Shown here: piece after piece, positions 1-64,000 of the stretch
Position numbering within the stretch: position 1 is the first letter of the stretch
How the letters are laid out: every line of letters starts with the position of its first letter
Origin: Candidatus Pacearchaeota archaeon
GTDB taxonomy: Archaea > Nanobdellota > Nanobdellia > Pacearchaeales > GW2011-AR1
DNA length: 64,000 nucleotides
Assembly (NCBI GenBank): GCA_018303825.1
Contig: JAGVXK010000021.1
Coordinates: 7,752 to 71,751, forward strand
Direction: 5' to 3'
Notes under the pieces: generated by a model
What the model saw: the letters and a program-made list of their open reading frames with translations, nothing else
Database searches by the model: none
Told to the model about the DNA's origin: nothing
Program-made: the position numbers and the translations under genes

Positions 1-2174
1 AGAGAAAGAAATTTTATTCATTAAAGACTATCGCTAAATCTACTTTATTCACGCACAGAATTGAATCAGCAATTGCAACAGGAAGCTGGATTGGAGAAAG
101 GTCTGGAGTTACGCAGAATATGGACAAGACGAACTATCTTGCAATGCTTTCACAGCTGATGAGAGTTACTTCTATGCTTCCGGGAGAACAGGAGAACTTC
201 CTGGCCAGAACATTGCATCCGACACATTATGGAAGATTCTGCACTACGGAAAGCCCGGAAGGAGGAGAGCTTGGATTAAGAAAGAACTTATCTATATTAG
301 CAAAAATTTCAACTCATCTTGAATTTGATGAGCCTGCCGTAATGAAAAAATTCAAGGAGCTTGGATTGAATGCAGAGAATGGGAGCGACGTGTTTTTCAA
401 TGGAAGAGCAATTGGATTTGTCAGCAATCCTGGAGAATTTGCAGACAAAGCAAGATGGGCAAGAAGAAACTCTGAATTACCGAAGGAATTAAGTGTTAGA
501 TTTGATGAAGATACTGGAATAATTCTCATGTCAACTGAAGTTGGAAGAGTTCTCAGGCCTTTAATAGTTGTAGAAAATAGTGCCAGCAGATTGAGAGATG
601 AGCATTTGGAACTTTTAGAAGAGGGAAAAATAACATGGAGTGATTTAATTAGCCAGGGAATAGTTGAATATATTGATGCTGCCGAAGAAGATAATGCATA
701 TGTTTCTTTATTACAAGATAAATTAACAAGCGAACATACTCATTTGGAAGTAGACTGGGTGGATTTATTCGGACTTATTACAAGTTTAGTCCCATTTGCA
801 AACCACGATCCAGGATCAAGATTGATAAGAGGAAGCAAGACATTAAAGCAGAGCTTGGGAATTTATGCTGCAAACTATCTTGTAAGATTAGATACTGATG
901 TTTCTGTGCTGCATTATCCACAAAAGCCAATTGTTAGAAGTTTTGTGTATGACACTCTTGATGTATATCCTGCTGGGCAAAATATTGTTGTAGCAATTAT
1001 GCCTTTCGAAGGATATAATTTGGAAGATGCTGTTGTGTTGAATAAAGCAAGCATTGACAGAGGAATGGGCAGATCAACTTATTTTAGGCCATATTCCACA
1101 ACAGAATTGCAATATGCTGGAGGATTGTCAGATGAAATACTTATTCCAGATAAGGATGTTTCTGGTTATAGGACCGAAATGTCATATAAATATTTGGAAG
1201 ATGATGGAATCGCATTCCCCGAAGCTTCTATGAATGAAGGGGAAGTATTGATTGGAAAAGTAACTCCCCCTAAATTCTTGTCTGAGGCAAAAGACATAAG
1301 CATCCAAGCAAAAAAAGAAGCCAGCGTTGCAGTCAGACAGGAAGAAAAAGGAACAGTTGATGCTGTATTTGTCACAGTAGATCAGGAAGGAAATAGAATT
1401 GCACAAGTCAGGACAAGAGATTTGAGACTTCCAGAAATAGGAGACAAATTCTCTACGCCTCATGGGCAAAAAGGAGTAGTCGGATTAATTGCTGATGCCG
1501 AGGATATTCCGTTCACTGGAAGGGGGGTAAAGCCGGATCTGATGTTCAACCCGCAAGGCATCCCGAGCAGAATGACAATAGGATATCTTATTGAATTATT
1601 AGCCGGAAAAGTAGCTTCTACAAATGGAAAAATAATTGACGGAACTCCATTCGCAGGACAAACTGCCGAGGAATTGGAGGAGCAATTGAGGGAGATGGGA
1701 TTCAGCTATGACGGAAAAGAATCTATGTATAATGGAATTACTGGAAAAAAAATGGATGTTAAAATTTATATTGGGAATATGTATTATTTGAAATTGAAGC
1801 ACATGGTCGGAAACAAGCTTCACGCAAGAGCTTCTGGAAAAGTTGCATTATTGACAAGGCAGCCTATTGAAGGAAGAGCGAGGGGGGGAGGACTAAGACT
1901 GGGGGAAATGGAGCAGCAGGCATTAGCAGGGCATGGAGCATCATTGCTGTTGAAAGAAAGATATGATTCTGACAAGACAGTTATCTGGATTTGCAAAGAA
2001 TGCGGAAATATGACATATGAAGATACTTTAAGAAATAAAATTGGATGTGATATCTGCGGAAGCAATGAGTCGGAAGCCATAGAGGTTTCATATGCATTCA
2101 AATTACTAGTTGATGAACTTCTTGGATTGGGAATTCACACCTCATTTGAATTAAAGGAGAAATACGCACGATGA
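1..2174 (+). CDS. rpoB: DNA-directed RNA polymerase subunit B (Rpo2), C-terminal ~720 aa; 5' end outside the window
   Basis: ORF 120..2174 stays open in the same frame back to base 3 (..GSWIGERSGVTQNMDKTNYLAMLSQLMRV..). It carries RNAP-B blocks (GQKGVVG, PDLMFNPQGIPSRMT) and a C-terminal CxxC..CxxC zinc ribbon. TGA stop at 2172-2174. Confidence 0.95.
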   Translation, partial: RKKFYSLKTIAKSTLFTHRIESAIATGSWIGERSGVTQNMDKTNYLAMLSQLMRVTSMLPGEQENFLARTLHPTHYGRFCTTESPEGGELGLRKNLSILAKISTHLEFDEPAVMKKFKELGLNAENGSDVFFNGRAIGFVSNPGEFADKARWARRNSELPKELSVRFDEDTGIILMSTEVGRVLRPLIVVENSASRLRDEHLELLEEGKITWSDLISQGIVEYIDAAEEDNAYVSLLQDKLTSEHTHLEVDWVDLFGLITSLVPFANHDPGSRLIRGSKTLKQSLGIYAANYLVRLDTDVSVLHYPQKPIVRSFVYDTLDVYPAGQNIVVAIMPFEGYNLEDAVVLNKASIDRGMGRSTYFRPYSTTELQYAGGLSDEILIPDKDVSGYRTEMSYKYLEDDGIAFPEASMNEGEVLIGKVTPPKFLSEAKDISIQAKKEASVAVRQEEKGTVDAVFVTVDQEGNRIAQVRTRDLRLPEIGDKFSTPHGQKGVVGLIADAEDIPFTGRGVKPDLMFNPQGIPSRMTIGYLIELLAGKVASTNGKIIDGTPFAGQTAEELEEQLREMGFSYDGKESMYNGITGKKMDVKIYIGNMYYLKLKHMVGNKLHARASGKVALLTRQPIEGRARGGGLRLGEMEQQALAGHGASLLLKERYDSDKTVIWICKECGNMTYEDTLRNKIGCDICGSNESEAIEVSYAFKLLVDELLGLGIHTSFELKEKYAR

Positions 2175-2199
2175 AAACATTAATGGAAGGAGTTTAAAT

Positions 2200-2364
2200 A
2201 TGAAAAATTTAGCAAAAAAACAGATCGGGCAGCCCGGAGCATTTGAGATGTTAATCGGAGATGATATGCAGATGACAATAACCACTGGATGCGATGGACA
2301 GAGAATAATAATCGAAAATAGTAAAGTTATTGATTATAATATATTAGAGGAGATAAAAAAATGA
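2200..2364 (+). CDS. Small hypothetical protein (54 aa) between rpoB and rpoA
   Basis: ATG at 2200 is preceded by ggaaggag (Shine-Dalgarno-like). Its TGA overlaps the rpoA ATG as ATGA at 2361-2364. Translation: MKNLAKKQIGQPGAFEMLIGDDMQMTITTGCDGQRIIIENSKVIDYNILEEIKK. Below the ORF-track size cutoff. Confidence 0.35.
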   Translation: MKNLAKKQIGQPGAFEMLIGDDMQMTITTGCDGQRIIIENSKVIDYNILEEIKK

Positions 2365-5300
2365 TGGAACAATTTTTCAGAAAACAAGTAAGCGCATTAA
2401 AGTTCAGTTTGCTCAGTCCTGAGAAAATAAAGAAAGTCAGCGCGGCAAAGATAGTAACTCCTGAACTATATGATATTGATGGGTTCCCTGTTGATGGGGG
2501 ATTAATGGATCTAAGATTAGGAGCAATAGACCCCGGAGTAAGGTGCAGGACTTGCGGAAAAAGAGTCAAGGAATGTCCCGGGCATCCAGGAAGCATAGAA
2601 CTTGCAAGGCCTGTTTTCCACATTAAGTATATTCCTCTGATAGAAGTTTGCTTGAGATCATTCTGTGCAAAGTGCGGGAAATTACTGCTTACTGAAGAAA
2701 AACAAAAAGAGTTAACTCCGGGGCAGAGGGCTAAAAAGGCGAGGGATATCAAGAAGTGTCCATATTGCTCTGAAATGCTCGAGAAAGTAAAGCTGGAAAA
2801 ACCGAGCACATTCATGGTTGGAAAGAAAAGATTGAATCCTATAGAAATTAAGGATAGATTGCTGAATATTAAGGATGAAGAATTGAAGAGAATAGGAGTT
2901 AATGCAAAGACTGCCAGGCCTGAGTGGGCAATTATTTCATTGCTTTTGGTTCCTTCTGTAACTGTCAGGCCGAGCATTACACTGGAGACAGGAGAAAGAA
3001 GCGAAGACGATTTGACTCATAAGTTAAGTGATATTATAAGAGCAAACCAAAGGTTATGGGAAAACTTGAATGCAGGGGCTCCCGAAGTTATTATTGAAGA
3101 TCTTTGGGATTTATTGCAGTATCATGTAACAACATTCTTTGACAATAATGTTTCGAGAATTCCACCAGCAAGGCATAGATCCGGACAGCCATTGAAGACA
3201 ATTACAGAAAGAATAAAAGGAAAAGAGGGAAGAATAAGACACAATCTTGCAGGAAAGAGAGTTAATTATTCTGCCAGAACAGTTGTATCACCAGACCCTT
3301 TCATAAAATTAAATGAGGTTGGAGTCCCGTATGAAGTTGCAAAAGTAATTACGGTTGCTGAAACTGTAACAACATTGAATATAGATGAAATGAAAGAATT
3401 AATCAAGAAAGGGGATAATTATCCTGGAGCAAGTTATGTTATAAGACCGGATGGAAGAAGAAAGAAAGTAACAGAAGAATTAAAGGAGGAGCTTGTTAAT
3501 GAAATTCAGCAAGGATATAAAATTGAAAGACATTTGAGAGATGGGGACGTTGTGCTTTTCAACAGGCACCCTACACTTCACAAGCAGGGATTGATGGCTC
3601 ACTATGTCAAAGTTCTTCCATATAGAACATTCAGACTTCATCCTGCGGCTGCATTCCCTTATAACGCAGATTTTGATGGGGATGAAATGAACATTCACAG
3701 CCCTCAAAATGAAGAAGCGCTGGCGGAAGCGAGAGTGCTTTTGAACATAAGCAATAATATAATTTCTTCAAAAAATAACACAAACTTATGCGGAACTATC
3801 GCAGATGCTATTACCGGGGCATATATATTAGGAAAAGATGAATTGAACAAGGCGGAAGCTGACCAATTATTATTTTCTGCCGGAATTATTAATAATTCGA
3901 AGAGCAAGAAGATAGATGGAAGAGCTGTTTTCGCGCAAATAATTCCTAAGGGGAGCAGCATAAAGATTCCGGAAGAAATAACTGGAAGCAACGCATTCGG
4001 CGCGGAAGAAGGAAAAATGGTCAAGATTATAGATGAAGAATTTGGAAGGGAGGTTGCTGTTGATACAATATCAAAGGCGTTCACGCTTGGAACAGTTCAC
4101 TTATCCAGAAGAGGATACACTATAGCATTGCAAGATATTAATGTCAGTGATAAAGTCAAGAAAATAACTCAAGAAATAGTTGCAGAAGCAGAAAAGAAGA
4201 CAACGGAAATTATAAAGAAGGAGCAAAATGGAGAACTTGAAATAATCCCTGGAAAGACATTGGAGGAAACAAGAGAAACAAGAATATTGCAGATACTTAA
4301 CGATGTCAGAACTGAAGTTGCTAAAGTTGTTTCTGATAACTTCCCGCATGATGCAAACTTGAATAAGATGATCGCATCAAAAGCTGGAGGAAGCATGACA
4401 AATGTTACACAGATAGGTTGTTGCGTAGGACAGCAGTCTCTATGGAGCAAAAGAATCAGCTTAGGATATAAAGATAGAACATTAAGTTTCTTCAAAAAGC
4501 ATGACCTTAACCCAGAAGCAAGGGGTTTCATAAAGAATTCATTCCTTTCCGGATTAAGCCCAACAGAGTTCTTTTTTGGGGCGATAACAGGAAGAGACGC
4601 GCTTATGGACTTGGCATTAAGAACACCTAAATCCGGATATCTCTATAGAAGATTAGTCTCTGCACTGCAGGACTTAAAGGTTGAATATGACGGAACAGTC
4701 AGGGATGCCTCTGAAAATATCGTGCAATTTGCATATGGTGATGACGGGAAAGATGTTGCAAGATTGCACTTAAAAGATGATAAAGTAAGCCCGGGGGAAG
4801 CTGTTGGAGTTATAACTGCTCAAAGCTTTGGAGAAGCTTCAACCCAGATGGTTTTGAACGTATTCCATGCTGCAGGAGTCGCCCAAATGCAGATTACAAT
4901 AGGATTGCCAAGACTTGTAGAAATTCTCGATGCCAGAAAGCAGCCTTCTACGCCATTGATGACATTATACTTAGAAAGAGATTATAATAATGAAAAGGAA
5001 GCAAAAGTTCTTGCTGAAAAAATAAAGGAAGTTAAATTAAAAGAAATTGTTTCTGAGATAAAAGTGGATTTTGCAAACAAAAAGATTGAAATTGAGCTTG
5101 ATGCAAAGGCTTTGAAGACAGTCCACTCCGGACCTCAAAAGATAATTGACAGATTGCATGAAAAAGGATTTTCAGTTAAAGGAAATGACTTGAGAATAAC
5201 CCTTACTTTGCAGGATAAAGACTTCAAGGAAATGTACAGGCTTAAAGAAAAATTAAAAGATACTATAATCTCGGGAGTTAAGGGAATCTCACAGGTTGTT

Positions 5301-5798
5301 GTAGCACAAAGGGGGAGAGATTATGTTATAATGACTGCCGGTTCTAATTTGGCAGATGCAATAACTGTTAAAGGAATAAACAAGGAGAGAGTATTCTCCA
5401 ACGATATTCATGACGTTTCCGGAACATTTGGAATTGAGGCAGCTAGAGAAACAATTGTCAGAGAAATTAAGGAAGTTATGGAATCTCAGGGACTTGATGT
5501 TAATGAGAGGCATTTAAAGCTTGTTGCAGATGCAATGACTTCATCCGGAGTTGTTAAAGGAGTTACAAGAATGGGAATAATTTCTGACAAGGCGTCAATT
5601 CTTGCAAGAGCAACATTCGAAACACCGGACAAACAATTTGTTGATGCTACAATAAAAGGCGGAAGAGACGAGCTGAAATCTGTAATTGAAAATATCCTGC
5701 TTAACCAGCCCATACCTGTTGGGACTGGACTTCCAGGACTTCTTGTAAAAATAACCGGACCTTTGGTGAAAAAGCCCGAGAAAGGTAAGAAGGAGTGA
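2361..5798 (+). CDS. rpoA: DNA-directed RNA polymerase subunit A, with A' and A'' parts fused in one 1145-aa ORF
   Basis: N-terminal zinc motifs, the NADFDGDEMN catalytic loop, a bridge-helix region (GRDALMDLALRTPKSGYLYRRL) and a trigger-loop region (ITAQSFGEASTQMVLNVFHAAGVA) all lie in one frame. Confidence 0.93.
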   Translation: MMEQFFRKQVSALKFSLLSPEKIKKVSAAKIVTPELYDIDGFPVDGGLMDLRLGAIDPGVRCRTCGKRVKECPGHPGSIELARPVFHIKYIPLIEVCLRSFCAKCGKLLLTEEKQKELTPGQRAKKARDIKKCPYCSEMLEKVKLEKPSTFMVGKKRLNPIEIKDRLLNIKDEELKRIGVNAKTARPEWAIISLLLVPSVTVRPSITLETGERSEDDLTHKLSDIIRANQRLWENLNAGAPEVIIEDLWDLLQYHVTTFFDNNVSRIPPARHRSGQPLKTITERIKGKEGRIRHNLAGKRVNYSARTVVSPDPFIKLNEVGVPYEVAKVITVAETVTTLNIDEMKELIKKGDNYPGASYVIRPDGRRKKVTEELKEELVNEIQQGYKIERHLRDGDVVLFNRHPTLHKQGLMAHYVKVLPYRTFRLHPAAAFPYNADFDGDEMNIHSPQNEEALAEARVLLNISNNIISSKNNTNLCGTIADAITGAYILGKDELNKAEADQLLFSAGIINNSKSKKIDGRAVFAQIIPKGSSIKIPEEITGSNAFGAEEGKMVKIIDEEFGREVAVDTISKAFTLGTVHLSRRGYTIALQDINVSDKVKKITQEIVAEAEKKTTEIIKKEQNGELEIIPGKTLEETRETRILQILNDVRTEVAKVVSDNFPHDANLNKMIASKAGGSMTNVTQIGCCVGQQSLWSKRISLGYKDRTLSFFKKHDLNPEARGFIKNSFLSGLSPTEFFFGAITGRDALMDLALRTPKSGYLYRRLVSALQDLKVEYDGTVRDASENIVQFAYGDDGKDVARLHLKDDKVSPGEAVGVITAQSFGEASTQMVLNVFHAAGVAQMQITIGLPRLVEILDARKQPSTPLMTLYLERDYNNEKEAKVLAEKIKEVKLKEIVSEIKVDFANKKIEIELDAKALKTVHSGPQKIIDRLHEKGFSVKGNDLRITLTLQDKDFKEMYRLKEKLKDTIISGVKGISQVVVAQRGRDYVIMTAGSNLADAITVKGINKERVFSNDIHDVSGTFGIEAARETIVREIKEVMESQGLDVNERHLKLVADAMTSSGVVKGVTRMGIISDKASILARATFETPDKQFVDATIKGGRDELKSVIENILLNQPIPVGTGLPGLLVKITGPLVKKPEKGKKE

Positions 5799-5802
5799 GA
5801 AA

Positions 5803-6216
5803 ATGCAGTTAAACATGCAGTTAATGAGATATATTAATCTTCTAGATAAGGTAACTGGAGTGAAAACCACCAGGTGTTTTTTTTATAATAACGCCATAAT
5901 CTTTGCTGTGCCTAAAGGTTTCATGGCGCAGGCGATAGGAAAAAATGCCAGCAACATTTATTATCTGCAGGAAAAAATGGGGAAGAGGGTAAGAATTGTT
6001 CAGGAATCAAATGGAACTGAAGATATAGAAAGATTTGTCAGAAGCATAATTGAACCTGCTCAATTTAAATCTATAGAAATAAAAGAAAATGAGCTGATAA
6101 TAACTGCGGGGAGTATGCAGAATAAAGCTAATCTGCTCGGAAGAAACAAGAAAAGATTCGAAGAACTGAAGGAAATCATAAGGGATGATTTCAGCCTTGA
6201 GTTAAAAGTAATGTAG
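5803..6216 (+). CDS. nusA: Archaeal NusA-like KH-domain protein
   Basis: 137 aa with two KH-like GxxG-type segments (AIGKNASNIYYLQEKMGKRVRIV). It sits in the conserved position after rpoA and before S12. Confidence 0.8.
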   Translation: MQLNMQLMRYINLLDKVTGVKTTRCFFYNNAIIFAVPKGFMAQAIGKNASNIYYLQEKMGKRVRIVQESNGTEDIERFVRSIIEPAQFKSIEIKENELIITAGSMQNKANLLGRNKKRFEELKEIIRDDFSLELKVM

Positions 6217-6364
6217 GGAGATAAATATTAATATTACGACGATAAAACATCAAAGTTTGTTTAGGATATTATCATAAAATATTGATGATGAAATTAGCCA
6301 TTACCTTTTAATTTGACAGAACCAATAAATAAAGGGTTCAAAATAAGACTTACAAAGTCTTAAG

Positions 6365-6452
6365 TAAGTTTAAGGTTTCACGAGTGAAAGGTTTAAAATG
6401 GTCTTTAGAAAAGCTCACGGAAAGCAAGGTTTAATAAATGAAAGGTTTAAAA
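6365..6452 (+). promoter_or_regulatory. Tandem ~54-nt duplication carrying four AAGGTTT motifs; BRE/TATA-like AAAGGTTTAAAA boxes upstream of S12
   Basis: aaggttt occurs at 6372, 6388, 6426 and 6442 (spacing 16/38/16, i.e. period 54). tgaaaggtttaaaa is exact at 6385-6398 and 6439-6452. The second box ends ~27 nt before the ATG at 6480. Confidence 0.4.
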
Positions 6453-6479
6453 AGCGAAAAAATTAAGCATAAACATACA

Positions 6480-6902
6480 ATGGGATTAATGAATGCAAGA
6501 AAATTGATGAAAAACAGAAAGAAACATAGATGGAGCCAAAAAGCCCATAAAAAAAGAACTCTTAATCTTAAAATAAAATTCGATCCTCTGGAAGGGAGCT
6601 CGCAGGCAAAAGGAATAGTTATTTCAAAGTTTCAAAAAGAAGCAAGACAGCCTAACTCTGCAATGAGAAAATGCTGCAAAGTTCAGCTGATTAAGAATGG
6701 AATTTCTGTTGGGGCATTCATCCCGGGAAACCTTGCTCAGAAATTTATTGATGAGCACGATGAAGTTTTGATTGAAAGAATTGGCGGAAGAATGGGCCGT
6801 TCTCCGGGCGATATTCCTGGAATCAGATTCACAGTAATTAAAGTAAACGATCAGCCTTTGCATTTATTGTGGAAAGGCAAGATAGAAAAAGGTAGAAGAT
6901 AA
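6480..6902 (+). CDS. rps12: 30S ribosomal protein S12 (uS12)
   Basis: ..[40 protein letters not shown].. The conserved N-terminus MGLMNARKL begins at 6480. The ORF-track start at 6438 lies inside the duplicated upstream motif. Confidence 0.92.
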
Positions 6903-7192
6903 TGAACAAGAGAAGTTTTATGAGACGTCATGTCGGGGAAGAAGTTGTAGTAATTGGAGCAGACAATGCTACACTTGCTGAAGGAGTAGTTAGCAGAGTG
7001 AGGCACATGCCATTCACAGAAAATAGAGATCCTAAAAATAATGGATATTATGTGAGAAATAACCAGATTCCTCTAAGAGCTATTTATCGAACTTTAGATT
7101 TGAGTAACGCAAGCGTAGCAAAACCAGTTGTATATGCTGATTATGTTTCACCAAGCAGAATCAAGGAGGATAGCATAAAATGCCAATCATAG
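6902..7192 (+). CDS. Hypothetical protein (96 aa) inserted between S12 and S7
   Basis: ATG overlaps the S12 stop (TAATG). No family recognised. Translation begins [33 protein letters not shown]... Confidence 0.5.
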   Translation: MNKRSFMRRHVGEEVVVIGADNATLAEGVVSRVRHMPFTENRDPKNNGYYVRNNQIPLRAIYRTLDLSNASVAKPVVYADYVSPSRIKEDSIKCQS

Positions 7193-7225
7193 ACGGCACA
7201 TCCGGAGTATGTTCATGCCATAAGG

Positions 7226-7864
7226 ATGATGCGGAGTATTTTTCAAATGACAGAACAAACACAAGAACAAAAAGGATTTAAGATATTCGACCTTTATGAC
7301 GTTTCTAATATAGAAATAAAGGACCCTGCATTGAAGCCATACATAAATCTTGCTCCAAAATTATTATTAAAAAGCCATGGAAGAATAAAAACTAAGCTCG
7401 CAAAGACAAAAGTTAATATTGTTGAGAGGCTGGCTGCAAGGTTGCAAGTTCCGGGGCATGTTGGAAAGAAACATAAAATAATAACATCATGGAGTTCTGG
7501 AAAATATAACAGAAATATGAAGACTGTTCTTGAAGTATTGAAGATAATTGAAAAGAAAACTGGAAAAAATCCTGTTCAGATCTTTGTAGCTGCTATTGAG
7601 AATGGCTCTCCTAGGGACGAGATTACAGTTATTGAGCATGCTGGAGCAAGATACCCCCAGGCAGTTGACTGTTCCCCAATAAGAAGAATAGACCTCGCAA
7701 TTAGATGGATGACTATTGGAGCTTATGGCAGATCTTTTGGGAAGAAAAAGAAAATGGCAGACTCTCTCGCAGAAGAAATTATGAGGGCAGGTGAAGGAAG
7801 CATGGAAAGCTATGCCTGCTCAAAAAGAAATGAATCTGAAAAACAGGCTGATTCGGCCAGATAA
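7226..7864 (+). CDS. rps7: 30S ribosomal protein S7 (uS7)
   Basis: Archaeal S7 blocks (NIVERLAARLQVPGH.., GSPRDEITVIEHAGARYPQAVDCSPIRRIDLAIRW). The start may be the internal Met at ~7247. Confidence 0.92.
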   Translation: MMRSIFQMTEQTQEQKGFKIFDLYDVSNIEIKDPALKPYINLAPKLLLKSHGRIKTKLAKTKVNIVERLAARLQVPGHVGKKHKIITSWSSGKYNRNMKTVLEVLKIIEKKTGKNPVQIFVAAIENGSPRDEITVIEHAGARYPQAVDCSPIRRIDLAIRWMTIGAYGRSFGKKKKMADSLAEEIMRAGEGSMESYACSKRNESEKQADSAR

Positions 7865-7872
7865 ATTCTTGT

Positions 7873-8634
7873 TTGCATTATATATATTCTTACAGACTAG
7901 GATTATGTTTAGAATTATGCTTAAACTTTCATAAATATTATATACTCTTTAAGTTATTTGATTTTGTGAGTTTAATTAAGAGGAGAGCATCGATTGCGGG
8001 AGCATTATTATTAGCTTGTTCTGCTTCTTTAGCTGAAGAGGATATTTTAAGAGTAAGCTCTAACGAAAGAGAAATTAAATTTTCTCTCCCAAGTGTAACA
8101 GATGAGCTAGGAATAGCAAAAATCAATTCGCAGTTAAAAATTCCTTATTCTAATGCTTATCTAGAAGGCAGGAAATTTGACCTTGAAAAAACAATCTTAG
8201 AGACAGGAATAACTTATCCAAGTATAATGGGCTTTTACACTGGAAATAGCGTTGGAATGAAAATTTCTCAGAATTTTGAAAAAAGCCAGAAAAGAACAGA
8301 TTCAGAAGGCTATTTATCGTCTTGGTTAAGCAGGAGAATTGCATTGACTGGCCTCTTGAGCATTGACTTAAGCTTGTTTTATAATCATTCTTTAGAATAT
8401 AATGCAGACAATCTGGGCATTAACTTATACAAAGGGGTACAATTGTATAAAAATATCTATATTGGGGTTAGTGGATATATGTTCTCAGACTTCAAAGGAT
8501 ATGCCTACCAAAGTATTAATTCTTCGTTATTATTTAGGTTAGGAGATTTTAATTTTTCTGTATTTATGGAAAAGAGAAAGGATAATTACAAAGAAGGACA
8601 ATATATGGGACTTACTGTAGGAAAGAAATTCTAA
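7873..8634 (+). CDS. Hypothetical secreted or lipobox-bearing beta-rich protein
   Basis: A likely GTG start at 7966 gives VSLIKRRASIAGALLLAC|S, i.e. a basic RR n-region, hydrophobic core and LLAC lipobox-like motif. The rest is rich in alternating aromatic and polar residues and ends ..GLTVGKKF. Confidence 0.5.
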   Translation: MHYIYSYRLGLCLELCLNFHKYYILFKLFDFVSLIKRRASIAGALLLACSASLAEEDILRVSSNEREIKFSLPSVTDELGIAKINSQLKIPYSNAYLEGRKFDLEKTILETGITYPSIMGFYTGNSVGMKISQNFEKSQKRTDSEGYLSSWLSRRIALTGLLSIDLSLFYNHSLEYNADNLGINLYKGVQLYKNIYIGVSGYMFSDFKGYAYQSINSSLLFRLGDFNFSVFMEKRKDNYKEGQYMGLTVGKKF

Positions 8635-8776
8635 GAAATATACTAAAAAGCTTTAAAAACCCTCTTTATTATCAACATTTATTCTCATGATTGATATGAG
8701 ATTATAATATAACTATGGTAGAAAATAAACTTTATGAAAGTTTAAGAAAGCAAGGATTGTTTACTGGAGGTAAACA

Positions 8777-10966
8777 ATGGTAGAGAAAGAAGGAAGCTTA
8801 CACAAAATAGAAAGATTGACATTGGGAAGGGAAAATATAAGAAACGTAGCTACCAGCGCGCACATACACCATGGAAAAACTGCTTTCACAGATGTTCTTT
8901 TAGCTGCGGCAGGTATGATGGCTACTAAAAATGCCGGAGACTTGGATGAGGGAATGGCAACCTGGCAGCATTCGGACGAGCAGGAAAGATTAATGACGGT
9001 TGATGCAGCAAATGTAAGCATGGCTCATGAATATCTGGGAAAAGAATATTTAATTAATTTAATTGACACTCCTGGACACGTTGATTTTTCTGGAAATGTT
9101 ACAAGAGCTATGAGAGCTATTGACGGCACTTTTGTTTTAGTTTGTGCTGTAGAAGGAATAATGCCCCAGACTGAAACTGTACTGAAACAAGCATTAAGAG
9201 AAAGGGTAAAACCAGTTCTATTTATCAACAAAGTTGACAGACTAATCAAGGAATTGAAATTGACTCCTGAACAAATGCAAGAGAGATTTACAAAATTAAT
9301 TGCAGAGTTCAACAGGCATATCATGCAGATTGCCGAACCTGAATACAAAGAAAAATGGCAGGTTAATGTCAAGGACGGAAGTGTTGCCTTTGGTTCAGCT
9401 AGAGAAAACTGGGCATTGAACATTCCATTCATGCAAAAGAAAGGGATTTCATTTAAAGATATCTATAAAATATATGAAATGCCTGAAAATGAAAGAAAAA
9501 AATGGGTTTGGGAAAATGCGCCATTGCATGAAGTTGTTCTTGACATGGCCGTTAAGCATTTGCCTAATCCTATAACTGCGCAAAAATACAGAATTCCTAA
9601 GATATGGAGGGGGGACCCTGAGAGCAAATTCGGCCAAGACTTGGTAAATTGCAACAAAGATGGGGAAGTTGCGTTCGTCATTACAAGAATTGTCATCGAT
9701 CCAAGATCTGGAAAAGAAGTTTCTGCGGGAAGATTATATTCCGGGACAATAAAAAATGGAATGGAGGTTTATTCAAATCAATTAAAGAAGAAATACAGGG
9801 TGCAGCAAGTGCTGGTTTACAATGGAATTAAACCTGAGCAATTGGACAGTGTGCCATGCGGAAATGTTCTTGCAATTTCCGGATTAAATTGCAATGTCGG
9901 AGATACAATAACTGTAAATGAACAGACACAATTTGAGGAAATCAAGCACATTTTCCAGCCGGTTATTACAAAATCTATCGAAGTTGTTAAATCACAGGAT
10001 CTGCCAAAGTTAATTGAAGTATTAAGAAAAGTTGCAAAAGAAGACCCTTCAATTAAAGTCGAAATCAATGAAGAGACTGGAGAGAATCTTCTTTCAGGAA
10101 TGGGAGAATTGCATTTAGAAATTATAGAAGGAAGGATAAAAACAGAGAAAGGATTGCAGGTAAAAATGGGCAATCCGATAGTTGTTTATAGAGAATCTTT
10201 AACAAAAGATTCTGATGAAATAGAGGTAAGAACGCCTAATGGGCATAACATATTCTTCCTTTCCATAGAGCCTTTGGAAAATGAAGTTTATAATGCAATA
10301 GAAAGAGGGGAATTGCCAGAAGGAAGATTAAAGAAAAAGGCAGAGGATATATGGAAGAAATTGAATGCTCTTGGACTTCCAAATGAAGAAGCGAGGCAAT
10401 ATCAGGAAATATATAAGGGAAATGTATTTGAAGACAGGACCCGCGGACTGGTCTTGCTTCCAGAAGTAATTGAATCTATCATTGATGGATGGAGATTAGT
10501 CATTGACGGCGGACCATTGGCAAAAGAACCTATGATGAAGACAAAGTTTGTATTATTGGATGCTAAATTGCACGTTGACCACATGCACAGAGGTCCAGCA
10601 CAAATCTATCCTGCTATAAGAGAGGGAATGCATAGCGCATTAAAGAAAGGAGGAGCAGCCATATTGGAACCAATCCAGATGCATCTTGTGGAAGCTCCTG
10701 TTGACTTCATGGGAGTAGTGACTGGGCTTATTGGAAGCAAGAGGGGAGTTTTGATAGATGTCAGGCAGGAAGGGCACGACACATTTATCAAAGCAAAGAT
10801 TCCAGTAGCAGAAATGATTGGATGGAGCAACGATTTAAGATCCGCCACAGAAGGCAGGGGAGTTTCGAGCCTGATGGATCAGGAATTCCAGAAACTTCCG
10901 AATGAATTGCAACTTGAGGTGGTAAGAAAAATCAGGCAAAGAAAAGGACTTGCAGAACACCAATAA
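8777..10966 (+). CDS. fusA: Translation elongation factor 2 (aEF-2)
   Basis: GTPase motifs (AHIHHGKTAFTD, DTPGHVDF, NKVDR) and 729 aa. ggaggt lies 6 nt upstream of the ATG. Confidence 0.95.
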   Translation: MVEKEGSLHKIERLTLGRENIRNVATSAHIHHGKTAFTDVLLAAAGMMATKNAGDLDEGMATWQHSDEQERLMTVDAANVSMAHEYLGKEYLINLIDTPGHVDFSGNVTRAMRAIDGTFVLVCAVEGIMPQTETVLKQALRERVKPVLFINKVDRLIKELKLTPEQMQERFTKLIAEFNRHIMQIAEPEYKEKWQVNVKDGSVAFGSARENWALNIPFMQKKGISFKDIYKIYEMPENERKKWVWENAPLHEVVLDMAVKHLPNPITAQKYRIPKIWRGDPESKFGQDLVNCNKDGEVAFVITRIVIDPRSGKEVSAGRLYSGTIKNGMEVYSNQLKKKYRVQQVLVYNGIKPEQLDSVPCGNVLAISGLNCNVGDTITVNEQTQFEEIKHIFQPVITKSIEVVKSQDLPKLIEVLRKVAKEDPSIKVEINEETGENLLSGMGELHLEIIEGRIKTEKGLQVKMGNPIVVYRESLTKDSDEIEVRTPNGHNIFFLSIEPLENEVYNAIERGELPEGRLKKKAEDIWKKLNALGLPNEEARQYQEIYKGNVFEDRTRGLVLLPEVIESIIDGWRLVIDGGPLAKEPMMKTKFVLLDAKLHVDHMHRGPAQIYPAIREGMHSALKKGGAAILEPIQMHLVEAPVDFMGVVTGLIGSKRGVLIDVRQEGHDTFIKAKIPVAEMIGWSNDLRSATEGRGVSSLMDQEFQKLPNELQLEVVRKIRQRKGLAEHQ

Positions 10967-10987
10967 TTTTATATTTTATTTATTCTT
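10966..10987 (+). terminator. T-rich post-stop motif ATTTTATATTTTATTTATTCTT (copy 1)
   Basis: Starts at the last base of the EF-2 stop codon. An identical 22-mer follows the PEP carboxylase stop. Archaeal terminators are oligo-T tracts. Confidence 0.4.
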
Positions 10988-11131
10988 CCTAATACCAAGG
11001 GTCTAGCCTTGGGGATTATGCTCGATGAAGATAAGTTGCTGATGAAATAACAAAGTTTTTTGCTTTCCAATGCCCTGAGGTTCTGCCTTAGAGTTTTTTA
11101 TAATAATGATATTTATAAATGAGCATTATTA

Positions 11132-12604
11132 GTGAATATTATGCCAGAAGTTCTTAAAATCCCCAGATGCATGAGCACACAGCATCCTGATAATGTTACA
11201 ATCCCTTTTTTTGCTGAAAACACTGAACTTGGGGGAGAGGACGAAATACAGGAAGCGTATTACGCTTTCTCCATTCTAGGATGCGATGAGCAGATGTGGG
11301 ACTGCGAAGGAAAAGAAATAGATAATTTCGTAGTTAAAAAATTATTAACAAAATATGAACCATTTTTTAGGGAAAGAATTCTTGGAAAAGATGTTTTTTT
11401 AACATTAAGAGTTCCAAATCCAACTATTGAAAAGTCAGAGGCAAAGATACTTCTTGAAACATTGGAAAGCATCCCAAGGTCATTCGACGCAGCAAAATTA
11501 TTCTATAGAAAAGATATAGCCCCCATATTTGAAGTCATATTGCCTATGACTGCCTCATCAAAATGCATTAACAGGGTGTATGGCTATTATTCAGATTTTG
11601 TTGTCGGAAAACAAAATGCTCTCTTTAAGGATGGGGTCACAATAGCTGACTGGATAGGTGAGTTTAAGCCTGAAAAAATCAATGTCATACCCCTATTTGA
11701 AGATATGCCCCATATGCTCAATGCAGATAAAATTGTAAGAGAATATCTGAAAGATAAAAATTTGAAATATCAAAGAGTTTTTCTGGCTAGATCGGATCCA
11801 GCGATGAATTACGGATTGATTAGCGCCGTGCTACTGAATAAAATAGCATTACATAGATTGCATGACGCGGAAAATGATATAGGAATCAGGATTTTTCCCA
11901 TAATCGGTGTTGGCTCCGCTCCATTTAGGGGAAATCTTAATCCGAAAAATATAGAAAATGTTCTGGGAGAATATCCATACACCCACACATTTACCATTCA
12001 GTCTGCATTCAAATACGATTACTCTCCAAACGACGTCAGAAAAGCTATGGAAAATATTCAATTGGCACAAATAATTGAACAAGAGGGAATAGATGAAGAA
12101 AAATCACTTGATATCATAGAAAGATATTCACAAGAATATCAGAAACAGGTAATTTATTTAGCAGATATTATAAATAAAGTTGCCAGATATGTTCCAAGCA
12201 GAAGAAAAAGAAAGCTGCACATTGGATTGTTTGGCTATTCAAGAGAAGTGGAAAAAGTGAAGCTACCCAGGGCGATAACATTTACAGCAGCGCTTTATTC
12301 CCTTGGTTTGCCTCCGGAACTGATTGGATTAAATGCCTTATCTGGCTCTGATTTTGACTTTTTAAGAAAAAATTACAACAGTTTTGATTCTGACATTAGA
12401 GATGCATTATCCTATTACAATCCAAATTCATTGAAATTTCTGGGTCTTTCAGAAGACATGATAAAAATTCCAGTCAAATGCGAAACCAATCAAAGCCATA
12501 AAGAATTGACAGATATTATTATCGATTCTTTGGAGAAAAATAATGTTGAAATACTCGACGAGAATATACTAAGAGCGGCTCATATAAGAAAATTCCTCGG
12601 ATAA
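11132..12604 (+). CDS. ppcA: Archaeal-type phosphoenolpyruvate carboxylase
   Basis: The N-terminal signature IPRCMSTQHPDN and a ~490-aa length are typical of the archaeal PEPC family. The ATG at 11141 may be the true start. Confidence 0.85.
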   Translation: MNIMPEVLKIPRCMSTQHPDNVTIPFFAENTELGGEDEIQEAYYAFSILGCDEQMWDCEGKEIDNFVVKKLLTKYEPFFRERILGKDVFLTLRVPNPTIEKSEAKILLETLESIPRSFDAAKLFYRKDIAPIFEVILPMTASSKCINRVYGYYSDFVVGKQNALFKDGVTIADWIGEFKPEKINVIPLFEDMPHMLNADKIVREYLKDKNLKYQRVFLARSDPAMNYGLISAVLLNKIALHRLHDAENDIGIRIFPIIGVGSAPFRGNLNPKNIENVLGEYPYTHTFTIQSAFKYDYSPNDVRKAMENIQLAQIIEQEGIDEEKSLDIIERYSQEYQKQVIYLADIINKVARYVPSRRKRKLHIGLFGYSREVEKVKLPRAITFTAALYSLGLPPELIGLNALSGSDFDFLRKNYNSFDSDIRDALSYYNPNSLKFLGLSEDMIKIPVKCETNQSHKELTDIIIDSLEKNNVEILDENILRAAHIRKFLG

Positions 12605-12614
12605 GAACAACTAG

Positions 12615-12636
12615 ATTTTATATTTTATTTATTCTT
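12615..12636 (+). terminator. T-rich post-stop motif ATTTTATATTTTATTTATTCTT (copy 2)
   Basis: Exact repeat of 10966-10987, located 11 nt after the PEP carboxylase stop. Confidence 0.4.
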
Positions 12637-12796
12637 TTTCATTCTTTTTGAATAAAATTGCCCCATTTTAACACCGATAAAAAATATGAAAATTCCCAGG
12701 ACCATAAGGAATAAACCACTATAAAGATTGGTCATGTCATGCATTAATAAGCTTGCCAAAGAAGGGTTAAAAATGTTATGTAATTGATTTAACTAA

Positions 12797-13069
12797 TCAT
12801 ACGGACTTCTCTTCCCAATTCAAGCCCGCACAATACGCAATTGTACATTTCACCAGCGCTGCCACATAAGGGTCCAATGTCATCATAATTGGACTTTGAT
12901 ACCCTCTCAAGAACAAACCCACAATTAGTACAATATAAGCATCGGTGACCCTATTACCAATAACCACAAAGTAGGTAGATAAGCTTCTACCCTCCTCACC
13001 TGTCGATTCAGATATATCTCCAAGTTTTCTTATCTTAGCTTTGGGGTTTTGCTCTTCGAATTCTTTCAT
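12797..13069 (-). CDS. Hypothetical protein (90 aa), possibly a remnant
   Basis: The ORF is open upstream of its Met without an ATG (..GIYARRLAEIKRVAREKKVAFAS-M..). No family recognised. Confidence 0.3.
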   Translation of the reverse strand: MKEFEEQNPKAKIRKLGDISESTGEEGRSLSTYFVVIGNRVTDAYIVLIVGLFLRGYQSPIMMTLDPYVAALVKCTIAYCAGLNWEEKSV

Positions 13070-13235
13070 AGAAGCAAATGCAACCTTTTTTTCCCTTGCT
13101 ACTCTTTTTATCTCTGCTAATCTTCTTGCATAAATACCTGCTTTTCAGTAGCAAGTTGTCTTAAAAGTGGGCAGTCGATTACCCTATCCATCTTTCGGGG
13201 CAGAGTTCTCTATTTAAATAGATTATGTCAGTAGA

Positions 13236-14453
13236 TTATACAATTTCTCCATAGCCAATTAATCTCCAATGGCCGTTCATGTTCCTTGCTATCCCTAAAC
13301 TATCTCCTTTAAATGGAATGACTGGAATTTTCAATGAAAATTCAATCGTATCATTCTTTATGTGCTTTACAACTCCTGAAGACATCGTCGTATTTATTGA
13401 AAGCATCAAGAGTTCAGAAGCTTTTACAGGTTCTACTTTTATATGAGCTCCAAGACCATAAACTTCAGGGAAGAGTTTATATTTTACATTTAAACTAAGA
13501 GCAATATCTGGAAGTTTCCCAACAGTGGAGGTCACGCATCCTGCAAGAGAATCAGATTTTCCTATACTCATATCAAGCTCCGTTTCAATGCTCATGCTCC
13601 CTCCAGGAGTTAGCTCATTCATTTCCCTTGTCCCATTCAGCAACCTTACTATTTTTGTCCTCAAATTTTTGTATTTGTATTGATTTGCCTCTTTGACCAA
13701 AAGTCCTGGTTTTATTTCTATTTCATCTCCAACTTTTAGTTTTCCCTGTTTTAATGTCCCTCCAAGAACTGTTCCATGTAATTTTTCTGGTGAGGTTCCT
13801 GGACGATTAATATCAAAACTTCTGGCAACCAAGAATATCGGATTTCCGGAAAGATTTCTGTCAGGAACTTTTATTTCGGCGATTGCCTTGTATATTTTAT
13901 CCAGATTAATTCTTTGCTGTGCGCTAACAGGAATTATCGGTGCGTTGTCAAATCTTCCCTTCAAAAGGGATTTTATTTCTTGGAAGTTTTTCTTTGCCTG
14001 GGCAATGTCAACAAGGTCTATTTTGTTTTGGACAACTATTAAATTTTTGATATCCTTTGCCTGCAAGGCCATAAGATGCTCTATTGTCTGGGGTTTTATC
14101 CCCTCGTTTGCCGCAACAACTAAAATTGCGACATCAATTATGGCAGCGCCAGAAAGCATGGTAGCCATCAACATTTCATGTCCGGGAGCATCAACAAAAG
14201 AAACATGCCTTATTGGGGTTCCTTTCTCTTTATTGTAATTTTCTCCGTCTTTGTAAAGAATAATGTCTGCATAACCCAGCTTTATTGTAATCCCCCTCTT
14301 CAGTTCTTCGCTATGAAGAGAGGCCCATTTTCCGGAAAGCCTTTCAAGAAGAGTTGTTTTCCCGTGGTCTATATGACCAACTATTCCAATGTTTACCGTC
14401 GGTATCTCTTCAATCTTGCCGGTTTGTTTTTCACTTATTGCTTTCTTTGCCAT
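13236..14453 (-). CDS. eif2g: Translation initiation factor 2 subunit gamma (aIF2-gamma)
   Basis: GHIDHGKTTL, DAPGHE and NKIDL GTPase motifs, followed by beta-barrel domains. 405 aa. Confidence 0.93.
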   Translation of the reverse strand: MAKKAISEKQTGKIEEIPTVNIGIVGHIDHGKTTLLERLSGKWASLHSEELKRGITIKLGYADIILYKDGENYNKEKGTPIRHVSFVDAPGHEMLMATMLSGAAIIDVAILVVAANEGIKPQTIEHLMALQAKDIKNLIVVQNKIDLVDIAQAKKNFQEIKSLLKGRFDNAPIIPVSAQQRINLDKIYKAIAEIKVPDRNLSGNPIFLVARSFDINRPGTSPEKLHGTVLGGTLKQGKLKVGDEIEIKPGLLVKEANQYKYKNLRTKIVRLLNGTREMNELTPGGSMSIETELDMSIGKSDSLAGCVTSTVGKLPDIALSLNVKYKLFPEVYGLGAHIKVEPVKASELLMLSINTTMSSGVVKHIKNDTIEFSLKIPVIPFKGDSLGIARNMNGHWRLIGYGEIV

Positions 14454-14487
14454 ATCATTATGTTATCCATTCAAAAGTCTAGAAAAG

Positions 14488-15006
14488 CTATTTTAAAAGC
14501 CTATTGTTTTTTATTAACTTAAGATTTAAGATGTTGTTAAAATATGCCAGATTGTTGGCAACAAGTCTTATAGATTCTGCTCCAAAGTCAAAATACATTG
14601 ATGCACTGCCTTGGTCCATGCCTCTTCTCATTAGCTGTCCGGAAACAAATGGTTTTGCCAAAGCTAAAATAGCACCTAGTCCAATAACAGTTCCAAGCTT
14701 TGCCTGGTCTTTAAAAAATCTGGAAGCATCAAATCCCTTGTACCTGGTATAACAATCGTAAATATAAACTGGGGCAAAAATTAATCCTCCCCCTATATAA
14801 TTTCCCACCAACTGACAAGTTCCAATCAATTCAGGATTAGCTGCCTCATCAGCATTAGCAAGATATTTCAGGGCCATTTTTCCAGCTAAAACTCCGCCAT
14901 ATATGGAAGCTGCAAAAGCCGGAACTCCTGCTAAGGGAACTCTGAAATCTTTTAATTTTATTGCTTTTAATTTATCCTCTATGTTTATTTTATCAACTAG
15001 ACTCAT
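14488..15006 (-). CDS. Hypothetical membrane protein
   Basis: 172 aa with several Gly/Ala-rich hydrophobic segments. No family recognised. Confidence 0.5.
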   Translation of the reverse strand: MSLVDKINIEDKLKAIKLKDFRVPLAGVPAFAASIYGGVLAGKMALKYLANADEAANPELIGTCQLVGNYIGGGLIFAPVYIYDCYTRYKGFDASRFFKDQAKLGTVIGLGAILALAKPFVSGQLMRRGMDQGSASMYFDFGAESIRLVANNLAYFNNILNLKLIKNNRLLK

Positions 15007-15028
15007 ATTAGAAATAGCTCCTGTTTAA

Positions 15029-15454
15029 TCAAGCAGCTAGAGCGGGCTGTACTACAGCATTAGTTTTCTTCTCTTTTGGTTTGTTTTGTTCTGGAAATAT
15101 TTCAATTAGGGGTTTGCTTCCTTGCTTTATAACTTTTAAATTAATCAAAGAAGTCGCTGTCGAAATAGTTTTTCCCCTTACTGTTTTCTTCCTTCTGACT
15201 CCTTCTGTGTTATCTTTCATTCCCCATCCTTTTTTTAACATTACTTTTCTTAAGTTTAATCCTGGGAGTTCATTATATAATGGAAATCCGGCGCTATCAC
15301 TTCCGCCAGTTATCTCTAATTCGTATCCTTCCAATTCGGGCTTTATTTCCTTTCCTTGGATTTTATCTCCGAGATTCTTTCCAACAAAGAATTCTGATTC
15401 AGTCTCCAGTTTCCATGCCTTTCCCTTATCACTTATATTTAATTTGAATACCAT
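15029..15454 (-). CDS. rps6e: 30S ribosomal protein S6e
   Basis: MVFKLNISDKGKAWKLE..GYELEITGGSDSAGFPL..GVRRKKTVRG matches the S6e pattern. Confidence 0.9.
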   Translation of the reverse strand: MVFKLNISDKGKAWKLETESEFFVGKNLGDKIQGKEIKPELEGYELEITGGSDSAGFPLYNELPGLNLRKVMLKKGWGMKDNTEGVRRKKTVRGKTISTATSLINLKVIKQGSKPLIEIFPEQNKPKEKKTNAVVQPALAA

Positions 15455-15619
15455 TTCTTTGAGAGAAAAAATAGGTTTTTAAGTGTTGTGCTTCCTGCTC
15501 CCTAGGATTTAGAAAGTCCCTGTAAGATTTATTATTTAGGTTAGGCGGTATCAAATCTCATGAACCTACACAAATCAATCTTTAATTAGGTTTAAATACC
15601 TTAAAAAATTTTAATAAAT

Positions 15620-16339
15620 ATGAACGAGAATCCTGATGTAAAACAGGCAAATAAAACTCTATACATTGCTTTGGCAGTAATAGTCATATTAATCATTGGT
15701 TTGTTCACAAATGGCTTTGGACTATTTGGCAAAAGTTCTAACAGTGTAACAGTTATTCCTAATCCTCAATTAGAAATAGGAAATTCTCCCGTTCTTGGAA
15801 ACCCTGATGCAAAAGTAACAATTTATGAATTCTCAGATTTTTCTTGCCCATTTTGTGCAGCAGCAGATGGAGAGAATCAACAGTATATGAACTCATTAAA
15901 ATCGCAGGTTAAAGGATGGGAGCCACCAGTTCCGAATATAATAGAAGAATATGCAAAAACAGGAAAAGCAAAGATTGTCTTTAAATACCTTAAAACACAC
16001 GGCACAGGACAAGCAGCTCACGTTGTTGCCAGTGGATTAAAAAAACAAAGTGATACATTATTCTGGCAATTCCATGAACTTGCATTCGCAAACCAGGCTG
16101 ATACGGGAGATATAATAAAAATGAAAGCTCTTGCACAGCAGTTGGGGGCAAACATAACACAATTGGATGAATATATTGCATCTGGAGCTTTCAATTCTGA
16201 ATTCGAAAATGATAAAAATATGGCAATCGCAAATGGAGTCCAGGGAACTCCTTCGTTTATAATAGGAAATATCTTAGTTGATAAACCTATAGCTTATTCA
16301 GAATTCAAGAAGATAATTGATGACCAATTAACAAAATAA
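15620..16339 (+). CDS. DsbA-family thiol:disulfide oxidoreductase with N-terminal membrane anchor
   Basis: A TM segment is followed by VTIYEFSDFSCPFCAAA (CPFC active site) and a GTPSFIIG motif. Confidence 0.8.
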   Translation: MNENPDVKQANKTLYIALAVIVILIIGLFTNGFGLFGKSSNSVTVIPNPQLEIGNSPVLGNPDAKVTIYEFSDFSCPFCAAADGENQQYMNSLKSQVKGWEPPVPNIIEEYAKTGKAKIVFKYLKTHGTGQAAHVVASGLKKQSDTLFWQFHELAFANQADTGDIIKMKALAQQLGANITQLDEYIASGAFNSEFENDKNMAIANGVQGTPSFIIGNILVDKPIAYSEFKKIIDDQLTK

Positions 16340-16343
16340 AAAA

Positions 16344-16634
16344 CTAATGTTGCTCTAACTCTTCTTCTTGCATATACTGGCGAGCCTGATGTTTAAGGGC
16401 TTGATAGACAAGAATCATATCTGAAAATGTTCCAGCCCTTTGTTCCGGAGGATGTGATTCAGCAAGTGAAGCAATACAATCAGCCATTTTACGATTCTCA
16501 CGAACAATTTCTTCCATTCATGCACGAGATTGAGATAAATCAGTTGAAAGCATATGTCTGCCCATTAAGCTAATTGTTTGTCCAGTAATCACTGGCAGGC
16601 CATCTTCTGTGTACTTTTGATTATTTCTTTCCAT
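16344..16634 (-). pseudogene. Two abutting small ORFs (38 aa + 57 aa) separated only by TGA-ATG; possible disrupted gene
   Basis: Minus strand: MERNNQKYTEDGLPVITGQTISLMGRHMLSTDLSQSRA, then TGA (16518-16520), then MEEIVRENRKMADCIASLAESHPPEQRAGTFSDMILVYQALKHQARQYMQEEELEQH. A further start-less fragment lies at ~16735-16890. Confidence 0.3.
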
Positions 16635-16975
16635 TCTTCTTTCAAAAATACCGCATTTATAAATCTTCCCATTTATAACCACTATTAAGTTACATTAAAA
16701 TTTAAGTCCGGCATGATAATAAATTCTTAAAAGAAACGTGATTCTTGTCTTTTAAAGAACCTTTTTTCAAGTTTTCCACATATATCTGAAAATGTTCCTT
16801 CTGTCGGACCTTCTACAATAATCCCCACTGGGGCGCCATCCCTCCAATCGCCACTTGCATCATATTTGATTACTACATCCTCAAATAGATAAATATTGTG
16901 CTATATTATATTTCAGGATACAACACATGATTGCTGAATAGCAAAGTTTAAATAATCTGTTGTTACTTTAAAATT

Positions 16976-17569
16976 ATGAAAAAATCCCTTATTTTAATGG
17001 GCCTGGCACTATCATTTCTAATCCTAGCGGTCACTATGACATCAGCTTATACTAACTATCCAACTTACTACTCAAATAATTACAATAACTACTATTCGAA
17101 CACATATCCTACTTACTCGCAATCTGCAAGTGCCAATTCGGGCTCAAACTCCCAATACTTTAATTTTGGCCCTATAACAAGCAGGAATACGTATTATGAT
17201 TCAAAGTTTGCAAGCTCAAACTTTGACTCAACAGACTATGCCCTAGCCTATCAAGGTCCAATGGCATCAAGAGCAATAACTTATGATTCTTATTTAAAGA
17301 TAAAACCTTCTGGAAAAGTAATACAGACTGTATCTTATGCTGATAAATCAAACTTTGTTGGGGAAATAGCTTTAGAAACAGCTAACTCGCGAAATAGAAG
17401 AACCTCAGCTTCAGAAACGATAAAAACATCAACTGATAATTCCTGGAAGGGCTACACTTGGAGCAACAAAGAAGCATTTGACAACAGCAAATATTCGCAG
17501 AATTCTGGCTGGGATAATTACTATTATCGACCTGTTTTCTCAAACGGTTATTACAACTGGGACTGGTAA
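16976..17569 (+). CDS. Secreted Tyr/Asn/Ser-rich low-complexity protein
   Basis: A signal-peptide-like N-terminus (MKKSLILMGLALSFLILAVTMTSA) is followed by YTNYPTYYSNNYNNYYSNTYPTY.. repeats. Confidence 0.55.
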   Translation: MKKSLILMGLALSFLILAVTMTSAYTNYPTYYSNNYNNYYSNTYPTYSQSASANSGSNSQYFNFGPITSRNTYYDSKFASSNFDSTDYALAYQGPMASRAITYDSYLKIKPSGKVIQTVSYADKSNFVGEIALETANSRNRRTSASETIKTSTDNSWKGYTWSNKEAFDNSKYSQNSGWDNYYYRPVFSNGYYNWDW

Positions 17570-17620
17570 AAAATAGTTGGCACGTTAAGAAAGCCCCTCG
17601 TGTCTTGAATATTTGTTCGT

Positions 17621-17694
17621 GAATCTCTCTTCGAGTGGAATTGACGGCTATTTTAAGTTTGGATTTATGATTTGCGGTGGTGGGAAGGTGCGCT
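17621..17694 (-). repeat. Island repeat, inverted partial copy (arm A)
   Basis: Perfect reverse complements of blocks in copy B: 17681-17694 vs 18145-18158 (14 bp), 17661-17675 vs 18218-18232 (15 bp), 17639-17647 vs 18244-18252 (9 bp). Confidence 0.75.
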
Positions 17695-17701
17695 TTGTGC
17701 A

Positions 17702-18091
17702 TCAAATAGCTACTAATATACTCTCTTTTGCTCTGCTAGTCTCATCTGCAAATGGAACACCTCTCTTGTCATTATACCATCCATATGTTTCTACTTTAGC
17801 TCTTTGTTCTGCAAGTTTCTTTGCAATATCATGTGTTCTTTGCTCCACATTTTCACATTCATCGACTATTCCAATAACGCCATGCACATGTTCAATTCTA
17901 ACTTGCGCTCTATTTTCAAGTAACAAAATAACATATTTGCCATCAATTGGTTTTTCTGGAGTAGCAACTACTATCGTATTCCATACGTCATCTCTTAAAG
18001 GGTTAAAAAATTTAAAAGCAGATATATATTTATAGCCATCATTCCGTTCTGGTTTCCTTTCCTGCAAAACAATCCTTGGTCCGCTACCCAT
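17702..18091 (-). CDS. Hypothetical protein (129 aa) bracketed by inverted repeat arms
   Basis: Balanced, charged composition. The overlapping + strand ORF 17613..18035 is Ser/Cys/Leu-rich and starts inside the repeat. Confidence 0.55.
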   Translation of the reverse strand: MGSGPRIVLQERKPERNDGYKYISAFKFFNPLRDDVWNTIVVATPEKPIDGKYVILLLENRAQVRIEHVHGVIGIVDECENVEQRTHDIAKKLAEQRAKVETYGWYNDKRGVPFADETSRAKESILVAI

Positions 18092-18144
18092 CTTTAAACA
18101 ATATTCATCGCCCTTTTAATTATTTCTATATTGTAAAATATGTT

Positions 18145-18423
18145 AGCGCACCTTCCCATTTCTTATTCATCAATTATTTCGCGAAGCGACTATTTAGGGG
18201 CGGGTGGTCGGGGGAATGCAAATCATAAATCCGTTTAATATTTCCGTCAATTACGTTTAAGCGAGATTAAACTGTCTGCTTTCTGATTTGGGAAAGGGCT
18301 TAAGCGTAACGAGAAGAGAGATTGAGAATTATTTTCATTCTGAAAATAACTTCCTATTTAATTTATAATATTAAGAAGCAAATTTCAAGTTCATTTAATC
18401 GTTCAGGCTAAAAGAACTTTCAA
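18145..18423 (+). repeat. Island repeat copy 1, 5' half (B); candidate structured RNA or MITE-like element
   Basis: Hairpin tcgc-gaa-gcga at 18179-18189. G-rich block at 18197-18214. Hairpin cgtttaagc/gcttaagcg at 18254-18262/18298-18306. 28-nt block at 18396-18423 identical to 22758-22785. Confidence 0.7.
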
Positions 18424-18485
18424 CCAAAAGAAGACAAATCCGAAAAATATATATACCATGATTTATCACTATATTCAATTAACTC

Positions 18486-18509
18486 CATGAGATCTGTAAG
18501 GATCTCATG
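18486..18509 (+). promoter_or_regulatory. Perfect 9-bp inverted repeat catgagatc-tgtaag-gatctcatg just upstream of the NYN gene start
   Basis: 18486-18494 pairs with 18501-18509. It ends 9 nt before the ATG at 18518. Confidence 0.35.
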
Positions 18510-18517
18510 TTTTTTAT

Positions 18518-19066
18518 ATGAATTCCAAAAAAGAGAAGGTTGCGATTTACATCGATGGTAGTAATTTATATTTCTCAATAAAAGATACATTCAATTGTAA
18601 AATTGACTTAGAAAAATTCTGTAAAAAATTAGTGAATGATGATGATTTAGCGAAGATTAATTATTATATTGCTCCTGTTGAGCAATTAGAAAATCCTAAA
18701 GCATACGCTCAACAGCAATCATTCTTTGAAAAATTAAGGAAAATTGATAAACTAAATCTAATTTTTGGCAGGCTAGAAAAGAGAAAGAAAGATGGAGAAA
18801 TATACCATGTAGAAAAAGCAACAGATGTAAATCTTGCCCTTGATTTGGCTTTAGATGCACAAAAAGGGGAATATGATAAGGCTCTTCTTATCTCAAATGA
18901 TGGTGACTTTTCTGGAGCGGTAACTGCCGCAGTCAGTTTCAAAAGAAAAGTCATTTATATTGCCATAGGCACCAACAAATCTATATCTTATCATTTGAAG
19001 AAAGTGGCATCTGCAACCTTTCGAATTAATAAGGAATTCATTGATGAATGTAAATTGGATGAGTAG
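18518..19066 (+). CDS. NYN-domain (LabA/DUF88-like) protein
   Basis: VAIYIDGSNLYFS.. at the N-terminus and ..ALLISNDGDFSGAV.. match the NYN/LabA-type nuclease fold pattern. Confidence 0.75.
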   Translation: MNSKKEKVAIYIDGSNLYFSIKDTFNCKIDLEKFCKKLVNDDDLAKINYYIAPVEQLENPKAYAQQQSFFEKLRKIDKLNLIFGRLEKRKKDGEIYHVEKATDVNLALDLALDAQKGEYDKALLISNDGDFSGAVTAAVSFKRKVIYIAIGTNKSISYHLKKVASATFRINKEFIDECKLDE

Positions 19067-19144
19067 AGTTTTCGGCTATTAGTATATGGTGAAAGTTGGG
19101 TTAAATCTCGTTTCGAACTAAGAGAACAATTATGGAATAATTGA

Positions 19145-19326
19145 GAGATTTACCTTTTAGCAGAGATTAGGCGAGTCTGAAAGACCTCGAGCTACGAACT
19201 AAGAGTCTCGAGTTAGCTAAACCTCACAAGAATGGGCTCTTTGCGTAATTGCTGAGAATCTTATGTTCTTAGGGCATTTCATTTGTATCTGTCGGGGGCG
19301 CGTTTTTGCTTCTCGCAGAAAATCTC
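19145..19326 (+). repeat. Island repeat copy 1, 3' half (C)
   Basis: gagattaggcgag at 19163-19175 (identical to 22884-22896). ctcgag/ctcgag stem at 19186-19191/19207-19212. cgtaattg at 19244-19251. G-rich arm gtcgggggc.. at 19291-19326. Confidence 0.7.
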
Positions 19327-19409
19327 TGATTTTCTGAGCCATCAAGAACTTTGTTCTTGAGGTTTTCTGAAAAAGAAGATTTTTTATATGTTGTTTATTA
19401 TTAATATCT

Positions 19410-19727
19410 ATGACTTATGCAGTTTATACAACTGAGAGTTTTGATAAAGAGGTTGAGAAATTGTCTGGAGGAGACCGAGAGATAATTCAGAAAATGTTTT
19501 TTAAGATTAAAGACAATCCTTACGCCAGTAACCAATTAAGATACAAGAATCTTAGAGAGAAGCGAATTAGAGAAAAAAGAGTTTATTTTCTAGTTTATGA
19601 TGATTTGCGAGCAGTTCTTATTGTTGCTATAAGCGGTAAGAAAGACCAACAAGCAACAATCAATCATATAATCAATTACTTTGATGATTATAAAGAATAC
19701 TTGGAAAAATTGCTAGGAAAAGATTAA
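19410..19727 (+). CDS. relE: RelE/ParE-family toxin
   Basis: 105 aa. The pattern ..EKRIREKRVYFLVYDDLRAVLIVAISGKKDQ.. is typical of RelE/ParE mRNA-interferase toxins. Confidence 0.7.
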   Translation: MTYAVYTTESFDKEVEKLSGGDREIIQKMFFKIKDNPYASNQLRYKNLREKRIREKRVYFLVYDDLRAVLIVAISGKKDQQATINHIINYFDDYKEYLEKLLGKD

Positions 19728-19879
19728 GCAACCTGTCTTACTCTGCCAGCTTTAACATCTTCTAAACTTGCCTTGAACTGCCTTAATAAATCAAAGTCTA
19801 TCTTTTCTAGCTCTCTGAGCATAGCTACTTGAGCCTTCATCTTCTCGTATTCATCTTTTGGTACCTTTACCATTTCCAT
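19724..19879 (-). CDS. Small antitoxin-like protein (51 aa), convergent with and overlapping relE by 4 nt
   Basis: MEMVKVPKDEYEKMKAQVAMLRELEKIDFDLLRQFKASLEDVKAGRV resembles the C-terminal ..DIKAGRV helices of Phd/YefM-type antitoxins. Below the ORF-track cutoff. Confidence 0.4.
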   Translation of the reverse strand: MEMVKVPKDEYEKMKAQVAMLRELEKIDFDLLRQFKASLEDVKAGRVRQVA

Positions 19880-19936
19880 AAATATTTCTAAGAATCAAAG
19901 TTTTTAAGCTTTCTGGAAGTCACTTTTGCCCCCTTG

Positions 19937-20074
19937 TTATTGGTTAATTATCTCTATTTTGAGCTCTACTATCGTTCCCGGTTTTAGTCTCTCCTCTAAC
20001 AATTTAGGCATGATTATTATAGCTTGTTTGCCGTGCTTGGCGATTTTCTTGATTATTGTGAATTGAGTTGTCAT
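19937..20074 (-). CDS. AbrB/SpoVT-like small DNA-binding protein (45 aa)
   Basis: MTTQFTIIKKIAKHGKQAIIIMPKLLEERLKPGTIVELKIEIINQ follows the AbrB/MazE-type swapped-hairpin pattern (..G.s..v.iPk.l.e.l.l..G..v.i.i). Confidence 0.45.
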   Translation of the reverse strand: MTTQFTIIKKIAKHGKQAIIIMPKLLEERLKPGTIVELKIEIINQ

Positions 20075-20258
20075 CTTACTAATTTATAGATCTCATAAAT
20101 AGATACTCCTAAAATTGCATATCTTATTGCAATATTCTTTGCAAAATCCCAGAAAGGATTACCTAAGGGCGAGCCTAAAAATAAAGTATTAAACTTTATT
20201 CCAATAATCTATATTTTCCCACGAGATATCGTAGACAATTGTTTAAAAATTTACTAAC

Positions 20259-20429
20259 TTATTCTGCGGTGAGCCCTAAACTATCTTGATCTGGCAATGC
20301 ATCAGCATAGCAGTCATCTAACAATCTTTCATCAATTCTCTTCAAAGCCCTTCTTTCTCCAATAATTGGAATTGAATCTTTAACAAGTTCGACTAACGAA
20401 ATCTTTTTGTTATTTGCCTTCTCTTTCAT
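20259..20429 (-). CDS. Small hypothetical protein (56 aa), third gene of a minus-strand operon
   Basis: The ATG at 20429 lies 5 nt after the stop of 20435..21145. Translation: MKEKANNKKISLVELVKDSIPIIGERRALKRIDERLLDDCYADALPDQDSLGLTAE. Confidence 0.35.
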   Translation of the reverse strand: MKEKANNKKISLVELVKDSIPIIGERRALKRIDERLLDDCYADALPDQDSLGLTAE

Positions 20430-20434
20430 TTTTT

Positions 20435-21145
20435 CTAACCTCGTATTGAATCTTCTACAATTCTATTCACTTCTGAAAGTATGCGTTCCCTCGTTCTCTG
20501 ACCAAAAATCCTATGGATTAATGAACTATCGTCATAACTTTGTAAAACAAACTCAACATTTGGAGGAGATGTAAATTTCTTAAATCTTCTAAGGGGATAA
20601 ATAGTAGTAACTTTAACCACACAACCATTTTGTTCTCCACCATTTCTTCTTTCAAACAAATCTGTTTCTGCATTCTTTCCATATTCGTCTACTACTCGAT
20701 GGTCGTCTAATACTTGGAGGTATTGTAAATATGGAATTTGACCTTTAGGACAAACGTTTTTTGGTCTAAAACTAAAAGGTTCTTTGTTAATTTTATCTGC
20801 TACAAAGGTCAAGATGTCTTCGGGTGCCTTGAATAAATGTCTACCAAAATCCCTAAAATCTTGCCCTAAAATACCTATTTGAACGCCTTCCCTAGCAGAA
20901 AAACTATAATCTTTCTTTGTATCAAATTCTGTCCAAATATGCCCGCCTAGACTCTCTAAGTGCCCAGTACCATCCAGATGGTTTACAAGAAAAGCGGGCC
21001 AAGTTCCCTTATTGTAATATCCTACCTGACATCCTGTAATTCTTACATTGCCCATTCCATGCAAAAGGTACATTAAATGCTCTGGGCTAATACTATCAAA
21101 TATGGCACTGTTTTGTACTCTCTTATCATACTTTTGTTCAATCAT
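20435..21145 (-). CDS. Hypothetical protein (236 aa)
   Basis: Long ORF with normal composition. Its start overlaps the stop of the upstream gene (ATGA). His/Gly-rich segment HLDGTGHLESLGGHIW. No family recognised. Confidence 0.6.
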   Translation of the reverse strand: MIEQKYDKRVQNSAIFDSISPEHLMYLLHGMGNVRITGCQVGYYNKGTWPAFLVNHLDGTGHLESLGGHIWTEFDTKKDYSFSAREGVQIGILGQDFRDFGRHLFKAPEDILTFVADKINKEPFSFRPKNVCPKGQIPYLQYLQVLDDHRVVDEYGKNAETDLFERRNGGEQNGCVVKVTTIYPLRRFKKFTSPPNVEFVLQSYDDSSLIHRIFGQRTRERILSEVNRIVEDSIRG

Positions 21146-21723
21146 TTTCTTTCACCTCCGAATTTTTTCTGAAGAAAATCCAATGCTAGTTGCCTTTCTC
21201 TTTCTGATTCAAAAATAACAAGGGGCCTTGGCCAAGGTTTGTTACATTTTTTAATAAAAAATTCAAGCAGGGATTGATGAGAAGAAGCTAATAGATGATC
21301 AAACCCGCTAGGGGTTAAATCTGAGTAACCTGGTGTCATCGGGCGACCTATTTTGTCTGCGATAGAATTAACCTCATAGGGTCTTGGTGTGAATGATAAC
21401 GCATAAACCCTCAAACTATCTCCAAACCTACCTGTATTGACGTGCTGAATTAGGCATAATTGATCTCCCAAATAAAGATGCATTTGCATATCCATTTTAT
21501 CTCTTTCATCCGCATTACAATAAATACGCCCGCCAGGAACAACGGGTGATGCTCCGCATAGAGTTATTTCGCCAAACTGAGCAACCCTCTCTAAGTAAAT
21601 TGGACCCCCATCATTAAATCTCGGTGCACATAATGATAAGTTAACACTTCTCTCTCTACAAAAAATTGCGTTTGCCATTTCTTGATGGGCGTCTTTTCTT
21701 TCTATGTTTAATCTTATTCTCAT
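21142..21723 (-). CDS. Hypothetical protein (193 aa)
   Basis: First gene of the operon divergent from the TrmB-like gene at 21852. No family recognised. Confidence 0.6.
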   Translation of the reverse strand: MRIRLNIERKDAHQEMANAIFCRERSVNLSLCAPRFNDGGPIYLERVAQFGEITLCGASPVVPGGRIYCNADERDKMDMQMHLYLGDQLCLIQHVNTGRFGDSLRVYALSFTPRPYEVNSIADKIGRPMTPGYSDLTPSGFDHLLASSHQSLLEFFIKKCNKPWPRPLVIFESERERQLALDFLQKKFGGERK

Positions 21724-21851
21724 TTTCTATTTCTCCCAAGTTTATTTACTATCATAAGATAATGGCATAATAAAGTGTATTTAAATTATTGTTGTAAGGA
21801 AGCTATTAACAATTTAGAAAGAATTAAATATAACAATTCACTTGATTTTAT

Positions 21852-22565
21852 ATGGAAATAACTACACTCGAGAGTCTTGGAATGAACAAAACAGAGGCCA
21901 AAGTATATCTGGCTTTACTTGAATTGGGAGAAGTACAAGCAGGACAGATAAGTAAAAAATCAGGAGTTAATAGAACAAGCACGTATGATTCATTAGAAAG
22001 ACTAATATCGAAGGGTCTCGTTAAATATGTTATTCAATCAAATAAAAAGGTATTCGGGGCAGATAAACCCAATAAAATAGTTGAGCAATTAAAAGAACAG
22101 GAGAGAATAGCTAAGCAAATACTGCCAGAACTTAATAATTTGTTTAAAGAATCAAAAAAAGATGAGGAATCTGAGATCTATAAAGGCAGAAAAGGGATAA
22201 GGTCTATCTTGTTTGAAATAGTAAAATATAAAGAATATATTGCTTTTGGCTCAAAAGGCAAGTTTTTAGAGATAATGAAGCACGATTTTGAGATTTTTCA
22301 AAAAAGGAAGAAAAAATTAAAGATAAAAGCCAGAGTAATATTAAGAGAATCTGATAGGACTTCTGAATCTGTTAAGGTTGCTTATAGTGATTTTAAATTT
22401 GTTCCTGATGAATATGGATCTCCGACTACTACATTTGTTTATGGAAATAATATTGCCATAATTGTCTGGCTGTCTGAGCCAATCGCTACAGTAATAAAGA
22501 GTAAAGAGGTCGCTGAAAGCTATTCGCATTATTTTGAACTACTTTGGAAACTCGCAAAGCCCTAG
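21852..22565 (+). CDS. TrmB-family transcriptional regulator (paralog 1)
   Basis: The N-terminal winged helix LESLGMNKTEAKVYLALLELGEVQAGQISKKSGVNRTSTYDSLERLISKGLV is a typical TrmB HTH. Confidence 0.8.
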   Translation: MEITTLESLGMNKTEAKVYLALLELGEVQAGQISKKSGVNRTSTYDSLERLISKGLVKYVIQSNKKVFGADKPNKIVEQLKEQERIAKQILPELNNLFKESKKDEESEIYKGRKGIRSILFEIVKYKEYIAFGSKGKFLEIMKHDFEIFQKRKKKLKIKARVILRESDRTSESVKVAYSDFKFVPDEYGSPTTTFVYGNNIAIIVWLSEPIATVIKSKEVAESYSHYFELLWKLAKP

Positions 22566-23037
22566 ATGATACCTTCTTCGGCGTGAGCCGAAGCTCTCTG
22601 TGCGAAGCACCCAAGCCCCCGACCAATTTCTGTTTGACTGAAATGCCTACAATCAGCAATTTCGTTTAAGCTTGATTAAACCTTTGGATTTTTTGTTAGT
22701 GGCTTAAGCGGAGCAAAGAGCCAATTACTATTTTAAAGTTGAGGTTTACTTTTCGTCTAATCGTTCAGGCTAAAAGAACTTTCAAGGCAATTGTTAAAAG
22801 TCAAAATAATTGAAAGTTACAGAAAATTATGGTTTCCATAAAGGAAATACTTTAGGATAAAGTAAATAATTTTTCTTTTAGTGGAGATTAGGCGAGTCCA
22901 AAGGACCTCTTGGTGCGAATTAAGAGCCAAGAGTTAGTAAACCACAACGAAATATTTGCGAATAAGTGTAATTGCTGGCTATTTTGGTTTTGGGGCTGGC
23001 GAGGCGTTTTTCTAAGGGGCACTTTTTCCTAGTCTAA
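22566..23037 (+). repeat. Island repeat copy 2 (D), full length; candidate structured RNA or MITE-like element
   Basis: GNRA hairpin cttcggc-gtga-gccgaag at 22576-22593. gtgc-gaa-gcac at 22600-22610. C-rich block at 22611-22623. Hairpin at 22663-22671/22702-22710. 28-nt block at 22758-22785. gagattaggcgag at 22884-22896. Stem at 22907-22913/22927-22933. aattgctg at 22970-22977. G-rich arm at 22992-23027. Confidence 0.75.
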
Positions 23038-23544
23038 CTAGTTAATTAAAAACCTATAATAAGATGTAAGAAAATCCAAATTATCTTTAGGATTTATATT
23101 CATATTTCCCTCTCCTGTAAAAATAACCTTGTCCCTGAGAGGATATAATGGTGACGACCTAAACTCTACATATCCAACTCCCGCCACCCTAAACCATGGC
23201 TCAAAGTCATCATGACCACCCGTGGGCAAAATTATCCCATTTCTAATCTCACTCAAAATATGTACAATTTCTGATCTATCCCTCATTCTTGTCAATTTAG
23301 CAAAATTGAATTTTGTTATTGCATGTGCAACAAGCTTCCTATAAAACTCTGTGCCATACTCGTGATCTGAATTTGAATCGAAGTTCCTTCGACAAAAATG
23401 AAATTCCAGAGGATTTCCTTCAAAATTGGATGACTTAATCAAATTAAGACTATCTTCCAAAAACACGTCTAACGCATTCCGAATACACAACGGGTACTTA
23501 CCAACCCTTCTGAATATAAACGCGTCATCATATAACTTCTCCAT
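23038..23544 (-). CDS. Hypothetical protein (168 aa)
   Basis: Divergent from the TrmB-like gene at 23630. No family recognised. Confidence 0.6.
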   Translation of the reverse strand: MEKLYDDAFIFRRVGKYPLCIRNALDVFLEDSLNLIKSSNFEGNPLEFHFCRRNFDSNSDHEYGTEFYRKLVAHAITKFNFAKLTRMRDRSEIVHILSEIRNGIILPTGGHDDFEPWFRVAGVGYVEFRSSPLYPLRDKVIFTGEGNMNINPKDNLDFLTSYYRFLIN

Positions 23545-23629
23545 GAACTCTCTGTCTTGCCTAGTCTTTTAAATCTTAGTTGTTATTATTAATAACAACA
23601 TTTAAATAATCACTACAATAAAACTAATA

Positions 23630-24337
23630 ATGGAAGAACTCATAGAAAATTTAAAAATGGCCGGTCTAACTGGAAATGAATCAAAAGTTTACGTAGGTCT
23701 AATTAAGATTGGAGAAACTTCAGCCAACGAATTAGCAAAAAATCTGAGTTTAGACAGAACATTAACATATACTATTCTAAACCATTTAATAGAAAAGGGA
23801 ATGGTTGGCTATGTTATCAAAGCAAATAAAAAGTTCTTCTCGGCATCTGAACCACAAAACCTATTAAATAAAATAAAAAAAGATGAAACAGCGATAAAAA
23901 GAGTGATAGAAACTTTAAAAACAATGAAAACAACAAACGAGCCCTCCCCGAAAGTGAATGTTTATGATGGGAAAGAGGGACTCAGAACATTCTTAAGGCT
24001 TCTGACAAAAGATAAGAAGATTTCTGCATTTGGAGCGACAGGCAGATTATATGACTCTCTCTTCGAAACAGAAGCCATCGCAAAAGAATTAAAAAAAACA
24101 TTATCTGCTAGAATTATTGCTAGTAATAAATATCGCACCCATCCAATTAGGAAAATAAAGAGAATTGAAGTAAGATATTTAGATGTGGACAACGAGGCAA
24201 CAACAACCATTTTCGGAGATTATATTGCCCTACATCTTTTAACAGATAAACCATTCATAATAACAATCAAGAACAAAGAAATTGCGCATGGTTATCTAAA
24301 CTATTTCAATCTTCTCTGGAAAATCGCCAAGAAATAA
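23630..24337 (+). CDS. TrmB-family transcriptional regulator (paralog 2)
   Basis: LKMAGLTGNESKVYVGLIKIGETSANELAKNLSLDRTLTYTILNHLIEKGMV. Its C-terminus ..YLNYFNLLWKIAKK parallels ..YSHYFELLWKLAKP of paralog 1. Confidence 0.8.
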   Translation: MEELIENLKMAGLTGNESKVYVGLIKIGETSANELAKNLSLDRTLTYTILNHLIEKGMVGYVIKANKKFFSASEPQNLLNKIKKDETAIKRVIETLKTMKTTNEPSPKVNVYDGKEGLRTFLRLLTKDKKISAFGATGRLYDSLFETEAIAKELKKTLSARIIASNKYRTHPIRKIKRIEVRYLDVDNEATTTIFGDYIALHLLTDKPFIITIKNKEIAHGYLNYFNLLWKIAKK

Positions 24338-24797
24338 TCTGAAAAAGTGCCCCGTTCTGCTGTTTGATAATTATTGTTCGTATTTTCGCCAACAGGCGAC
24401 TATCTGTGCGTAGCACCACCGAGCCAGCCCCTATCGAACTTCCAGCAATTTTGTTTAAACTAGATTAAACGCTCTGCGTCTGATTTCTGAAAATGGTTTA
24501 AACGAAACGAATGAGCAAATCCCTAAAGAGGTTTACTTATCGTTTAATCGTTCGTAATAAGAGTGGTTTTAGCCATTAATACTTAAATCGTATGAGCTAA
24601 AACTAAGACTAAATTCCGTCTTTCTACTAAAGAAAGTATTTCAGGATGAAATAAGGAATTTATCTCTTATGTGAGATTAGCCGACCACTTTAGTAGCGCG
24701 AGCTGATTACGAAAATCCTCGCGACTTTTGCTTTGTTCTCAGCCGATTTCGAAGCGTAATTGCCAAGATTTATAAAGTAGTAGATTTTATTTAGATT
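24338..24797 (+). repeat. Island repeat copy 3 (E), near full length
   Basis: aaaaagtgcccc at 24342-24353. Hairpin tcgcc-aaca-ggcga at 24386-24399. gtgc-gta-gcac at 24406-24416. gccagcccc at 24423-24431. Hairpin gtttaaac/gtttaaac at 24453-24460/24496-24503. gagattagccgac at 24673-24685. Stem cgcgag/ctcgcg at 24697-24702/24718-24723. aattgc at 24758-24763. Confidence 0.75.
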
Positions 24798-25085
24798 ATG
24801 GGTTGGAAAAACTGGAGTTATTGGTTGAGAGGAGGTTTTTTGCTAGCAACGATTTACTTTATTTATACTTTACTTATAAATCAATTATATGGGACAGTTA
24901 TAAAAGCAGGATTATATCGCATATTATATGAGGTCGGATATCCCTTCAATTTTGTACGGTTTTTGGTTATGGGCTTTAATGAATCATTCATAGCCATAAT
25001 TTTCAGTTGGATAATTGCATATATTGTCTTTTTCCTTCTTGGAGCAATAATTGGTTGGATCGTTGGTAAAATAAAATCTAAGTAA
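24798..25085 (+). CDS. Small membrane protein (95 aa)
   Basis: Three hydrophobic segments. Flanked on both sides by island repeat copies. Confidence 0.55.
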   Translation: MGWKNWSYWLRGGFLLATIYFIYTLLINQLYGTVIKAGLYRILYEVGYPFNFVRFLVMGFNESFIAIIFSWIIAYIVFFLLGAIIGWIVGKIKSK

Positions 25086-25100
25086 TTCTTTTTTGAATAA

Positions 25101-25367
25101 TTGGCAATTTCGTTTAAGCAAGCTATTGTGCGACATCTCTGATTCGCACCCAGCGGTTAAGCGGAGCGAGAAATTAACGGGCTGAGAATTGCAAGCCGAA
25201 AGGGGCAAGAGTTTACAGGCAATATTCTATTTGTTACTATGGAAACTCTGAAGGGGAAGGGGCTTTCTTTTTCTTGAGGGGATTTGCAACCCGAGCGATA
25301 GCGAAGGGCAAAGCAAAAGTTTGGTTAATCATACTTAAACGAACATTAAGAATGAAAAAGAAAGGAT
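25101..25367 (+). repeat. Island repeat copy 4 (F), partial and rearranged
   Basis: ggcaatttcgtttaagc at 25103-25119, with the 3' arm ggttaagcggagcgag at 25155-25170. The inner stem gtgcga../..tcgcac replaces the usual loop. Further fragments are gagtttac and cttaaacgaac. Confidence 0.55.
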
Positions 25368-27926
25368 TTAACCTAATATGCTCAAATTCACTTGGACTTC
25401 TGGTTCTTTTGGAACTTTAACAATATCCGCCACTTTGTCTCCTTCTTTCAACTTAACCACATGGACTCCCTGCGTGGCTCTTCCCATGACTCTCAAGTCC
25501 CTCATGCTCGTTCTAAGGACCATCCCTTTTGTTGTCGTTATTATCACAGAATCACGGTCGTTGACACACAAAGAAGAGATGACATTTCCTGTTCTTTCAG
25601 AAACATCAAGACTAATTACTCCTTTTGCGCCCCTCGATGTCTTCCTATATTCTTCTAAATCTGATCTCTTCCCGAATCCTTTTTCTGCTACGGTAAGTAT
25701 TGTTGTTTTCCCATTCATCGGAAGACTTTCAAGAGCGACAACTTCATCTGTCTTTCCTAATTCTGCGCCTTTTACCCCATAAGATACCCTTCCCATAGGC
25801 CTTACCTCGTCGCTGTTGAATCTAACCGCCTGCCCTTTCTTTGTGACAAGCATTACTTCCTGCTTATCTATGACATGACTTACATTGATTAAAATATCAG
25901 AATTATCTGCCGGGAGATTTATTACCCTAACGCCCGTATTTCTTGGTTTGCTCAAATCTTTCAGTGGAAGCTTCTTTACCATTCCAAGTTTCGTGGCAAA
26001 CATCAAATATCCCACATCGAAATTCTTTACAGCTTTTACATTTGCTATGGCTTCATCTCTTAAACTTAAAAGATTGACAATTGCTTTCCCCTTTCCTTGT
26101 CTTTCTGCTGATGGAATATCATTTGCTTTCAGCCAATAAACCCTCCCCCTTGTTGTGAAGAACAATAAGAAATCATGTGTTGAGCAGGTAAGCATCTTGT
26201 TTACAAAATCTTCCTCTTTAAGTTCTGCCCCGCTTGTTCCAGCTCCGCCCCTCTTCTGCTCTTTATATGCCTTAACATCAACTCTCTTCACATATCCTGA
26301 GTTTGTAATCATAATGACAACATCTTTCTTCTCAATAAGGTCTTTTTCTGTTATTTCCTCAACCCTTCTTAATATTCTTGTTCTTCTCTCATCACCATAT
26401 TTTGTCTTAAATTCCTGAACCTCTCTCTTTATAACCTTTAGAATTTCTTTTTCGTCTCCAAGAATTTTCTTCAAGTCAGAAATTCCCTCTTTAAGCTTCT
26501 TTTCCTCATCCCTGAGCTTTCCTTCTTCTAATCTTGTCAATTGCTGCAATCTTATCTCCAAAACTGCCCTTGCCTGCTTATCAGTCAAAGAGAATTTCTT
26601 CATTAAGCCATCGTGTGCATCTGTCGCATTAGCTGATTTTTTGATAAATTCAACAACTTTATCAATATTCTTCTGCGCAATTAAAAGACCTAAGACAATT
26701 TCAAGCCTTTCTTCAGCTTTCTTCAATTCAAACTTGCTTCTATTCCTGACTATTAATCTTCTGTATTTGATATATTCTTCAATTATCTGCTTCAAATTAA
26801 GAACAACCGGCTTATTTCCAACAAGAGCAAGAAGATTTGCATCAAAACTCGTTTCCAGGTTAGTTGAAGTGTAAAGCTTGTTCAATGTAAATTTAGAATC
26901 AACTTCTTTTTTCAATTCAACAACAATTCTTACCTTTCCTTTGGAAGATTCGTCTCTTAAGTCATAAACATCTGGGAGCTTTTTCTCAGTTGCAAGCCTT
27001 GCAATCGATGTAACAAGATCAGACTTGTTAACCATGTAAGGTATTTCATTAATGATTATGATTGGCCTCCCTTTGCGCTCTTCAACTGTTGTTTTTCCTC
27101 TTATTACAATTTTTCCCTTTCCAGACTTATACATATCTTTTATTCCGTCTCCAAATATCTGTCCCCCTGTTGGAAAATCAGGGCCCTTTACTACTTCAGC
27201 AAGTTCATCTATAGTTATTTCCGGCTTGTTTATGCATTCAATTATTGCATCGCATACTTCTGTTAGATTATGGGGGGGAATATTTGTGGCCATTCCTACA
27301 GCTATTCCCGTAGCCCCATTAATTAGTAAATTTGGCAATTTCGCAGGAAGTGTTTCCGGCTCTTTTGTTGAATTATCGAAGTTAGGCCTCATCTTCACAG
27401 TTTCTTTATCAATGTCTTCAATTAATTCCTGTGAAATCTTTGAAAGTTTTACTTCTGTGTATCTTTGTGCTGCCGGACTATCTCCATCGAGTGAACCAAA
27501 ATTTCCTTGCCCGTGCACAAGTGGGTATCTTAAAGAAAAATCCTGTGCCATTCTCACGAGAGAATCATATACTGCAATATCACCATGTGGATGATACTTT
27601 CCTAAAACTTCTCCTACTACTGCCGCTGATTTTCTTGTTGGCTTGCTCGCATCAAGCCCAATAGAATGCATCGCATATAAAATTCTTCTGTGCACAGGTT
27701 TTAACCCATCCTCAACACTTGGAAGTGCTCTCTGAACAATAACGGACATTGCATAATCTATATATGCCTGCTCCATTTCCTCGACTATTTCCACGTTTGC
27801 TACGCCCTTCTCAACTTCTCCCTTTGCTCTTCTTTCCTGCTCTTTCTTTTCTGCTTCTATATCTATCTTTTTCTCTGTTTCATTCCCATTGCAATTTCCA
27901 TTTTTGTTTTCTTGCTTCTCCGCCAT
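25368..27926 (-). CDS. gyrA: DNA gyrase subunit A
   Basis: [29 protein letters not shown], with the active-site Tyr region ..[10 protein letters not shown].. and C-terminal beta-pinwheel repeats. 852 aa. Confidence 0.95.
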
Positions 27927-27927
27927 C

Positions 27928-28116
27928 TTACTTTAATTTATCCTCCTCGTGGTGAACCAGCAAGTGTCCAGATTTAATATCTATATGAAAATGTGATTTG
28001 GTATTTTTCAATTTATTTAACTTATTAATTAATTCTTCTATTTGATTATTATTAACTTCTATTTCAATCACATTATCCTCTTCATCCTTTGTTTTTTGAT
28101 TAGCTTTTATTGCCAT
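27928..28116 (-). CDS. Small hypothetical protein (62 aa) within the gyrB-gyrA operon
   Basis: Ends 1 nt before the gyrA start. Charged, coiled-coil-like, with a His-rich tail ([19 protein letters not shown]). Confidence 0.45.
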
Positions 28117-28120
28117 GTTT

Positions 28121-28321
28121 TTATTTTTTCTCCTTTATTATTTGAGTCTTAACTGGAAAACTTACCAAACCAACCACGCCATTCCCTGAAAAATTAAGCC
28201 CGCAATCAAGGCAATAATCATGACTTTCTGAAACACTTGCTTCGATTCCTATATTCTCGCTCTCGCATTTAGGGCAAAACTTCGCTTCCCTTACTTTTTC
28301 AATTTTCTTTTCTTCGACCAT
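28121..28321 (-). CDS. Zinc-ribbon protein (66 aa) within the gyrB-gyrA operon
   Basis: CPKC..(17 aa)..CLDC four-Cys motif. Tightly packed between its neighbours. Confidence 0.55.
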   Translation of the reverse strand: MVEEKKIEKVREAKFCPKCESENIGIEASVSESHDYCLDCGLNFSGNGVVGLVSFPVKTQIIKEKK

Positions 28322-28322
28322 T

Positions 28323-28730
28323 TTACTTTAAAGCCTCCAGCTCTTTGCAAAGATTATCAACACTATCAAACCTTATCGTTTTCTCAGCAATCTGATTTAA
28401 GTAAGTATTCCTTACTCTACTATTAATTGCAAGAATTATTCTTTTCTTCTTGGCAATCGAATAACCTGCTTCCATTAATAACCCCTCACTTCTATTCTCG
28501 GAGTTAACAAACAATAAAATAGCATCGGAACCATCAAGAAATTTCAAGGCATGGTCCAAATAATCCTTTTCATTCCAACCATCAAATTTCTTAGGATTAT
28601 CGGCATAATCTATAAAGGTACACTTAGATTTATGTCCTGCTTTTTCGAGAGCAGATACTATTCTTCTTACATCTCTCTCTAACTGAATAAAATCTTTATT
28701 ACTTACCCTTTCTGCTATAAATATCATCAT
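28323..28730 (-). CDS. Nucleoside 2-deoxyribosyltransferase-like protein within the gyrB-gyrA operon
   Basis: MMIFIAERV.. at the N-terminus and ..LLMEAGYSIAKKKRIILA.. resemble the family pattern (FlAGp .. E.G.A.algKpv). The Met at 28730 avoids overlap with the gyrB stop (28732-28734); the longest ORF starts at 28754. Confidence 0.5.
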   Translation of the reverse strand: MMIFIAERVSNKDFIQLERDVRRIVSALEKAGHKSKCTFIDYADNPKKFDGWNEKDYLDHALKFLDGSDAILLFVNSENRSEGLLMEAGYSIAKKKRIILAINSRVRNTYLNQIAEKTIRFDSVDNLCKELEALK

Positions 28731-28731
28731 A

Positions 28732-30633
28732 TTAAATATCCAATTGGGCCTCATGAGACCTTTCCGCTATGAACTGTCTTCTTGGCTCAACATCATCCCC
28801 CATTAATTTTGAAAACACTTCATCTGCAAGAGCCGCATCTTCTATTGTGACCCTGTTTAGCAATCTTCTTTTTGGGTCCATTGTTGTTTCCCACAACTGC
28901 TCAGGATTCATTTCTCCAAGTCCTTTGAATCTTTGCACATCCACATTGCTTCCCATCCTTGAAACTACTTCCTTCAATTCCTTGTCTGAATAAACATAAT
29001 GGTCTCCTTTCTTTCTTATCCTGTAAAGTGGAGAAACTGCAACATATATGTTTCCGTTTTCTATCAATTTAGGCATAAATCTGAAGAAGAAAGTCAGCAA
29101 AAGAGTTTTAATATGCGCCCCGTCTACATCGGCATCAGACATAATTATTATTTTTGCATACCTAAGTTTCTCCTGATTAAATTGCTCTCCTACTCCGGTT
29201 CCTATCGCAGTTATTAAATTAGCGATTTCTTCGTTTGAAAAAACTTTTACTGGCGCTACCCTTTCTACATTAAGAATTTTACCTCTTAATGGAAGTATGG
29301 CCTGAAATTCTTTATCTCTCGCCTGCTTTCCTGAGCCAGATGCACTGTCTCCCTCAACGATAAATATCTCGCTCAATTCTGTTTTGTTGCTTGAACAATC
29401 TGCTAATTTTCCTGGAAGTCCGCCAACAGAAAATGCATTTTTCCTTCTTACAAGCTCCTTTGCTTTCTTAGCAGCATTTCTTGCTTTTTGCGCTTCAAGA
29501 GCTTTTTCAACCACCCTCTTCGCAATTGTTGGATTCTCCTCAAAAAATATGCTGAGAGAATTCATCGTAACAGAATCAACTATTCCCTTTACTTCGGAAT
29601 TTCCCAGCTTCGTCTTTGTCTGTCCTTCAAACTGCGGCTCTGGAACTTTGATGCTTATTATTGCTGTAAGTCCCTCTCGAACATCGTCTCCAGTCAATCC
29701 TTCGCCTTTTCCATTATTTTTCTTGCTATATTCATTGATAGCCCTCGTCAGGGCAGTTTTAAACCCCGCAACATGTGTTCCGCCTTCAACAGTATTAATA
29801 GTATTAACAAAACTAAGAACATTTTCCTGATAACCTGAGTTGTATTGCACAGCACACTCAACAACCACCTTATCAACCTCTTTTATGAAATAAATAGGCT
29901 TGTGCAAAGGCTCTTTTGACTGATTGGCATGCTTTACAAACTCTACTAATCCGCCTTCATAATGAAAAGTCTCCTTTTTTTCATTATATTCATCTTTTAG
30001 AATTATCTTCAAACCCTTATTCAAAAAGGCTATTTCCTTAAATCTAGCAGATAATATTGAAAACTCGAATTTTATTGTTGAAAAAATACTATCATCAGGC
30101 CAAAAAGTCACAATTGTCCCTGTGTCTTTTTTATCGCATTCTCCTTTTACTTTTATATCATATAACGGCTTCCCAATTTTATAATCTTGCTGATAAATCT
30201 TCCCATTTCTTTTAACAACCACTTTCATTAGCCTAGAAAGAGCTGCCACAACCGAAATTCCCACGCCATGCAACCCCCCAGAAACAGCATAGCTTCCCTT
30301 ATCGAACTTTCCACCAGCATGCAATTTCGTAACAACTATTTCCAAAGCTGGTTTTTTGTAAACTGGGTGCATTTCAACCGGAATTCCCCTGCCATTATCT
30401 TCAACAGTTACACTGCCATCCTTATTTAGTGTAACAATTATCTCGTCACAATAACCCCCCATCGCCTCATCTACGGAGTTGTCAACAACTTCCCAGACAA
30501 GATGATGCAATCCTGTCTTGCTTGTACTTCCTATGTACATCGCCGGACGCAGTCTCACTCCTTCCAGTCCTTCCAAAACCTTAATCTTCTCTGCGCCATA
30601 CTCTTTTGAGCTTTTTTCTTTATCTGCTGCCAT
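28732..30633 (-). CDS. gyrB: DNA gyrase subunit B
   Basis: GHKL ATPase motifs (GLHHLVWEVVDNSVDE, GGLHGVG), a Toprim domain (EIFIVEGDSAGGS-like, PLRGKILNVE) and a C-terminal GLGEMNPEQLWETTM. Confidence 0.95.
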   Translation of the reverse strand: MAADKEKSSKEYGAEKIKVLEGLEGVRLRPAMYIGSTSKTGLHHLVWEVVDNSVDEAMGGYCDEIIVTLNKDGSVTVEDNGRGIPVEMHPVYKKPALEIVVTKLHAGGKFDKGSYAVSGGLHGVGISVVAALSRLMKVVVKRNGKIYQQDYKIGKPLYDIKVKGECDKKDTGTIVTFWPDDSIFSTIKFEFSILSARFKEIAFLNKGLKIILKDEYNEKKETFHYEGGLVEFVKHANQSKEPLHKPIYFIKEVDKVVVECAVQYNSGYQENVLSFVNTINTVEGGTHVAGFKTALTRAINEYSKKNNGKGEGLTGDDVREGLTAIISIKVPEPQFEGQTKTKLGNSEVKGIVDSVTMNSLSIFFEENPTIAKRVVEKALEAQKARNAAKKAKELVRRKNAFSVGGLPGKLADCSSNKTELSEIFIVEGDSASGSGKQARDKEFQAILPLRGKILNVERVAPVKVFSNEEIANLITAIGTGVGEQFNQEKLRYAKIIIMSDADVDGAHIKTLLLTFFFRFMPKLIENGNIYVAVSPLYRIRKKGDHYVYSDKELKEVVSRMGSNVDVQRFKGLGEMNPEQLWETTMDPKRRLLNRVTIEDAALADEVFSKLMGDDVEPRRQFIAERSHEAQLDI

Positions 30634-30843
30634 TTTCCCTAATTTAAGATAATTTACACCATGTCTTACCCGTAATTTGGTTTAAAACATGCTAAATTCC
30701 AGCTAAAAAAAGTCAACTTGCTTTATAAACCTTACTATGCCTTTTTTACTTTTATCGTCGACAAAATGGTTTTTTGTAAAATCTTTCTGAAATTGCATAA
30801 AAAGTGGCTAAATGCTTAAAAAACCATGATGTATTGAATAATT

Positions 30844-31314
30844 ATGGAAAGTAATGGAAAAAATTTAGTGAAGATTATGGATTTTTCGGACAATAAATTA
30901 TTAAAAAATATCAAGAAAAATCTTCCAAATTTGGAAAAACTGCTTGAAGAGATAAAGGACCATTGGGCAGAAGAAGACCTGATTTATAGGTACTACCACA
31001 ACTCATTTAAAGTTTATAGAATCCAGTCTTTAACATCCTCTATTTTAAAAGCTTTAAATGACATTTCTCCGCATGAAGACAAAAAAATCCCTAATGAATC
31101 ATACTTAAAGATAATAGCTGATGGCTCAGGAAAAGTTTGGAAGCCAGAGCATAATAGAAATTGGGATGAAATAACAAGACCTATGCTGGAAGCATTTTTC
31201 CATTCAAAATACTTCCTTGAAATGGCTATAAAATATGGAAAACAATACAAAAAAGCCCCGCAATTAATGGATTCTGGCTGGGCAGCACTATTGGAATTGT
31301 ATAATATCAGGTAA
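30844..31314 (+). CDS. Hypothetical protein (156 aa)
   Basis: Intact ORF with normal composition. No family recognised. Confidence 0.55.
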   Translation: MESNGKNLVKIMDFSDNKLLKNIKKNLPNLEKLLEEIKDHWAEEDLIYRYYHNSFKVYRIQSLTSSILKALNDISPHEDKKIPNESYLKIIADGSGKVWKPEHNRNWDEITRPMLEAFFHSKYFLEMAIKYGKQYKKAPQLMDSGWAALLELYNIR

Positions 31315-31356
31315 AATTTGAACAATTAAGATAAATTATATAAAAATTAAAAAAGA

Positions 31357-31563
31357 TTAAATTGAATATTCAGGTTCTTTTCTTTCACGCAATTTGTCAG
31401 AAATATCAATTGGATGATCAAGCAATTTCCATCTTCCAGTTATAGTCCTGGGCTCGGGACTTAAGGCTTCCTGAGATCTCATTAGAACAGTACGCATATA
31501 CTTTGCGTGTCTTGCCATTCTTTCATTTAATAGTTTTGGGGTATATGATTTATTAAAATCCAT
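31357..31563 (-). CDS. Hypothetical protein (68 aa)
   Basis: ORF only. Basic composition. Confidence 0.4.
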   Translation of the reverse strand: MDFNKSYTPKLLNERMARHAKYMRTVLMRSQEALSPEPRTITGRWKLLDHPIDISDKLRERKEPEYSI

Positions 31564-31625
31564 TAAGAATTAAAGGTATTGCGATTTTTAAATATTTGTA
31601 TAATATCAAAATACTGATTATTTGA

Positions 31626-31949
31626 TTATTTCTTGGCTTCTTTGGCCTTTTTGTCAGTTCTGGCTTCTTTAAACGCCTTCCTTACTATTGCTTTTTCATC
31701 AGCTACTTTCTTTGCTTCTTTGGCATCCTCAACTTTCTTTGCTTCGTGAGCTATTTCTCTTGCAGCATTTGATTTCAAAGAATCTTTATATGTCAATGTC
31801 CATTTCAACTTTCGTTTATCTCTTCCCAACTTTAAAGAATTTTTTCTGCATTTACTTGAGCAGTAAAAATCAACTGTGCCATCATTCTTGATTAAATGAA
31901 CACCAGTATAATCTGGTTCTTCTCTTCCGCAAAATACGCATTTTGTCAT
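31626..31949 (-). CDS. rpl24e: 50S ribosomal protein L24e with Lys/Ala-rich C-terminal tail
   Basis: MTKCVFCGREEPDYTGVHLIKNDGTVDFYCSSKCRKNSLKLGRDKRKLKWT matches L24e. Confidence 0.85.
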   Translation of the reverse strand: MTKCVFCGREEPDYTGVHLIKNDGTVDFYCSSKCRKNSLKLGRDKRKLKWTLTYKDSLKSNAAREIAHEAKKVEDAKEAKKVADEKAIVRKAFKEARTDKKAKEAKK

Positions 31950-32305
31950 CTTCTCGCTTCCCAGGAGAGGACTCCAAGGTTATCATAATAGTCTACAATT
32001 ACAAGTCTTCTGCAATTAGGGTCAACAGACTCCATAGCTATTCGAGAATTGTCAAGAACGTCTGGATGCTCTTTGGAAGCACCAACTATTAAATAACCTT
32101 TATGCCCATATGCATGTATAAATCCTACACCTGAAAATGGATTAGTTGTTCTTAAAAAGATACGAAAATCCTCTTTAATTTTAAAATACTTTTCTGTTAG
32201 TTGTTCAAATTCCACCCCAGAAATAAAACCCTCAGCAATTTTTCCCGATAGACCGCTTATTCTCAAAGAAGAAGCACTGTCTTGGGTTTTCTGTGTATCA
32301 TTCAT
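31946..32305 (-). CDS. Hypothetical protein (119 aa) inserted between S28e and L24e
   Basis: Overlaps the L24e start by 4 nt and begins 1 nt after S28e. No family recognised. Confidence 0.5.
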   Translation of the reverse strand: MNDTQKTQDSASSLRISGLSGKIAEGFISGVEFEQLTEKYFKIKEDFRIFLRTTNPFSGVGFIHAYGHKGYLIVGASKEHPDVLDNSRIAMESVDPNCRRLVIVDYYDNLGVLSWEARR

Positions 32306-32306
32306 C

Positions 32307-32612
32307 TTATCTAGACCTCGACCCTGCTACAGTCCTTGTATTCGAACCTTTAATTCTTCTGGCTTCTATTTCTGTTTCTCTTAGTGTGACCAAATCTCCA
32401 ACCTTAACAGGTCCTTTAATATTTCTTCTCATTGTTCTTCCTTTGTTTCTTCCATCAAGAACCTTGACCTTTGCTTGTGTAACTTCTCCTCTGGCTCCTG
32501 TTCTTCCTATAAATTCTTCTACCAAGCCATTAACAACCTCTGTAGAAAAAGTCATTCTTGTGCTTGGTCCAGTTTCTTGTGTTTTATCCCTTATTCTTTG
32601 TTCTTTAGCCAT
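32307..32612 (-). CDS. rps28e: 30S ribosomal protein S28e with N- and C-terminal extensions
   Basis: Core [52 protein letters not shown]. Confidence 0.85.
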
Positions 32613-32629
32613 GTTTTACCTTAAATATT

Positions 32630-32938
32630 TCACTTAGTTTTCTTCAAAGCAGCTATTTCTTTATCCGTCTCGCCCGCATTAACTACTGCGACAGCGCTCG
32701 CCCCAACTTTTATTCCAGCCGCAATTCCAAGTTTTTGTTTAGAATCAACTTCTTGACAAGGTATTCCTTTCTCTTTCGCAATAACAGATAAATGAGCAAC
32801 AATTTCTTTCGGGAAAACATCAGCAGCATATACAACTAGCTTGGCTACTCCCAGCTCGATAGCTTTTGTCGCTTCGTTTATTCCTTTGTCGATTTTTCCT
32901 GTTTTTCTTGCTCTTTCAATAATTGAATAGAAGTCCAT
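32630..32938 (-). CDS. rpl7ae: 50S ribosomal protein L7Ae (kink-turn binding)
   Basis: KGINEATKAIELGVAKLVVYAADVFPKEIVAHLSVIAKEKGIPCQEV matches the L7Ae/L30e family. Position upstream of S28e-L24e. Confidence 0.8.
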   Translation of the reverse strand: MDFYSIIERARKTGKIDKGINEATKAIELGVAKLVVYAADVFPKEIVAHLSVIAKEKGIPCQEVDSKQKLGIAAGIKVGASAVAVVNAGETDKEIAALKKTK

Positions 32939-33021
32939 TTTAGACCTCCGTAATCCGATGAATTACTTCATGGGTTAATTATACTTTAAAAAGTAGGTTT
33001 ATAAATCTTTTTGTAGAAAAT

Positions 33022-34008
33022 TTATTTCCAACTAACATCAACTTGGTCAGTTCTTTCCCTTGGCTTTATATCGACTTTATCAAAATCAAGAGCAATCTTC
33101 CTATCTGCATTATACATTAATTCTCCGGTATACGCAATCATTCCAGCATTGTCCGTTAATAAACTTCTTTCAGGACAATAAAACTTGCAATCTCTTTCTT
33201 TGCACATTATTCTGCACATTTCCTGAAGCCTAGAATTGCAGGCAACCCCCCCACCTAGAACAAGCTCTTTCTTTCCAGTATGAGCCAAAGCTCTTTCAGC
33301 TGCCTCAACAAGCATTGCAAATGCTGTCTCCTGAAGGGAAAAAGACAAATCTTCTTTAGCTTTTTCTTTATCCTGTGCTTTACCATATAATTGCTGTAAT
33401 TTTGTCTGCATTCCTGAAAAGGAAACATCCATTCCCTTTATTGAGTAAGGCAACTCAATATATTTTCCATTCTTCGCAAGTTGTTCTATCTTTGGCCCTC
33501 CGGGAAAACCAATTCCCATATGTCTTGCCACTTTATCAATAAAATTGCCAACTCCTAAATCCAAAGTTTCTCCAAAAACCCTATACTTTCCAGAAGCATA
33601 TGCAATTATCTGTGTGTTAGCACCAGAGGCATAAAGTAGAACAGGGTCTTTTGCCCCAATTGACTGCCCTATTTCAAGATGAGCAATGCAATGATTTACC
33701 GGAACTATCTTGATACCCAATTCTTTTGCTTTCTTTTTTGCAAATTCCAATCCTGCAAGCAAACAAGGAGCCAATCCGGGAGCATTTGAAAAAGCAATTG
33801 CATCTATATCTTTCTCCTTAATTCCAGATTCTTGCAATGCCCTTCCATACAATATGTCTGCAATCTCTCTGTGATGTTTCGCGCTTTCTGTAGGAATTAT
33901 TCCTCCTTCTTTTGGGACAAACATATCTTTAATATTAATAATTATTTTTCCCTTTTCTACAAGAGCAATTCCAAACGTATGTGCCGTTGATTCAATTCCC
34001 AAAATCAT
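33022..34008 (-). CDS. kae1: tRNA N6-adenosine threonylcarbamoyltransferase Kae1 (no Bud32 fusion)
   Basis: MILGIESTAHTFGIALV.., the metal-binding HCIAHLE motif and GGVACNSRLQEM. Confidence 0.9.
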   Translation of the reverse strand: MILGIESTAHTFGIALVEKGKIIINIKDMFVPKEGGIIPTESAKHHREIADILYGRALQESGIKEKDIDAIAFSNAPGLAPCLLAGLEFAKKKAKELGIKIVPVNHCIAHLEIGQSIGAKDPVLLYASGANTQIIAYASGKYRVFGETLDLGVGNFIDKVARHMGIGFPGGPKIEQLAKNGKYIELPYSIKGMDVSFSGMQTKLQQLYGKAQDKEKAKEDLSFSLQETAFAMLVEAAERALAHTGKKELVLGGGVACNSRLQEMCRIMCKERDCKFYCPERSLLTDNAGMIAYTGELMYNADRKIALDFDKVDIKPRERTDQVDVSWK

Positions 34009-34051
34009 AGATATAAATCAATAACAGGATATAAAAATTAATCGTTCGGGT

Positions 34052-34786
34052 TTAAAGCCCACTTGAATCAAGGCTTTCTGCTTGTTCTTTTGTCAGATGA
34101 AGACCGCATTCTTTGTTCTGCTCCCTGCCTTTAAAAATATCAAAATAATGTCTATTAATTGGAAGATTATTTCTTCTAACATAATCAAGAACTTCATTTT
34201 CAGTCCAGTAAAATATGGGATGGATTTTGTAGATGCCATCTTCCCTTCTGGAAAGAATATTGTTTTCTTTCCTTTTCCCAGTCTCCCAGCTCATAATTCC
34301 GGAAAACCAGGCTAGGACATTCAATTCCTTTAATGCCCTCTCAAGAGGTTCAATCTTATAATCATATTTATATTCTTTAGCCAATCTCTTTAATTCCAAA
34401 TTATCTTCGTTATTTATTGCACTATCAATATCAGCTATTGGTCTTCTTGGAGCAAGAGAATCAAATTGGTGGAAATTCAAATGGTACCTCCTTCTCAAAG
34501 ATAAAACAAATTCAGCATTTCCATTTGAAAATTCATCAATATATGGATGTTTGACATAAATAACTGAAATATCTGGCATAACTCTTGTTACGATATTTAT
34601 CATGACTGCTGAGTATTTTCCAAAGCTGGATGTCATTACCAATCCTGTTGGAAATCTTCCGTTTGCCCATTTTACAATATAATCTGCATTCATATCCCTC
34701 AAAAACCCATTTTTCTTATCGATATCAACTAAATTCATCAAATATGCTGTGGAAAAGCGTTTATAAACTCTGTTTACTACTTGCAT
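34052..34786 (-). CDS. Phosphoadenosine phosphosulfate (PAPS) reductase-family protein
   Basis: SSFGKYSAVMINIV.. (PP-loop-like) and ..YKIHPIFYWTENEVLDYVRRNNLPINRHY are typical of the PAPS_reduct family. Confidence 0.7.
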   Translation of the reverse strand: MQVVNRVYKRFSTAYLMNLVDIDKKNGFLRDMNADYIVKWANGRFPTGLVMTSSFGKYSAVMINIVTRVMPDISVIYVKHPYIDEFSNGNAEFVLSLRRRYHLNFHQFDSLAPRRPIADIDSAINNEDNLELKRLAKEYKYDYKIEPLERALKELNVLAWFSGIMSWETGKRKENNILSRREDGIYKIHPIFYWTENEVLDYVRRNNLPINRHYFDIFKGREQNKECGLHLTKEQAESLDSSGL

Positions 34787-34801
34787 AGATAGTATTTATG
34801 A

Positions 34802-35044
34802 CTAATTCAACTCTGCAAAAAAGAAATTTCTTACTCTTCTCATAGGAGTCGATTCTACGGTTGCAAGAACATCATCTATATAATTTAAACTTGCGGTTCC
34901 GGCATGAACGCCTTTTAACATACTAGAAACACCTTCTTTCAGGCAAAAAAAGTAATCATCCTTTATCCTTCCAGCATCCACTTCCGGATGCCTGTCTCTG
35001 AGCTGAATTATCTTCCCTGCATGATAAGATTTGAGCAATACCAT
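34802..35044 (-). CDS. Hypothetical protein (80 aa)
   Basis: ORF only, immediately upstream of the PAPS-reductase-like gene. Confidence 0.4.
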   Translation of the reverse strand: MVLLKSYHAGKIIQLRDRHPEVDAGRIKDDYFFCLKEGVSSMLKGVHAGTASLNYIDDVLATVESTPMRRVRNFFFAELN

Positions 35045-35153
35045 ACAAGAGCCCAGAATCGATGGCTTAAATACCTAACCATGAAGAGCAGAGAAAAATT
35101 ATAAAAATAAAAAAGGAAAAAAGATGGATCGAAAATTGAAAAAATACGATTAT

Positions 35154-35276
35154 TTATTTCTTCTTCTTTCTTCCGCCTCTTGCCATTCTAGCCTCGCATA
35201 CATTTCCTTTACCATCTACATAGTAAAGATAACCTGGCTTTCTTTTGACGACGTTCTTAACCAATATTGTTCCCAT
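35154..35276 (-). CDS. Small basic protein (40 aa)
   Basis: MGTILVKNVVKRKPGYLYYVDGKGNVCEARMARGGRKKKK. Below the ORF-track cutoff; the overlapping + ORF 35124..35336 looks spurious. Confidence 0.4.
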   Translation of the reverse strand: MGTILVKNVVKRKPGYLYYVDGKGNVCEARMARGGRKKKK

Positions 35277-35396
35277 TTTTTAACCTCCTTTTGCTTTATA
35301 TATCAAACGTATTATGTAAATACTATTCGTATTTAAACCTTTTTATTCTTCCGACGATAAAATGTCTTCTCTAAATAATGGCACTCAATTTTTAGA

Positions 35397-35726
35397 TTAT
35401 TTTAATAAATTATTTATTAATTCCCTGTTTTTTTTGTTAATAGGAATTTCAATTAGTTTCCTAAACTTTATTTTGGGTGCAACTGATGGAGAAAATGGCT
35501 TGACAATTTTCTCTTCAATTACTTTATTTTCCGCATCAAGCCAAACTGCAAGAAAAGAAAAAAATACAAAATAAGAATGAATAAACATCATAGTATCCCT
35601 TGGAAATTCAAACAGCAGATTATCCGAATTCCTTGATTTAAACATTAAACCGGTGAACTTGCCAAAATTAGACAATCTTCTGGCGCTTACTTTGATTTTA
35701 CCCCTTCTTTTAATATTGATTATCAT
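35397..35726 (-). CDS. DUF192-family protein
   Basis: ..FTGLMFKSRNSDNLLFEF..IHSYFVFFSFLAVWLDAENKVI.. fits the DUF192 pattern (GLM.r...GmLF.f ... LDi.f.d). Confidence 0.6.
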   Translation of the reverse strand: MIINIKRRGKIKVSARRLSNFGKFTGLMFKSRNSDNLLFEFPRDTMMFIHSYFVFFSFLAVWLDAENKVIEEKIVKPFSPSVAPKIKFRKLIEIPINKKNRELINNLLK

Positions 35727-35774
35727 CTTTTCATTTATGAACCTTGCTTTTCTTATACTTTCTAAATATAATTA

Positions 35775-38700
35775 TCACTTCGAATGAGGTTTATCATGGC
35801 TATGAGATTCATGATAGACATGATGCCTCTTTAATTCATGATAATATCTCATTATTTCATGGTATATTTTATGCTTCTTTTTTTCTTCAAGGGTTTCATA
35901 AATCTCCTTTATTTTATGATAAATCAACCTGGCAAGATGCAAATTCTTTTCTTTAATCGCTTTTTCTCCTTTCTTGATTAGTCTTCTTATCTGCTCCAAT
36001 TTATCCTTTCTCCTCTTCCACAACCAGAACAATATTAAGTCTAAGATTATCAAAAATATGATTAACCACCATAATATTTTGTTGGCAAAAGATATCGTTT
36101 CGTTATTAGTACATTGTCTGCAGCTTCCACCGCAATCTATTCCAGTTTCATCCCCGTCTAGAATACCATTGTAACAAGATGGACAATAACCCTCTCCTTG
36201 CACAAATTGTATGTTTAATCTTCCTGATTTCTTCCACTCTTCAATATTTATATTAGTTACCGGAAGTCCGCTCAATCTGTCTATTGCTATCAAGGTTATC
36301 TTTCCGCAGACTTCTCTCTGGACAAAATCAATCTTCTGAGTTGACCCGCAAAGCATAGTATCTGTATAATTAGCTATGCAATTATTTTTATCATAGCATA
36401 TCCTTTCATTCTGCCCTGATTTCCTTATCTCTCCATTAAATATGTCCTCTACTAAATTTTCACTAACACAACCGCTCCAGATTCCGCAAACTATCTCTGA
36501 TGTGCAGTTCAAATTGCAAGATTGGCTCTCTGTTTTTCTCGCATCGCAGTTATTTCTGCACACTCTTGTCTTATTTCCATTTGTGCATGAAATTGTATCC
36601 CATTTGGGACAATTCCATCCTGTTGAAATACATCCTCCACCTCCTCCGCCTCCACCTCCTCCGCTGCTTACTGGAGCTGCAATTTCAAAGCTGCTGAAAA
36701 CAGAGTCATTTCTGTTTCCTATTGTGTCATTGCAATATGCCCTTAATGTATATGTGTCATTTAAAGCCCCGGTTTTGCTATAATTAAATACCAATCCATT
36801 TCCATCAAAACCGCTGGCATTCGCCATTGTCAAATTCGTAAGTCCGCTGTCTAGGGAGAAGATACAATAACCTCTCTCATTCAGCGTTATATTAACTAGA
36901 TAACTATTAGTGGCATATACTTCCCCGTTTACAGGACTTCCTATTGATACTTGGGGAGGCGTGCCATCAACACTAAACACAATGGATTCTGTTCTGTTCC
37001 AGTTTCCAGAAGTATCATTTGCATAAACTCTAAAAGTATAGCTACCATCTACAATTGAATTATTTGTTGCATTAAATTTCTCTCCAAACAAGACTGATTC
37101 GTTTCCAGTCATGCTGATGTTTGTAGCTCCATTATTTAAGCTATATAAAACTGAGCCATTTTCATTCAATGTCACATTAAACATTAATCCAGAAGTTACC
37201 TCAGCATTATTGTATGTTTTATTCGTTGGATTTATGATTGTAACCAATGGAGCAATTATATCTGCATTTATTGAAATTGTCCTTGTTTCTGTGCAATTTG
37301 CATTTCCAGAAGTATCGGAAGCGCATGCTTGATATGTATAAACACCGTTATCCAATCCTGCAGTGCTGTTCTTGCTTTGATTTATATACAAATACCATTG
37401 AGTTGAATTGTACTTTTGTAAATTACTCATATACAGTTCACTAATCTCTCCAGCAGTCAAAGACCTGTTCCATATTCTCAATTCATCTATTGAGCCGTTT
37501 AAGCCAAATGAATTATCAAATCCATCCCTAAATAAGTTTAATGCGATTCCAGAATCGTCCGAAACACTGCCACTTCCAATGTCCTGGGTTGAATAAGCTA
37601 CTTCATTGCCATTCAAATACAAACGAATTTTGTTGTCAGTATTACTCCACATATAAGCTATATGGTTCCAAGTATTATTTGAATAAGTAGTAGTGCTCTG
37701 GCTGACAGCCCAACCGCCTAGTGTTGATCTATAAAATCTTGCATATAAAGTATTATTTGGAGTAAGAAAAATCAGGTAACCGGCGGTGTTGTCTGAATTT
37801 CTTTTGACTATAAATGGTCCATTCAAGCTAGAACTCTTAATATATGCCCAAGCAGATATAGTAATTCCTGTTTTCCCATTAGCATCAATAGCCGAAGAAC
37901 TAGTTATATTGACGTAATCATTCACCCCATCAAATCGCAATGAGCTTCCGTACTTTCCAGATACATTATAAATCCCTCCACCGATAATTGTTCCATTATT
38001 TGAATATCTGCTTAAATCAACAACTTTAGTATCATTATCTCCCAAACTGCTTATATTATCAAAATTGTACATCAAGACAAGAGATAAATTATCATATATG
38101 TTATAGTTTGTTCCGTTCCAATTAAATGTCAGATTAGCAAGATTCTGCTCAAAGGTAGAAACGTTAATTGTTATGCTGGTACTTGTAGTTACTGTCCCGT
38201 TTGCTGGTGTTGGGGCTGTGAAGTTAATCAATGGGTTTGTTGTATCTGCACCGGCATCTAAAACAGAATAATTACTCCAACTGCTAACATTAAATACAAT
38301 TGTTCCGGCATTCAATGATGTAAAATTCGAGCACGTTGGAACCGTTGTCTCATCGCATTGACTTATCCCATTAACATAAATCTTTGGATTAACCATTGTT
38401 GTCGGTAATCCATAAAGAACAACATTTGCACTTGTATTCAACACTGTATTGGTCGAATCAACAAAAGCAGAATTATTTCTTATCGACACATTGCTTCCCA
38501 AAATTCCAGAGATAGTTGATATATCTAATGCATTAATCCAACCTATCTGTCCATTACTGGAATTCATAATTTTCAATTTCATAGTATTAAGATAATTGTT
38601 GCTTGTTTCAGTTAAAGCAGTTGAATAATTGAAAAGTAATATTCCGACATCGCCAGAAGTTCCTCCAGTTCCCCCGTTAAGATTTACAGTTATATTTGTA

Positions 38701-41342
38701 ACATTAAGCAAGCCATTATTCCAAAGATTTACCATTCCACCTACGCCTCCAGTTCCAGATGCTGTCCCTGCTCCCCCGCGAACATCAAATATGGCGCTTG
38801 AGATTACATTTCCAGTAACTGTTACATTACCTCCAGCTCCACCAAAGGGAGCCACAGCAAAACCTAGCACACTACCTCCATTCAAAGTAGCATTTGTAAT
38901 ATTTGTGTTTGTCAATACCACTACTGCCCCCCTCCCGGGAACAGCCTGTCCCTGCGTTGCTCCACTATAACCTTTTATCAAACTTATAGTCGAATCTGAC
39001 GCATTTACTTTCCCCCCACTTCCAGAAGGATATGCGGAACCGGCAGCATCGTTGGCTCCGCCATAAATGTTTAAAGTCCCCAAAATAGAATTAGTAGACA
39101 ATATTATTCCTCCTGTTCCTCCCCTATAAATTCCTCCAGTTCCCCCATAAGCATTTATCGTTGTGATATTTGAAGAGGTTGCATTTATCGTTCCCCCATT
39201 TCCTCCGCTACCAAGCACACCAAAATTACCACCATAACTATCTATTCTGTCTATCGTGGAATTAACTACAACCAAGTCCCCTCCATTATACCCCCAATTG
39301 TTAATATCAGTCGCCCCAAAATTGGCAATATCGATACTAAAGTTGTTTATTATGCAATTTCTCAAAGTCAAACCATACCACCCATCACCTGTAAGATTTC
39401 TAGCACTAATACCATTTCCTGCTCCCTTTCCAATAATTGAAAATCCAGAACAGTTAATATTGACATTATTAGTAGTGACATTAATGCATGTCCCCGTAGA
39501 AGATAAAGACTGGTTAAGACTATAATTTCCAGCACTTAAGATGTCTCCGCACTGCCAGATGATATTGCTTACATTTGCCTCAGGGTCAACAACATAGTCA
39601 TATTCAACATCCCCAATTGAAAGCAAGTCAAAAGTATCCTGGCTATTAGTCAAATTCGTCAAAAATATTTGATATTTCCCATCTTCATTAACATTCTCGA
39701 ATCTTGCTATTTCTTCAAGCCCATCTTTCTCATAAACTCCTATACTTGCATTAGTCGCCTTAGCATAAATGGTGATATCTTTCTCATTGGTTAAATTCTG
39801 CTCAAAAGTTACCCTAATATAATGTCCGTTTGGAATTAAAGAATAAACACTATCTCTGGTTTGAACAAGAGAATAAACATCCTCTATGTAAGTTCTATTT
39901 TCATCAAGATGCTCTGCTTTTGTTATTAAGATAATTTCAAAAGTCTGATTGCTTAAATGAGGAGTTATCCACTCTATATAATCAAGCTTTCCATTTTCGT
40001 TATTATCATAAGCATCAAATTCAACAAGGGACGCATTTTCCTTCCAATAAACCCTTATTTTATCCTCTTGCCCAACATTGTAAAGCTCGGGAATCTCAGT
40101 ATAACTCAAGATGTCAGTATAGTTCAAATCATCCGGACCGCTTATAACAACCACCTTTCCGTTGCTTGTTTCTGTTTCAATCGCGGTAGGGGCAGGAGTC
40201 TCGTATTCAATGACATATTCGGTTGCATTATCCTGTAAAATAACGTCAATGCCATCTGCAATAGGTTCATCTATAACCCTTCCAGTAAATACCCCAAACA
40301 TTTTCTTAAACCATCTTTTCAATAAAGGCTCTCTTTTTAATTCAATATCCAAAGCAACATTTCCAGTTATAATTGAATTAGCTTCCTTTTCGACATCATT
40401 CCCATCAACCTGCTCTATTTTCTTTACTTCTATAACTGTGGCTTCCTTAGGCAGCTCAACTATTGCCTCTCCTGGAGAATCAAGAGAAACATTCTTTGTC
40501 CACTTGACCGGCTGACCAAGCCTGATTGCTCCGCGAGAAAGCTTAACATCAATTATTGTTGCGTTTGTATCATTAAGAATAGTTTGATTAATTAGCGTTT
40601 CATTTAAGAGGGTAGTATTTATAGCGGTGATATTGGTTAAAGTTTCATTATTAGGAGTCAAATTACCAGTAAAATTAGCAGAAATTACATTAATTATTGT
40701 TTCATTTCCAAGTTCAGAGACATTTTCATCGCCCAAACTATCATTCATTGATGTTTCATTTATGGTTGTTCCACTAATTGTATCATTTACGACCACACCA
40801 ATTACAGTTTCATTGTTTGTTGTCTCATTTGCGGGAGTTTCAGAAACAGTTTCATTATTAACTAGCTCATTTATCACTTCTGAAATGTTTTCGGGAGGTG
40901 TTTCTAAAAATATTTCTGAGGGAATTGGATTAGTTTCAACAGGTATTTCGGGAGGTGTTTCCTGGTCCTGTCCAGAAGAGCCATCAGTCACGCTAGTTGT
41001 TTCTACAGGAGTTTGAGTGCCATCTAGATTATTGCCGATTGCATTGCCGAGAGTCTCACCAGCATTTTCCAAGGCCTGCCCTATATCCTGACCCTGTTCT
41101 TCTATCGTTTTTCCAGTAATAGACAGGTATCCAAGGTCTAAAACAATTATTCCAAGCAAAAAAACAAGAAAAATCTGTAGAACAACCAGCCATTTTCTGT
41201 TATTTCTGCTGGTTCCAGGCAATGAAGTTCCAAGATATCTCTTCTGAACCCTTCCCTCTGCATCTCTATAAGACTCATAATAATAAGGACCCATCAATTT
41301 ACCATTCTTTTTTACATACTTCTTATAAACCATGTGGAACAA
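35775..41342 (-). CDS. Giant membrane-anchored surface protein (1855 aa)
   Basis: From N- to C-terminus: TM segment, Asn/Thr-rich low complexity, Gly-rich beta-helix-like repeats, a LamG/concanavalin-like domain (LRFDGVNDYVNI..ELRIWNRSLTAGEISELY), Ig-like repeats, a G9 tract, a Cys-rich module, a second TM and a His-rich tail. Confidence 0.85.
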   Translation of the reverse strand: MFHMVYKKYVKKNGKLMGPYYYESYRDAEGRVQKRYLGTSLPGTSRNNRKWLVVLQIFLVFLLGIIVLDLGYLSITGKTIEEQGQDIGQALENAGETLGNAIGNNLDGTQTPVETTSVTDGSSGQDQETPPEIPVETNPIPSEIFLETPPENISEVINELVNNETVSETPANETTNNETVIGVVVNDTISGTTINETSMNDSLGDENVSELGNETIINVISANFTGNLTPNNETLTNITAINTTLLNETLINQTILNDTNATIIDVKLSRGAIRLGQPVKWTKNVSLDSPGEAIVELPKEATVIEVKKIEQVDGNDVEKEANSIITGNVALDIELKREPLLKRWFKKMFGVFTGRVIDEPIADGIDVILQDNATEYVIEYETPAPTAIETETSNGKVVVISGPDDLNYTDILSYTEIPELYNVGQEDKIRVYWKENASLVEFDAYDNNENGKLDYIEWITPHLSNQTFEIILITKAEHLDENRTYIEDVYSLVQTRDSVYSLIPNGHYIRVTFEQNLTNEKDITIYAKATNASIGVYEKDGLEEIARFENVNEDGKYQIFLTNLTNSQDTFDLLSIGDVEYDYVVDPEANVSNIIWQCGDILSAGNYSLNQSLSSTGTCINVTTNNVNINCSGFSIIGKGAGNGISARNLTGDGWYGLTLRNCIINNFSIDIANFGATDINNWGYNGGDLVVVNSTIDRIDSYGGNFGVLGSGGNGGTINATSSNITTINAYGGTGGIYRGGTGGIILSTNSILGTLNIYGGANDAAGSAYPSGSGGKVNASDSTISLIKGYSGATQGQAVPGRGAVVVLTNTNITNATLNGGSVLGFAVAPFGGAGGNVTVTGNVISSAIFDVRGGAGTASGTGGVGGMVNLWNNGLLNVTNITVNLNGGTGGTSGDVGILLFNYSTALTETSNNYLNTMKLKIMNSSNGQIGWINALDISTISGILGSNVSIRNNSAFVDSTNTVLNTSANVVLYGLPTTMVNPKIYVNGISQCDETTVPTCSNFTSLNAGTIVFNVSSWSNYSVLDAGADTTNPLINFTAPTPANGTVTTSTSITINVSTFEQNLANLTFNWNGTNYNIYDNLSLVLMYNFDNISSLGDNDTKVVDLSRYSNNGTIIGGGIYNVSGKYGSSLRFDGVNDYVNITSSSAIDANGKTGITISAWAYIKSSSLNGPFIVKRNSDNTAGYLIFLTPNNTLYARFYRSTLGGWAVSQSTTTYSNNTWNHIAYMWSNTDNKIRLYLNGNEVAYSTQDIGSGSVSDDSGIALNLFRDGFDNSFGLNGSIDELRIWNRSLTAGEISELYMSNLQKYNSTQWYLYINQSKNSTAGLDNGVYTYQACASDTSGNANCTETRTISINADIIAPLVTIINPTNKTYNNAEVTSGLMFNVTLNENGSVLYSLNNGATNISMTGNESVLFGEKFNATNNSIVDGSYTFRVYANDTSGNWNRTESIVFSVDGTPPQVSIGSPVNGEVYATNSYLVNITLNERGYCIFSLDSGLTNLTMANASGFDGNGLVFNYSKTGALNDTYTLRAYCNDTIGNRNDSVFSSFEIAAPVSSGGGGGGGGGGCISTGWNCPKWDTISCTNGNKTRVCRNNCDARKTESQSCNLNCTSEIVCGIWSGCVSENLVEDIFNGEIRKSGQNERICYDKNNCIANYTDTMLCGSTQKIDFVQREVCGKITLIAIDRLSGLPVTNINIEEWKKSGRLNIQFVQGEGYCPSCYNGILDGDETGIDCGGSCRQCTNNETISFANKILWWLIIFLIILDLILFWLWKRRKDKLEQIRRLIKKGEKAIKEKNLHLARLIYHKIKEIYETLEEKKKHKIYHEIMRYYHELKRHHVYHESHSHDKPHSK

Positions 41343-41418
41343 CTCTTTTTTATTGATAATCAGTACAAAAAGAGATATTTAAAAGTTGCTAAGTTGATGT
41401 TTGGGGGGTTGTTCTACA

Positions 41419-41865
41419 TTATTTCCAGAAGAAATAACTTTTTTTCTTCTCTATTCTATCCTCAAAATCAGCCAGATTTGCCTGCTTTGCTTCCTTCTTT
41501 TCCTTCAGATTAACGAATTTTTCATACATTACTTCTATATTTTTCTCGCACACAAAGTCATGCTGCCTAAATCCCCCGCCAAATGTCCTTGGAACATGCA
41601 TTAACTCATGAATTATAACCTTGTCCTGCTCATTCTTATCCAATCTATCAAATTTTTCAAGAAATTCAATGGCATAAAATGCCTTTGTTTTCATTGCCTT
41701 CTGCATTAACTTTCCAAGAGTATGACATCTTGCTATTGTCCTTCTTGTAGAAGAGCCAAAACTCCTTATGCATTCTATTCTATTGATATCTATATGACCC
41801 ATATTTAGCATGGTTATTATCTCATTCATTCTCTCTTTCAAATCTGGCGCATCTTCGTATTTCAT
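41419..41865 (-). CDS. Predicted zinc metallopeptidase (HExxH)
   Basis: The IIHELMHVP motif sits in a ~148-aa protein typical of small archaeal predicted metallopeptidases. Confidence 0.6.
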   Translation of the reverse strand: MKYEDAPDLKERMNEIITMLNMGHIDINRIECIRSFGSSTRRTIARCHTLGKLMQKAMKTKAFYAIEFLEKFDRLDKNEQDKVIIHELMHVPRTFGGGFRQHDFVCEKNIEVMYEKFVNLKEKKEAKQANLADFEDRIEKKKSYFFWK

Positions 41866-41908
41866 TTTATGAACCTCAACTTTCCATGAGCTTTTTTAAA
41901 GGTCATCT

Positions 41909-43234
41909 TCATATTTCGCAATGATCTCCTAAATTATATAATCCAGAAATCTCAGCTACAGTCAAGCTCCTACTCCATATCTTTACCTCATCTATAACTC
42001 CATCAAAATAATGACCTTCTTCGTTTACCTGGGCCGCATAATATCTCCCGATAATAAATTCCTGGCCACTCGCAGTATTTATGTTAACATTTCCATTTGA
42101 AGGAGAGCCGCCATTCACAGCATTGACATAAACATCAAAATCAGTCAATCCTATGCCCTTCCTTGTTATGACAACATGATTCCAGGCATTTATAGTCATT
42201 TTCCCCAATCCAGAAGTTGCCAATTCAGAACCAGCACAATCAACGCTTAAATCTATTCGTCCAGTATCGTGAGTATAAACAGACCATCCATTTTCACAAA
42301 CCCAGCTGCCATATCTTGAACCAGAGATGATTCCATTATATCCTGAAAAACTAGTAGGGTAAGCCCAAAAACTAATTGTAAAGTTGTTCTTAGCAAAATC
42401 AAACTCATTGCTATCAATTATTGAAACATAATCATTAATTCCATCAAATCTCAATGCTGAACCAGTACCAACCTGGCAAGTTTCATAACCTATCCCTCCC
42501 TGTAAAGCCCCATCATTATTTCCAACCTGATCAAATGCATTATCATCAAAATTCCAATAGGAAATAAATGAATTCTTATATTCACAATAACTAGTTGTTG
42601 ACCCTGGATTAATGCAACTGTCTTGCGTGTTGAGATTGCCATCCGTGCAATTAGAATCAACTGTGCAAATTATACTTGGTGGAATAGGTGGGCTGGGCGG
42701 ACTAATGGTCCCCTCATCTCCTCTTACTGTATAAATATATTCATTCTTTCCTTGCAATTCAAGCCCATCTTTATTATACACAAATGGAACAACACTTACT
42801 CTTCTAAGCAATCCAAGACCCGAACTAGAATAATCTATATTCTTTATTGTAGTTTGCAATTCATTAAGTGATTCGTTATATCTAAATGGCACTTTCTTCC
42901 CATTTATATCTTCTAGAACTATAACAAAGGCAGCCATATTTCCTGCTCCTTGTTCTCTCTTTATAGCTAGTGTTAAATTTCCCTGTGTTTCATTTAACCT
43001 AACAGATTCTCTTGGTATTGTCAATGAAGTTGTAAATATACTTGAATCTATCTGGCTTCCTGCCTTGTATAATGTATTTCTAAGAAAAGCCCATATCAAT
43101 ATAATTGCGGCCAATACAATCAATATAATTAAGATAACTGTAATTATATCGCTCAAACCTTTTCTAGCAACACCTCTTTTAGCCATTAAGAATAAAGAAT
43201 AAATAGGTTTAAAATACTTTTTATAAAACTTCAA
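41909..43234 (-). CDS. Archaeal type IV pilin-like N-terminus fused to a LamG/concanavalin-like domain (paralog 1)
   Basis: Class III signal-like RKGLSDIITVILIILIVLAAIILIW, with C-terminal LRFDGINDYVSI..ISFWAYP..DEVKIWSRSLTVAEISGLY. Confidence 0.75.
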   Translation of the reverse strand: MKFYKKYFKPIYSLFLMAKRGVARKGLSDIITVILIILIVLAAIILIWAFLRNTLYKAGSQIDSSIFTTSLTIPRESVRLNETQGNLTLAIKREQGAGNMAAFVIVLEDINGKKVPFRYNESLNELQTTIKNIDYSSSGLGLLRRVSVVPFVYNKDGLELQGKNEYIYTVRGDEGTISPPSPPIPPSIICTVDSNCTDGNLNTQDSCINPGSTTSYCEYKNSFISYWNFDDNAFDQVGNNDGALQGGIGYETCQVGTGSALRFDGINDYVSIIDSNEFDFAKNNFTISFWAYPTSFSGYNGIISGSRYGSWVCENGWSVYTHDTGRIDLSVDCAGSELATSGLGKMTINAWNHVVITRKGIGLTDFDVYVNAVNGGSPSNGNVNINTASGQEFIIGRYYAAQVNEEGHYFDGVIDEVKIWSRSLTVAEISGLYNLGDHCEI

Positions 43235-43436
43235 ACACCCAATCTTTGTTCATATCTTGCCCAGCATATTCTATTTTGCCAGGTGAGGCTCCTATTTTTC
43301 TGGAAAGCATATGTATAATCACATTTGCAGAATCATCATCTTGCTCAAAAGGAAGGTAAAGAAGATACTTATTACCTCCAAAATTCTCAAAATATTCTTT
43401 TGATGTATTGAACTTGACTTTTACAACTACTTTCAT
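43221..43436 (-). CDS. DUF167 (YggU)-like small protein (paralog 1)
   Basis: MKVVVKVKFNTSKEYFENFGGNKYLLYLPFEQDDDSANVIIHMLSRKIG.. fits the DUF167 pattern (V.VkPnskk ... dGkAN..li..Lsk.lgv). Confidence 0.5.
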   Translation of the reverse strand: MKVVVKVKFNTSKEYFENFGGNKYLLYLPFEQDDDSANVIIHMLSRKIGASPGKIEYAGQDMNKDWVFEVL

Positions 43437-43443
43437 CTTTTAG

Positions 43444-43524
43444 TTATCTCCCACATGATTTAAACCATCTTATAATATTTGGTTCCTTATTTAATTCTAT
43501 GCCCAAACTTACATTCCCAGTCAT
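43444..43524 (-). pseudogene. Truncated copy of the 82-aa membrane-protein gene (only the C-terminal motif retained)
   Basis: MTGNVSLGIELNKEPNIIRWFKSCGR parallels MTGNVSLNIELNREPAIVRWFKAFKS at the end of 45372..45620. The upstream frame is open but has no start and is closed by TAG. Confidence 0.45.
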
Positions 43525-43585
43525 TTTCTTCGCAACATAACATATTAAAATCAAAAAGACAATGTGGTCTTCGTCTTTTGGATGT

Positions 43586-43617
43586 TCAAGATACTACTCT
43601 GCATTCAAGTATCTTGA
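43586..43617 (-). other. Perfect 10-bp stem hairpin 9 nt downstream of the pilin-LamG paralog 2 stop
   Basis: tcaagatact (43586-43595) pairs with agtatcttga (43608-43617) around a 12-nt loop. No oligo-U tract follows on the minus strand. Confidence 0.35.
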
Positions 43618-43625
43618 CATAAGGA

Positions 43626-45110
43626 TTATCCGCAATTATTATTTAACTGGCAGGCATATAAACCATTAATTTCCTGCTGTGAAAGATTTCTATTCCATAT
43701 CATTACTTCGTCTATTGTTCCATTAAAAACAACCTCTGGATAAGGGAAGATTCTCTTCAATGCGCCTATTGAAATATGACTTGGGTCACCATTTACCCCA
43801 AAGCTATCCGCTGCCCAATCACTTTGTGCCCCTGAGCCGCATGGATAATTATTGAATGTAACTGTTTTTTCCACATTATCCAAAAATACCCTTATCTTAT
43901 TTATTCCATCAGCCATAAAAACAACAAAATGCCAACTTCCATTATTAACTTCAGCATCTGTGAAAAAGTGGCTCCAGCATCCTACTCCATTTATTTGATA
44001 TTCGATAGTTAAATTCCCATTTGATACAAACCATGCATAATGGCCCCTCCAATTAAATATTTGATTTCCATATCCAATAATTATTCCGGAAGTAGATGAA
44101 TTTGTCTTTATCCAGGCAGCAATAGTCCCTGATTGGGTGGTATCTAAAAGATCATCTGAATTGGTAATAGCGTAATCATCCAGCCCATCAAAATCGATTG
44201 CTTTTCCATAACCGTTTCTACCAGAAGAATAAATTGGCATCCCGCCATAAAATGTTCCATGATAATTGTTACCCGAGCTATCTAGAGTGTTGTCTTCCAT
44301 TTTATAATAAGCTATCAATCCGCCTGCTGGAACAACAAATTGGAATGTCTGATTATTGGCACTTGCATTCACAGATTCTCCGATTGAAGCATTCTTAGCT
44401 CTTATATGATAATATTGCTGTGTTAAGGGCAACAAACCAAAATGTGCATACGAAACAATATTATTTGGAAGATCTATCAACAAAGAATATGGACCGTTGA
44501 CATTGCCGGAATTCTCTAAAACATATCCTTCTTCATTTGAAACATCATTCCAGGTCAAATTAATGCTATCATAGGAAAGAGTGCTTGCTTTAAAATTGGC
44601 AGGAGGATTTATTGTTGGGACTGGAGGTGGTGCGATAATTCCCTGCCCAGAAGAGGAAATTGTATAGCAATCTTCCTGTTTTCCCTGCAATTCCCTCCCC
44701 TCTTTATTCAAAACAAAAGGGACAACACAAACCTTTGTTAAATTCATCAATCCAGAACTATAAGAGATAGTTTTTCCAATTGTCTGCAATTCTTGCAGAG
44801 ATTCGTTATATCTAAATGCCTTTTTATTCCCCTTAATGTCTTCTAAGACAATAATAAAAGCGCTCATTGTTCCAATCCCTTCCTGCCTCTTGACAACTAA
44901 TGATATATCTGTGCTATTTACCTTTACAGATTCTTCAGGAACTGTCAATCTTGTTGTAAATACAGAAGCATCTACCTGACTTCCAGATTTAGAAATATTA
45001 TACTTGAAGAATGCCCATATTAAAATGATCAAAGCCAAGGCAAGAAGTATAATTAAGATAGTGGTAATTATCGCGCTTATCCCTTTTTTGTTCACCATCC
45101 TTTTATTCAT
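43626..45110 (-). CDS. Archaeal type IV pilin-like N-terminus + FN3-like + LamG domain protein (paralog 2)
   Basis: NKKGISAIITTILIILLALALIILIW, then an FN3-like segment (PPANFKASTLSYDSINLTWNDVSNEEGYVLE), then IDFDGLDDYAI..DEVMIWNRNLSQQEINGLY. Confidence 0.75.
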   Translation of the reverse strand: MNKRMVNKKGISAIITTILIILLALALIILIWAFFKYNISKSGSQVDASVFTTRLTVPEESVKVNSTDISLVVKRQEGIGTMSAFIIVLEDIKGNKKAFRYNESLQELQTIGKTISYSSGLMNLTKVCVVPFVLNKEGRELQGKQEDCYTISSSGQGIIAPPPVPTINPPANFKASTLSYDSINLTWNDVSNEEGYVLENSGNVNGPYSLLIDLPNNIVSYAHFGLLPLTQQYYHIRAKNASIGESVNASANNQTFQFVVPAGGLIAYYKMEDNTLDSSGNNYHGTFYGGMPIYSSGRNGYGKAIDFDGLDDYAITNSDDLLDTTQSGTIAAWIKTNSSTSGIIIGYGNQIFNWRGHYAWFVSNGNLTIEYQINGVGCWSHFFTDAEVNNGSWHFVVFMADGINKIRVFLDNVEKTVTFNNYPCGSGAQSDWAADSFGVNGDPSHISIGALKRIFPYPEVVFNGTIDEVMIWNRNLSQQEINGLYACQLNNNCG

Positions 45111-45144
45111 TAATCAATAAGAATAACTGCATTTAAAATACTTT

Positions 45145-45360
45145 TTATAAAACTTCAAAGACCGAATCCTTGTTCATATCCTGACCGGCAAAATCTATCC
45201 TGCCTGGCGGCGTCCCAATTTTTCTGGAAAGCATATGTATAATCACATTTGCAGAATCATCATCTTGCTCAAAAGGAAGGTAAAGAAGATACTTATTCCC
45301 TCCAAAATTCTCAAAATATTCCTTTGACGCATTGAATTTTACTTTTACTGTGACTTTCAT
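45145..45360 (-). CDS. DUF167 (YggU)-like small protein (paralog 2)
   Basis: About 85% identical by eye to 43221..43436, including an 80-nt perfectly identical DNA stretch (45218-45297 = 43294-43373). Confidence 0.5.
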   Translation of the reverse strand: MKVTVKVKFNASKEYFENFGGNKYLLYLPFEQDDDSANVIIHMLSRKIGTPPGRIDFAGQDMNKDSVFEVL

Positions 45361-45371
45361 TTTTCTTATAA

Positions 45372-45620
45372 TTAACTCTTAAATGCCTTGAACCACCTGA
45401 CAATTGCTGGCTCCCTATTGAGCTCAATATTCAATGATACATTTCCAGTCATTTTTTTCAAAATTAAGAATATCAAAAGCAAGACAACAATAATAACCAA
45501 AGACCACATAATATATCTCAACAGCTTGCTCTTCCTACTACTATTAACATTCAATCTCCTTTCAATGTCCCTCCTATTAATTCTTTTAACATATAATTTT
45601 TTCACTTTCTTTTTTGCCAT
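45372..45620 (-). CDS. Small membrane protein (82 aa) with C-terminal TGNVSLNIELNREPAIVRWFK motif
   Basis: Basic N-terminus, one TM segment (IMWSLVIIVVLLLIFLIL), then a motif shared with the giant surface protein. Confidence 0.55.
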   Translation of the reverse strand: MAKKKVKKLYVKRINRRDIERRLNVNSSRKSKLLRYIMWSLVIIVVLLLIFLILKKMTGNVSLNIELNREPAIVRWFKAFKS

Positions 45621-45658
45621 ATTAAAAAATCAAGGAAAAAAGAGTATATAAGTATTTC

Positions 45659-46018
45659 TTAACTTTTACTTTGATCAACATTTCTTGAATACAAAGTTGA
45701 ATCAAACAATATCATAGAACCTATTCCACTGTCCTTTGTCACATCAAATATCCTGTTGCTAACTTCGTAATGTTGTTTTACTTCCTCCTGGAGAAGTTCA
45801 ATCAAACTTCTCTTTACTCTATTGTAAGTTCCATAATAGTCAAAATCGTAGGGCTTTGGTAAGCCTTCAAGCTTCATTGCATAATGATGTGCGCATAATT
45901 TTAAATCTCTAAGAAAAAAGGCGACAGTTTTTCTAAATTCTTTGTCTGTTGCATACTTATGTCCAAAAACCGCTCTACGGGACATCATATCATTAACAAT
46001 TTCCTTAAAGCTTTCCAT
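45659..46018 (-). CDS. Hypothetical protein (119 aa)
   Basis: ORF only. No family recognised. Confidence 0.5.
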   Translation of the reverse strand: MESFKEIVNDMMSRRAVFGHKYATDKEFRKTVAFFLRDLKLCAHHYAMKLEGLPKPYDFDYYGTYNRVKRSLIELLQEEVKQHYEVSNRIFDVTKDSGIGSMILFDSTLYSRNVDQSKS

Positions 46019-46028
46019 TTTTCTGCTC

Positions 46029-47225
46029 CTATTTAGTCATAATCTCAAAGCCATCCATATGGTTTAATTTATAATCTTTCCCAACCGCCTTTTTAGTTCT
46101 TACATCTACTGCTTTCACAAAATTCTTCCCAATATCAGAATGTAATCTATAGGCAAAGTCAAGGGCAGTGCTGCCTTTCTTCATTAAATAACAATCTGGA
46201 AGAATATTTCCTTTTGAATCAGCCAATTTATCTCCCGCTGGAAATATAGCGATGTATCCTAGAACTTCAAGGACTGTTTTATTCAAAACTTGCTGCACCC
46301 CAGTAGTCCCAAACTCGTTCACGACTTCTTTTATCCTATCAAGAGCCTGCTTTTGCTTTCCGGAAAGCTCTTTTTTCTCAATAAATAAGCTTTCTCCTGC
46401 AACATATTCAATTAATCCTGCCTTGTCTGCCTCCCTTAATGCTAATTCCCCGTCAGCAAAGCAAGGAACCATAGGATAATCAAACTCTTTTTTTACTTTT
46501 TCATAATTTGCAGGTCCATTTGGAGTATCAACTTTATTTGCGGCAATTACCATTGGTTTTGTATATCTTCTTAATTCTCTTGCGAAATTAAATACTTGTT
46601 CATCAGTCCAGGAAGCAGGCTTTTCATAATTTAATTGCATTTTTAGCATTAAATGCTTAACATCATCTACAGTTACTTTCAATCCAGAAAACTGCTTTGC
46701 AACAGATTCAGCAAAATTAGAGTGCTGCATTTCTAATGTTCTTGCAAAAGTCTTCCAAACTTTTCTTAAAATCCCACTATACCATAAATCCAATTCCTTT
46801 TCAATTATTCTTATGTCATTTCCAGGATAATAGTCTTTTGTTGGCTTTCCTACCCCGTCAAATTCTCCTGACATGTCAACAATATGAATAAATGCATCTG
46901 CGGCGCTTAAATCAGCAAGGAATTCATTACCCAATCCTTTTCCCTCTGAAGCACCTTCAACAAGTCCAGCAACGTCCATTAAATCAAAGGGGACAAATCT
47001 CCATATTTTATCCCCTGCTTTTCTAACATAGCCCTCTCTCGGATTGCTTATCTTCCCAAATTCAGCCGCAAGGTCAGGAATTTTGATATATCCCATCCCA
47101 TGATTAGGTTTTATTGTCGCGAAGGGATAGCTCGCAATAAGAACATCCATGAGCGTTGCTGCCTTAAAGAAAGTTGATTTGCCTGCGTTGGGCCTTCCTA
47201 GAACACCAATTAACATATATCGCAA
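46029..47225 (-). CDS. Obg/YchF-family GTPase with C-terminal TGS-like domain
   Basis: G1 GVLGRPNAGKSTFF, G3 DVAGLV, G4 ANKVD. 398 aa, typical of the archaeal YchF/Ygr210-like group. Confidence 0.85.
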   Translation of the reverse strand: MRYMLIGVLGRPNAGKSTFFKAATLMDVLIASYPFATIKPNHGMGYIKIPDLAAEFGKISNPREGYVRKAGDKIWRFVPFDLMDVAGLVEGASEGKGLGNEFLADLSAADAFIHIVDMSGEFDGVGKPTKDYYPGNDIRIIEKELDLWYSGILRKVWKTFARTLEMQHSNFAESVAKQFSGLKVTVDDVKHLMLKMQLNYEKPASWTDEQVFNFARELRRYTKPMVIAANKVDTPNGPANYEKVKKEFDYPMVPCFADGELALREADKAGLIEYVAGESLFIEKKELSGKQKQALDRIKEVVNEFGTTGVQQVLNKTVLEVLGYIAIFPAGDKLADSKGNILPDCYLMKKGSTALDFAYRLHSDIGKNFVKAVDVRTKKAVGKDYKLNHMDGFEIMTK

Positions 47226-47246
47226 AGAAAATAGGAGTTTAATAAA

Positions 47247-47816
47247 TTATTTGTTTTCAAGTTTTTCACCAATATTCTTATATATCTCTTCTATCTGCTT
47301 CACTGACCCTGCTAAATCTCCCTCATTAACAATTACAAAATGAGCCATTTCAATAAGCTTCCCAGTTTGTTGACCCATAGGGTCATTTACATCAAAATTA
47401 TCCCTCTCATCCATTTTTAGAAAATCTTCCCATGTTTTTGGGTCAGATGATTTGTTTCTTCTCAAAATCCTCTCAAATCTAGCTTTTTGTGGAGCATCAA
47501 CTCCAATCAAAACAAAATCCTTTACCGCCTCTTTGAGAAAGACGGCTTCCCCTGTATTCCTTAAACTATCTATGATATAGTTTTTTCCAGGCTCCATCTT
47601 ATTCAAAAACATCTTCATCAAAACACCAACCCCTTGCTCCTTCCTCAACCTATCAGCCAAATCCTGCTGATTCTTTCTAGTTATTTCCATTCCTTTTTTT
47701 TGTAGCTCTTCATTTATTAATTTAAAAGTTTCAAAATAGATAAACCCCTTATCCCTCAAAAATTGGGTAAGCGTCTCTTTCCCAGCGCCAACTCTTCCAC
47801 ACATACCAATAATCAT
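47247..47816 (-). CDS. P-loop nucleotide/nucleoside kinase-like protein (dephospho-CoA kinase / dNMP kinase-like)
   Basis: Walker A MIIGMCGRVGAGKET in a ~190-aa kinase-sized protein. Confidence 0.55.
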   Translation of the reverse strand: MIIGMCGRVGAGKETLTQFLRDKGFIYFETFKLINEELQKKGMEITRKNQQDLADRLRKEQGVGVLMKMFLNKMEPGKNYIIDSLRNTGEAVFLKEAVKDFVLIGVDAPQKARFERILRRNKSSDPKTWEDFLKMDERDNFDVNDPMGQQTGKLIEMAHFVIVNEGDLAGSVKQIEEIYKNIGEKLENK

Positions 47817-47850
47817 AAAACTAAATTAGAAACTTGCTATAAATACCTAA

Positions 47851-47869
47851 GCTATCATTTTATGATAGC
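47851..47869. promoter_or_regulatory. Palindrome gctatcat-ttt-atgatagc in a divergent promoter region
   Basis: 8-bp perfect arms between the kinase-like gene (-) and the MTHFR-like gene (+). Confidence 0.3.
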
Positions 47870-47921
47870 AAATTTATCTATCTTTAACAAGATTTATTAA
47901 AAAACAAATCCCGCTAAAAAG

Positions 47922-48743
47922 ATGAATTTACAAGAGTTAGTAAAAATTTCCCGAATAGAAATTCTTCCCTTTAAGTCTGTTATCCAAAAGTTAAACATCA
48001 TTCCGGAAAGAACCAGCATTCAAATAGCAACCCACAATTTATCAAAAACCCTTGATTTTTTGTCAATGGTTCACGGAAGATTCAACCTCAACTTTATTCC
48101 TCATCTTCCAGCGAGATTATTTAACAATGAATACCAATTATTGCAAACATTAGACTCATTAGCGGAAATGCAGGTTAGAGATATATTTGTCATAGGCGGA
48201 GATGAAAAATCTCCAAAAGGTCCATATTCAAATTCATTTAATATATTTGAAAGAATGCACAAACTTGGATACACCTCCTTGTTTAAAGAAATAGGAACAG
48301 GAATTTATCCAAGCGGACACCCATTTCTTTCAGATAAAGTAACATTTGAGGCATTAAAATTAAAACATCAGTTTGTAACATATCTAGAATGCAACCTTGA
48401 CTTCAATCCAAGGAATATCTCTAATTATATCTCAAAAATAAGAAAAGAAGGAATTGACAAGCCAGTTATTGTTTCTGCTCTAGGAGCAGTTGACAAGAAA
48501 AATCTTTTTCCATTATTAAAAGAATTCAGCCCAAGAAAGACAATTCGTTATCTGGCTCTCCACCCCCTCCTTTTACTGAACCTTACAAGAGGAAGATATA
48601 CTCCAGATAAATTCTTAGAATCCCTGGATGATAACCTTGCTAAGGACAATAACGTTGAACAAATCAGAGGACTTATCTTCTCAACCTTCAACAGCTTAGA
48701 AAGCCATTACAAGTGGATGCACAAATATTTAAATACAAACTGA
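47922..48743 (+). CDS. Methylenetetrahydrofolate reductase-like protein
   Basis: ..RDIFVIGGDEKSPKG.. and ..IGTGIYPSGHPF.. resemble the MTHFR blocks (lalrGD, yPe.HP). Confidence 0.5.
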   Translation: MNLQELVKISRIEILPFKSVIQKLNIIPERTSIQIATHNLSKTLDFLSMVHGRFNLNFIPHLPARLFNNEYQLLQTLDSLAEMQVRDIFVIGGDEKSPKGPYSNSFNIFERMHKLGYTSLFKEIGTGIYPSGHPFLSDKVTFEALKLKHQFVTYLECNLDFNPRNISNYISKIRKEGIDKPVIVSALGAVDKKNLFPLLKEFSPRKTIRYLALHPLLLLNLTRGRYTPDKFLESLDDNLAKDNNVEQIRGLIFSTFNSLESHYKWMHKYLNTN

Positions 48744-48756
48744 ACTCATAAGAAAG

Positions 48757-48933
48757 ATGATAAAAAATAATTATGAGATTTTAGAAAAAGAATATGTTGT
48801 TCCTATCCTAACTCTAGGCACTGGCGATGAAACAGGACATTTTAGAATAATTAAGCCAGAGGATGATCTTGAAGGGGAAGCAAGAGAAGCCTTTTTGCAT
48901 CTTCAAAGAATGTTTCCTCCAAGAGATAAGTAA
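48757..48933 (+). CDS. Small hypothetical protein (58 aa)
   Basis: MIKNNYEILEKEYVVPILTLGTGDETGHFRIIKPEDDLEGEAREAFLHLQRMFPPRDK. More protein-like than the overlapping minus ORF 48814..49011. Confidence 0.35.
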   Translation: MIKNNYEILEKEYVVPILTLGTGDETGHFRIIKPEDDLEGEAREAFLHLQRMFPPRDK

Positions 48934-48959
48934 ACTAATTTCATCTTTAAAAACATAAA

Positions 48960-48974
48960 ACATGATCCCGCTGG
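48960..48974. repeat. Distal direct repeat acatgatcccgctgg (candidate att site)
   Basis: Exact 15-nt copy of 57589-57603, which covers the last 12 nt of tRNA-Ile plus 3 flanking nt. Confidence 0.5.
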
Positions 48975-49114
48975 TCAGCCATACATTCTGTCTACTTCGA
49001 GTATCAGTCAATTTGATATTTTTTCACTTGTATATTACTTTAGCATCGCTAGTATTTATATTTTTTGGATATAATTGATACTAGGTCCACACCGACAGCC
49101 ATCAAAATTGTTTA

Positions 49115-51779
49115 TCAGAAATGTTCCAGTTTGAAAAAATTCTTCTTTTCGTTTAATTTTTTTAAGATATTAAATATAATAACTATAATAATTGCAGAGA
49201 CTATTCCAAACAGCCAGCCAGCCACTCCTATTGGAACGGTTCCAAACGCTTTGTTTAAAGGAGTATAAATGATAGCTATTGTTGCTAGGATAGAGACTAT
49301 TGAGGCATAAAGTAAGTATTTATTTACTTTTAATGATTCAAATGACACTTTGTGCCTAAAAGACATAAAGCTATACGCATTAGCTATTTCTAAACAAATC
49401 AATGATAGTAAGGCTGTTGTTCTTGCAAACTCAGTAGTTTGATGAAGGACATTAAAACTTACAAAGAAAACAACTAAGGTCAGTATCGCCATAGATATTC
49501 CTGCAATTCCTAGCCAAATTATAAGTGATTTGTTCAATATTTCTTTTTTCTTTCTTGGTTTTTCTTCCATAATATCTAAAGAAGAAGGAGTTAGTGCAAG
49601 GGTTATCGCAGGGAGGTCATCTGTAACAAGATTCATGAATAATATTTGAAGTGCGAGAAGTAATGGAATCTGCCAACCAAGGAATGGGGCAAGCAACACT
49701 CCAAAAAACAATATCATAAGCTCGGCGTAATTGCATGATAATTGATAACTAATAAATTTTCTAATGTTCTTGAATATAGTTCTTCCTTCTCTTATTGCCA
49801 TGACTATAGTTGCAAAATTATCATCTTTTAATGTTAAATCTGCGACTTCTCTTGAGACATCTGTTCCGTTTTTACCCATTGCCACTCCAATGTGGGCTTC
49901 TTTAAGAGCTGGAGCGTCATTAACCCCATCTCCAGTCATTGTAACAATTTCCCCATTTAATTTTAATGCTTTAACAATCATTAATTTATGTTCGGGTCTT
50001 ACTCTTGCAAAAACAACTATCTCATTAACTATCTTTGAAAGTTCAATTTCAGTCATTTTATCCAAATCTTTTCCTTCTATTACTCTACCACGTAATCCTA
50101 TCTTTTTAGAGATGGCCAAAGCGGTTTCCTTATTATCTCCAGTAATCATCTTTACACTTATTCCAGCACGTATGCATAAAGATATAGACTCCTTGACTTC
50201 CTCTCTTGGAGGATCTTCCATTCCAACTAGACCTAAAAAGATTAGGTCCTCTTCAAAATGGTCTTTGTTAAATGAGCTTACTTTTTTATATGCAATTGCC
50301 AGTGTTCTTAATGAGTCAGAAGCAAGGTCATTACTTATATTGAGAATATTTTCTCTTCCTTTTCCAGTCAATGTAAACTCTCCTCCTTCTTTTTGTATCT
50401 TTTTACACTTTGTTAATAATATCTCTGGAGCTCCCTTAGAAAACACATATTTTTCTTTGTTAAGCTCGCATAAAACAGACATCATCTTCCTTTTAGAGTC
50501 AAAAGGCATTTCTTCTATTATTTTAAAGTTTAAATCCTCTCTGTGTATATTTGCTTTTGCAGCCATTATTAATAAGGATGCTTCTGTAGGAGTTCCGTTT
50601 ATGTTGTAAAGATTATCTTCTCCAGTCCTTTCTATCCTTGCATCATTGCAAATAATTGAGCTTTTTATTAAAAGAGATAAAACATTATCTTTTTGAACAT
50701 TTATCTGCTTATTACCTATTAAGAAATCTCCTTTTCCTTCAAAACCTGTCCCAGTTATATTTATTAAATGATTGTCTGCGAAAACTTTGCTTACAGTCAT
50801 CTCTCCCTTAGTTATTGTTCCCGTTTTATCCGAACATATAACTGTTGTTTCTCCAAGAGTCTCAATTATTGACATTCTATTCACAATTGCATTTTTCTGA
50901 GCCATGCTATATACTCCTTTAGCAAGGGCAGTAATCAAGACTACTGGAAATCCTTCTGGGAAAGCAGAAACGGCTAGTGCAATCATCAATATTAAAGCAT
51001 CAATAAAGAGATTTTCAGACGGAGGGCTTATGAAAATCATAAATAATCCTGTAAGTACGGAAAAGACAATAGCTACGATAGCCATATATTTGGAAATTTT
51101 ATTAACTTTGTTTTGAAGTGGAAGTTCTTTTTCAGCAGTTGAAATCATACTTGCAATGCTTCCAAATTTTGTATTCATTTTTTCCATTTACTACAAATGT
51201 CCCCATGAAAAGAGTATTTTTTTCAGAATAGTCTTTTTCACTCTTCGTAGCTATTTTTTCTACTTCCTTTGATTCCCCCGTAAGTATAGACTCATTAACT
51301 AAAAGTTCTTTTTCTTCAATAACTATGCAATCAGCAGGAACTTTTTCACCGTTTCTTAATAAAATAATATCTCCGGGAACTATATTCTTGGAAAGAATTT
51401 CTTTTTCTTTTCCATCTCTTATCACAATCGAAATAGGCACAAGCATATTCTTTAGAGACTTAATTGCTTTTTCGGCTTTGTATTCTTGGATAAATCCTGT
51501 AAAAATAAGAACAAGAATAACTGCTAATATGACGTAAGCAGTTATTGATTTCCCAACAATAAAAGATAATGCTGCCGCAATAATAAGCAGATAAATGATA
51601 TAATTCTTCTTTATTTGTCTAAACAGTATTTTTATTGGAGATATTACTAAGTTTTCCCTGATCTCGTTCAACCCATATTGTTCAAGTCTTTTCTCTGCTT
51701 CTTTTTCAGTTAATCCTCTTTTTTCCATTTCAGCTTTAACACAGAGAAGCTTTATATAATTAATCAAAAGATATCGCAA
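49115..51779 (-). pseudogene. P-type (Ca2+/cation, type II-like) ATPase broken into two ORFs (215 aa + 690 aa)
   Basis: The N-terminal ORF 51132..51779 ends ..TGESKEVEK..LFMGTFVVNGK, then runs out of frame. The second ORF 49115..51187 starts MEKMNTKFGSIA.. and carries CSDKTGTITKGEM, TGDN and GDGVNDAPAL. The junction is at an A6 run (51178-51183). Confidence 0.7.
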
Positions 51780-51853
51780 GAATATGTGATAGGTTGGGTA
51801 TAAGATTGTTTGACCAACTAAAAATTTAAATAACCTAAGAACTCAGATAAGTT

Positions 51854-52972
51854 ATGCCTTTCAAAAGAATAATAGAGAGGCTAAAAGATGCTTTAGTTGA
51901 TGTAGAAAATTTATTTTTGAAAAAAGAAAGTAAAGTGTCCTTAGTCATTCCAGCGTTTAATGAAGAGAAAACTGTAGCGCGAGTTATTGGTGAAGCAAGA
52001 AAAGTCAAGGGACTTTCCGAAATAATCTTAGTTGATGATGGTTCAGTAGATAAAACGCCCGAAATAGCCGAGAAATTAGAAGTTAATGTAATCAGGCACC
52101 ACTCAAATCTCGGAAAGGGAGAAGCATTAAGAACGGGAATATCTGCCGCTAAAGGAGATATAATCGTCTTTATAGATGCAGATTGGAAGAATGTAACTCC
52201 TGAAAAAATTAAATCTCTCTTCTTACCAATATTAAAAAATAAAGCAGATTTCACAAAAGCATCTTTCTCATTAAAAAGAGGGAGGGTCACTGAGGTGGCT
52301 ATAAAACCAATAATGAAAATTTTATATCCCTCATCTAAATTTAAACAACCCATTAGTGGGCAGTTTGCTGGGAAAAAGGATTTTTTAGAAAAGCTGAAGA
52401 TAGAGCCTAGGTGGGGCATTGATATCTCTATCCTATTGGATGCCATAGAACATGGGCAAAGAATTTCCGAGGTAGATGTTGGGGAAGTTGTTCATAAGGG
52501 CAGGACAATGGAGGAAAAGGCGGAAATGTCTGAGCAAGTATTGGAAACCATACTGAAAAAATCAGGACTTTTATGCTCAAAGCATAAATTAATAATTTTC
52601 TCAGATAAAACCCTATTTCAGTATGATAGACTTTCCGAGACTTCTTTAAAGATGATAGATATACTGAGGAGAAAAAGATTAAGATTATTTTTATTTACAA
52701 CTAAAGATGTAAGGCCTGAATATAGGAGCAAATTTGATAAAATTATAAAAATAGATTTGAATCCAGAACATATCGCACTTGATGCAAAACAACAAGCAAA
52801 AAAGACGAATGTGAGATTAAGTGAGGTTATACTTGTAGCTAACATGCAGGGATTTGAGGATTTGGCCCGCTCGGTTGACAAATCTTTTTGTTTCGAAAAA
52901 TCACCACAAAAATTGAAAAATGAGAGTAAGATAATTAAAACCCTACCAGAGCTTTTCATATATCTTGAATAA
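51854..52972 (+). CDS. Glucosyl-3-phosphoglycerate synthase-like glycosyltransferase with extra C-terminal domain
   Basis: VIPAFNEE, LVDDGSVDKT, FIDADW, RGRVTEVAIKPIM, QPISGQFAGKK, WGIDISILLDA and EVDVGEVVHKGR parallel GpgS/MpgS-type (GT81) blocks. The C-terminal ~130 aa have a HAD-like outline, but motif I reads FSDKTL. Confidence 0.65.
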   Translation: MPFKRIIERLKDALVDVENLFLKKESKVSLVIPAFNEEKTVARVIGEARKVKGLSEIILVDDGSVDKTPEIAEKLEVNVIRHHSNLGKGEALRTGISAAKGDIIVFIDADWKNVTPEKIKSLFLPILKNKADFTKASFSLKRGRVTEVAIKPIMKILYPSSKFKQPISGQFAGKKDFLEKLKIEPRWGIDISILLDAIEHGQRISEVDVGEVVHKGRTMEEKAEMSEQVLETILKKSGLLCSKHKLIIFSDKTLFQYDRLSETSLKMIDILRRKRLRLFLFTTKDVRPEYRSKFDKIIKIDLNPEHIALDAKQQAKKTNVRLSEVILVANMQGFEDLARSVDKSFCFEKSPQKLKNESKIIKTLPELFIYLE

Positions 52973-52974
52973 AA

Positions 52975-54642
52975 ATGAATATACTAATTATAACTTGGTT
53001 ATTTCCTCCGAGTAATGGGGGAGTAGAATCCTATACATATAATTTAGCAAAGAATCTGTCAAAAGAGCACAAGATTACCATACTGACATGCCTGGGACAT
53101 TATCCTACAGAGAAAAAAGAGAAGTTTAAGATATATAGGATGAAAGAGATGTATCCTTACGGAAGAAAAAAAGAAGATTATGGAAAGATATATAAAAAAG
53201 TTTTAGAGATATTGAAAAAAGAAGATATAGACCTTGTGCACAGTCATAATTTAGTTTGCTTGGAGACAAGCTTCACAAAGGCAATAGTAAATGCTGTAAA
53301 AAGCAAAGATTTACCTTTAGTAGACCATTGCCATGATGCGAGGTTTAAATATTTAAACAAAGAATTAAAATATGAAAAATTCGATAGAATAATCGCAGTA
53401 AGTAAATTTGTAAAAAAGAGACTAATTAACCTCGGTTTTAATAAAAATATTCTCGAGGTAATATATAATTCTTCAGATTCTAAAGTTTTTAATTCAGGAA
53501 AATATAGTTCTTTGCAGGCAAAAAAGTTCTTTAGAATACCATTAAATAAGAAAGTAATCATATTCCCCTCGAGGGCTATCAGGACTACTACAGGAGAATT
53601 TGGAGAGCAGAAAAACTTCATTACGCTCTTGAATTCCACAAAATTAATTAAGAAAGATTTTGGTGATGACTTTGTTGTTATTTTCCCTGTCAAAGTGGGA
53701 ATGAAAAGAAAGAATGATGCTATCAAAAAAACACTTTATTCGTTAAGAGAAAAGTTAAAGAAAGACGGGTTGATTGAGAACGTGATTCCTATAACTAAAA
53801 AAGTAGGATACGAAAATATGCCTTTGCTTTACAAAACGGCAAACATAATGTGCACCCCCTCGACAGAAGAAGCTTTTGGCTTAGTATTTTTAGAGGCCTC
53901 ACTTATGCAACTGCCAGTTATAGGTGCAAAAAGTGGTGCAACAAAGGAAATAGTCATCAACGGAAAAACTGGTTTTTTGGTTCCTCCAAAAAATAAGAAG
54001 AGGCTGGCAAAGATAATCGTTAGATTGCTCAAAAGCAAAGAGTTTAGGGACAAAATAGGAAAAGCAGGAAGAAAATATGTAAAAGATAAATTCGATTCTA
54101 ATAAAATGTTAACTGAGGTAGAAAGAACATATAAAAAAGTTTTGGAGAACAGAAAAGTTATTTATTTAGTAAGACATCCAGAAACAAAAAATAACAGGGA
54201 AAACAGGCTAACTGGCTGGGAACATTCCCAATATACCTCCGAAGGAAATAAGCAATTTGCCAAAATAAGTAATTATTTTAAAGATTATCAAGGACAAATT
54301 TTTTCTAGTGATTTAAAAAGAACTAGCAAACTCGCAGTTTCAATTGCAAAGAAAAATGGCATAAAACCGATTATTACACCTTTGCTTCGTGAGAGAAATT
54401 TCAAAGAAACTTTGCCGCATCATACTTATGAGACCGAGTCCTCTGTTGCCAAAAGAACTAAGAAATTTTATGATAAATATCATCCACGCAAGGCAATTAT
54501 ATTCACTCACGGCGCTATCCTGAGGCACATAGCGAGACATTATCTAATTACTAATAGAAATGAATTTGAAGAGCCAAGAAATGTTATATTCAAGATAGAA
54601 ACAAATAAAAACGCTGCTAAACTAAAAAAGATAAGGTTATAA
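52975..54642 (+). CDS. GT4-family glycosyltransferase fused to a histidine-phosphatase (phosphoglycerate-mutase-like) domain
   Basis: GT4 C-terminal core (PSTEEAFGLVFLEASLMQLPVIGAKSGATKEIVINGKTGFLV), followed by IYLVRHPETKNN..LTGW..SSDLKRT (RHG-type phosphatase motifs). Confidence 0.75.
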   Translation: MNILIITWLFPPSNGGVESYTYNLAKNLSKEHKITILTCLGHYPTEKKEKFKIYRMKEMYPYGRKKEDYGKIYKKVLEILKKEDIDLVHSHNLVCLETSFTKAIVNAVKSKDLPLVDHCHDARFKYLNKELKYEKFDRIIAVSKFVKKRLINLGFNKNILEVIYNSSDSKVFNSGKYSSLQAKKFFRIPLNKKVIIFPSRAIRTTTGEFGEQKNFITLLNSTKLIKKDFGDDFVVIFPVKVGMKRKNDAIKKTLYSLREKLKKDGLIENVIPITKKVGYENMPLLYKTANIMCTPSTEEAFGLVFLEASLMQLPVIGAKSGATKEIVINGKTGFLVPPKNKKRLAKIIVRLLKSKEFRDKIGKAGRKYVKDKFDSNKMLTEVERTYKKVLENRKVIYLVRHPETKNNRENRLTGWEHSQYTSEGNKQFAKISNYFKDYQGQIFSSDLKRTSKLAVSIAKKNGIKPIITPLLRERNFKETLPHHTYETESSVAKRTKKFYDKYHPRKAIIFTHGAILRHIARHYLITNRNEFEEPRNVIFKIETNKNAAKLKKIRL

Positions 54643-54647
54643 AAAAG

Positions 54648-55277
54648 ATGAATCCTATAGCAAGTATTTTAGGAGATACAATATTCAATGATTGGTTAAA
54701 GGTTGCATTCATTATCATAATTGGAGTACTCCTCGCATTTGGGCTAAAATTTTTATTTAACAAACTTGCAAAAAAGATTATATATCCCTGGATCAGAAGA
54801 ACTTCACCAGAGAATTATAAGCAGACGGTTTCGGGCACAATGTTACTTTCTGCAATAATATATTGGTTTGTCTTAATAATTTTTATTTTAATTGCACTCT
54901 CTGTTTTGAACATAGATATTTTAGCACAAATCACTTCAAAGATTATCAACTTTGTACCTAAGATTGCGATAGCATTTGGCGTTATCTTAATTGGACTTTT
55001 AATTACGAGTGTAATCTCTCGAAAAATAAAAGACCAAAATTTTAGGACTAGTCTACTGTTGGCAAGGATATTCGAGATAATATTTATCTCAGCTACAATT
55101 CTTTCTGCACTAGAAGTTATTAATATTAAATTGACCCCGTTTGAAGAATTATTCAGAGTCCTTCTTTATACTATTGGATTAACTGTTGCAATCGCTCTAG
55201 GCATATCCCTTGGTTTCGCCTTGAAACCAGAGATAGTGAGAATGGTAAAAGGCATAAGGCGGAACAGCCATAAATAA
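54648..55277 (+). CDS. Multi-pass membrane protein (209 aa)
   Basis: Four to five hydrophobic helices. No confident family. Confidence 0.55.
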   Translation: MNPIASILGDTIFNDWLKVAFIIIIGVLLAFGLKFLFNKLAKKIIYPWIRRTSPENYKQTVSGTMLLSAIIYWFVLIIFILIALSVLNIDILAQITSKIINFVPKIAIAFGVILIGLLITSVISRKIKDQNFRTSLLLARIFEIIFISATILSALEVINIKLTPFEELFRVLLYTIGLTVAIALGISLGFALKPEIVRMVKGIRRNSHK

Positions 55278-55315
55278 ACAGCTCAAAGAGTCTTGAAAAT
55301 CTTTCCCAGATTTAA

Positions 55316-55501
55316 TTAAACTAATCCCTTTTTGCAATGCTGACAAAACTTTCTCCACTTAGAATTAGATTTACCACAATTTGTGCATACTATCTTTGGT
55401 ATTTTTACCTCGATTTCTTTTTTCATATTTACTTTTTTCATCATTTCTTTATATTTTCTTCTGAACTTCACAATTTTTAAACCTTTACCAAAAACAATCA
55501 C
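55316..55501 (-). CDS. Small zinc-ribbon protein (61 aa)
   Basis: CTNC..(10 aa)..CQHC near the C-terminus. Confidence 0.4.
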   Translation of the reverse strand: MIVFGKGLKIVKFRRKYKEMMKKVNMKKEIEVKIPKIVCTNCGKSNSKWRKFCQHCKKGLV

Positions 55502-55600
55502 TTACTTTTTCCTGAGTTTAATCATTTTTCAAAGCATTATCAAAAATATTAAAAGTATTTTCTAAAGAAACACTCTATATTTACGGAGGGGTAAAAAGAC

Positions 55601-56158
55601 CTAAAACGGGTAATAATAGCTATGATGGACCTTCTTCTTAGGAATGATGATCTGTAACTTTTCAGGCTTATTTCTTACATACCACCTTAATTTTTTTAAT
55701 ACGGTCTTTCTAGTATAGGTCTTACCAAACTTCCTGTATTTCTTTAATAAGTTGCGATTTGTCACAACAAAGAACCAATCTTCTCCGAAATGGTCATTAC
55801 ATATCTTAACTTTGTTCAAAAATTTGACTTTATCCTTCAAAACTTTTCCTATTTCTACTTCAATCCCTATTTTCTTGTTTCTAAATTGAAAAATAACATC
55901 TGGAAGAGTGGTTTTGAATATCCAAACCTTAAAATGCTTTGATAAATATCTAGCAATATCCATTACAAGAAAGAAATGTTGTAATCCTTCATTACGTTCC
56001 GGTTTTAATAGGTAATATCCTCTTCTTCCCGTTATACTTTTCCCATAAAAATACTTATATTCTCTATCTTGTAAATGTTCGAACTGCCAATCACTTTTGA
56101 TATATCTAACATCGTAAAATCCTTCTCTCCTATTTTTGAATAATTTATCTTCTTTCAT
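55601..56158 (-). CDS. PD-(D/E)XK nuclease-like protein (185 aa)
   Basis: ..LPDVIFQFRNKKIGIEVEIGK.. fits a PD..(D/E)xK motif. Located next to the integrase. Confidence 0.45.
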   Translation of the reverse strand: MKEDKLFKNRREGFYDVRYIKSDWQFEHLQDREYKYFYGKSITGRRGYYLLKPERNEGLQHFFLVMDIARYLSKHFKVWIFKTTLPDVIFQFRNKKIGIEVEIGKVLKDKVKFLNKVKICNDHFGEDWFFVVTNRNLLKKYRKFGKTYTRKTVLKKLRWYVRNKPEKLQIIIPKKKVHHSYYYPF

Positions 56159-56185
56159 AAAAAATCCTGAAGGTTTCTAGCTAGG

Positions 56186-64000: not shown

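What the first reader, a model, noticed from the sequence alone, without database searches (positions are those of the whole stretch)
17570..25367. 7.8-kb accessory island: small gene cassettes separated by copies of one diverged modular element
The island lies between the Tyr/Asn-rich secreted-protein gene (ends 17569) and gyrA (ends 25368). Nearly every intergenic gap carries a copy or fragment of one composite element, all but one in + orientation. The copies are A 17621-17694 (inverted partial), B 18145-18423 plus C 19145-19326 (one copy split by an ORF), D 22566-23037 and E 24338-24797 (full, ~460-470 nt), and F 25101-25367 (partial). The copies are diverged but share exact blocks. These are the 28-nt taatcgttcaggctaaaagaactttcaa (18396-18423 = 22758-22785), gagattaggcgag (19163-19175 = 22884-22896), and the caatt-[at][ct]-gtttaa[ga]c hairpin foot in B, D, E and F. 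The genes in between are accessory-type: NYN, RelE, antitoxin-like ORFs, two TrmB-like regulators and five unknowns. No recombinase or transposase is encoded inside the island. I do not recognise the element as a described RNA family, MITE or attC.
Basis: partly seen in the sequence, partly recalled or inferred. Interest (0 to 1): 0.85.

Follow-up and report, generated by a model that had tools for sequence, protein, structure and literature searches.

The report
Gene cassettes held in RNA hairpin loops
The repeats between the genes of this Pacearchaeota island belong to a widespread, apparently undescribed family of structured RNA modules in DPANN archaea that pair with their neighbours, so that each accessory gene sits in the loop of a conserved hairpin.

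Summary
The repeats are real and are not a local duplication. They resolve into two alternating modules, M1 (135-300 nt) and M2 (about 200 nt), plus an optional leader, M0. A motif from M1 found about 100 further loci, nearly all in Pacearchaeota, Woesearchaeota and Nanoarchaeota assemblies. None matches Rfam 15. Of 517 module copies, 515 share the strand of their array.

M2 shows very strong covariation: 25 of 26 pairs carry compensatory changes, and the covariation score is 0.72 against 0.20 for shuffles.

Neighbouring modules pair with each other in a neighbour-specific way:
- The 3' strand of M1 pairs into the following M2. A hairpin (Hy) lies between them.
- The 3' end of M2 pairs with the 5' end of the next M1 across the intervening gene or genes (Hx).

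Permuted partners never reach the observed pairing. The pairing is stronger on the module strand in 56 of 67 cases.

Genes therefore sit in hairpin loops. They include NYN nuclease, TrmB regulators, small membrane proteins and predicted toxin-antitoxin-like pairs. No recombinase recurs, and there are no attC core sites.

Relatives with about 81% GyrA identity lack the island at the syntenic site.

I read this as a periodic RNA scaffold that carries accessory gene cassettes. Its function is inferred, not shown.

The parts
17586..17696 (+). The Hx1 5' arm AATTGACGG is at 17639-17647. Tail arms are at 17661-17675 and 17681-17694.
   Evidence: nhmmer M2 profile hit. It is 77-97% identical to M2 3' parts in 14 other loci, in the same relative orientation.
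17702..18091 (-). ORF129, the cargo gene in the loop of long-range helix Hx1. It has no family hit.
   Evidence: ORF list. No Pfam, NCBIfam or PADLOC hit. It is flanked by complementary arms (I13, I14, I21).
18145..18243 (+). M0 leader of unit B. Positions 18145-18158 and 18218-18232 pair with the tail of the preceding M2. It contains the G-rich tract GGGGCGGGTGGTCGGGGG. A TATA-like CTATATT lies about 20 nt upstream.
   Evidence: The tail/leader duplex is more stable for true neighbours than for permuted partners.
18244..18426 (+). The Hx1 3' arm CCGTCAATT is at 18244-18252. The P2 hairpin is CGTTTAAGC...GCTTAAGCG. The 3' strand TAATCGTTCAGGCTAAAAG (18396-18414) pairs into M2 C. The Hy 5' arm AACTTTCAA is at 18415-18423.
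18427..19076 (+). Loop of hairpin Hy, filled with the NYN nuclease gene (18518-19066) and its own AT-rich upstream region.
   Evidence: Pfam NYN E=8e-19. PADLOC HEC-09 E=2e-26. NYN lies between M1 and M2 in about 10 loci.
19077..19335 (+). The Hy 3' arm TGAAAGTT is at 19090-19097. CTTTTAGCAGAGATTAG (19154-19170) pairs with the 3' strand of M1 B. The Hx2 5' arm AATTGCTG is at 19247-19254. The tail is G-rich and contains a T5 run.
19336..22566 (.). Cargo of Hx2, 3.2 kb: ORF105 (+), ORF51 (-), ORF45 (-), ORF56 (-), ORF236 (-), ORF193 (-) and TrmB1 (21852-22565, +).
   Evidence: TrmB Pfam E=3e-17. The others have no hits.
22567..22652 (+). M0 leader, variant ii, of unit D.
   Evidence: nhmmer. Alignment of leaders.
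22653..22785 (+). M1 module of D. The Hx2 3' arm CAGCAATT is at 22654-22661. The 3' strand is at 22758-22776. The Hy 5' arm is at 22777-22785.
22786..23037 (+). Empty Hy loop (22786-22809) followed by M2 of D. The Hy 3' arm is at 22810-22818. CTTTTAGTGGAGATTAG is at 22875-22891. The Hx3 5' arm AATTGCTGG is at 22970-22978. Tail arms are GGGGCTGGC (22992-23000) and GGGGCACTTTTTC (23016-23028).
23038..24337 (.). Cargo of Hx3: ORF168 (-) and TrmB2 (23630-24337, +).
24341..24440 (+). M0 leader of E. GAAAAAGTGCCCC (24341-24353) and GCCAGCCCC (24423-24431) pair with the tail of M2 D.
24441..24577 (+). M1 module of E. The Hx3 3' arm CCAGCAATT is at 24442-24450. P2 carries the compensatory variant GTTTAAAC/GTTTAAAC. 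The 3' strand ...ATAAGAG is at 24545-24563. The Hy 5' arm GGTTTTAGC is at 24565-24573.
24588..24797 (+). M2 module of E. The Hy 3' arm GCTAAAAC is at 24596-24603. CTCTTATGTGAGATTAG is at 24664-24680. The Hx4 5' arm AATTGCCAA is at 24758-24766. It is followed at once by the TATA-like box TTTATAAA (24769-24776), 22-29 nt before the ORF95 ATG.
24798..25085 (+). ORF95, a small predicted membrane protein and the cargo of Hx4. Homologues sit directly upstream of a long-form M1 in about 7 other loci.
25101..25373 (+). The Hx4 3' arm TTGGCAATT is at 25101-25109. The terminal cap hairpin is GGTTAATC (25323-25330) with GGATTTAACC (25364-25373), and it overlaps the gyrA stop codon.
   Evidence: It is 88% identical to copies in L020, L054, L060 and L075. 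Arrays end in M1 in 30 of 33 cases.

Best explanation
The intergenic repeats are copies of a family of structured RNA modules, restricted so far to DPANN archaea, that has no Rfam match and that I could not find described. An array is a periodic chain (M0)-M1-Hy-M2-Hx-(M0)-M1-..., all on one strand.

How the chain is built:
- M1 and M2 each have their own fold.
- The 3' strand of M1 forms a long helix with the M2 that follows it.
- The 3' end and tail of M2 pair with the 5' end, or M0 leader, of the next M1.
- The two connecting hairpins, Hy and Hx, are the only places where genes occur. Hx is almost always filled and Hy is filled in about a quarter of cases.

Each accessory gene or gene group is therefore a loop closed by a conserved helix.

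Most likely mechanism (inferred): the array is transcribed on the module strand. Some of this is read-through from same-strand cargo. Some starts at promoters in front of the M0 leaders. The modules then fold, in cis or by tail-to-head annealing of consecutive transcripts, into a scaffold that clamps, insulates, stabilises or marks each cistron for processing.

Inferred consequence: because the modules are conserved between genomes, they also act as portable homology, and cassettes can be exchanged by recombination. This would explain why each window copy is closer to copies in other genomes than to its neighbours.

Shown here: the family, its structure, the neighbour-specific pairing, the strand specificity, the grammar of the arrays and the accessory nature of the island. 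Inferred: transcription, cis versus trans pairing, and the function.
For: Spread:
- The M1 motif hits 18 loci in species-level genomes, 16 of them DPANN, and 86 metagenome loci.
- nhmmer finds about 185 M1 and about 150 M2 copies in 101 and 88 loci.

Grammar:
- 515 of 517 module copies lie on the majority strand of their locus.
- Of 106 M1-to-M2 junctions, 78 abut with a gap under 120 nt, typically 6-23 nt. Of 125 M2-to-M1/M0 junctions, 122 hold genes.
- Arrays end in M1 in 30 of 33 cases.

Structure:
- M2: 94.6% of cells are paired against 67% in shuffles, 563 double-change cells against 160, and a covariation score of 0.72 against 0.20 (0 of 500 shuffles reach it). Slid controls reach at most 0.12.
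- M1: 94.5% paired against at most 48.5% in slid controls.

Neighbour-specific pairing:
- Hx: 9.26 of 10 positions paired, against 7.09 for the same unit and 7.84 for random partners. In the variable 5 nt the value is 4.36 against 3.04 (0 of 2000 permutations).
- Hy: 7.73 against 6.63 (0 of 1000).
- M1 3' strand with M2: 6.43 of 7 against 5.47 (0 of 2000).
- Tail/leader duplex energy: -50.0 against -39.4 kcal/mol.

Strand specificity:
- G.U outnumbers A.C by 46 to 12 in Hx.
- The + strand duplex is the more stable in 56 of 67 cases, p=1e-8.

Co-orientation of cargo: 55 same-strand against 14 opposite in single-ORF Hx loops.

Transcription signals:
- M1 starts 0-35 nt after the stop codon of same-strand cargo.
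- M0 leaders, with TATA-like boxes upstream, appear behind divergent cargo.
- T5+ runs are roughly four times more frequent in M2 tails than my rough composition-based estimate predicts.

An uninterrupted Hx exists in L049, as a plain hairpin with completely different arms.
Against: - No transcript data were available, so transcription of the modules is not shown.
- About 20% of single-gene cargo, and most multi-gene cargo, include genes on the opposite strand. Cis pairing would then require antisense read-through.
- The T-runs in M2 tails and the promoter placed right after the Hx 5' arm suggest that the cargo's own mRNA lacks the 5' arm.
- The 5' 75 nt of M1 is almost invariant in sequence. 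This conservation exceeds what structure alone requires and could reflect recognition by a protein, possibly at the DNA level.
- G.T wobble pairs are also tolerated in single-stranded DNA, so the strand bias does not strictly exclude a + strand ssDNA intermediate.
- No molecular function has been demonstrated.
Confidence: 0.5

Rival explanations
1. Each (M0)-M1-M2 stretch is a separate non-coding RNA gene of about 350-470 nt with its own start and a terminator in the M2 tail. The RNAs anneal tail-to-head in trans, much as the split tRNA halves of Nanoarchaeum equitans do, and build a multi-RNA assembly or ribonucleoprotein. The genes between them are hitch-hiking accessory genes, and gene expression is not the point of the RNA.
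For: - T5+ runs are enriched after the M2 anchor.
- TATA-like boxes lie 20-25 nt upstream of M0 starts.
- In the window, the last nucleotides of an M2 tail are exactly complementary to the first nucleotides of the next M0: 17681-17694 with 18145-18158, and 23016-23028 with 24341-24353.
- Pairing persists across cargo on the opposite strand.
Against: - Long-form M1 copies start 0-35 nt after the stop codon of same-strand cargo, which leaves no room for a promoter.
- 80% of single-gene cargo is co-oriented with the modules. Pure hitch-hiking does not predict this.
- Hy loops also hold genes inside the presumed RNA.
Confidence: 0.25
2. The modules act as single-stranded DNA. They would be folded recombination or transposition sites for cassette capture and excision, as in integron attC sites or the ends of IS200/IS605 elements. 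The Hx stem would bring the two ends of a cargo segment together so that an enzyme encoded elsewhere can cut it out.
For: - The organisation looks like a cassette array, with toxin-antitoxin-like pairs, a restriction-modification set (judged by eye) and many unknown genes.
- The fold is strand-specific.
- Cargo differs between genomes while the modules are shared.
- The island is absent from the syntenic site in relatives.
- M1 commonly ends in TTTCAA. From memory, IS608 right ends end in TCAA.
Against: - No integrase, HUH transposase or TnpB-like ORF was found in the window island, and none recurs among the flanking genes in the roughly 100 loci.
- The island has no attC R''/R' core pairs.
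- M1 and M2 have multi-helix folds with conserved loops, including a three-way junction in M2. These are far more elaborate than known ssDNA sites.
- The module orientation follows the gene orientation.
Confidence: 0.15
3. The repeats are passive. They would be leftovers of segmental duplication of genes together with their UTRs, or of a decayed MITE-like element, and have no function of their own.
For: D and E each follow a paralogous TrmB gene. That arrangement could come from a tandem duplication.
Against: - Compensatory changes are massive.
- The complementarity is specific to neighbours.
- The modules are conserved across many DPANN genomes with different cargo.
- Window copies are closer to foreign copies (86-97% identity) than to one another (67-78%).
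- The two ends of one unit are not complementary (7.09 of 10 paired, against 7.84 for random partners).
Confidence: 0.05

Closest known systems
Integron cassette arrays (attC sites, including arrays without an integrase; reported in Archaea in PMC9668308)
   Same: - Arrays of small, mostly co-oriented accessory genes, with toxin-antitoxin-like pairs, restriction-modification and unknown genes.
- The genes are separated by a repeated element whose fold is strand-specific.
- A recombinase is often absent from the contig.
   Different: - The element here is 350-470 nt, built of two sequence-conserved multi-helix modules.
- There are no RYYYAAC/GTTRRRY core sites and no IntI.
- The genes lie inside hairpin loops rather than between hairpins.
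- The arms pair across the cargo.
Bacterial intergenic repeat elements transcribed within operons (REP/BIME, ERIC, Correia elements)
   Same: They are mosaic, intergenic and transcribed with flanking genes, and they form RNA hairpins that affect mRNA stability, processing or termination (my own knowledge).
   Different: - Those elements are short (35-150 nt), species-specific and mostly simple palindromes.
- Here the modules are large and conserved across orders of DPANN archaea.
- They show covariation in many helices.
- They pair with their neighbours over 0.3-3.4 kb.
rRNA operon processing stems (RNase III stems in bacteria, bulge-helix-bulge stems in archaea)
   Same: Long-range helices, formed by the sequences on either side of a functional unit, loop that unit out of a long transcript.
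   Different: - The enclosed units are protein-coding genes.
- I saw no bulge-helix-bulge motif in the folded window examples, only a conserved U.U mismatch.
- The flanks are themselves large structured modules.
Split tRNA genes of Nanoarchaeum equitans (Randau et al. 2005, cited from memory)
   Same: It is a DPANN lineage in which separately encoded RNA pieces are joined through a complementary 3' trailer and 5' leader.
   Different: No tRNA is involved. Splicing and ligation are not shown here. The pieces are about 400 nt long and arranged in periodic arrays.
ORF-bearing group I and group II introns, and archaeal rRNA introns
   Same: A protein-coding ORF is tolerated in a peripheral loop of a conserved RNA fold. 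Versions with and without the ORF coexist.
   Different: - No Rfam intron model matches.
- No host gene is interrupted.
- The cargo is diverse and is not a maturase or homing endonuclease.
Large ornate bacterial RNAs of unknown function (OLE, GOLLD, ROOL)
   Same: They are large, intricate, highly conserved non-coding RNAs found in accessory or mobile regions. OLE is associated with small membrane proteins (my own knowledge).
   Different: There is no sequence or model similarity. The elements here are archaeal, periodic and multi-copy, with genes embedded in them.

Membership tests
Any Rfam 15 RNA family | A covariance-model match at or near the family's gathering score. | tested here: not met
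   In the whole window only three tRNAs reach threshold. The island at E<=10 gives only chance hits of 15-21 bits. F alone gives nothing. D alone gives at best 19 bits against thresholds of 39-100.
Integron (attC cassette array) | attC sites of 57-141 nt with an inverse core RYYYAAC and a core GTTRRRY flanking an imperfect hairpin. | tested here: not met
   The island has 0 core-site pairs on either strand, against 8 in the rest of the window. This was a regex test. The attC covariance model was not available.
Integron (attC cassette array) | An IntI tyrosine recombinase adjacent to the array. It may be missing in arrays that lack an integrase. | tested here: not met
   No PF00589-type hit among the island proteins. 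No recombinase cluster among the genes flanking about 85 loci.
MITE / non-autonomous DNA transposon | Terminal inverted repeats at the two ends of one element copy. | tested here: not met
   The ends of the same M1-M2 unit pair less well (7.09 of 10) than random partners (7.84). The complementarity is with the neighbouring unit instead (9.26 of 10).
MITE / non-autonomous DNA transposon | Target-site duplications, and filled versus empty sites in close relatives. | tested here: inconclusive
   Near-identical strains (L001-L005) have the same array. The nearest relatives, at about 81% GyrA identity, lack the whole island. No single-element empty site could be compared.
IS200/IS605-type element or TnpB/IscB guide RNA | An adjacent tnpA, tnpB or iscB gene, with the RNA scaffold overlapping the end of that gene. 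| tested here: not met
   No such ORF is in the island. None appears among the recurrent flanking clusters. The HEARO (IscB) model in Rfam does not match.
Group I / group II intron | The conserved catalytic core detected by Rfam models, and insertion in a host gene. | tested here: not met
   No hit to an intron model at E<=10. The elements lie between genes.
Archaeal bulge-helix-bulge splicing substrate | Two 3-nt bulges separated by a 4-bp helix at the base of the enclosing helix. | tested here: inconclusive
   Hx is a continuous helix of about 12 bp with one conserved U.U or G.A mismatch. No canonical motif is visible in folded examples. Relaxed variants were not searched systematically.
Structured non-coding RNA (generic) | Statistically supported compensatory base changes, and strand-specific G.U pairs. 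| tested here: met
   M2 has 25 of 26 pairs with double changes, and 0 of 500 shuffles reach the score. Neighbour helices are beaten by 0 of 1000-2000 permutations. G.U outnumbers A.C 46 to 12, and + strand duplexes are favoured in 56 of 67 cases.
Structured non-coding RNA (generic) | Evidence of transcription. | not testable with these tools
   No transcriptome data were available. There are only indirect signals: TATA-like boxes before M0 and T-runs after M2.

The most novel reading that the evidence does not exclude
The arrays are a new kind of archaeal genetic element: an RNA-level cassette holder. Consecutive structured modules zip together, in cis or by trailer-leader annealing as in split tRNAs. 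Every accessory gene then becomes a closed loop on a periodic RNA scaffold. The helices would serve as sites for processing, for example by the NYN nuclease that is often embedded in the array, or for excision and circularisation of individual mRNAs. The same modules would provide the homology by which cassettes move between DPANN genomes without a dedicated recombinase.
Probability: 0.3. Interest if true: 0.92.

Novelty: categorically new. Interest (0 to 1): 0.88.

Why it matters
DPANN archaea have tiny genomes, and very little is known about their non-coding RNA or about how they gain and lose genes.

This work shows a family of large RNA-like modules with very strong covariation, present in many Pacearchaeota, Woesearchaeota and Nanoarchaeota genomes. 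Its grammar, with genes in hairpin loops and pairing between neighbours, matches no element class I know of or could find.

If the modules act as RNA, they would be a new way of organising and expressing accessory genes. If they act as DNA, they would be a new cassette-capture system.

Either way, the family gives a concrete handle on how accessory genes are organised and exchanged in DPANN archaea. The handle consists of covariance models, defined helices and more than 100 loci. It also gives clear predictions that existing groundwater metatranscriptomes can test.

Tried and rejected
- **Known RNA families.** Rfam at gathering and at E<=10, on the whole window, the island, and D and F alone. 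Nothing was found.
- **RNase P, SRP RNA and rRNA fragments.** Considered from sequence motifs and rejected. There is no model hit, and the element is multi-copy.
- **attC sites.** Regex test for core sites. None found.
- **MITE.** The ends of the same unit are not complementary.
- **Viral or plasmid origin.**
  - The M1 motif gave 0 hits in IMG/VR.
  - A looser M2 pattern gave 120 hits, all of them chance, since none was confirmed by the module profiles.
  - blastn against the phage and plasmid collections found nothing.
- **Bulge-helix-bulge motif at the helices.** Not seen.
- **Hidden recombinase or defence system among the unknown ORFs.** NCBIfam and PADLOC gave only the NYN/HEC-09 hit.
- **Literature.** Six full-text searches found no description of these elements.
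- **Regex classification of the G-rich M0 variant.** It failed, so the link between M0 and divergent cargo rests on the distance distribution only.
- **Origin of replication.** The GC-skew turn lies near 12 kb, not in the island, and follows a switch in gene strand.

Full report
**Source and setting.** The window comes from a Candidatus Pacearchaeota (DPANN) genome. One tRNA carries a 55-nt intron at the canonical position. The GyrA protein is named Pacearchaeota in public records. The same contig recurs in Rifle aquifer metagenomes.

The island at 17570-25367 lies between a Tyr/Asn-rich secreted-protein gene and the 3' end of gyrA. Pfam confirms the NYN gene and the two TrmB genes. The NYN protein also hits the PADLOC candidate defence family HEC-09 at E=2e-26.

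**Checking the observation.**
- The exact blocks and coordinates are as reported.
- The motif CAATTWYGTTTAARC-N20-50-TTAARCGNARCRA occurs four times on the + strand of the island, with none expected by chance.
- blastn shows that D and E are 67% identical over about 250 nt, that B and C match the two halves of D, and that there are no copies elsewhere in the 64 kb.
- Rfam 15 gives no match under any setting.

**The element is widespread.**
- The motif found 18 loci among 185,579 species-level genomes. Sixteen are Pacearchaeota, Woesearchaeota, Nanoarchaeota or Parvarchaeum assemblies, and the two bacterial hits look like chance.
- It found 86 loci in metagenomes and none in IMG/VR.
- Nearly every non-coding piece of the island has homologues at 70-97% identity in these loci. 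These are usually closer than the copies within the window are to each other.

**Modules and grammar.** I ran three rounds of nhmmer with the window pieces as seeds. This resolved two main modules plus a leader.

| Module | Size | Copies found | Window coordinates |
|---|---|---|---|
| M1 | 135-300 nt | about 185 in 101 loci | 18244-18426, 22653-22785, 24441-24577, 25101-25350 |
| M2 | about 200 nt | about 150 in 88 loci | 17586-17696 (3' part only), 19077-19335, 22805-23037, 24588-24797 |
| M0 (optional leader before M1) | 50-105 nt | 31 hits with the G-rich window seed | 18145-18243, 22567-22652, 24341-24440 |

- Of 517 module instances, 515 lie on the majority strand of their locus.
- Modules alternate strictly.
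- M0 always abuts M1.
- M1 is followed directly by M2, typically with a gap of 6-23 nt, in 78 of 106 junctions. The other 28 have gaps of 120 nt or more, typically a 470-700 nt insert holding a gene.
- M2 is followed by gene(s) before the next M0 or M1 in 122 of 125 junctions.
- Arrays end in M1 in 30 of 33 cases where the downstream DNA is free of modules. In the window, and in several other loci, the terminal M1 carries its own cap hairpin in place of an M2 partner.

**Structure within the modules.**
- I aligned 76 non-redundant M2 copies with MAFFT, without fitting to a structure. RNAalifold predicts 26 pairs, and 25 of them carry compensatory double changes.
- In that alignment 94.6% of cells are paired, against 67.2% in column shuffles. 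There are 563 double-change cells against 160. The covariation score is 0.72 against 0.20, and 0 of 500 shuffles reach it. Slid controls reach at most 0.12.
- M2 consists of a three-way junction, a conserved GAUUA(A/G)NCGA segment, two further hairpins, and the conserved GCGUAAUUGC near its 3' end.
- The 5' 75 nt of M1 is almost invariant in sequence across 40 copies that are otherwise less than 90% identical. Covariation there is therefore sparse, but 94.5% of cells pair, against at most 48.5% in slid controls.

**Pairing between neighbours (the main new result).**
1. *M1 with the following M2.* The 3' strand of M1, UUAAUC...xxAAACG, pairs with M2's CGUUUxx...GAUUAA. Pairing is 6.43 of 7 against 5.47 for permuted partners (0 of 2000). 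Pair types include CUAAAAG/CUUUUAG, GUAAACG/CGUUUAC, CUAAGCG/CGCUUAG and AUAAGAG/CUCUUAU.
2. *Hairpin Hy.* The last 9 nt of M1 pair with the first nucleotides of the next M2, for example ACUUUCAAG with UUGAAAGU or AGUUUUAGG with CCUAAAACU. Pairing is 7.73 of 9 against 6.63 (0 of 1000). The loop is either about 34 nt or 500-700 nt with a gene.
3. *Hairpin Hx.* M2's AAUUGnnnnn pairs with nnnnnCAAUU at the start of the next M1, across 260-3410 nt of cargo.
   - Pairing is 9.26 of 10, against 7.09 for the M1 of the same unit and 7.84 for random partners.
   - In the five variable positions it is 4.36 against 3.04 (0 of 2000).
   - All four window junctions obey this rule.

   | Junction | M2 arm | Next M1 arm |
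   |---|---|---|
   | Hx1 | AATTGACGG | CCGTCAATT |
   | Hx2 | AATTGCTG | CAGCAATT |
   | Hx3 | AATTGCTGG | CCAGCAATT |
   | Hx4 | AATTGCCAA | TTGGCAATT |
4. *Tail with leader.* Where an M0 leader is present, it pairs extensively with the preceding M2 tail. Duplex energy is -50.0 kcal/mol for true neighbours against -39.4 for permuted partners.

It is the tail of an M2 pairing with the leader of B around ORF129. One uninterrupted Hx exists in L049, and it is a plain 9-bp hairpin with entirely different arms.

**Strand specificity.** In Hx, G.U pairs outnumber A.C mismatches 46 to 12. The duplex is more stable on the module strand than on its complement in 56 of 67 junctions, with a mean difference of -7 kcal/mol and Wilcoxon p=1e-8. 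A symmetric double-stranded inverted repeat would show no such bias. The pairing is therefore selected on a single strand of the module sense, most simply RNA.

**Cargo and signals.**
- Genes that recur next to modules, as clusters of predicted ORFs in the ±3 kb around the M1 motif, are an unannotated 99-aa + 86-aa gene pair that looks like a toxin-antitoxin pair by eye (14 loci), TrmB-like regulators (13), NYN (10), a small membrane protein (8), a JAMM-like protein judged by eye (6) and a gene pair that looks like PIN + AbrB by eye (5). No recombinase recurs.
- One array carries what looks by eye like a restriction enzyme, a C5 methyltransferase and Vsr.
- Single-ORF Hx loops are co-oriented with the modules in 55 of 69 cases.
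- M1 starts 0-35 nt after the stop codon of same-strand cargo. Behind divergent cargo there are 100-160 nt of leader, with a TATA-like box 20-25 nt before the M0 start.
- T5+ runs in the 120 nt after the M2 anchor are roughly four times more frequent than my rough composition-based estimate predicts.
- In the window, a TTTATAAA box follows the Hx4 5' arm at once and lies 22-29 nt before the ORF95 ATG.

**The island is accessory.** Three relatives with about 80-81% GyrA identity carry no module within 10 kb of gyrA. One of them keeps the order DsbA, then a homologue of the secreted protein, then gyrA and gyrB, with only about 500 nt where the window has 7.8 kb.

**Interpretation.**
- Shown: the family exists and has conserved structure, neighbour-specific and strand-specific pairing, a strict grammar and an accessory nature.
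- Best-supported reading: a periodic RNA scaffold in which accessory genes are looped out of conserved hairpins. Whether the pairing is in cis on read-through transcripts or in trans between consecutive transcripts cannot be settled without RNA data.
- Main rival: a single-stranded DNA recombination mechanism. Against it are the lack of any recurrent recombinase, the absence of attC core sites and the elaborate folds of the modules.
- Function (inferred): clamping, insulation, processing or stabilisation of cistrons, plus portable homology for cassette exchange.
- Novelty: six full-text searches and Rfam 15 gave no earlier description. I therefore rate it categorically new. The caveat is that only open-access literature could be searched.

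Noticed in passing
window 57592-57719 (-): A tRNA gene with a 55-nt intron at the canonical anticodon-loop position. Rfam finds it but ARAGORN does not. It marks the genome as archaeal.
   Followed up: partly
window 18518-19066 (+): The NYN-domain protein matches the PADLOC candidate defence family HEC-09 (E=2e-26) better than the generic NYN model. Its homologues repeatedly sit in the M1-M2 hairpin loop in other loci.
   Followed up: partly
window about 11000-13000: The cumulative GC skew turns from rising to falling near 12 kb, where the predominant gene strand switches from + to -. It probably reflects coding-strand composition rather than an origin of replication.
   Followed up: no
window 16518-16975: About 460 nt upstream of the secreted-protein gene have no ORF longer than about 55 aa and no module hit. 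The content is unexplained.
   Followed up: no
window 18195-18215, and M0 leaders in L022, L026, L056, L059, L069, L086: M0 leaders carry a nearly invariant G-rich tract, GGGGCGGGTGGTCGGGGG, that is left unpaired opposite the M2 tail. It could form a G-quadruplex or be a protein-binding site.
   Followed up: no
window 24769-24798: A TTTATAAA box lies 22-29 nt upstream of the ORF95 ATG, which implies a leaderless mRNA. The same box is conserved in M2 tails that precede the small membrane-protein gene in L018, L036, L049, L060 and L073.
   Followed up: partly
L071 3985-6325: One cargo segment between modules looks, by eye only, like a restriction endonuclease, a C5 DNA methyltransferase and a Vsr-like endonuclease. 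That would be a defence-type cassette.
   Followed up: no
L114 6494-9691 and 12711-17228: In a relative with 81% GyrA identity, gyrB is called in three pieces with intein-splicing domains. The neighbouring SMC gene carries an intein with a LAGLIDADG endonuclease.
   Followed up: no
L030, L069, L081 (e.g. L081 ORF at -1320..-730 relative to the M1 motif): A protein of about 196 aa, which looks by eye like an IS630/Tc1-type transposase N-terminal domain, lies near arrays in three loci. It is too rare to be the array's recombinase, but it is the only transposase-like gene I saw.
   Followed up: no
window 18459-18516: A perfect hairpin, CCATGAGATC-TGTAAG-GATCTCATG, lies between an AT-rich TATA-like stretch and the NYN start codon. 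It may be a leader structure specific to the NYN cassette.
   Followed up: no

Follow-up and report, generated by a model that had tools for sequence, protein, structure and literature searches.

Folded single-stranded DNA serves as a recombination substrate in integron attC sites and in the CTXphi attP site. The repeats described here resemble those of integron arrays (PMC9668308): in both, co-oriented, strand-specifically folded repeats lie between small accessory genes, toxin–antitoxin and restriction–modification genes are frequent cargo, and the repeats are mosaic and diverse, with an invariant short core inside a helix. Compared by description, however, the attC site is a single imperfect hairpin of 55-141 nt with GTTRRRY boxes (R''/L''–L'/R'), whereas the present element spans 330-450 nt, has at least eight helices, and carries a TAATC/GATTA core. 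These arrays differ further from integrons in that no IntI-type integrase was found, genes occur on both strands (several with their own BRE/TATA), cargo is also present inside the repeat itself, and the tail of one copy pairs with the leader of the next across the intervening genes.

Other described systems share individual features with the element. In group I introns, a protein gene in a terminal loop similarly leaves a conserved multi-helix fold undisturbed, but the element has no host gene, exons, or Rfam match, occurs as arrayed copies, and has self-promoted NYN or toxin–antitoxin cargo instead of a homing endonuclease. Xer/dif sites have paired 11-bp recombinase arms and a 6-bp spacer. 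The pdif (Xer) modules of Acinetobacter plasmids, which are serial gene modules (often toxin–antitoxin) between inversely oriented sites, bear a topological likeness only: pdif sites are 28-bp duplex protein-binding sites, while the flanks of the element are long, folded, and covarying. The BOX, ERIC, and REPIN/BIME families are also modular, mosaic, foldable intergenic repeats, and some bacterial ones take internal insertions; these bacterial repeats are, however, far shorter and dispersed, without multi-helix covariation or genes in their loops. The GOLLD, ROOL, and OLE RNAs (PMC12286853) are similar in size, complexity, rich covariation, and a link to mobile or accessory DNA, although the element matches none of them in sequence or by model, and it differs in being archaeal, arrayed, and host to protein genes in its loops. 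Finally, in archaeal pre-rRNA processing stems and the split tRNAs of Nanoarchaeum, flanks that are complementary over a long range enclose kilobases or bring together halves encoded apart; those systems use the bulge-helix-bulge motif, which is not enriched at the element. To our knowledge, little is known about how DPANN archaea, whose genomes are tiny, acquire and shuffle accessory genes.

The locus studied here lies in a 64,000-nt stretch of DNA (the window), in which an ORF of 182 aa separates two halves of a repeat. This repeat is an undescribed, folded element of ~400 nt with helices P1-P8, for which no description was found in a literature search, and the host of the array is a Pacearchaeota/Woesearchaeota-type archaeon. 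A motif scan recovered the element from six genome loci and 30 metagenome loci, each with several co-oriented copies within accessory-gene islands; as the loci were gathered with a motif taken from the element, the frequency of arrays among them is biased upward. The contigs are of Pacearchaeota/Woesearchaeota type, and the named genome records are all DPANN except one, which is probably misbinned. Across the window, only three tRNAs reach the gathering score of the Rfam 15 covariance models, and nothing relevant (including introns, RNase P, SRP, GOLLD, ROOL, OLE, and HEARO) appears over 17400-25000 even at E≤10. A blastn search of copy D against phage and plasmid collections gave no match. 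Nine short-motif matches on viral contigs were dismissed as chance, because all of them lack CAATT and any other module.

The fold was analyzed with nhmmer profiles, MAFFT, and manual pair counts. In the P3-P6 domain, 93.9% of cells are paired across 24 copies, compared with 76.8±0.9% in shuffled controls (0 of 500 reach the observed value) and 31-49% in slid registers, and compensatory changes occur at 24 of 38 pairs; those in P4 and P5 support both of these ORF-enclosing helices. P3 (UAAUC/GAUUA) is invariant in all copies amid covarying neighboring helices and, because its sequence never varies, its support comes from conservation. The 5-bp P1 (CAATT/AATTG) is likewise invariant across copies, with no covariation. 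Since P1 and P3 never vary, covariation is uninformative on both, and they could equally be read as protein or recombinase sites. P2 (TTACG/CGTAA) does covary, and its pair table holds ~27 G·U vs. 3 A·C by manual tally, which therefore identifies the + strand as the folding strand; over all pairs the counts are 91 G·U vs. 46 A·C, the G·U excess being weak outside P2. P6 is a three-way junction and, together with P5, is conserved in copies D and E. The P7 loops are GNRA-like, and several unpaired motifs are conserved. For a possible switch pairing between GATTAAAC and GTTTAATC, the correlated variants, checked by eye, are not complementary.

Six module blocks (A-F) occur in the window between 17578 and 25347. 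The array begins with A (17578..17698, + strand), a 3'-terminal element fragment comprised of a P8 remnant, P1b (GTGGAATTG, 17635-17643), and a G-rich tail. A profile made from loci outside the window matches A at 17584-17658 (model positions 108-181, E=5e-11), the fragment has 96-97% identity to tails from loci L026 and L016, and its tail and the B leader are reverse complements. Between the A tail and the B leader is a 129-aa gene on the - strand (17702..18091) with no Pfam match. B (18143..18425, + strand) is the 5' half of the split copy, and encodes a leader with a G-rich tract, P1a (CAATT, 18248-18252), P2 (18251-18262/18298-18309, with the conserved GATTAAAC at 18265-18272), variable hairpins, P3a (TAATC, 18396-18400), P4a (18406-18414), and P5a (18415-18425). 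The 3' half, C (19088..19307, + strand), consists of P5b (19088-19097), P6, P4b (19154-19161), P3b (GATTAG, 19165-19170), P7 (GTCTGAAAGAC, 19175-19185), P8 (CTCGAG/CTCGAG, 19186-19212), P1b (GCGTAATTG, 19243-19251), and a tail ending in GGGGGCGCG-TTTTT, with the T5 run at 19303-19307. The first-pass annotation of this DNA had not recorded A as a 3' fragment, the sixth block F, the array, or the pairing of tails with the next leader.

That B and C are two halves of one element, with the ORF inside the closed domain, was proposed in that annotation and is borne out: profiles built from other loci only recover both halves, with E=1e-39 for the 5' module (18217-18425) and E=1e-29 for the 3' module (19089-19266). 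The same modules are contiguous in D and E, as had been observed there, where these profiles find both back to back, and in 16 further copies on other DPANN contigs. The join in D and E had been described as a spacer of 85-110 nt; it is in fact a P5 terminal loop of 17-28 nt, the longer figure being wrong because that stretch includes the conserved helices P5 and P6. The octamers caattacg (18248-18255) and cgtaattg (19244-19251) and the ORF (18518-19066) are located where they had been placed, and the octamers had been taken as an 8-bp closing helix. The invariant part of this helix is CAATT/AATTG (5 bp), without covariation, and the remainder does not hold, since the adjacent ACG pairs better within the covarying P2; in segments of such a length, chance alone would give about two 8-mers with a complement 1 kb away (426 x 343 / 4^8). 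The helices that enclose the ORF are instead P5 (18415-18425/19088-19097), P4 (18406-18414/19154-19161), and P3 (18396-18400/19165-19169). Because all three can still close around it, the NYN cargo does not break the fold.

Among 28 paired copies, the P5 gap is ~16-28 nt in 18, while in the other ten the P5 loop holds 488-658 nt of cargo, which is self-promoted and inserted at precise points. The cargo is of RNase-type toxin–antitoxin kinds (PBECR2/DUF4258 with DUF2283; ParE) or NYN, and the enclosing helices are 92% paired in cargo-bearing copies vs. 96.5% in empty ones. In the window this cargo (18426..19087, + strand) includes a promoter, a 5'-UTR hairpin, and the NYN ORF; CCGAAAA and a TATA-like box occupy 18440-18456, and TTTTCGG at 19069-19075 is complementary to CCGAAAA. 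The hairpin reported directly before the ORF is present as a perfect 9-bp helix (CATGAGATC/GATCTCATG, 18486-18509) with a 6-nt loop. The ORF scores 69 bits (E=7.9e-19) with Pfam NYN (PF01936; cut-off 24.2) and also matches PDB 2QIP, a LabA-like protein (E=5e-5). NYN domains are members of the PIN-like nuclease fold. Homologs of the protein number 650, the best 120 of which have 65-93% identity.

A search for copies with and without the ORF, which had been suggested as a check, found many loci with contiguous modules, and copies split by NYN recur in L038 and L048, so that NYN lies inside the element in three loci including the window; L048 was reached through the NYN protein, not the DNA motif, and is thus independent of the motif scan. 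The ends of the NYN cargo are conserved in L038, L021, L020, and L048. In three related genomes (L046, L049, and L051) of the four anchored on NYN, the gene is present with no module within ±6 kb, and these element-free genes keep the same 5' hairpin; the proposition that NYN always occurs in the element is thereby ruled out. NYN is a self-contained cargo, with its own promoter, conserved 5'-UTR hairpin, and ORF, and it is not obligatory to the element. Of the two roles put forward for this ORF, that of a gene belonging to the RNA fits less well than that of a passenger, given its own BRE/TATA promoter and 5'-UTR hairpin, the element-free NYN genes, and the unrelated toxin–antitoxin modules in the same loop.

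Downstream of the C tail, seven genes (19410..22565) extend to the D leader, and only the last of these, a TrmB-like gene (21852-22565, + strand) that stops 14 nt before D, has a Pfam match. D (22579..23031, + strand) is a contiguous copy, with P1a at 22657-22661, P3a at 22758-22762, the P5 loop at 22786-22809, P3b at 22886-22891, P1b at 22966-22974, and T5 runs at 23007-23011 and 23023-23027. Two divergent genes (23038..24337), one of 168 aa (- strand) and one TrmB-like (23630-24337, + strand), separate its tail from the leader of E (24341..24775, + strand), a second contiguous copy with a short tail, in which compensatory variants occur in P2 (GTTTAAAC/GTTTAAAC), P4 (ATAAGAG/CTCTTAT), and P5 (GTTTTAGC/GCTAAAAC). 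The right end of the array is F (25088..25347, + strand; E=6e-14 with a profile from outside the window), a terminal 5' module with P1a (25105-25109), P2, and a long variable region, which ends in GGTTAATCA followed directly by TACTTAAACG and abuts the 3' end of gyrA. Its terminal motif is also present in at least 12 other loci, and terminal modules end in a GC hairpin and then GGCTATTTTTT. The repeats are co-oriented and 0.4-3.4 kb apart, with genes on both strands between them.

The tail of a copy forms a duplex with the leader of the next copy at a mean of -33.4 kcal/mol, compared with -23.4 kcal/mol with its own leader (p=5e-4) and -24.4±7.0 kcal/mol for random pairs. In the window, the value is -44.9 kcal/mol for the C tail with the D leader and -46.8 kcal/mol for the D tail with the E leader, where the leader starts with GAAAAAGTGCCCC (24341-24353), the reverse complement of the tail end GGGGCACTTTTTC (23018-23031). 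The pair formed by the A tail and B leader also surrounds unrelated genes in two other loci, one of 97 aa in L026 and one of 116 aa in L016 (both + strand), which indicates that a gene and its flanks are not always inherited together. Complementarity that spans genes of either orientation could hardly be put to use by one RNA molecule, and it fits a history at the DNA level better.

The copies are mosaics, and their breakpoints fall at conserved anchors. Upstream of a point 6 nt before TAATC, L016 and L017 are unrelated, and from that point on they share 99.8% identity; L026 and the window's B also part at TAATC, and blocks of high identity between copies stop at P3a, the P5 loop, P3b, P2, and P1b. 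A single crossover point is therefore only partly supported, as TAATC is favored and other anchors are also broken. Breakpoints at anchors would also arise by ordinary homologous recombination.

Taken together, these observations are best explained, with a probability of roughly 0.45, by a folded, probably transcribed cassette-boundary element with cargo-tolerant loops, in an accessory-gene array. We infer its transcription from two features of the sequence, the strand-specific wobble pairs and the T-runs, a run of T5 or longer occurring within 110 nt after 18 of 30 tails vs. a background of 34%. For the recombination mechanism and the purpose of the fold, we infer that each copy, read on the + strand, would yield a folded RNA ending at the G-rich tail and T-run, and that the invariant anchors (CAATT/AATTG, GTTTAA…, TAATC/GATTA, GTAATTG) would be the sites at which copies recombine, through which whole cassettes and loop cargo may be gained, lost, and shuffled. 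The P5 loop would serve as the cargo site for small RNase-type modules (NYN and toxin–antitoxin pairs), and the loop from a tail to the next leader as the site for larger accessory genes. The element would rank among the largest conserved archaeal folds outside rRNA, RNase P, and introns, and is unusual in three ways: its arrays, the presence of protein genes in two loops, and the complementarity linking neighboring copies. If it acts as RNA, it would constitute a new class of ornate RNA with a readable genetic context.

The main alternative, possible but rather doubtful, is an integron-like platform that operates on folded DNA, with circular cassettes, each carrying one element, integrating site-specifically at or just 5' of TAATC (P3a); the unit would then be [P3a…3' half–tail]–gene(s)–[leader–5' half], and the fold a single-stranded DNA recombination substrate. 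The pairing of tails with the next leader is expected if the flanks of a gene came from one circle, although identical flanks carry different genes. A solo unit in L005 spans P3a exactly to the next TAATCA, the L021 array begins at P3a on its left end, and the L016/L017 and L026/window-B breakpoints fall at TAATC, whereas other breakpoints are at different anchors and no empty site, meaning a Z module that lacks a 5' module, is present among the collected loci. The invariance of the P3 sequence amid covarying neighbor helices also speaks for this reading; against it, the element is 3-6 times the length of attC, P2, P6, P7, and P8 would be idle in a simple hairpin site, and an RNA is indicated by the GNRA-like loops and by the T-runs that follow tails. 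Cassette content resembles that of archaeal integron cassettes (PMC9668308), but no integrase was found near any array, and no recombinase stood out within or flanking the arrays, among ORFs judged for the most part by eye and not with Pfam; the sole Phage_integrase ORF in the window (56186-57439) adjoins a tRNA, 31 kb from the array. In its fullest form, which we consider comparably tentative, this would be a new gene-capture system, in which circular cassettes integrate and excise at TAATC without an integron integrase, RNase-type addiction modules at a second, nested cargo site in P5 stabilize the array, and the fold doubles as recombination substrate and transcribed insulator. A fold that is a recombination substrate would extend the integron principle to a different, much larger site in a lineage without an integron integrase.

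It is improbable that NYN is the element's own enzyme, with the NYN copy autonomous and empty copies non-autonomous, in the manner of homing endonucleases and introns or transposases and MITEs. The highly conserved protein, with its PIN-like nuclease fold, does sit in this loop in no fewer than three independent copies (the window, L038, and L048) and adjoins modules in L021, L004, and L020, and a 31-bp direct repeat flanks the NYN module in L049; yet in three of the four genomes anchored on NYN the gene has no module near it (±6 kb), unrelated toxin–antitoxin modules occupy the same loop, and many arrays in the sampled loci are without NYN.

A MITE-like or other terminal-inverted-repeat non-autonomous transposon with passenger genes appears less probable again. 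Both kinds of cargo are flanked by inverted repeats and the element is multi-copy and intergenic, but the mean column identity within a genome is just 50-60% with pairs kept by compensatory changes, which indicates that the fold has been under selection over the long term and argues against recent transposition. Moreover, target-site duplications are absent around the cargo in four copies (the only direct repeats being those of the P5 helix), no transposase turned up, and the copies cluster together in a single co-oriented array.

An ORF carried in a self-splicing (group I/II) or archaeal bulge-helix-bulge intron, a very unlikely reading that draws on the resemblance to homing endonucleases encoded in peripheral loops of multi-helix RNA and on the occurrence of group I introns in these archaea (PMC6125680), is largely refuted by the lack of any Rfam match even at E≤10, by copies that are intergenic and arrayed with no host gene or reverse transcriptase, and by bulge-helix-bulge motifs at cargo junctions that are at chance level (0.89 per junction vs. 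0.86 in mismatched controls) and inconsistent in position, as scored with a finder that recovers the window's tRNA intron (57592-57719). A type III toxin–antitoxin system was also rejected, as there are no short tandem repeats upstream of NYN and its flanks are halves of one fold.

The genes of the cassettes include toxin–antitoxin pairs, an NgoPII restriction–modification set, and membrane and secreted proteins. A recurrent family of ~300 aa beside leaders, with no Pfam match, appears by eye to be membrane-anchored and phosphoribosyltransferase-like.

Between 17.6 and 25.3 kb, the window, which is low-GC archaeal DNA with genes for RNA polymerase subunits, EF-2, aIF2-gamma, S6e and gyrase, carries several copies of a folded repeat of about 400 bases, each composed of a 5' module that begins with a leader and a 3' module that ends in a tail. 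With profiles built exclusively from non-window loci, 5' modules were recovered at 18217-18425, 22649-22786, 24429-24573 and 25088-25347, and 3' modules at 19089-19266, 22810-22989 and 24596-24772, along with a 3' fragment at 17584-17658. These positions yield the order A (the 3' fragment), a 129-aa gene, B, a NYN gene, C, seven genes, D, two genes, E, a 95-aa gene, and F, a terminal 5' module abutting gyrA. The first-pass annotation described B and C as halves of one copy split by the NYN ORF, and both match adjoining stretches of the intergenic copies D (22579-23031) and E (24341-24775) by BLAST and MAFFT. The 182-aa ORF (18518-19066) is indeed NYN/LabA-like (Pfam NYN, E=7.9e-19; the LabA-like structure 2QIP was also matched), and sequence checks bore out the positions of the perfect 9-bp hairpin before it (18486-18509) and of caattacg (18248-18255) and cgtaattg (19244-19251). 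Taken alone, the 8-bp closing helix proposed for the latter two does not exceed chance expectation, and a covarying extension of helix P2 is the likelier place for its ACG. The ORF does lie within a closed domain, in which the arms of helix P5 (18415-18425 and 19088-19097) enclose 662 nt of cargo.

The P5 hairpin of D and E has a stem of 9-10 bp and a ∼24-nt loop, and the window cargo sits at the exact middle of this loop, as judged from the nearly identical empty loops of two comparison loci (L005, L026). The cargo comprises CCGAAAA and then a TATA-like box (18440-18456), the 5'-UTR hairpin, the NYN ORF, and TTTTCGG (19069-19075), which is complementary to CCGAAAA. The halves are contiguous (gap 16-28 nt) in 18 of the 28 distinct paired copies, and the P5 loop of the other 10 holds 488-658 nt; copies split by NYN were also found in L038 and L048. 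The P5 cargo is NYN in the window and L038, a PBECR2-like nuclease with DUF2283 in L004, L035, L040 and L045, DUF4258 with DUF2283 in L006 and L021, and ParE with a partner gene in L020, and it is co-oriented with the element in eight of these nine loci. A BRE/TATA can be recognised ahead of most P5 cargo genes, and several appear to be leaderless. The cargo-enclosing helices are paired at 92% in loaded copies, versus 96.5% in empty ones.

The fold was derived with RNAalifold from 25 non-redundant full copies, with cargo cut out where present. P1 (CAATT/AATTG) shows no variation across copies, and this modelled helix is plausible rather than proven; P2 has 11-12 bp (TTnnGTTTAARC/GYTTAARCGnAA), an inner hairpin, and the sequence GATTAAAC, which is invariant. 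P2 and P3 (TAATC/GATTA) are separated by variable hairpins, and P3 is followed by P4 and P5. P6 forms a three-way junction whose loops read ACGAA and AGGAU, P7 is a small hairpin whose loops are GNRA-like, and P8 comes last. In the P3-P6 domain (alignment A3, 24 copies), compensatory changes occur in 24 of 38 predicted pairs, and paired cells amount to 93.9%, compared with 76.8±0.9% after shuffling (0/500) and 31-49% with partners slid by 1-3 columns. P4, P5, and P6 covary, with as many as four pair types in one column, and the sequence of P3 is invariant across the 24 copies. The pair table gives ∼27 G·U against 3 A·C in P2 (91 against 46 over all pairs of the fold), and the G·U excess in P2 therefore designates the + strand as the folding strand.

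A scan of species-representative genomes for the motif CAATTNNGTTTAARCNNGATTAAAC located six loci, in Nanoarchaeota, Woesearchaeota, and Pacearchaeota MAGs and one ‘Deltaproteobacteria’ contig, and a relaxed motif located 30 metagenome loci. According to nhmmer profiles of both halves, a locus holds several co-oriented copies, separated by 0.4-3.4 kb of genes. The ‘Deltaproteobacteria’ contig (L003; MGPL01000001.1, ‘Deltaproteobacteria bacterium GWA2_55_10’) is probably a misbinned DPANN contig, since it carries an archaeal-type TrmB gene and the 5' module. Its examined part matches metagenome locus L041 at every position over 1,152 bp, and the two share the TrmB-like gene upstream of the leader.

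Across the intervening genes, the tail of each element is more complementary to the leader of the next element (mean duplex energy -33.4 kcal/mol) than to its own leader (-23.4 kcal/mol; Mann-Whitney p=5e-4), while random tail–leader pairs average -24.4 ± 7.0 kcal/mol. In the window, the 129-aa gene is enclosed by the mirrored A tail and B leader, and the duplexes of the C tail with the D leader and of the D tail with the E leader reach -44.9 and -46.8 kcal/mol, the latter including GGGGCACTTTTTC (23018-23031) against GAAAAAGTGCCCC (24341-24353). One tail/leader pair, 90-97% identical, surrounds unrelated genes in the window, L026 and L016. The complementarity is blockwise and broken by G-rich tracts on both sides. 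Such tracts, for example GGGGCGGGTGGTCGGGGG, GGGTTTGGGATGGTGGG and GGGTGGGGG, oppose one another there and occupy the same strand in tails and leaders (window 18188-18206 and 17674-17690; tails of L016, L023, L030, L005 and L043) of genomes with ∼33% GC, and could form G-quadruplexes.

At its right end, an array closes with a 5' module and then a short terminal module. The latter comprises TAATCA, a small hairpin that covaries, a GC-rich hairpin that is strongly conserved (…GTTCGGCGCTTCGCGCCTCAC…), a P1b-like CTATTG (P1b being the 3' arm of P1), and GGCTATTTTTT. The GC-rich hairpin is near-invariant and followed by a T-run at the right ends of L002, L004, L017, L021, L023, L024, L038, L040, L043 and L048. 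The gene that follows in L002, L024, L038 and L048 putatively encodes an RsmB/NOP2-type RNA methyltransferase (Pfam-confirmed in L048, assigned by similar N-terminal sequences in the other three), which hints at a preferred chromosomal position of the array. The left ends of L005 and L021 are cut off exactly at P3a, the 5' arm of P3, and L005 consists of one unit, arranged as [P3a…3' half–tail] – nitrilase-like gene – [leader–5' half–terminal module]. Identity between L016 and L017 is 99.8% beginning 6 nt ahead of TAATC, and their upstream sequences are unrelated; the ends of high-identity blocks between copies fall at P3a (3), the P5 loop (2), P3b (3), P2 (3), P1b (1) and P1a (1). A run of five or more T follows 18 of 30 tails, versus a 34% background.

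The strand-specific fold, GNRA-like loops and T-runs point to a transcribed RNA, and the arrays, variable cargo, mosaicism, invariant P3, truncation at P3a and tail-to-next-leader pattern point to DNA recombination. Our preferred reading, to which we assign a probability of roughly 0.45, combines the two: an element that folds, is probably transcribed and marks cassette boundaries, with anchors that recombine and loops that take up cargo. Integration of circles, each with one intact element, would generate exactly the tail-to-next-leader pattern. The main rival, a pure integron-like mechanism on folded DNA, is considered less likely. The element works most like an integron cassette array, with a second, nested cargo site. 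It fails the defining tests of introns, attC sites, MITEs and every Rfam family; intron and MITE readings were rejected, as was a chance explanation. In appearance the element comes closest to the ornate large RNAs, and we treat it as a variant set apart from both these and integron arrays; no published description was found in the literature searched.

The NYN gene is a separate module, often lodged in P5 without depending on it, and probably mobile. Homologues of its protein number 650 at E≤1e-10; among the best 120, identity is 65-93%, nearly all are ∼180 aa, and those that are named belong to the same archaeal groups. Four genomes were fetched via the NYN protein alone: one (L048) has 5' module – NYN – 3' module within an array, and no element module occurs within 6 kb of NYN in the others (L046/47, L049/50, L051/52). 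Its separateness follows from these three genomes, from retention of the 5'-UTR hairpin, with compensatory changes, in all four, and from a perfect 31-bp direct repeat, AATATTATAGTATTGGGAAACATATAATAAA, on both sides of the module in L049 (∼5843-5873 and ∼6561-6591). Together with an 11-12 bp direct repeat, GTTTCATATTC, around the gene in L046, the latter suggests that the module inserts as a discrete mobile unit. Conserved 7-10 nt ahead of the start codon in the window, L021, L004, L020, L046, L048, L049 and L051, the hairpin has compensatory arm variants (ATGAGATC/GATCTCAT, ATAGAATC/GATTCTAT, GTAGAATC/GATTCTAC, ATAGGATC/GATCCTAT). It is present for genes both inside and outside an element, and probably regulates the NYN gene in cis, perhaps in autoregulation by the RNase.

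Among the genes that separate copies are those for membrane proteins, for an NgoPII restriction–modification set and for toxin–antitoxin pairs; an inspection made mostly by eye found no recombinase among them in the window or the other array loci. One inter-element cassette of L030 (3985-6325), apparently a full restriction–modification set, encodes an NgoPII endonuclease (Pfam, E=7.5e-87) and, by eye from N-terminal sequences, a cytosine methyltransferase and a Vsr-type repair nuclease. TrmB-like genes end just before a leader twice in the window and in L001, L003, L030 and L035. These winged-helix genes span 235-250 aa; those of the window (21852-22565 and 23630-24337) end 14 nt short of D and 3 nt short of E, respectively. 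Truncated remnants in L017 (137-457) and L029 (35-406) keep the C-terminal end alone, beside the leader, and the gene appears to be co-inherited with the leader. A recurrent ∼300-aa family without a Pfam match adjoins class-2 leaders in divergent orientation (L004 3975-4832; L021 5731-6738 and 7692-8615; L045 5575-6525; L029 2585-3025); judged by eye, its N-terminus resembles a phosphoribosyltransferase, and its C-terminus carries a membrane anchor containing the motif NITGNAIANL.

Elsewhere in the window, a Phage_integrase-family ORF (56186-57439, - strand; E=4e-7) adjoins a tRNA (57592-57719, - strand) whose 55-nt intron has a canonical bulge-helix-bulge motif. This region may be an integrated element, and the ORF, 31 kb from the array, seems unrelated to it. 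Two tandem paralogous genes (41909-45110, - strand) encode large secreted or surface proteins of 441 and 494 aa, with common repeats (family D1) that are 70% identical over 300 nt.

What the first reader, a model, noticed from the sequence alone, without database searches (positions are those of the whole stretch)
19291..24431. Cassette boundaries are imperfect inverted repeats (G-rich arm on the left, C-rich arm on the right)
Cassette 1 spans relE through TrmB-1. Its left arm is gtcgggggcgcgtttttgcttctcgcagaaaatctc (19291-19326). The reverse complement of its right arm (22590-22623) is gtcgggggcttgggtgcttcgcacagagagcttc, giving a 9-nt perfect core plus a gapped similar stretch. Cassette 2 holds the 168-aa gene and TrmB-2. 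Its left side has ggggctggc (22992-23000) and ggggcacttttt (23016-23027). Its right side has aaaaagtgcccc (24342-24353) and gccagcccc (24423-24431), both exact reverse complements. In copy B the block at this position is G-rich (18197-214), whereas it is C-rich in D and E, as if that segment had been inverted. The pattern fits either TIR-bounded mobile units or sites for a trans-acting site-specific recombinase/invertase.
Basis: seen in the sequence. Interest (0 to 1): 0.7.

Follow-up and report, generated by a model that had tools for sequence, protein, structure and literature searches.

The report
Structured repeat array holding gene cassettes
The inverted repeats at the cassette edges are real: they are the two strands of a long stem in a previously undescribed, about 400-base folded repeat that forms arrays in tiny DPANN archaea, and accessory genes sit, and are swapped, exactly at the tips of its hairpins.

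Summary
The complementarity is far beyond chance (z -4.8 to -6.5 for three cassettes) and much longer than described, at 60-145 nt per side in several segments.

The arms are not transposon ends. They form helix A of a conserved, strand-specific repeat unit of about 320-470 nt. That unit has eight further helices supported by covariation: 96% of cells paired, and 37 of 65 pairs with double changes. The units alternate with gene cargo in co-oriented arrays in 123 loci from Pacearchaeota, Woesearchaeota and Nanoarchaeota. They have no Rfam match, no integron attC cores, no copies on viral contigs and no linked recombinase.

Cargo occupies the apical loops of helix A and of hairpin D (the window's NYN gene). 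Empty versions of both exist. Units whose arms are up to 95% identical carry unrelated genes in 146 of 148 comparisons, with breakpoints exactly at the stem tip (GGTGCGC|cargo|GCGCACC).

The fold is probably single-stranded DNA: GNA mini-hairpins are enriched on one strand and T-runs are not avoided. RNA is not excluded. My best reading is a new integron-like hairpin-tip gene-capture scaffold. The enzyme and the nucleic-acid form remain inferred.

The parts
17570..25367 (+). Whole array: four R modules and four L modules alternating R,L,R,L,R,L,R,L, all on the + strand, lying between a 197-aa ORF and the 3' end of gyrA
   Evidence: nhmmer profiles find no other copy in the 64-kb window. The L pattern gives 4 hits against 0 expected.
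17570..17638 (+). R0, a truncated R module (remnant of hairpin F only); left end of the array
   Evidence: Rmod profile positions 57-112. Full-length counterparts occur in L027 and L031.
17639..17695 (+). Helix A of unit 0, 5' strand: AATTGACGG 17639-17647, GGATTTATGATTTGC 17661-17675, TGGGAAGGTGCGCT 17681-17694; G-run GGTGGTGGG between them
   Evidence: Exact inverted matches. Duplex z -6.5. Arms are 94-95% identical in L063 and L113.
17696..18144 (-). Cargo 0 in the apex of helix A: 129-aa ORF 17702-18091, no Pfam family
   Evidence: Replaced by unrelated 116-aa, 97-aa, 285-aa and 238-aa genes in units with homologous arms.
18145..18252 (+). Helix A of unit 0, 3' strand (18145-18158, 18218-18232, 18244-18252), with an interior module: GCGAAGC mini-hairpin 18181-18187 and G-block 18197-18214
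18245..18423 (+). L module of spacer B/C: hairpin H1 (CGTTTAAGC 18254-18262 / GCTTAAGCG 18298-18306), L-box 18394-18401, H3 5' strand 18408-18414, hairpin D 5' strand 18415-18423
18424..19088 (+). Cargo in the loop of hairpin D (slot D): NYN-domain gene 18518-19066
   Evidence: Pfam NYN 7.9e-19. The homologous spacer in L031 has no insert. NYN homologues lie in slot D, + strand, in 7 of 7 cases.
19089..19255 (+). R module of spacer B/C: hairpin D 3' strand 19089-19097, helix E, R-box 19163-19171, hairpin F, then AATTGCTGA 19247-19255
19247..19379 (+). Helix A of unit 1, 5' strand. Exact segments are 19247-19255, 19273-19281 and 19291-19299.
   Evidence: z -5.4.
19410..22565 (.). Cargo 1: 105-aa RelE-like ORF (+), small ORFs, 236-aa and 193-aa ORFs (-), TrmBL2-like regulator 21852-22565 (+)
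22566..22661 (+). Helix A of unit 1, 3' strand. Exact segments are 22615-22623, 22639-22647 and 22653-22661. Mini-hairpins are GCGTGAGC 22581 and GCGAAGC 22602.
22653..22978 (+). Complete contiguous spacer D. H1 22660-22671/22702-22713; H2 22757-22766/22884-22891; H3 22770-22776/22875-22881; hairpin D 22777-22786/22809-22818; helix E 22823-22830/22866-22873; H6 22833-22837/22843-22847; H7 (GGA triloop) 22848-22854/22858-22864; hairpin F 22907-22916/22926-22933
22970..23028 (+). Helix A of unit 2, 5' strand: AATTGCTGG 22970-22978, GGGGCTGGC 22992-23000, GGGGCACTTTTTC 23016-23028
   Evidence: z -4.8.
23038..24337 (.). Cargo 2: 168-aa ORF (-) and TrmBL2-like regulator 23630-24337 (+)
24341..24450 (+). 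Helix A of unit 2, 3' strand: 24341-24353, 24423-24431, 24442-24450; GCGTAGC mini-hairpin 24408
24442..24766 (+). Complete contiguous spacer E. H1 24449-24460/24496-24507; H2 24544-24553/24673-24680; H3 24557-24563/24664-24670; hairpin D 24564-24573/24596-24605; helix E 24610-24617/24655-24662; H6 24620-24624/24632-24636; H7 24637-24643/24647-24653; hairpin F 24697-24706/24716-24723
24758..25109 (+). Unit 3: short helix A (AATTGCCAA 24758-24766 / TTGGCAATT 25101-25109) enclosing a 95-aa membrane-protein gene 24798-25085
   Evidence: z -2.5. The 95-aa family lies in slot A, + strand, in 6 of 6 cases.
25101..25347 (+). Terminal L module (widespread 'F-type' with an enlarged variable region). The array stops at the 5' strand of hairpin D, just before the gyrA stop codon.

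Best explanation
The cassette-edge inverted repeats are the two strands of helix A. Helix A is one stem of a conserved, strand-specific repeat unit of about 320-470 nt.

Read on the + strand, each unit contains:
- hairpin H1;
- a junction closed by L-box/R-box pairing (H2, H3) that carries hairpin D and helix E with two sub-hairpins;
- hairpin F;
- helix A.

Units are strung head to tail. Accessory genes lie in the apical loop of helix A and, less often, of hairpin D. So the stem strands end up hundreds to thousands of bases apart and look like cassette-specific terminal repeats.

Shown here: the fold, its covariation, its strand asymmetry, its lineage-wide array architecture, the existence of empty hairpins, and the replacement of cargo exactly at the stem tip while the arms stay conserved.

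Inferred: the unit acts as a folded single strand. I judge this to be DNA of the + strand (about 50%) rather than RNA (about 30-35%). I also infer that the hairpin apices are preferred or targeted points where foreign genes are inserted and exchanged. That would need either an enzyme encoded elsewhere or breakage and repair at hairpin tips. On this reading the array is an integron-like gene-capture platform of DPANN archaea that uses neither attC sites nor a linked integrase.
For: Arm pairing:
- Arm complementarity is significant and cognate-specific in the window.
- Across 35 units, cognate duplexes average -55.1 against -43.3 kcal/mol for non-cognate.
- The four variable pairs next to AATTG/CAATT pair across the cargo at 3.55 of 4. 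The figure is 2.44 within a spacer and 2.45 +/- 0.10 for permuted partners.

Fold of the spacer:
- 65 pairs in 8 helices, 96.4% of cells paired, 37 pairs with double changes.
- Covariation score 0.533, against 0.193 shuffled (0/500) and 0.07-0.12 for slid registers.

Strand asymmetry:
- G.T 29 against A.C 8 in the spacer helices.
- G.T 39 against A.C 17 at the base of helix A.
- The + strand duplex is more stable in 28 of 35 arm pairs.

Architecture: 123 loci, 169 R and 225 L modules, adjacency RL 141, LR 117, other 12, both strands used in only one locus.

Empty slots: helix A with a 20-nt loop in L066 and L099, the latter with fully compensated AATTG to ACTCT. 82 of 116 hairpin D copies are empty.

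Cargo turnover: 146 of 148 unit pairs with homologous arms hold unrelated cargo. Arms 94-95% identical hold three unrelated genes, with breaks at GGGAAGGTGCGC|...|GCGCACCTTCCC.

DNA-leaning signs:
- GCGNAGC occurs 39 times on the + strand and 11 on the - strand.
- GNA triloops are 66/164 on the + strand against 9/164 on the - strand; GNRA is 5/150.
- T5+ runs occur in 42 of 56 spacers.
- Mini-hairpins are DNA-stable and mark ssDNA signals (PMC13037366).

Cargo is integron-like: toxin-antitoxin pairs, small membrane proteins, regulators and ORFans.
Against: - No recombinase, transposase, HUH protein or reverse transcriptase recurs in or beside the arrays. The window's only tyrosine recombinase is 31 kb away, next to a tRNA.
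- No excised circle, empty-versus-filled polymorphism within one strain, or moved cassette was found. Homologous cargo keeps at least one homologous arm, so active mobility is not demonstrated.
- A 400-nt, eight-helix site is far more elaborate than any known recombination site. Such complexity is more typical of RNA.
- G.T pairs are less favourable in DNA than G.U pairs are in RNA.
- Cargo at hairpin tips could also arise passively, if insertions anywhere else destroy a selected fold.
- DNA versus RNA rests on loop statistics and T-runs, not on direct data.
Confidence: 0.5

Rival explanations
1. The unit is a large structured non-coding RNA, a new ornate archaeal RNA class encoded in tandem copies. 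Helix A and hairpin D are peripheral stems whose loops tolerate insertions, so genes accumulate there passively. The arms matter only because they keep the RNA fold closed.
For: Eight covarying helices and invariant loop nucleotides. The excess of G.U-type wobbles on one strand. Strict co-orientation. Conservation across orders. The size and complexity resemble large bacterial ncRNAs.
Against: - T5+ runs, which are archaeal terminator signals, lie inside 42 of 56 spacers on the structural strand.
- GNRA and UNCG tetraloops are almost absent, while DNA-type GNA triloops dominate.
- For helix A to close in cis, transcripts would have to run antisense through cargo genes for up to 3.4 kb.
- No Rfam match even at E<=5.
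- Passive tolerance does not easily explain three unrelated cargos at the very same nucleotide within arms that are 94-95% identical.
Confidence: 0.3
2. The cassettes are non-autonomous transposons bounded by terminal inverted repeats, possibly nested one inside another. They were mobilised by a transposase encoded elsewhere and inserted into a repeated target.
For: Each cargo is flanked by inverted repeats in several layers. In L031 and L175 the GC-rich inner repeat plus cargo is flanked by a 9-bp direct repeat, GGGTGGGGG. Nested insertions could produce multi-segment arms.
Against: - Inner and outer arm termini differ completely between cassettes, so no common transposase-binding end exists.
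- No target-site duplication was apparent by eye at the AATTG/CAATT base; this was not scanned formally.
- The arms, not the cargo, are what is conserved between genomes.
- Arms show strand-biased wobble pairing and compensatory change, including AATTG to ACTCT.
- No transposase family recurs.
- No copies occur outside arrays or on viral contigs.
Confidence: 0.08
3. It is an ordinary archaeal integron array lacking its integrase (a CALIN), and the spacers contain attC sites.
For: Archaeal integrons, mostly as CALINs, are reported in Nanoarchaeota, with toxin-antitoxin-rich cargo (PMC9668308). The array form and cargo type are similar.
Against: - No RYYYAAC...GTTRRRY core pair in any spacer on either strand.
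- The unit is 320-470 nt with eight helices, against my recollection of about 57-141 nt for the single bulged attC hairpin.
- Cargo lies inside a hairpin loop, not between hairpins.
- Cargo genes lie on both strands.
- The sequence itself is conserved across orders, unlike attC.
Confidence: 0.03
4. The inverted repeats are sites for an invertase that flips each cassette (a shufflon or inverton-like switch).
For: Inverted repeats flank each segment. The G-rich block of copy B resembles, weakly, the reverse complement of the C-rich block of D and E (z 1.4-2.2).
Against: - Cargo families keep a fixed orientation relative to the array: NYN 7/7, the 97-aa/84-aa pair 9/9, the 285-aa family 6/6.
- There are zero inverted cargo matches between units.
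- Other assemblies of this population repeat the window's arrangement: L034, L035, L037 and L039 align to it collinearly at 100% identity, and the source contig lists the same genes in the same order.
- The G-block is a fixed feature of a whole unit family.
Confidence: 0.03

Closest known systems
Integron cassette arrays and CALINs (attC sites folded as single-stranded DNA; IntI tyrosine recombinase)
   Same: Co-oriented arrays in which structured, strand-specific elements alternate with promoter-bearing or promoterless accessory genes. The cargo is rich in toxin-antitoxin pairs and ORFans. Cargo differs between otherwise similar arrays. The enzyme is often not linked (PMC9668308).
   Different: No attC core sites and no IntI. 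The unit is 3-6 times larger, with eight helices and a conserved sequence. Cargo sits in the apex of a hairpin rather than between hairpins. Cargo lies on both strands and is often multi-gene.
REP/BIME, BOX and similar structured extragenic repeats of bacteria, and the insertion sequences that target their palindromes (from my own knowledge)
   Same: Intergenic, repeated, hairpin-forming elements. Some show a wobble-pair strand bias. Palindrome centres are known to act as insertion targets.
   Different: Those are 35-150 nt, dispersed, and do not form regular arrays with genes inside their loops. No insertion sequence is involved here.
Single-stranded-DNA signals built on GNA-loop mini-hairpins: phage G4 and ssiA priming sites, phage N4 hairpin promoters (PMC13037366)
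   Same: GCGAAGC, GCGGAGC and GGA/GAA triloop hairpins on one strand only. H7 is a 7-bp stem with an invariant GGA loop.
   Different: Those signals are single hairpins of 20-140 nt in phage or plasmid origins or promoters. Here they are parts of a 400-nt chromosomal tandem unit, and no priming or promoter function has been tested.
Large ornate non-coding RNAs (GOLLD, ROOL, OLE), and group I/II introns that carry ORFs in peripheral loops (from my own knowledge)
   Same: Multi-helix folds of several hundred nucleotides with strong covariation. ORFs are tolerated in terminal loops.
   Different: No Rfam match. Tandem arrays. Cargo on both strands and up to 3.4 kb. Few RNA-type tetraloops. Internal oligo-T runs. 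No flanking exons or splice-site features.
pdif (XerC/D) modules of Acinetobacter plasmids (from my own knowledge)
   Same: Small accessory modules, often toxin-antitoxin pairs, are bracketed by inverted recombination sites and acted on in trans.
   Different: pdif sites are 28 bp, alternate in orientation and have a conserved sequence. Here the bracketing repeats are cassette-specific stems of a larger co-oriented unit.

Membership tests
Integron / CALIN | attC sites with paired R'' (RYYYAAC) and R' (GTTRRRY) cores 40-130 nt apart | tested here: not met
   A regex scan of all five spacers on both strands found none. The IntegronFinder covariance model was not available.
Integron / CALIN | IntI-type tyrosine recombinase with attI at one end of the array | tested here: not met
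   No recombinase lies within or beside the window's array. None is recurrent in 123 loci. The rest of the genome could not be searched.
Integron / CALIN | Cassettes lie between successive folded sites and are mostly single, co-oriented ORFs | tested here: not met
   Cargo lies inside the loop of helix A or hairpin D, on both strands, with 1-7 ORFs.
TIR transposon / MITE | Conserved terminal sequence shared by the copies of a family | tested here: not met
   Arm segments differ between the four window cassettes apart from AATTG/CAATT. That motif itself changes by compensatory substitution in L099.
TIR transposon / MITE | Target-site duplication directly outside the repeats | tested here: inconclusive
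   No formal scan was run. By eye, none is apparent outside AATTG/CAATT in the window. A 9-bp direct repeat, GGGTGGGGG, flanks the inner stem in L031 and L175 only.
TIR transposon / MITE | Dispersed copies and/or a cognate transposase | tested here: not met
   All copies lie in arrays, and there is no second site in the window. No transposase cluster was found.
Invertible DNA segment (inverton/shufflon) | The same segment is found in both orientations between its inverted repeats | tested here: not met
   0 inverted cargo matches. Orientation is fixed per cargo family. Other assemblies of this population repeat the window's arrangement: L034, L035, L037 and L039 align collinearly at 100% identity, and the source contig lists the same gene order. 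Raw reads were not available.
Any Rfam RNA family | A covariance-model match at or near the gathering score | tested here: not met
   Only three tRNAs in the window at the gathering score. Nothing relevant at E<=5 in 16300-25500.
Structured single-strand element (RNA or ssDNA) under selection | Compensatory base changes that keep helices, above shuffled and shifted controls | tested here: met
   37 of 65 pairs with double changes, covariation score 0.533 against 0.193 and about 0.1. Helix A.
Structured single-strand element (RNA or ssDNA) under selection | Strand asymmetry: G.T/U wobbles exceed A.C mismatches | tested here: met
   29 against 8; 39 against 17; 28 of 35 arm pairs favour the + strand.
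Functional RNA specifically | Transcription of the structural strand, with avoidance of internal terminators | tested here: inconclusive
   T5+ runs occur in 42 of 56 spacers, and GNRA tetraloops are rare. No expression data were available.

The most novel reading that the evidence does not exclude
DPANN archaea (Pacearchaeota, Woesearchaeota, Nanoarchaeota) possess a previously unrecognised gene-capture system. It is a tandem scaffold of about 400-nt strand-specific folded-DNA units. Two hairpin apices in each unit are site-specific entry and exchange points for accessory genes. It is functionally analogous to integrons but mechanistically unrelated: it has no attC and no IntI, and cargo is held inside the hairpin loop. 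It would be operated by an as yet unidentified enzyme that recognises or cuts hairpin tips.
Probability: 0.35. Interest if true: 0.9.

Novelty: categorically new. Interest (0 to 1): 0.8.

Why it matters
DPANN archaea have tiny genomes and depend on hosts, and how they acquire and shuffle accessory genes is poorly understood. It is conserved across orders and has one of the clearest covariation signals one can obtain from a dozen sequences, yet it matches no catalogued RNA family or mobile-element type.

If the hairpin tips are true insertion points, this is a second, independent solution to the integron problem of storing and exchanging gene cassettes. It could also be a natural safe-harbour architecture.

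If it is instead an RNA, it would be, as far as I know, the first large ornate non-coding RNA class specific to archaea.

Either way it explains why these MAGs fragment at such loci. It also gives a concrete sequence handle, the L and R profiles, for finding the arrays and their cargo, which is rich in unannotated toxin-antitoxin and TrmBL2-like regulator modules.

Tried and rejected
1. Known RNA families: Rfam at the gathering score and at E<=5 gave nothing.
2. Canonical attC cores: none.
3. Viral or plasmid origin: the 20 IMG/VR pattern hits were all chance, and none matched the L or R profile.
4. A TATA box upstream of the R-box: the 'GGATAAA' motif turned out to be the GGA-triloop hairpin H7 inside the fold.
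5. L-box/R-box pairing across the cassette: rejected. H2 and H3 covary within the contiguous spacer; for example, L2 ATAAGAG pairs with R3 CTCTTAT and not with R2.
6. Bulge-helix-bulge splice motifs in the arms: the internal loops are large and asymmetric and do not resemble BHB (inspection).
7. A K-turn in H1: the geometry does not fit (inspection only).
8. TrmB-like cargo as the missing enzyme: it aligns over its full length to the chromatin regulator TrmBL2, and there is no nuclease domain.
9. A second family sharing the H1 core in 17 metagenome loci: this is ORF-poor DNA at 45% GC, an unrelated high-copy repeat.
10. Replication direction from GC skew: the skew only follows the coding strand.
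11. Strain-level cargo polymorphism by exact-protein look-up: all contigs were identical except L038, which breaks at the first codon of the 95-aa gene and may be a chimera.
12. Literature searches for DPANN cassette arrays or structured repeats found nothing relevant.

Full report
**Observation.** The pattern is larger than described. Each of four gene blocks in 17570-25367 is bracketed by several collinear inverted segments. The outermost always has the form AATTGNNNN / NNNNCAATT, at 17639/18244, 19247/22653, 22970/24442 and 24758/25101. GC-rich segments lie further in.

Left and right flank duplex energies were compared with 300 dinucleotide shuffles. They exceed all 300 for cassettes 0, 1 and 2 (z -6.5, -5.4, -4.8). 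For the short cassette 3, five shuffles reach the observed value (z -2.5). In the 4x4 matrix of left by right flanks, the cognate pair is best in every row and column.

**What the flanks belong to.** The intergenic spacers share two modules. An L module follows each cargo block and an R module precedes the next. In spacers D (22566-23037) and E (24338-24797) the two modules are contiguous. In B/C they are separated by an NYN-domain gene (18518-19066).

A pattern written to fit the four L copies has no chance expectation in the window. It found 32 loci in the reference-genome collection, about 26 of them MAGs of Pacearchaeota, Woesearchaeota, Nanoarchaeota or Parvarchaeum. The window itself is an archaeal chromosome segment. 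It carries RNA polymerase, ribosomal proteins, EF-2, eIF2-gamma, gyrase and an intron-containing tRNA.

With nhmmer profiles of both modules, 123 loci carry 169 R and 225 L copies. These alternate almost perfectly (RL 141, LR 117, other 12), with both strands used in only one locus.

**The fold.** Twelve contiguous L-to-R spacers from seven loci plus the window were aligned. They give a consensus of 65 pairs in eight helices. Of all cells, 96.4% are paired and 37 pairs show changes on both sides. The covariation score is 0.533, against 0.193 for shuffled partners (0 of 500 reach it) and 0.07-0.12 for shifted registers.

The L-box (TTAATC) pairs with the R-box (GATTAA) of the same spacer. This closes a junction that carries hairpin D and helix E, which has two sub-hairpins. 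One of those, H7, has an invariant GGA triloop. Hairpins H1 and F flank the junction.

Over 58 distinct units, the four variable positions next to AATTG/CAATT pair with the partner across the cargo at 3.55 of 4. They pair with the neighbour in the same spacer at only 2.44 of 4, the same as permuted partners (2.45 +/- 0.10). Over 35 units, cognate arm duplexes average -55.1 against -43.3 kcal/mol for non-cognate pairs.

**Genes sit in hairpin loops.** Insert size in helix A ranges from 22 to 3400 nt (median 626, n = 134). In two units helix A is a plain 8-9-bp hairpin with a loop of about 20 nt. In one of them, L099, AATTG/CAATT is replaced by ACTCT/AGAGT through fully compensatory change.

Hairpin D is empty in 82 of 116 spacers and carries a 0.5-1.2-kb insert in 34. 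The window's NYN gene is one of those. L031 has the same spacer without it.

So the unit is a local fold of about 400 nt. When nothing is inserted, the array is a simple tandem repeat, as in L066, which has five modules in 1.5 kb.

**Cargo turnover.** There are 177 pairs of units from different loci whose arms are homologous on both sides. Of these, 29 are duplicate assemblies. Of the remaining 148, 146 hold cargo with no DNA similarity.

The window's unit 0 shares 94-95% identical arms with units in L063 and L113. The three enclose a 129-aa gene on the - strand, a 116-aa gene on the + strand and a 97-aa gene on the + strand. There is no protein similarity among them. Similarity stops exactly at GGGAAGGTGCGC | cargo | GCGCACCTTCCC. 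Related units (L027, L133, L031, L175) behave the same way at slightly different GC-rich tips.

In the reverse test, homologous cargo is rare outside duplicate assemblies. It always keeps at least one homologous arm and is never inverted. Several cargo families are tied to one slot and one orientation:
- NYN: slot D, + strand, 7 of 7.
- A RelE/barnase-like 97-aa gene paired with an 84-aa gene: slot D, + strand, 9 of 9.
- TrmB-like regulators: slot A, placed directly against the 3' arm, + strand in 11 of 14.
- The 95-aa membrane family: slot A, + strand, 6 of 6.

The TrmB-like proteins align over their full length to TrmBL2 and show no catalytic domain.

**What it is not.**
- No Rfam family matches, even at E<=5.
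- No spacer has a pair of integron attC cores. Archaeal integrons as published use canonical attC sites (PMC9668308).
- None of the 20 pattern hits on viral contigs matches the profiles.
- No recombinase, transposase, HUH protein or reverse transcriptase recurs in or next to the arrays.
- The window's only tyrosine recombinase lies 31 kb away, beside a tRNA.
- The transposon reading fails on three counts. It lacks shared termini. It lacks dispersed copies. And the arms, not the cargo, are the conserved part.
- The invertase reading fails on orientation constancy.

In that unit family the block is a direct-repeat partner of a G-run in the left arm.

**DNA or RNA.** The fold is strand-specific:
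- G.T 29 against A.C 8 in the spacer helices.
- G.T 39 against A.C 17 at the base of helix A.
- The + strand arm duplex is more stable in 28 of 35 pairs.

That means a single-stranded form is under selection. Three observations lean towards DNA:
- GCGNAGC mini-hairpin motifs occur 39 times on the + strand against 11 on the - strand in the arrays. In the window's array, GCGNAGC and GCGNNAGC together are 8 against 1, and both are almost absent from the rest of the window.
- GNA triloops are 40% of + strand triloops against 5% on the - strand, while GNRA and UNCG tetraloops are about 3% each.
- T5+ runs, which are archaeal terminator signals (from my own knowledge), occur in 42 of 56 spacers on the structural strand.

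According to a recent review, GNA-loop mini-hairpins are much more stable as DNA than as RNA. The review also places them at single-stranded-DNA priming sites and at phage N4 hairpin promoters (PMC13037366). None of this is direct evidence. I put DNA at about 50% and RNA at 30-35%.

**Mechanism proposed.**

Shown: the architecture, the selected fold, the empty and filled hairpins, and cargo replacement at fixed stem tips.

Inferred: the apices of helix A and hairpin D are targeted or preferred sites of insertion and exchange. This would happen either through an unlinked enzyme that recognises the folded unit, or through breakage at hairpin or cruciform tips followed by capture of foreign DNA. 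The stems persist because they keep the unit folded around the looped-out cargo. Larger cargo tends to have stronger arms (inspection of the values; no correlation was computed), which fits that idea.

A purely passive alternative remains possible: an RNA or DNA fold whose loops merely tolerate insertions. It explains the repeated use of the very same nucleotide position less well.

**Comparison with known systems.** In function the array most resembles an integron or CALIN, but it fails each defining feature that was tested. In form it resembles structured extragenic repeats or large ornate RNAs. None of those is known to form regular arrays with genes lodged in hairpin apices. I found no description of it in the searchable literature.

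**Limits.**
- There were no reads, no expression data and no whole-genome co-occurrence analysis.
- The covariation test is not phylogeny-aware.
- Most loci are short metagenome contigs.
- The single possible strain variant (L038) may be an assembly chimera.

Noticed in passing
window 56186-57439 (-) and 57592-57719 (-): A 417-aa tyrosine recombinase (weak Phage_integrase match, 30 bits) lies directly beside a tRNA gene with a long intron. This is probably the integrase of an integrated element using the tRNA as its attachment site. It is 31 kb from the array, and no link to the array was shown.
   Followed up: partly
window 35775-45110 (-): Three paralogous Laminin_G_3 / concanavalin-like surface proteins (1852, 425 and 494 aa) lie together, with a 300-nt direct repeat at 42992 and 44916 and a phage-type metallopeptidase at 41419-41865. 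This may be a variable cell-surface or host-interaction locus.
   Followed up: no
L038 1-579 versus window 24798: A 2-kb contig from another assembly is 100% identical to the window from the first codon of the 95-aa gene through gyrA, but unrelated upstream, where it has a 161-aa ORF. The break lies at the inner edge of helix A of unit 3. It is either a strain variant or an assembly chimera.
   Followed up: partly
L031 1300-2180; L175 (oriented) around 634-1560: In these units the GC-rich inner stem plus cargo is flanked on both sides by the same 9-bp direct repeat, GGGTGGGGG, which looks like a target-site duplication. In the window and L027 the corresponding G-runs (17677-17685 and 18197-18214) are also direct repeats, not inverted ones.
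   Followed up: partly
L063 and L113, first ~50 nt after the left stem of the unit homologous to window 17639-18252: Two unrelated cargo genes share an AT-rich stretch (…ataatagtaacaaatagaaa..tttaaa…) immediately inside the stem. This may be a promoter that belongs to the scaffold rather than to the cargo.
   Followed up: no
window 21852-22565 and 23630-24337; 29 homologues in other loci: TrmBL2-like regulators are the commonest cargo. Each abuts the 3' arm, which in these units carries a conserved module (hairpin, ACTATCTGT, GCGAAGC hairpin, CCNAGCCNCCCC). Each is paired with variable, divergently transcribed ORFans, including the window's 193-aa, 236-aa and 168-aa genes, which have no Pfam family.
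   Followed up: partly
L060, L061, L072-L076, L079, L085, L101, L124, L125, L130, L138, L155, L160, L167, L173: Seventeen metagenome contigs (42-47% GC, no long ORFs) share a hairpin with the same CAATTTCGTTTAAAC…CGTTTAAACG core but different flanks. This appears to be a high-copy repeat of an unrelated, probably eukaryotic, genome.
   Followed up: partly
window 16344-16975: Two small minus-strand ORFs (57 and 54 aa) and about 300 nt of non-coding DNA lie just upstream of the 197-aa ORF that truncates the first R module. It is unclear whether this is a decayed part of the array.
   Followed up: no
L018 4854-4929: Here a 3' arm of the TrmB type is joined directly to the next R module with the whole L module missing. 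This deletion variant shows that arrays can lose half-units.
   Followed up: no

Follow-up and report, generated by a model that had tools for sequence, protein, structure and literature searches.

Integron arrays and CALINs, including archaeal integrons (Ghaly et al. 2022, PMC9668308), string together small genes that are unrelated and often unknown, along with toxin-antitoxin genes. Their sites lie on the same strand and have a strand-specific, single-strand fold that is conserved above the sequence, and arrays without a nearby integrase are also known. The arrays that we describe here share these properties. On the other hand, attC sites are imperfect hairpins of 57-141 nt, whereas the element found here has about 450 nt and a multi-helix core. 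The integron attC is one local hairpin at the 3' end of the cassette, whereas here the arms flank the cassette. Furthermore, most integron cassettes consist of one ORF that lacks a promoter and is oriented like the others, whereas the TrmB cassettes contain several genes, their own promoter and their own regulator.

For the regulators, the reference is TrmBL2 of the Thermococcales (PDB 5BQT, 5BPD, 5BOX), which has a similar length and the same three-part architecture but shares only 14-18% sequence identity with them. TrmBL2 represses genome-wide in a chromatin-like manner and exists in single copy, whereas the family described here is expanded to up to 10 copies per genome of 0.6-1.4 Mb. The classical sugar sensors TrmB and TrmBL1 (about 340 aa) have an extra sugar-binding barrel that our regulators lack. 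As for the element, group I and group II introns with loop ORFs are likewise large and folded and carry genes in the apical loops of conserved helices. However, Rfam intron models do not match our element (22400-24900 searched at E up to 10), its copies are intergenic and interrupt no host gene, and the genes next to it encode neither homing endonucleases nor reverse transcriptases.

The window (the whole stretch of 64,000 nt analysed here, from a contig of a Candidatus Pacearchaeota archaeon, a tiny DPANN organism from groundwater) contains two modules in which unknown genes and a TrmB-like regulator diverge from each other and a copy of the element comes right after the regulator (Table 1). 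A sequence-only reading of this DNA had proposed exactly this arrangement, and all the ORFs are where it placed them. Some of its details have to be corrected. It described the starts within the three-gene operon as ATGA-coupled, which holds for the junction between the 193-aa and 236-aa genes (21142-21145) but not for the one between the 236-aa and 56-aa genes. It also had a full element copy beginning within 1 nt of each regulator's stop codon. Copy A does begin directly after the TrmB-1 stop, but about 36 model positions are missing from its start, so that its 5' end is not quite full length; the alignment of copy B begins 3 nt past the TrmB-2 stop and not at 24338.

Table 1. Features of the two cassettes and the adjoining element copies; positions refer to the window
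Feature	Position	Strand	Description
Cassette 1, left inverted-repeat arm	19247-19319	+	carried by the tail of the preceding element copy, which is split by NYN
56-aa cargo ORF	20259-20429	-	last gene of the three-gene operon; begins 5 nt past the stop of the 236-aa gene
236-aa cargo ORF	20435-21145	-	ORFan; middle gene of the operon
193-aa cargo ORF	21142-21723	-	ORFan; opens the operon; its stop and the start of the 236-aa gene overlap (ATGA)
Cassette 1, divergent promoter region	21724-21851		128 nt
Cassette 1, candidate operator	21788-21813	.	ATTGTT-N14-AACAAT between TATA-like boxes; palindrome scan
TrmB-1	21852-22565	+	predicted TrmBL2-type: winged helix, coiled-coil helix, non-catalytic PLD-like C-terminal domain
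Element copy A	22566-23037	+	nhmmer E 2.6e-100; covariance model 148 bits
Cassette 1, right arm	22597-22661		in the head of copy A
Structured core of copy A	22750-22898
Cassette 2, left arm	22970-23028		in the 3' tail of copy A
168-aa cargo ORF (p168)	23038-23544	-	ORFan; divergent from TrmB-2; stop 10 nt from the cassette 2 left arm
Cassette 2, candidate operator	23579-23599	.	perfect palindrome GTTGTTATTA-T-TAATAACAAC; palindrome scan
TrmB-2	23630-24337	+	paralogue of TrmB-1, 32% identity
Element copy B	24340-24796	+	nhmmer E 1.4e-108; covariance model 153.5 bits; tail adjoins the start of a 95-aa membrane-protein gene (24798)
Cassette 2, right arm	24341-24450		in the head of copy B
Core of copy B	24537-24687

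Both regulators belong to the TrmB family, with 62.7 and 47.4 bits against a Pfam PF01978 gathering cut-off of 25.6 bits (E 2.9e-17 for TrmB-1 and 1.8e-12 for TrmB-2). Their alignment covers the full length, including a C-terminal YF.LLWK.AK block, which bears out the shared N-terminal HTH and C-terminal blocks proposed earlier. Since the two proteins are merely 32% identical, they did not arise by a recent tandem duplication that brought the element along. They are old paralogues; in the tree TrmB-2 sits on a long branch in the same subfamily as TrmB-1.

We used the term TrmBL2-type for an architecture of about 260 aa that combines a winged helix, a long coiled-coil helix and a non-catalytic PLD-like C-terminal domain, and by structure prediction the regulators have it. 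PDB entry 3QPH matches residues 6-117 of TrmB-1. Foldseek places TrmBL2 (5BQT/5BPD, E about 5e-14) as the top full-length fold match of the TrmB-1 AF2 model (pLDDT 92.4), and ranks 1-8 are all TrmBL2 chains (E 4.5e-14 to 1.6e-12, about 260 columns). The C-terminal domain of the model also matches the PLD nucleases NucT and SauUSI, and the catalytic HxK..D motif is absent from 29 of 29 homologues. Note that the NCBIfam TrmBL2 equivalog is far from being reached (18-21 bits against 530), so the architecture is shared and orthology with TrmBL2 is not. The classical TrmB/TrmBL1 type was considered and rejected: the regulators have 235-237 aa, the TrmB-1 model stops after the PLD-like domain without a sugar-binding subdomain, and the respective NCBIfam models reach only 48 and 42 bits, in the N-terminal half, against cut-offs of 600-650. 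Up to 10 copies per genome, each with its own divergent neighbour, point to local regulators, unlike TrmBL2.

The cargo genes are real. The codon adaptation index is higher in frame than in the shifted frames for the 56-aa (0.737 versus 0.65/0.60), 193-aa (0.684 versus 0.54/0.53) and 168-aa ORFs (0.658 versus 0.57/0.62), the 236-aa ORF also has a coding signature, codon usage resembles that of the host, and across 7 assemblies the locus shows 100% conservation. None of the four products has a match in Pfam, NCBIfam, PADLOC or PHROGs, in agreement with the earlier statement that no family can be named for them. Among 5.8 billion (5.8e9) clusters the 193-, 236- and 168-aa proteins find only themselves. 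A phmmer search of 1.84e9 representatives with the 236-aa protein returned only repeat proteins, aligned to residues 13-70, where there is a weak likeness to an Ig-like adhesin repeat (about 26% identity per repeat). Judging from these searches, the cargo appears to be lineage-unique and fast-evolving rather than drawn from ordinary metabolic families. Ordinary metabolic cargo under a sugar-type TrmB, which the sequence-only reading had named as the case that would speak against it, is thus not what the locus contains: the cargo is ORFan and the regulators have no sugar-sensing part.

The candidate operator of cassette 2 is flanked by two divergent TATA-like boxes in a spacer of 85 nt. A palindrome between divergent TATA-like boxes is found in 4 of the 5 element-linked modules known to us, and it is different in each; we infer that the two palindromes listed in Table 1 may act as operators.

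The element itself is an undescribed, non-coding, strand-specific folded repeat, with the fold of its core shown by covariation. The core (about 150 nt) is 93.8% paired, and 31 of its 48 pairs are compensatory; none of 500 shuffles equals this, and slid controls stay at 34-50%. There are 41 G.U pairs versus 12 A.C mismatches, so it is the sense strand that folds. Copies A and B have diverged, keeping conserved blocks and compensatory stems, and are not a plain repeat. Within the window only tRNAs reach Rfam 15 gathering scores, nothing meaningful came up in 22400-24900 at E up to 10, and the loci of relatives gave no match. In two islands of the genome there are 5 full copies, 2 split ones and several fragments, and element arrays occur in three DPANN genomes, namely this one, one Pacearchaeota MAG and one Woesearchaeota MAG. 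Copies occupy entire intergenic gaps and adjoin many kinds of genes. The gene before a copy is co-oriented in about 19 of 23 cases, and in about 18 of 23 it is not a TrmB gene (e.g. a methyltransferase, membrane proteins or an Lrp-like regulator), so the element belongs to the array and not to the regulator. Other cassettes (NYN, toxin-antitoxin pairs) are lodged in the loop of the element's internal hairpin. Two related genera have a single element-like core as well, located 0.6-1.6 kb upstream of an Xer-type gene, and in genome G036 a related element-like locus adjoins a restriction-modification pair.

The module of divergent cargo, TrmB and element recurs, as the sequence-only reading had suspected: we found 5 cases in the three DPANN genomes, with unrelated cargo and different TrmB lineages. 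Among the 10 full-length genes of the TrmB subfamily in these genomes, 5 lie directly 5' of an element copy, always co-oriented. Simple arithmetic gives an expectation of about 0.1, as about 23 of roughly 2,400 genes hold such a position, and the layout is therefore beyond chance. The divergent pairing also occurs without the element: in relatives, 21 of 28 TrmB-subfamily loci have no element but are preceded by a divergent gene at a distance of 64-200 nt. These partners are varied (e.g. an AAA_28 protein or a solute-binding-like protein), and 9 of 10 have no Pfam family. A third subfamily member of this genome, on contig C5, has the same divergent build and no element. Pairing with a divergent unknown gene is thus the rule in this expanded subfamily, whether or not the element is present.

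Every cassette lies between the arms of a long, imperfect inverted repeat of its own. The upstream element copy carries one arm in its tail, the downstream copy carries the other in its head, and the arms pair over cassettes of 1.3-3.3 kb. In cassette 1, the left-arm blocks AATTGCTGA, GGCATTTCA, GTCGGGGGC and TGCTTCTCGCAGA are collinear with and complementary to the right arm, and the tail/head duplex has -79.1 kcal/mol. Cognate duplexes have a mean of -69.7 kcal/mol versus -57.5 +/- 8.4 for non-cognate ones (n=158); since non-cognate arms share a family consensus, this complementarity is partly generic. The head and tail of one and the same copy stay at background level (mean -55.2 kcal/mol), i.e. 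they do not pair. In cassette 2 there is a perfect 13/13 match, as GAAAAAGTGCCCC at 24341-24353 complements 23016-23028 exactly.

We conclude with moderate confidence that the modules are self-contained, self-regulated accessory cassettes in an integron-like array of swappable genes that does not itself qualify as an integron. No integron integrase (IntI) adjoins the arrays. In G000, the tyrosine recombinases are limited to two Xer-sized genes (C4:19377 and C5:17891), and in G000, G061 and G062, the three genomes with arrays, the contigs that hold them carry no recombinase, tyrosine recombinases included. At about 450 nt the element lies outside the attC range quoted above, and its tail pairs with the head of the next copy and not with its own. 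The number of genes in the TrmB cassettes is 2-7; they lie on both strands and diverge from promoter regions inside the cassette. Among the neighbouring cassettes, some consist of one ORF (p95, or a 97-aa ORF on C18). An autonomous transposon or IS was also rejected, as neither cassette contains a transposase-like protein; Y1 transposase and RT genes are on other contigs, and TnpB is absent. In each cassette, a TrmBL2-type regulator diverges from the genes for 1-3 lineage-unique, small cytoplasmic proteins across a spacer of 85-128 nt with two TATA-like boxes, and its dimer would most likely bind the paralogue-specific palindrome and control both its own gene and the cargo. The cassettes are stacked in an accessory island, separated by same-strand element copies. 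The arms may be read as two halves of a hairpin or palindromic site split by the insertion of the cassette, to which the cassettes lodged in the hairpin loop of the element are a parallel.

It is conceivable, though doubtful, that the TrmB modules, as mobile and self-regulated cassettes, belong to an archaeal platform for gene capture that is so far undescribed and is served in trans by an Xer-type recombinase that has no IntI domain. Long hairpin sites on a structured core of about 300 nt would then take up circular cassettes at their loop or centre; private palindrome halves would remain on either side, and a fixed recombination polarity would account for the TrmB at the head side. The element-like cores upstream of Xer-type genes fit this. 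All assemblies of this population are identical, so they hold no empty site, excised circle or cassette polymorphism, and mobility was not observed.

It is equally possible that the element acts as a functional RNA and that the long-range arms are RNA helices. In its specific form, a structured RNA co-transcribed with the upstream gene as a 3' extension, with TrmB switching the RNA and the cargo as one system, we regard this as unlikely. The strand that folds is the strand of TrmB, the co-orientation of the preceding genes agrees with it, and an oligo-T tract is absent after the TrmB-1 stop while T4-T5 tracts occur in the element tail. The element head follows the TrmB stop by 0-35 nt in 5 of 5 modules (p about 0.03 for TrmB on the head side), which a pure random-cassette model does not predict, so a functional coupling between TrmB and element may exist. 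Yet unrelated genes precede most copies, 29 TrmB loci in relatives are element-free, the element-linked TrmBs form no clade in the tree, no Rfam family matches, and arms that span cassettes with genes on both strands are awkward for a single RNA. We consider it quite improbable that the modules are anti-virus defence or abortive-infection units, in which TrmB would silence toxic or defensive ORFan effectors until a trigger. In favour of the defence-type character that had been suggested are fast-evolving, lineage-unique cargo, RelE-like, AbrB-like and NYN cassettes in the island and VapC/PIN in G061, the restriction-modification neighbour in G036, and weak matches of such HTH regulators to CRISPR-associated HTH models. 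None of this shows a defence role: toxin-antitoxin likeness is confined to neighbouring cassettes, and the four cargo proteins have no match in PADLOC-DB 2.0 at E up to 0.1 nor in PHROGs and contain no recognisable motif of a nuclease, an ATPase or another effector. The TrmB matches in PADLOC are generic HTH (E about 1e-3), and the subfamily partners are of many kinds.

Adjacency without functional meaning, with the repeat as intergenic filler and the TrmBs merely as local paralogues, is very unlikely. The genome is indeed very compact, the copies fill gaps beside many kinds of genes, and TrmB is common, with 5 genes passing the Pfam cut-off in 0.8 Mb; but the excess of element-linked TrmBs over expectation in three genomes, the identical orientation in all five modules, the cassette-specific inverted repeats with compensatory differences and the low identity of the two TrmBs, which are no recent tandem duplicates, all speak against it. 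Finally, the element might be a non-autonomous REP/MITE-like mobile element, moved as ssDNA by an HUH (Y1) transposase, with the cassettes simply being genes between insertions. A strand-specific fold would also suit ssDNA hairpins, and Y1 genes are present in G000 (C17) and G061; however, G062 with its 8 copies yielded none, and the surroundings of the arrays are free of them. With its 450 nt and multi-branched conserved core the element is far bigger than REP-type elements, its copies are clustered, co-oriented and diverged instead of dispersed and near-identical, and the arms pair over genes and not over the element, which makes this explanation highly improbable.

Under the accessory-cassette reading that we prefer, the array would act like an integron, storing swappable accessory genes, but would be built from different parts. 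TrmB modules may be one favoured kind of cassette because they bring along their own switch. The recurrence of the layout in three DPANN genomes suggests a modular storage of self-regulated accessory genes.

The best-supported picture of the two modules has two layers, namely the pairing of a regulator with its cargo genes and the separation of cassettes by a folded repeat. All open reading frames that the sequence-only reading had claimed for the two regulators and for the cargo proteins (193, 236 and 56 aa in cassette 1, 168 aa or p168 in cassette 2) are present as described (see the table). It had also seen ATGA-coupled starts in the operon; this holds for the junction between the 193-aa and the 236-aa frames, and the 56-aa frame starts 5 nt past the stop codon of the 236-aa frame. 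The regulators are indeed paralogues, as both contain the Pfam TrmB winged helix and they align from end to end with 32% identity. Downstream of each there is a stretch of ~460 nt free of open reading frames; the two stretches have conserved blocks in common, with variable compensating sequence between them. The host genome (G000) consists of 806 kb on 23 contigs with ~35% G+C. Proteins of the island were found on 18 contigs from groundwater metagenomes. Since all seven retrieved loci are 100% identical across the island, they represent a single clonal population and are uninformative on variation.

Coordinates of the features discussed in the text. Positions without a contig name are those of the window; C4, C5, C17, C18 and C20 are other contigs of the host genome; the retrieved loci L001 (the C18 region), L021, L024, L186 and L189 have coordinates of their own
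Feature	Position or left arm	Right arm	Strand	Remarks
TrmB-1	21852-22565		+	ORF
TrmB-2	23630-24337		+	ORF
193-aa cargo	21142-21723		-	ORF; same operon as 236 and 56 aa
236-aa cargo	20435-21145		-	ORF; operon member
56-aa cargo	20259-20429		-	ORF; operon member
168-aa cargo	23038-23544		-	ORF; single gene
TrmB-1 spacer palindrome	21788-21813			ATTGTT-N14-AACAAT; candidate operator
TrmB-2 spacer palindrome	23579-23599			GTTGTTATTA-T-TAATAACAAC; candidate operator
Cassette 1 (RelE-like ... TrmB-1) arms	19307-19319	22597-22609		left arm TGCTTCTCGCAGA; 11/13
Cassette 1 arms	19291-19299	22615-22623		left arm GTCGGGGGC
Cassette 1 arms	19273-19281	22639-22647		left arm GGCATTTCA
Cassette 1 arms	19247-19255	22653-22661		left arm AATTGCTGA
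Cassette 2 (p168 + TrmB-2) arms	23016-23028	24341-24353		left arm GGGGCACTTTTTC; 13/13
Cassette 2 arms	22992-23000	24423-24431		left arm GGGGCTGGC
Cassette 2 arms	22970-22978	24442-24450		left arm AATTGCTGG
Duplicated RelE-like segment	18147-19285			window copy
Duplicated RelE-like segment	C18 17597-18352			L001 11598-12353
Hairpin-loop two-gene pair and RelE-like cassette	L001 11820-12232; L186 5755-6161; L189 5700-6217
Small membrane-protein gene	24798-25085			cassette after the element of TrmB-2
TrmB, element, membrane protein	L186 1029-1499			Pacearchaeota array
tRNA with insertion	57592-57719		-	Rfam match
Paralogue of island 129-aa ORF	C4 16772-17158
Xer-type gene	C4 19089-19910
Third TrmB module	C5 13353-14540
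Xer-type gene	C5 17582-18421
IS200-type Y1 (HUH) transposase gene	C17 12284-12649
Reverse-transcriptase gene	C20 55852-56473			in-frame TGA
Element-like core and Xer-type gene, G011:C52	L024 53-233 and 559-1400			same strand
Element-like core and Xer-type gene, G036:C7	L021 9787-9909 and 7623-8468			same strand

The first layer is an ordinary one, that is, a TrmBL2-type local regulator with lineage-specific cargo, a divergent promoter and a private palindrome. The AlphaFold2 model of TrmB-1, based on an alignment of 29 sequences, has a mean pLDDT of 92.4, and its top full-length structure matches are TrmBL2 (E about 5e-14). On its own, the C-terminal domain is also similar to PLD-fold nucleases, and the HxK..D motif was found in 0 of 29 homologues. 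The regulators are thus of the TrmBL2 type, in which a winged helix and a coiled coil are joined to a PLD-like domain that is not catalytic; neither is one of the ~340-aa sugar sensors of the TrmB family. The subfamily is strongly expanded: of 61 related genomes, 41 have it, and one genome can carry as many as 10 copies. A divergent upstream gene, with a spacer of 64-200 nt, is present at 21 of the 28 subfamily loci of relatives, and 9 of 10 such partners have no Pfam family; the third member in the host genome, on C5, shows the same layout. The spacer palindromes lie between TATA-like boxes and differ for each paralogue (in two Pacearchaeota modules we see GCCCCCT-T-AGGGGGC and CCCC-GTTA-GGGG). 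We infer that the TrmBs would act locally, repressing or activating the divergent cargo and their own genes, and that the expanded subfamily of 235-260 aa serves in the local control of lineage-specific genes and not in sugar sensing.

None of the four cargo proteins has a match in Pfam, NCBIfam, PADLOC or PHROGs, and the 193-, 236- and 168-aa proteins match only themselves among 5.8 billion clusters and have no relatives in a PDB sequence search. When the 236-aa protein was used in a full HMMER scan, the only matches were giant Ig-repeat (adhesin-type) proteins, aligned to residues 13-70 with ~26% identity per repeat; this lead is weak because the low summed E-value is due to repetition. The AlphaFold2 model of this protein, calculated without an alignment, was unusable (mean pLDDT 31.6). 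Judging by their composition, the cargo frames look translated: the CAI is 0.66-0.74 in frame and 0.53-0.62 in shifted frames (0.60-0.65 for the 56-aa protein), GC3 is lower than GC, and codon usage deviates by at most ~2 sd from the genome mean. The idea that cargo is conserved alongside its TrmB can be ruled out, as even the closest TrmB-1 orthologue (in the relative G029, 61% identity) has a different, unrelated divergent partner. For the defence-type role suggested from the sequence we obtained no direct support (0 PADLOC matches among the four proteins); the cargo may still act in defence.

The second layer is unusual, in that modules bracketed by inverted repeats lie between copies of a strand-specifically folded element, a non-coding repeat of ~450 nt with a 5' head, a folded core of ~150 nt and a 3' tail. 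An nhmmer search of the host genome gave five full-length and two split copies as well as several fragments, confined to two islands (about 17.6-25.2 kb of the window, and C18) and co-oriented inside each. In both split copies the break falls in one and the same hairpin loop, which holds an NYN gene in one case and a two-gene toxin-antitoxin-like pair in the other. The element has no match in Rfam, and a description of the folded repeat was not found in the literature searched. Its close relatives come from MAGs, like all genomes compared, labelled Candidatus Pacearchaeota (RIFCSP groundwater sample) and Candidatus Woesearchaeota, which makes the host a DPANN archaeon. A home-made covariance model of the 150-nt core, with rough E-values, found strong arrays in a Pacearchaeota MAG (G061, 4 copies) and a Woesearchaeota MAG (G062, 8 copies) and solitary copies that match weakly in four further genera of the family. 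A public scan with the motif TAATCGTTC-N4-TAARAG-N3-TTT was too loose: most matches fell inside one Prochlorococcus gene, and the covariance model confirmed just 2 of the 118 loci.

In an alignment of 18 copies of the core, pairing is kept in 93.8% of cells, with compensatory changes at 31 of the 48 pairs; having been fitted to the model, the alignment is biased toward pairing, the margin nonetheless being large (0 of 500 shuffles were as good, and slid controls reached 34-50%). Because G.U pairs exceed A.C mismatches (41 vs 12), it is the sense strand, TrmB's own, that folds, which fits RNA and single-stranded DNA alike. A TnpB-guide RNA is ruled out by the absence of TnpB, and a retroelement by the occurrence of reverse transcriptase in the host genome only, on another contig.

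In five cases across all array maps, the element is directly preceded, on the same strand, by a TrmB-subfamily gene (two in the window, 256 and 248 aa in G061, 260 aa in G062); each of these genes is divergent from one to three small unknown ORFs, which are mutually unrelated. Half of the 10 full-length subfamily members in the three genomes are thus element-linked and, as ~1% of genes hold such a position by our own arithmetic, the enrichment is strong, resting on n=5 modules. The combination of regulator, variable cargo and element therefore does recur, five times in three genomes; on the other hand, it speaks against a specific partnership of element and TrmB that about 18 of 23 copies come after other genes (counted on a simple ORF map), that 29 TrmB loci of relatives have no element, and that the linked TrmBs do not form a clade (on the tree, linkage has to change at least 3-4 times, and shuffling the labels did equally well in 107 of 500 trials). 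The last point also rules out joint duplication of TrmB and element. TrmB is on the head side in 5/5 cases (p about 0.03). On the same simple map, the head-adjacent gene is co-oriented at about 19 of 23 copies, a rule which alone is insufficient for 5/5, since the cargo end could satisfy it equally.

To define the cassette borders, we replaced a generic inverted-repeat scan, which was swamped by AT-rich noise, with duplex energies for all tail x head combinations of 14 element copies. The tail of one copy and the head of the next, with the same cassette between them, gave a mean of -69.7 kcal/mol, compared with -57.5 +/- 8.4 kcal/mol for non-cognate pairs (n = 158) and a mean of -55.2 kcal/mol for head and tail within one copy. 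The outermost block (AATTGC / GCAATT) is common to all copies, while every cassette has inner blocks of its own. The sequence that begins at the stop codon of TrmB, read as the start of the element, is thus the right arm of an inverted repeat belonging to the cassette itself. The complementarity is in part generic, as the family consensus is also present in non-cognate arms. Toxin-antitoxin and single-gene units likewise sit as cassettes between element copies. Private arms flanking the cassette, with shared arms outside, suggest that circular cassettes with a palindromic site would have entered a hairpin site, at its centre or in its loop. By published criteria (PMC9668308) the array differs from an integron in having no nearby integrase, and also in site size, geometry and cassette content; the resemblance is functional only.

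We saw no mobility in the host genome, where the seven island assemblies are identical. The array contigs of the three genomes carry no tyrosine recombinase; the two Xer-sized ones of the host are on C4 and C5, with neither an element nor a sequence resembling its head near them. Y1/HUH transposase genes exist in the host and in G061, none of them near arrays, and none was found in G062. A dif-like motif, TTTAA-N6-TTARR, is non-specific (47 matches vs about 51 expected). Next to the Xer-type genes we find a 51%-identical paralogue of the island 129-aa ORF (C4, 2 kb away) and the third TrmB module with its 105-aa divergent partner (C5, 3 kb away). In two related genera, a single element-like core lies upstream of an Xer-type gene, by 0.6 kb in G011 and 1.6 kb in G036; the G036 copy also has the head motif GGGGCGGGTAGTCGGGGG, and in G011 a palindrome with 12-bp arms, AACGGATATTAA...TTAAATATCCGTT, directly precedes the recombinase gene.

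Several observations concern the neighbouring cassettes. A split element copy with a RelE-like gene, a 51-aa antitoxin-like ORF and a 45-aa AbrB-like ORF occurs twice in the host genome (protein identities 42%, 52% and 88%, respectively), with NYN as loop cargo in the window and a 68+67-aa pair on C18. This pair is 84% identical between the host and a Pacearchaeota MAG, and the RelE-like cassette 70-82% among the host, G061 and G062, whereas the housekeeping DNA polymerase B of host and G062 shows only 62%; these sequence identities hint that both cassettes are exchanged or unusually constrained. The order TrmB, element, membrane protein is the same in the window and the Pacearchaeota array (protein ends ...GWIVGKIKSK and ...GWVFKKNKI), and the stretch may be syntenic. 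Elsewhere in the window, a tRNA absent from the ARAGORN output carries 55 inserted nt at its anticodon loop, which are probably an archaeal intron.

The genomes of DPANN archaea are tiny and yet retain fast-changing islands of unknown genes. The first layer, previously uncharacterised in these organisms, provides a repeatable building block, i.e. a TrmBL2-type switch, a private candidate operator and orphan cargo. If the cassettes are mobile, the second layer would be an integron-like gene-capture system made from different parts, with cassettes that are self-regulated. The pairing with TrmB gives a handle to find and test orphan genes that are important to these symbionts.
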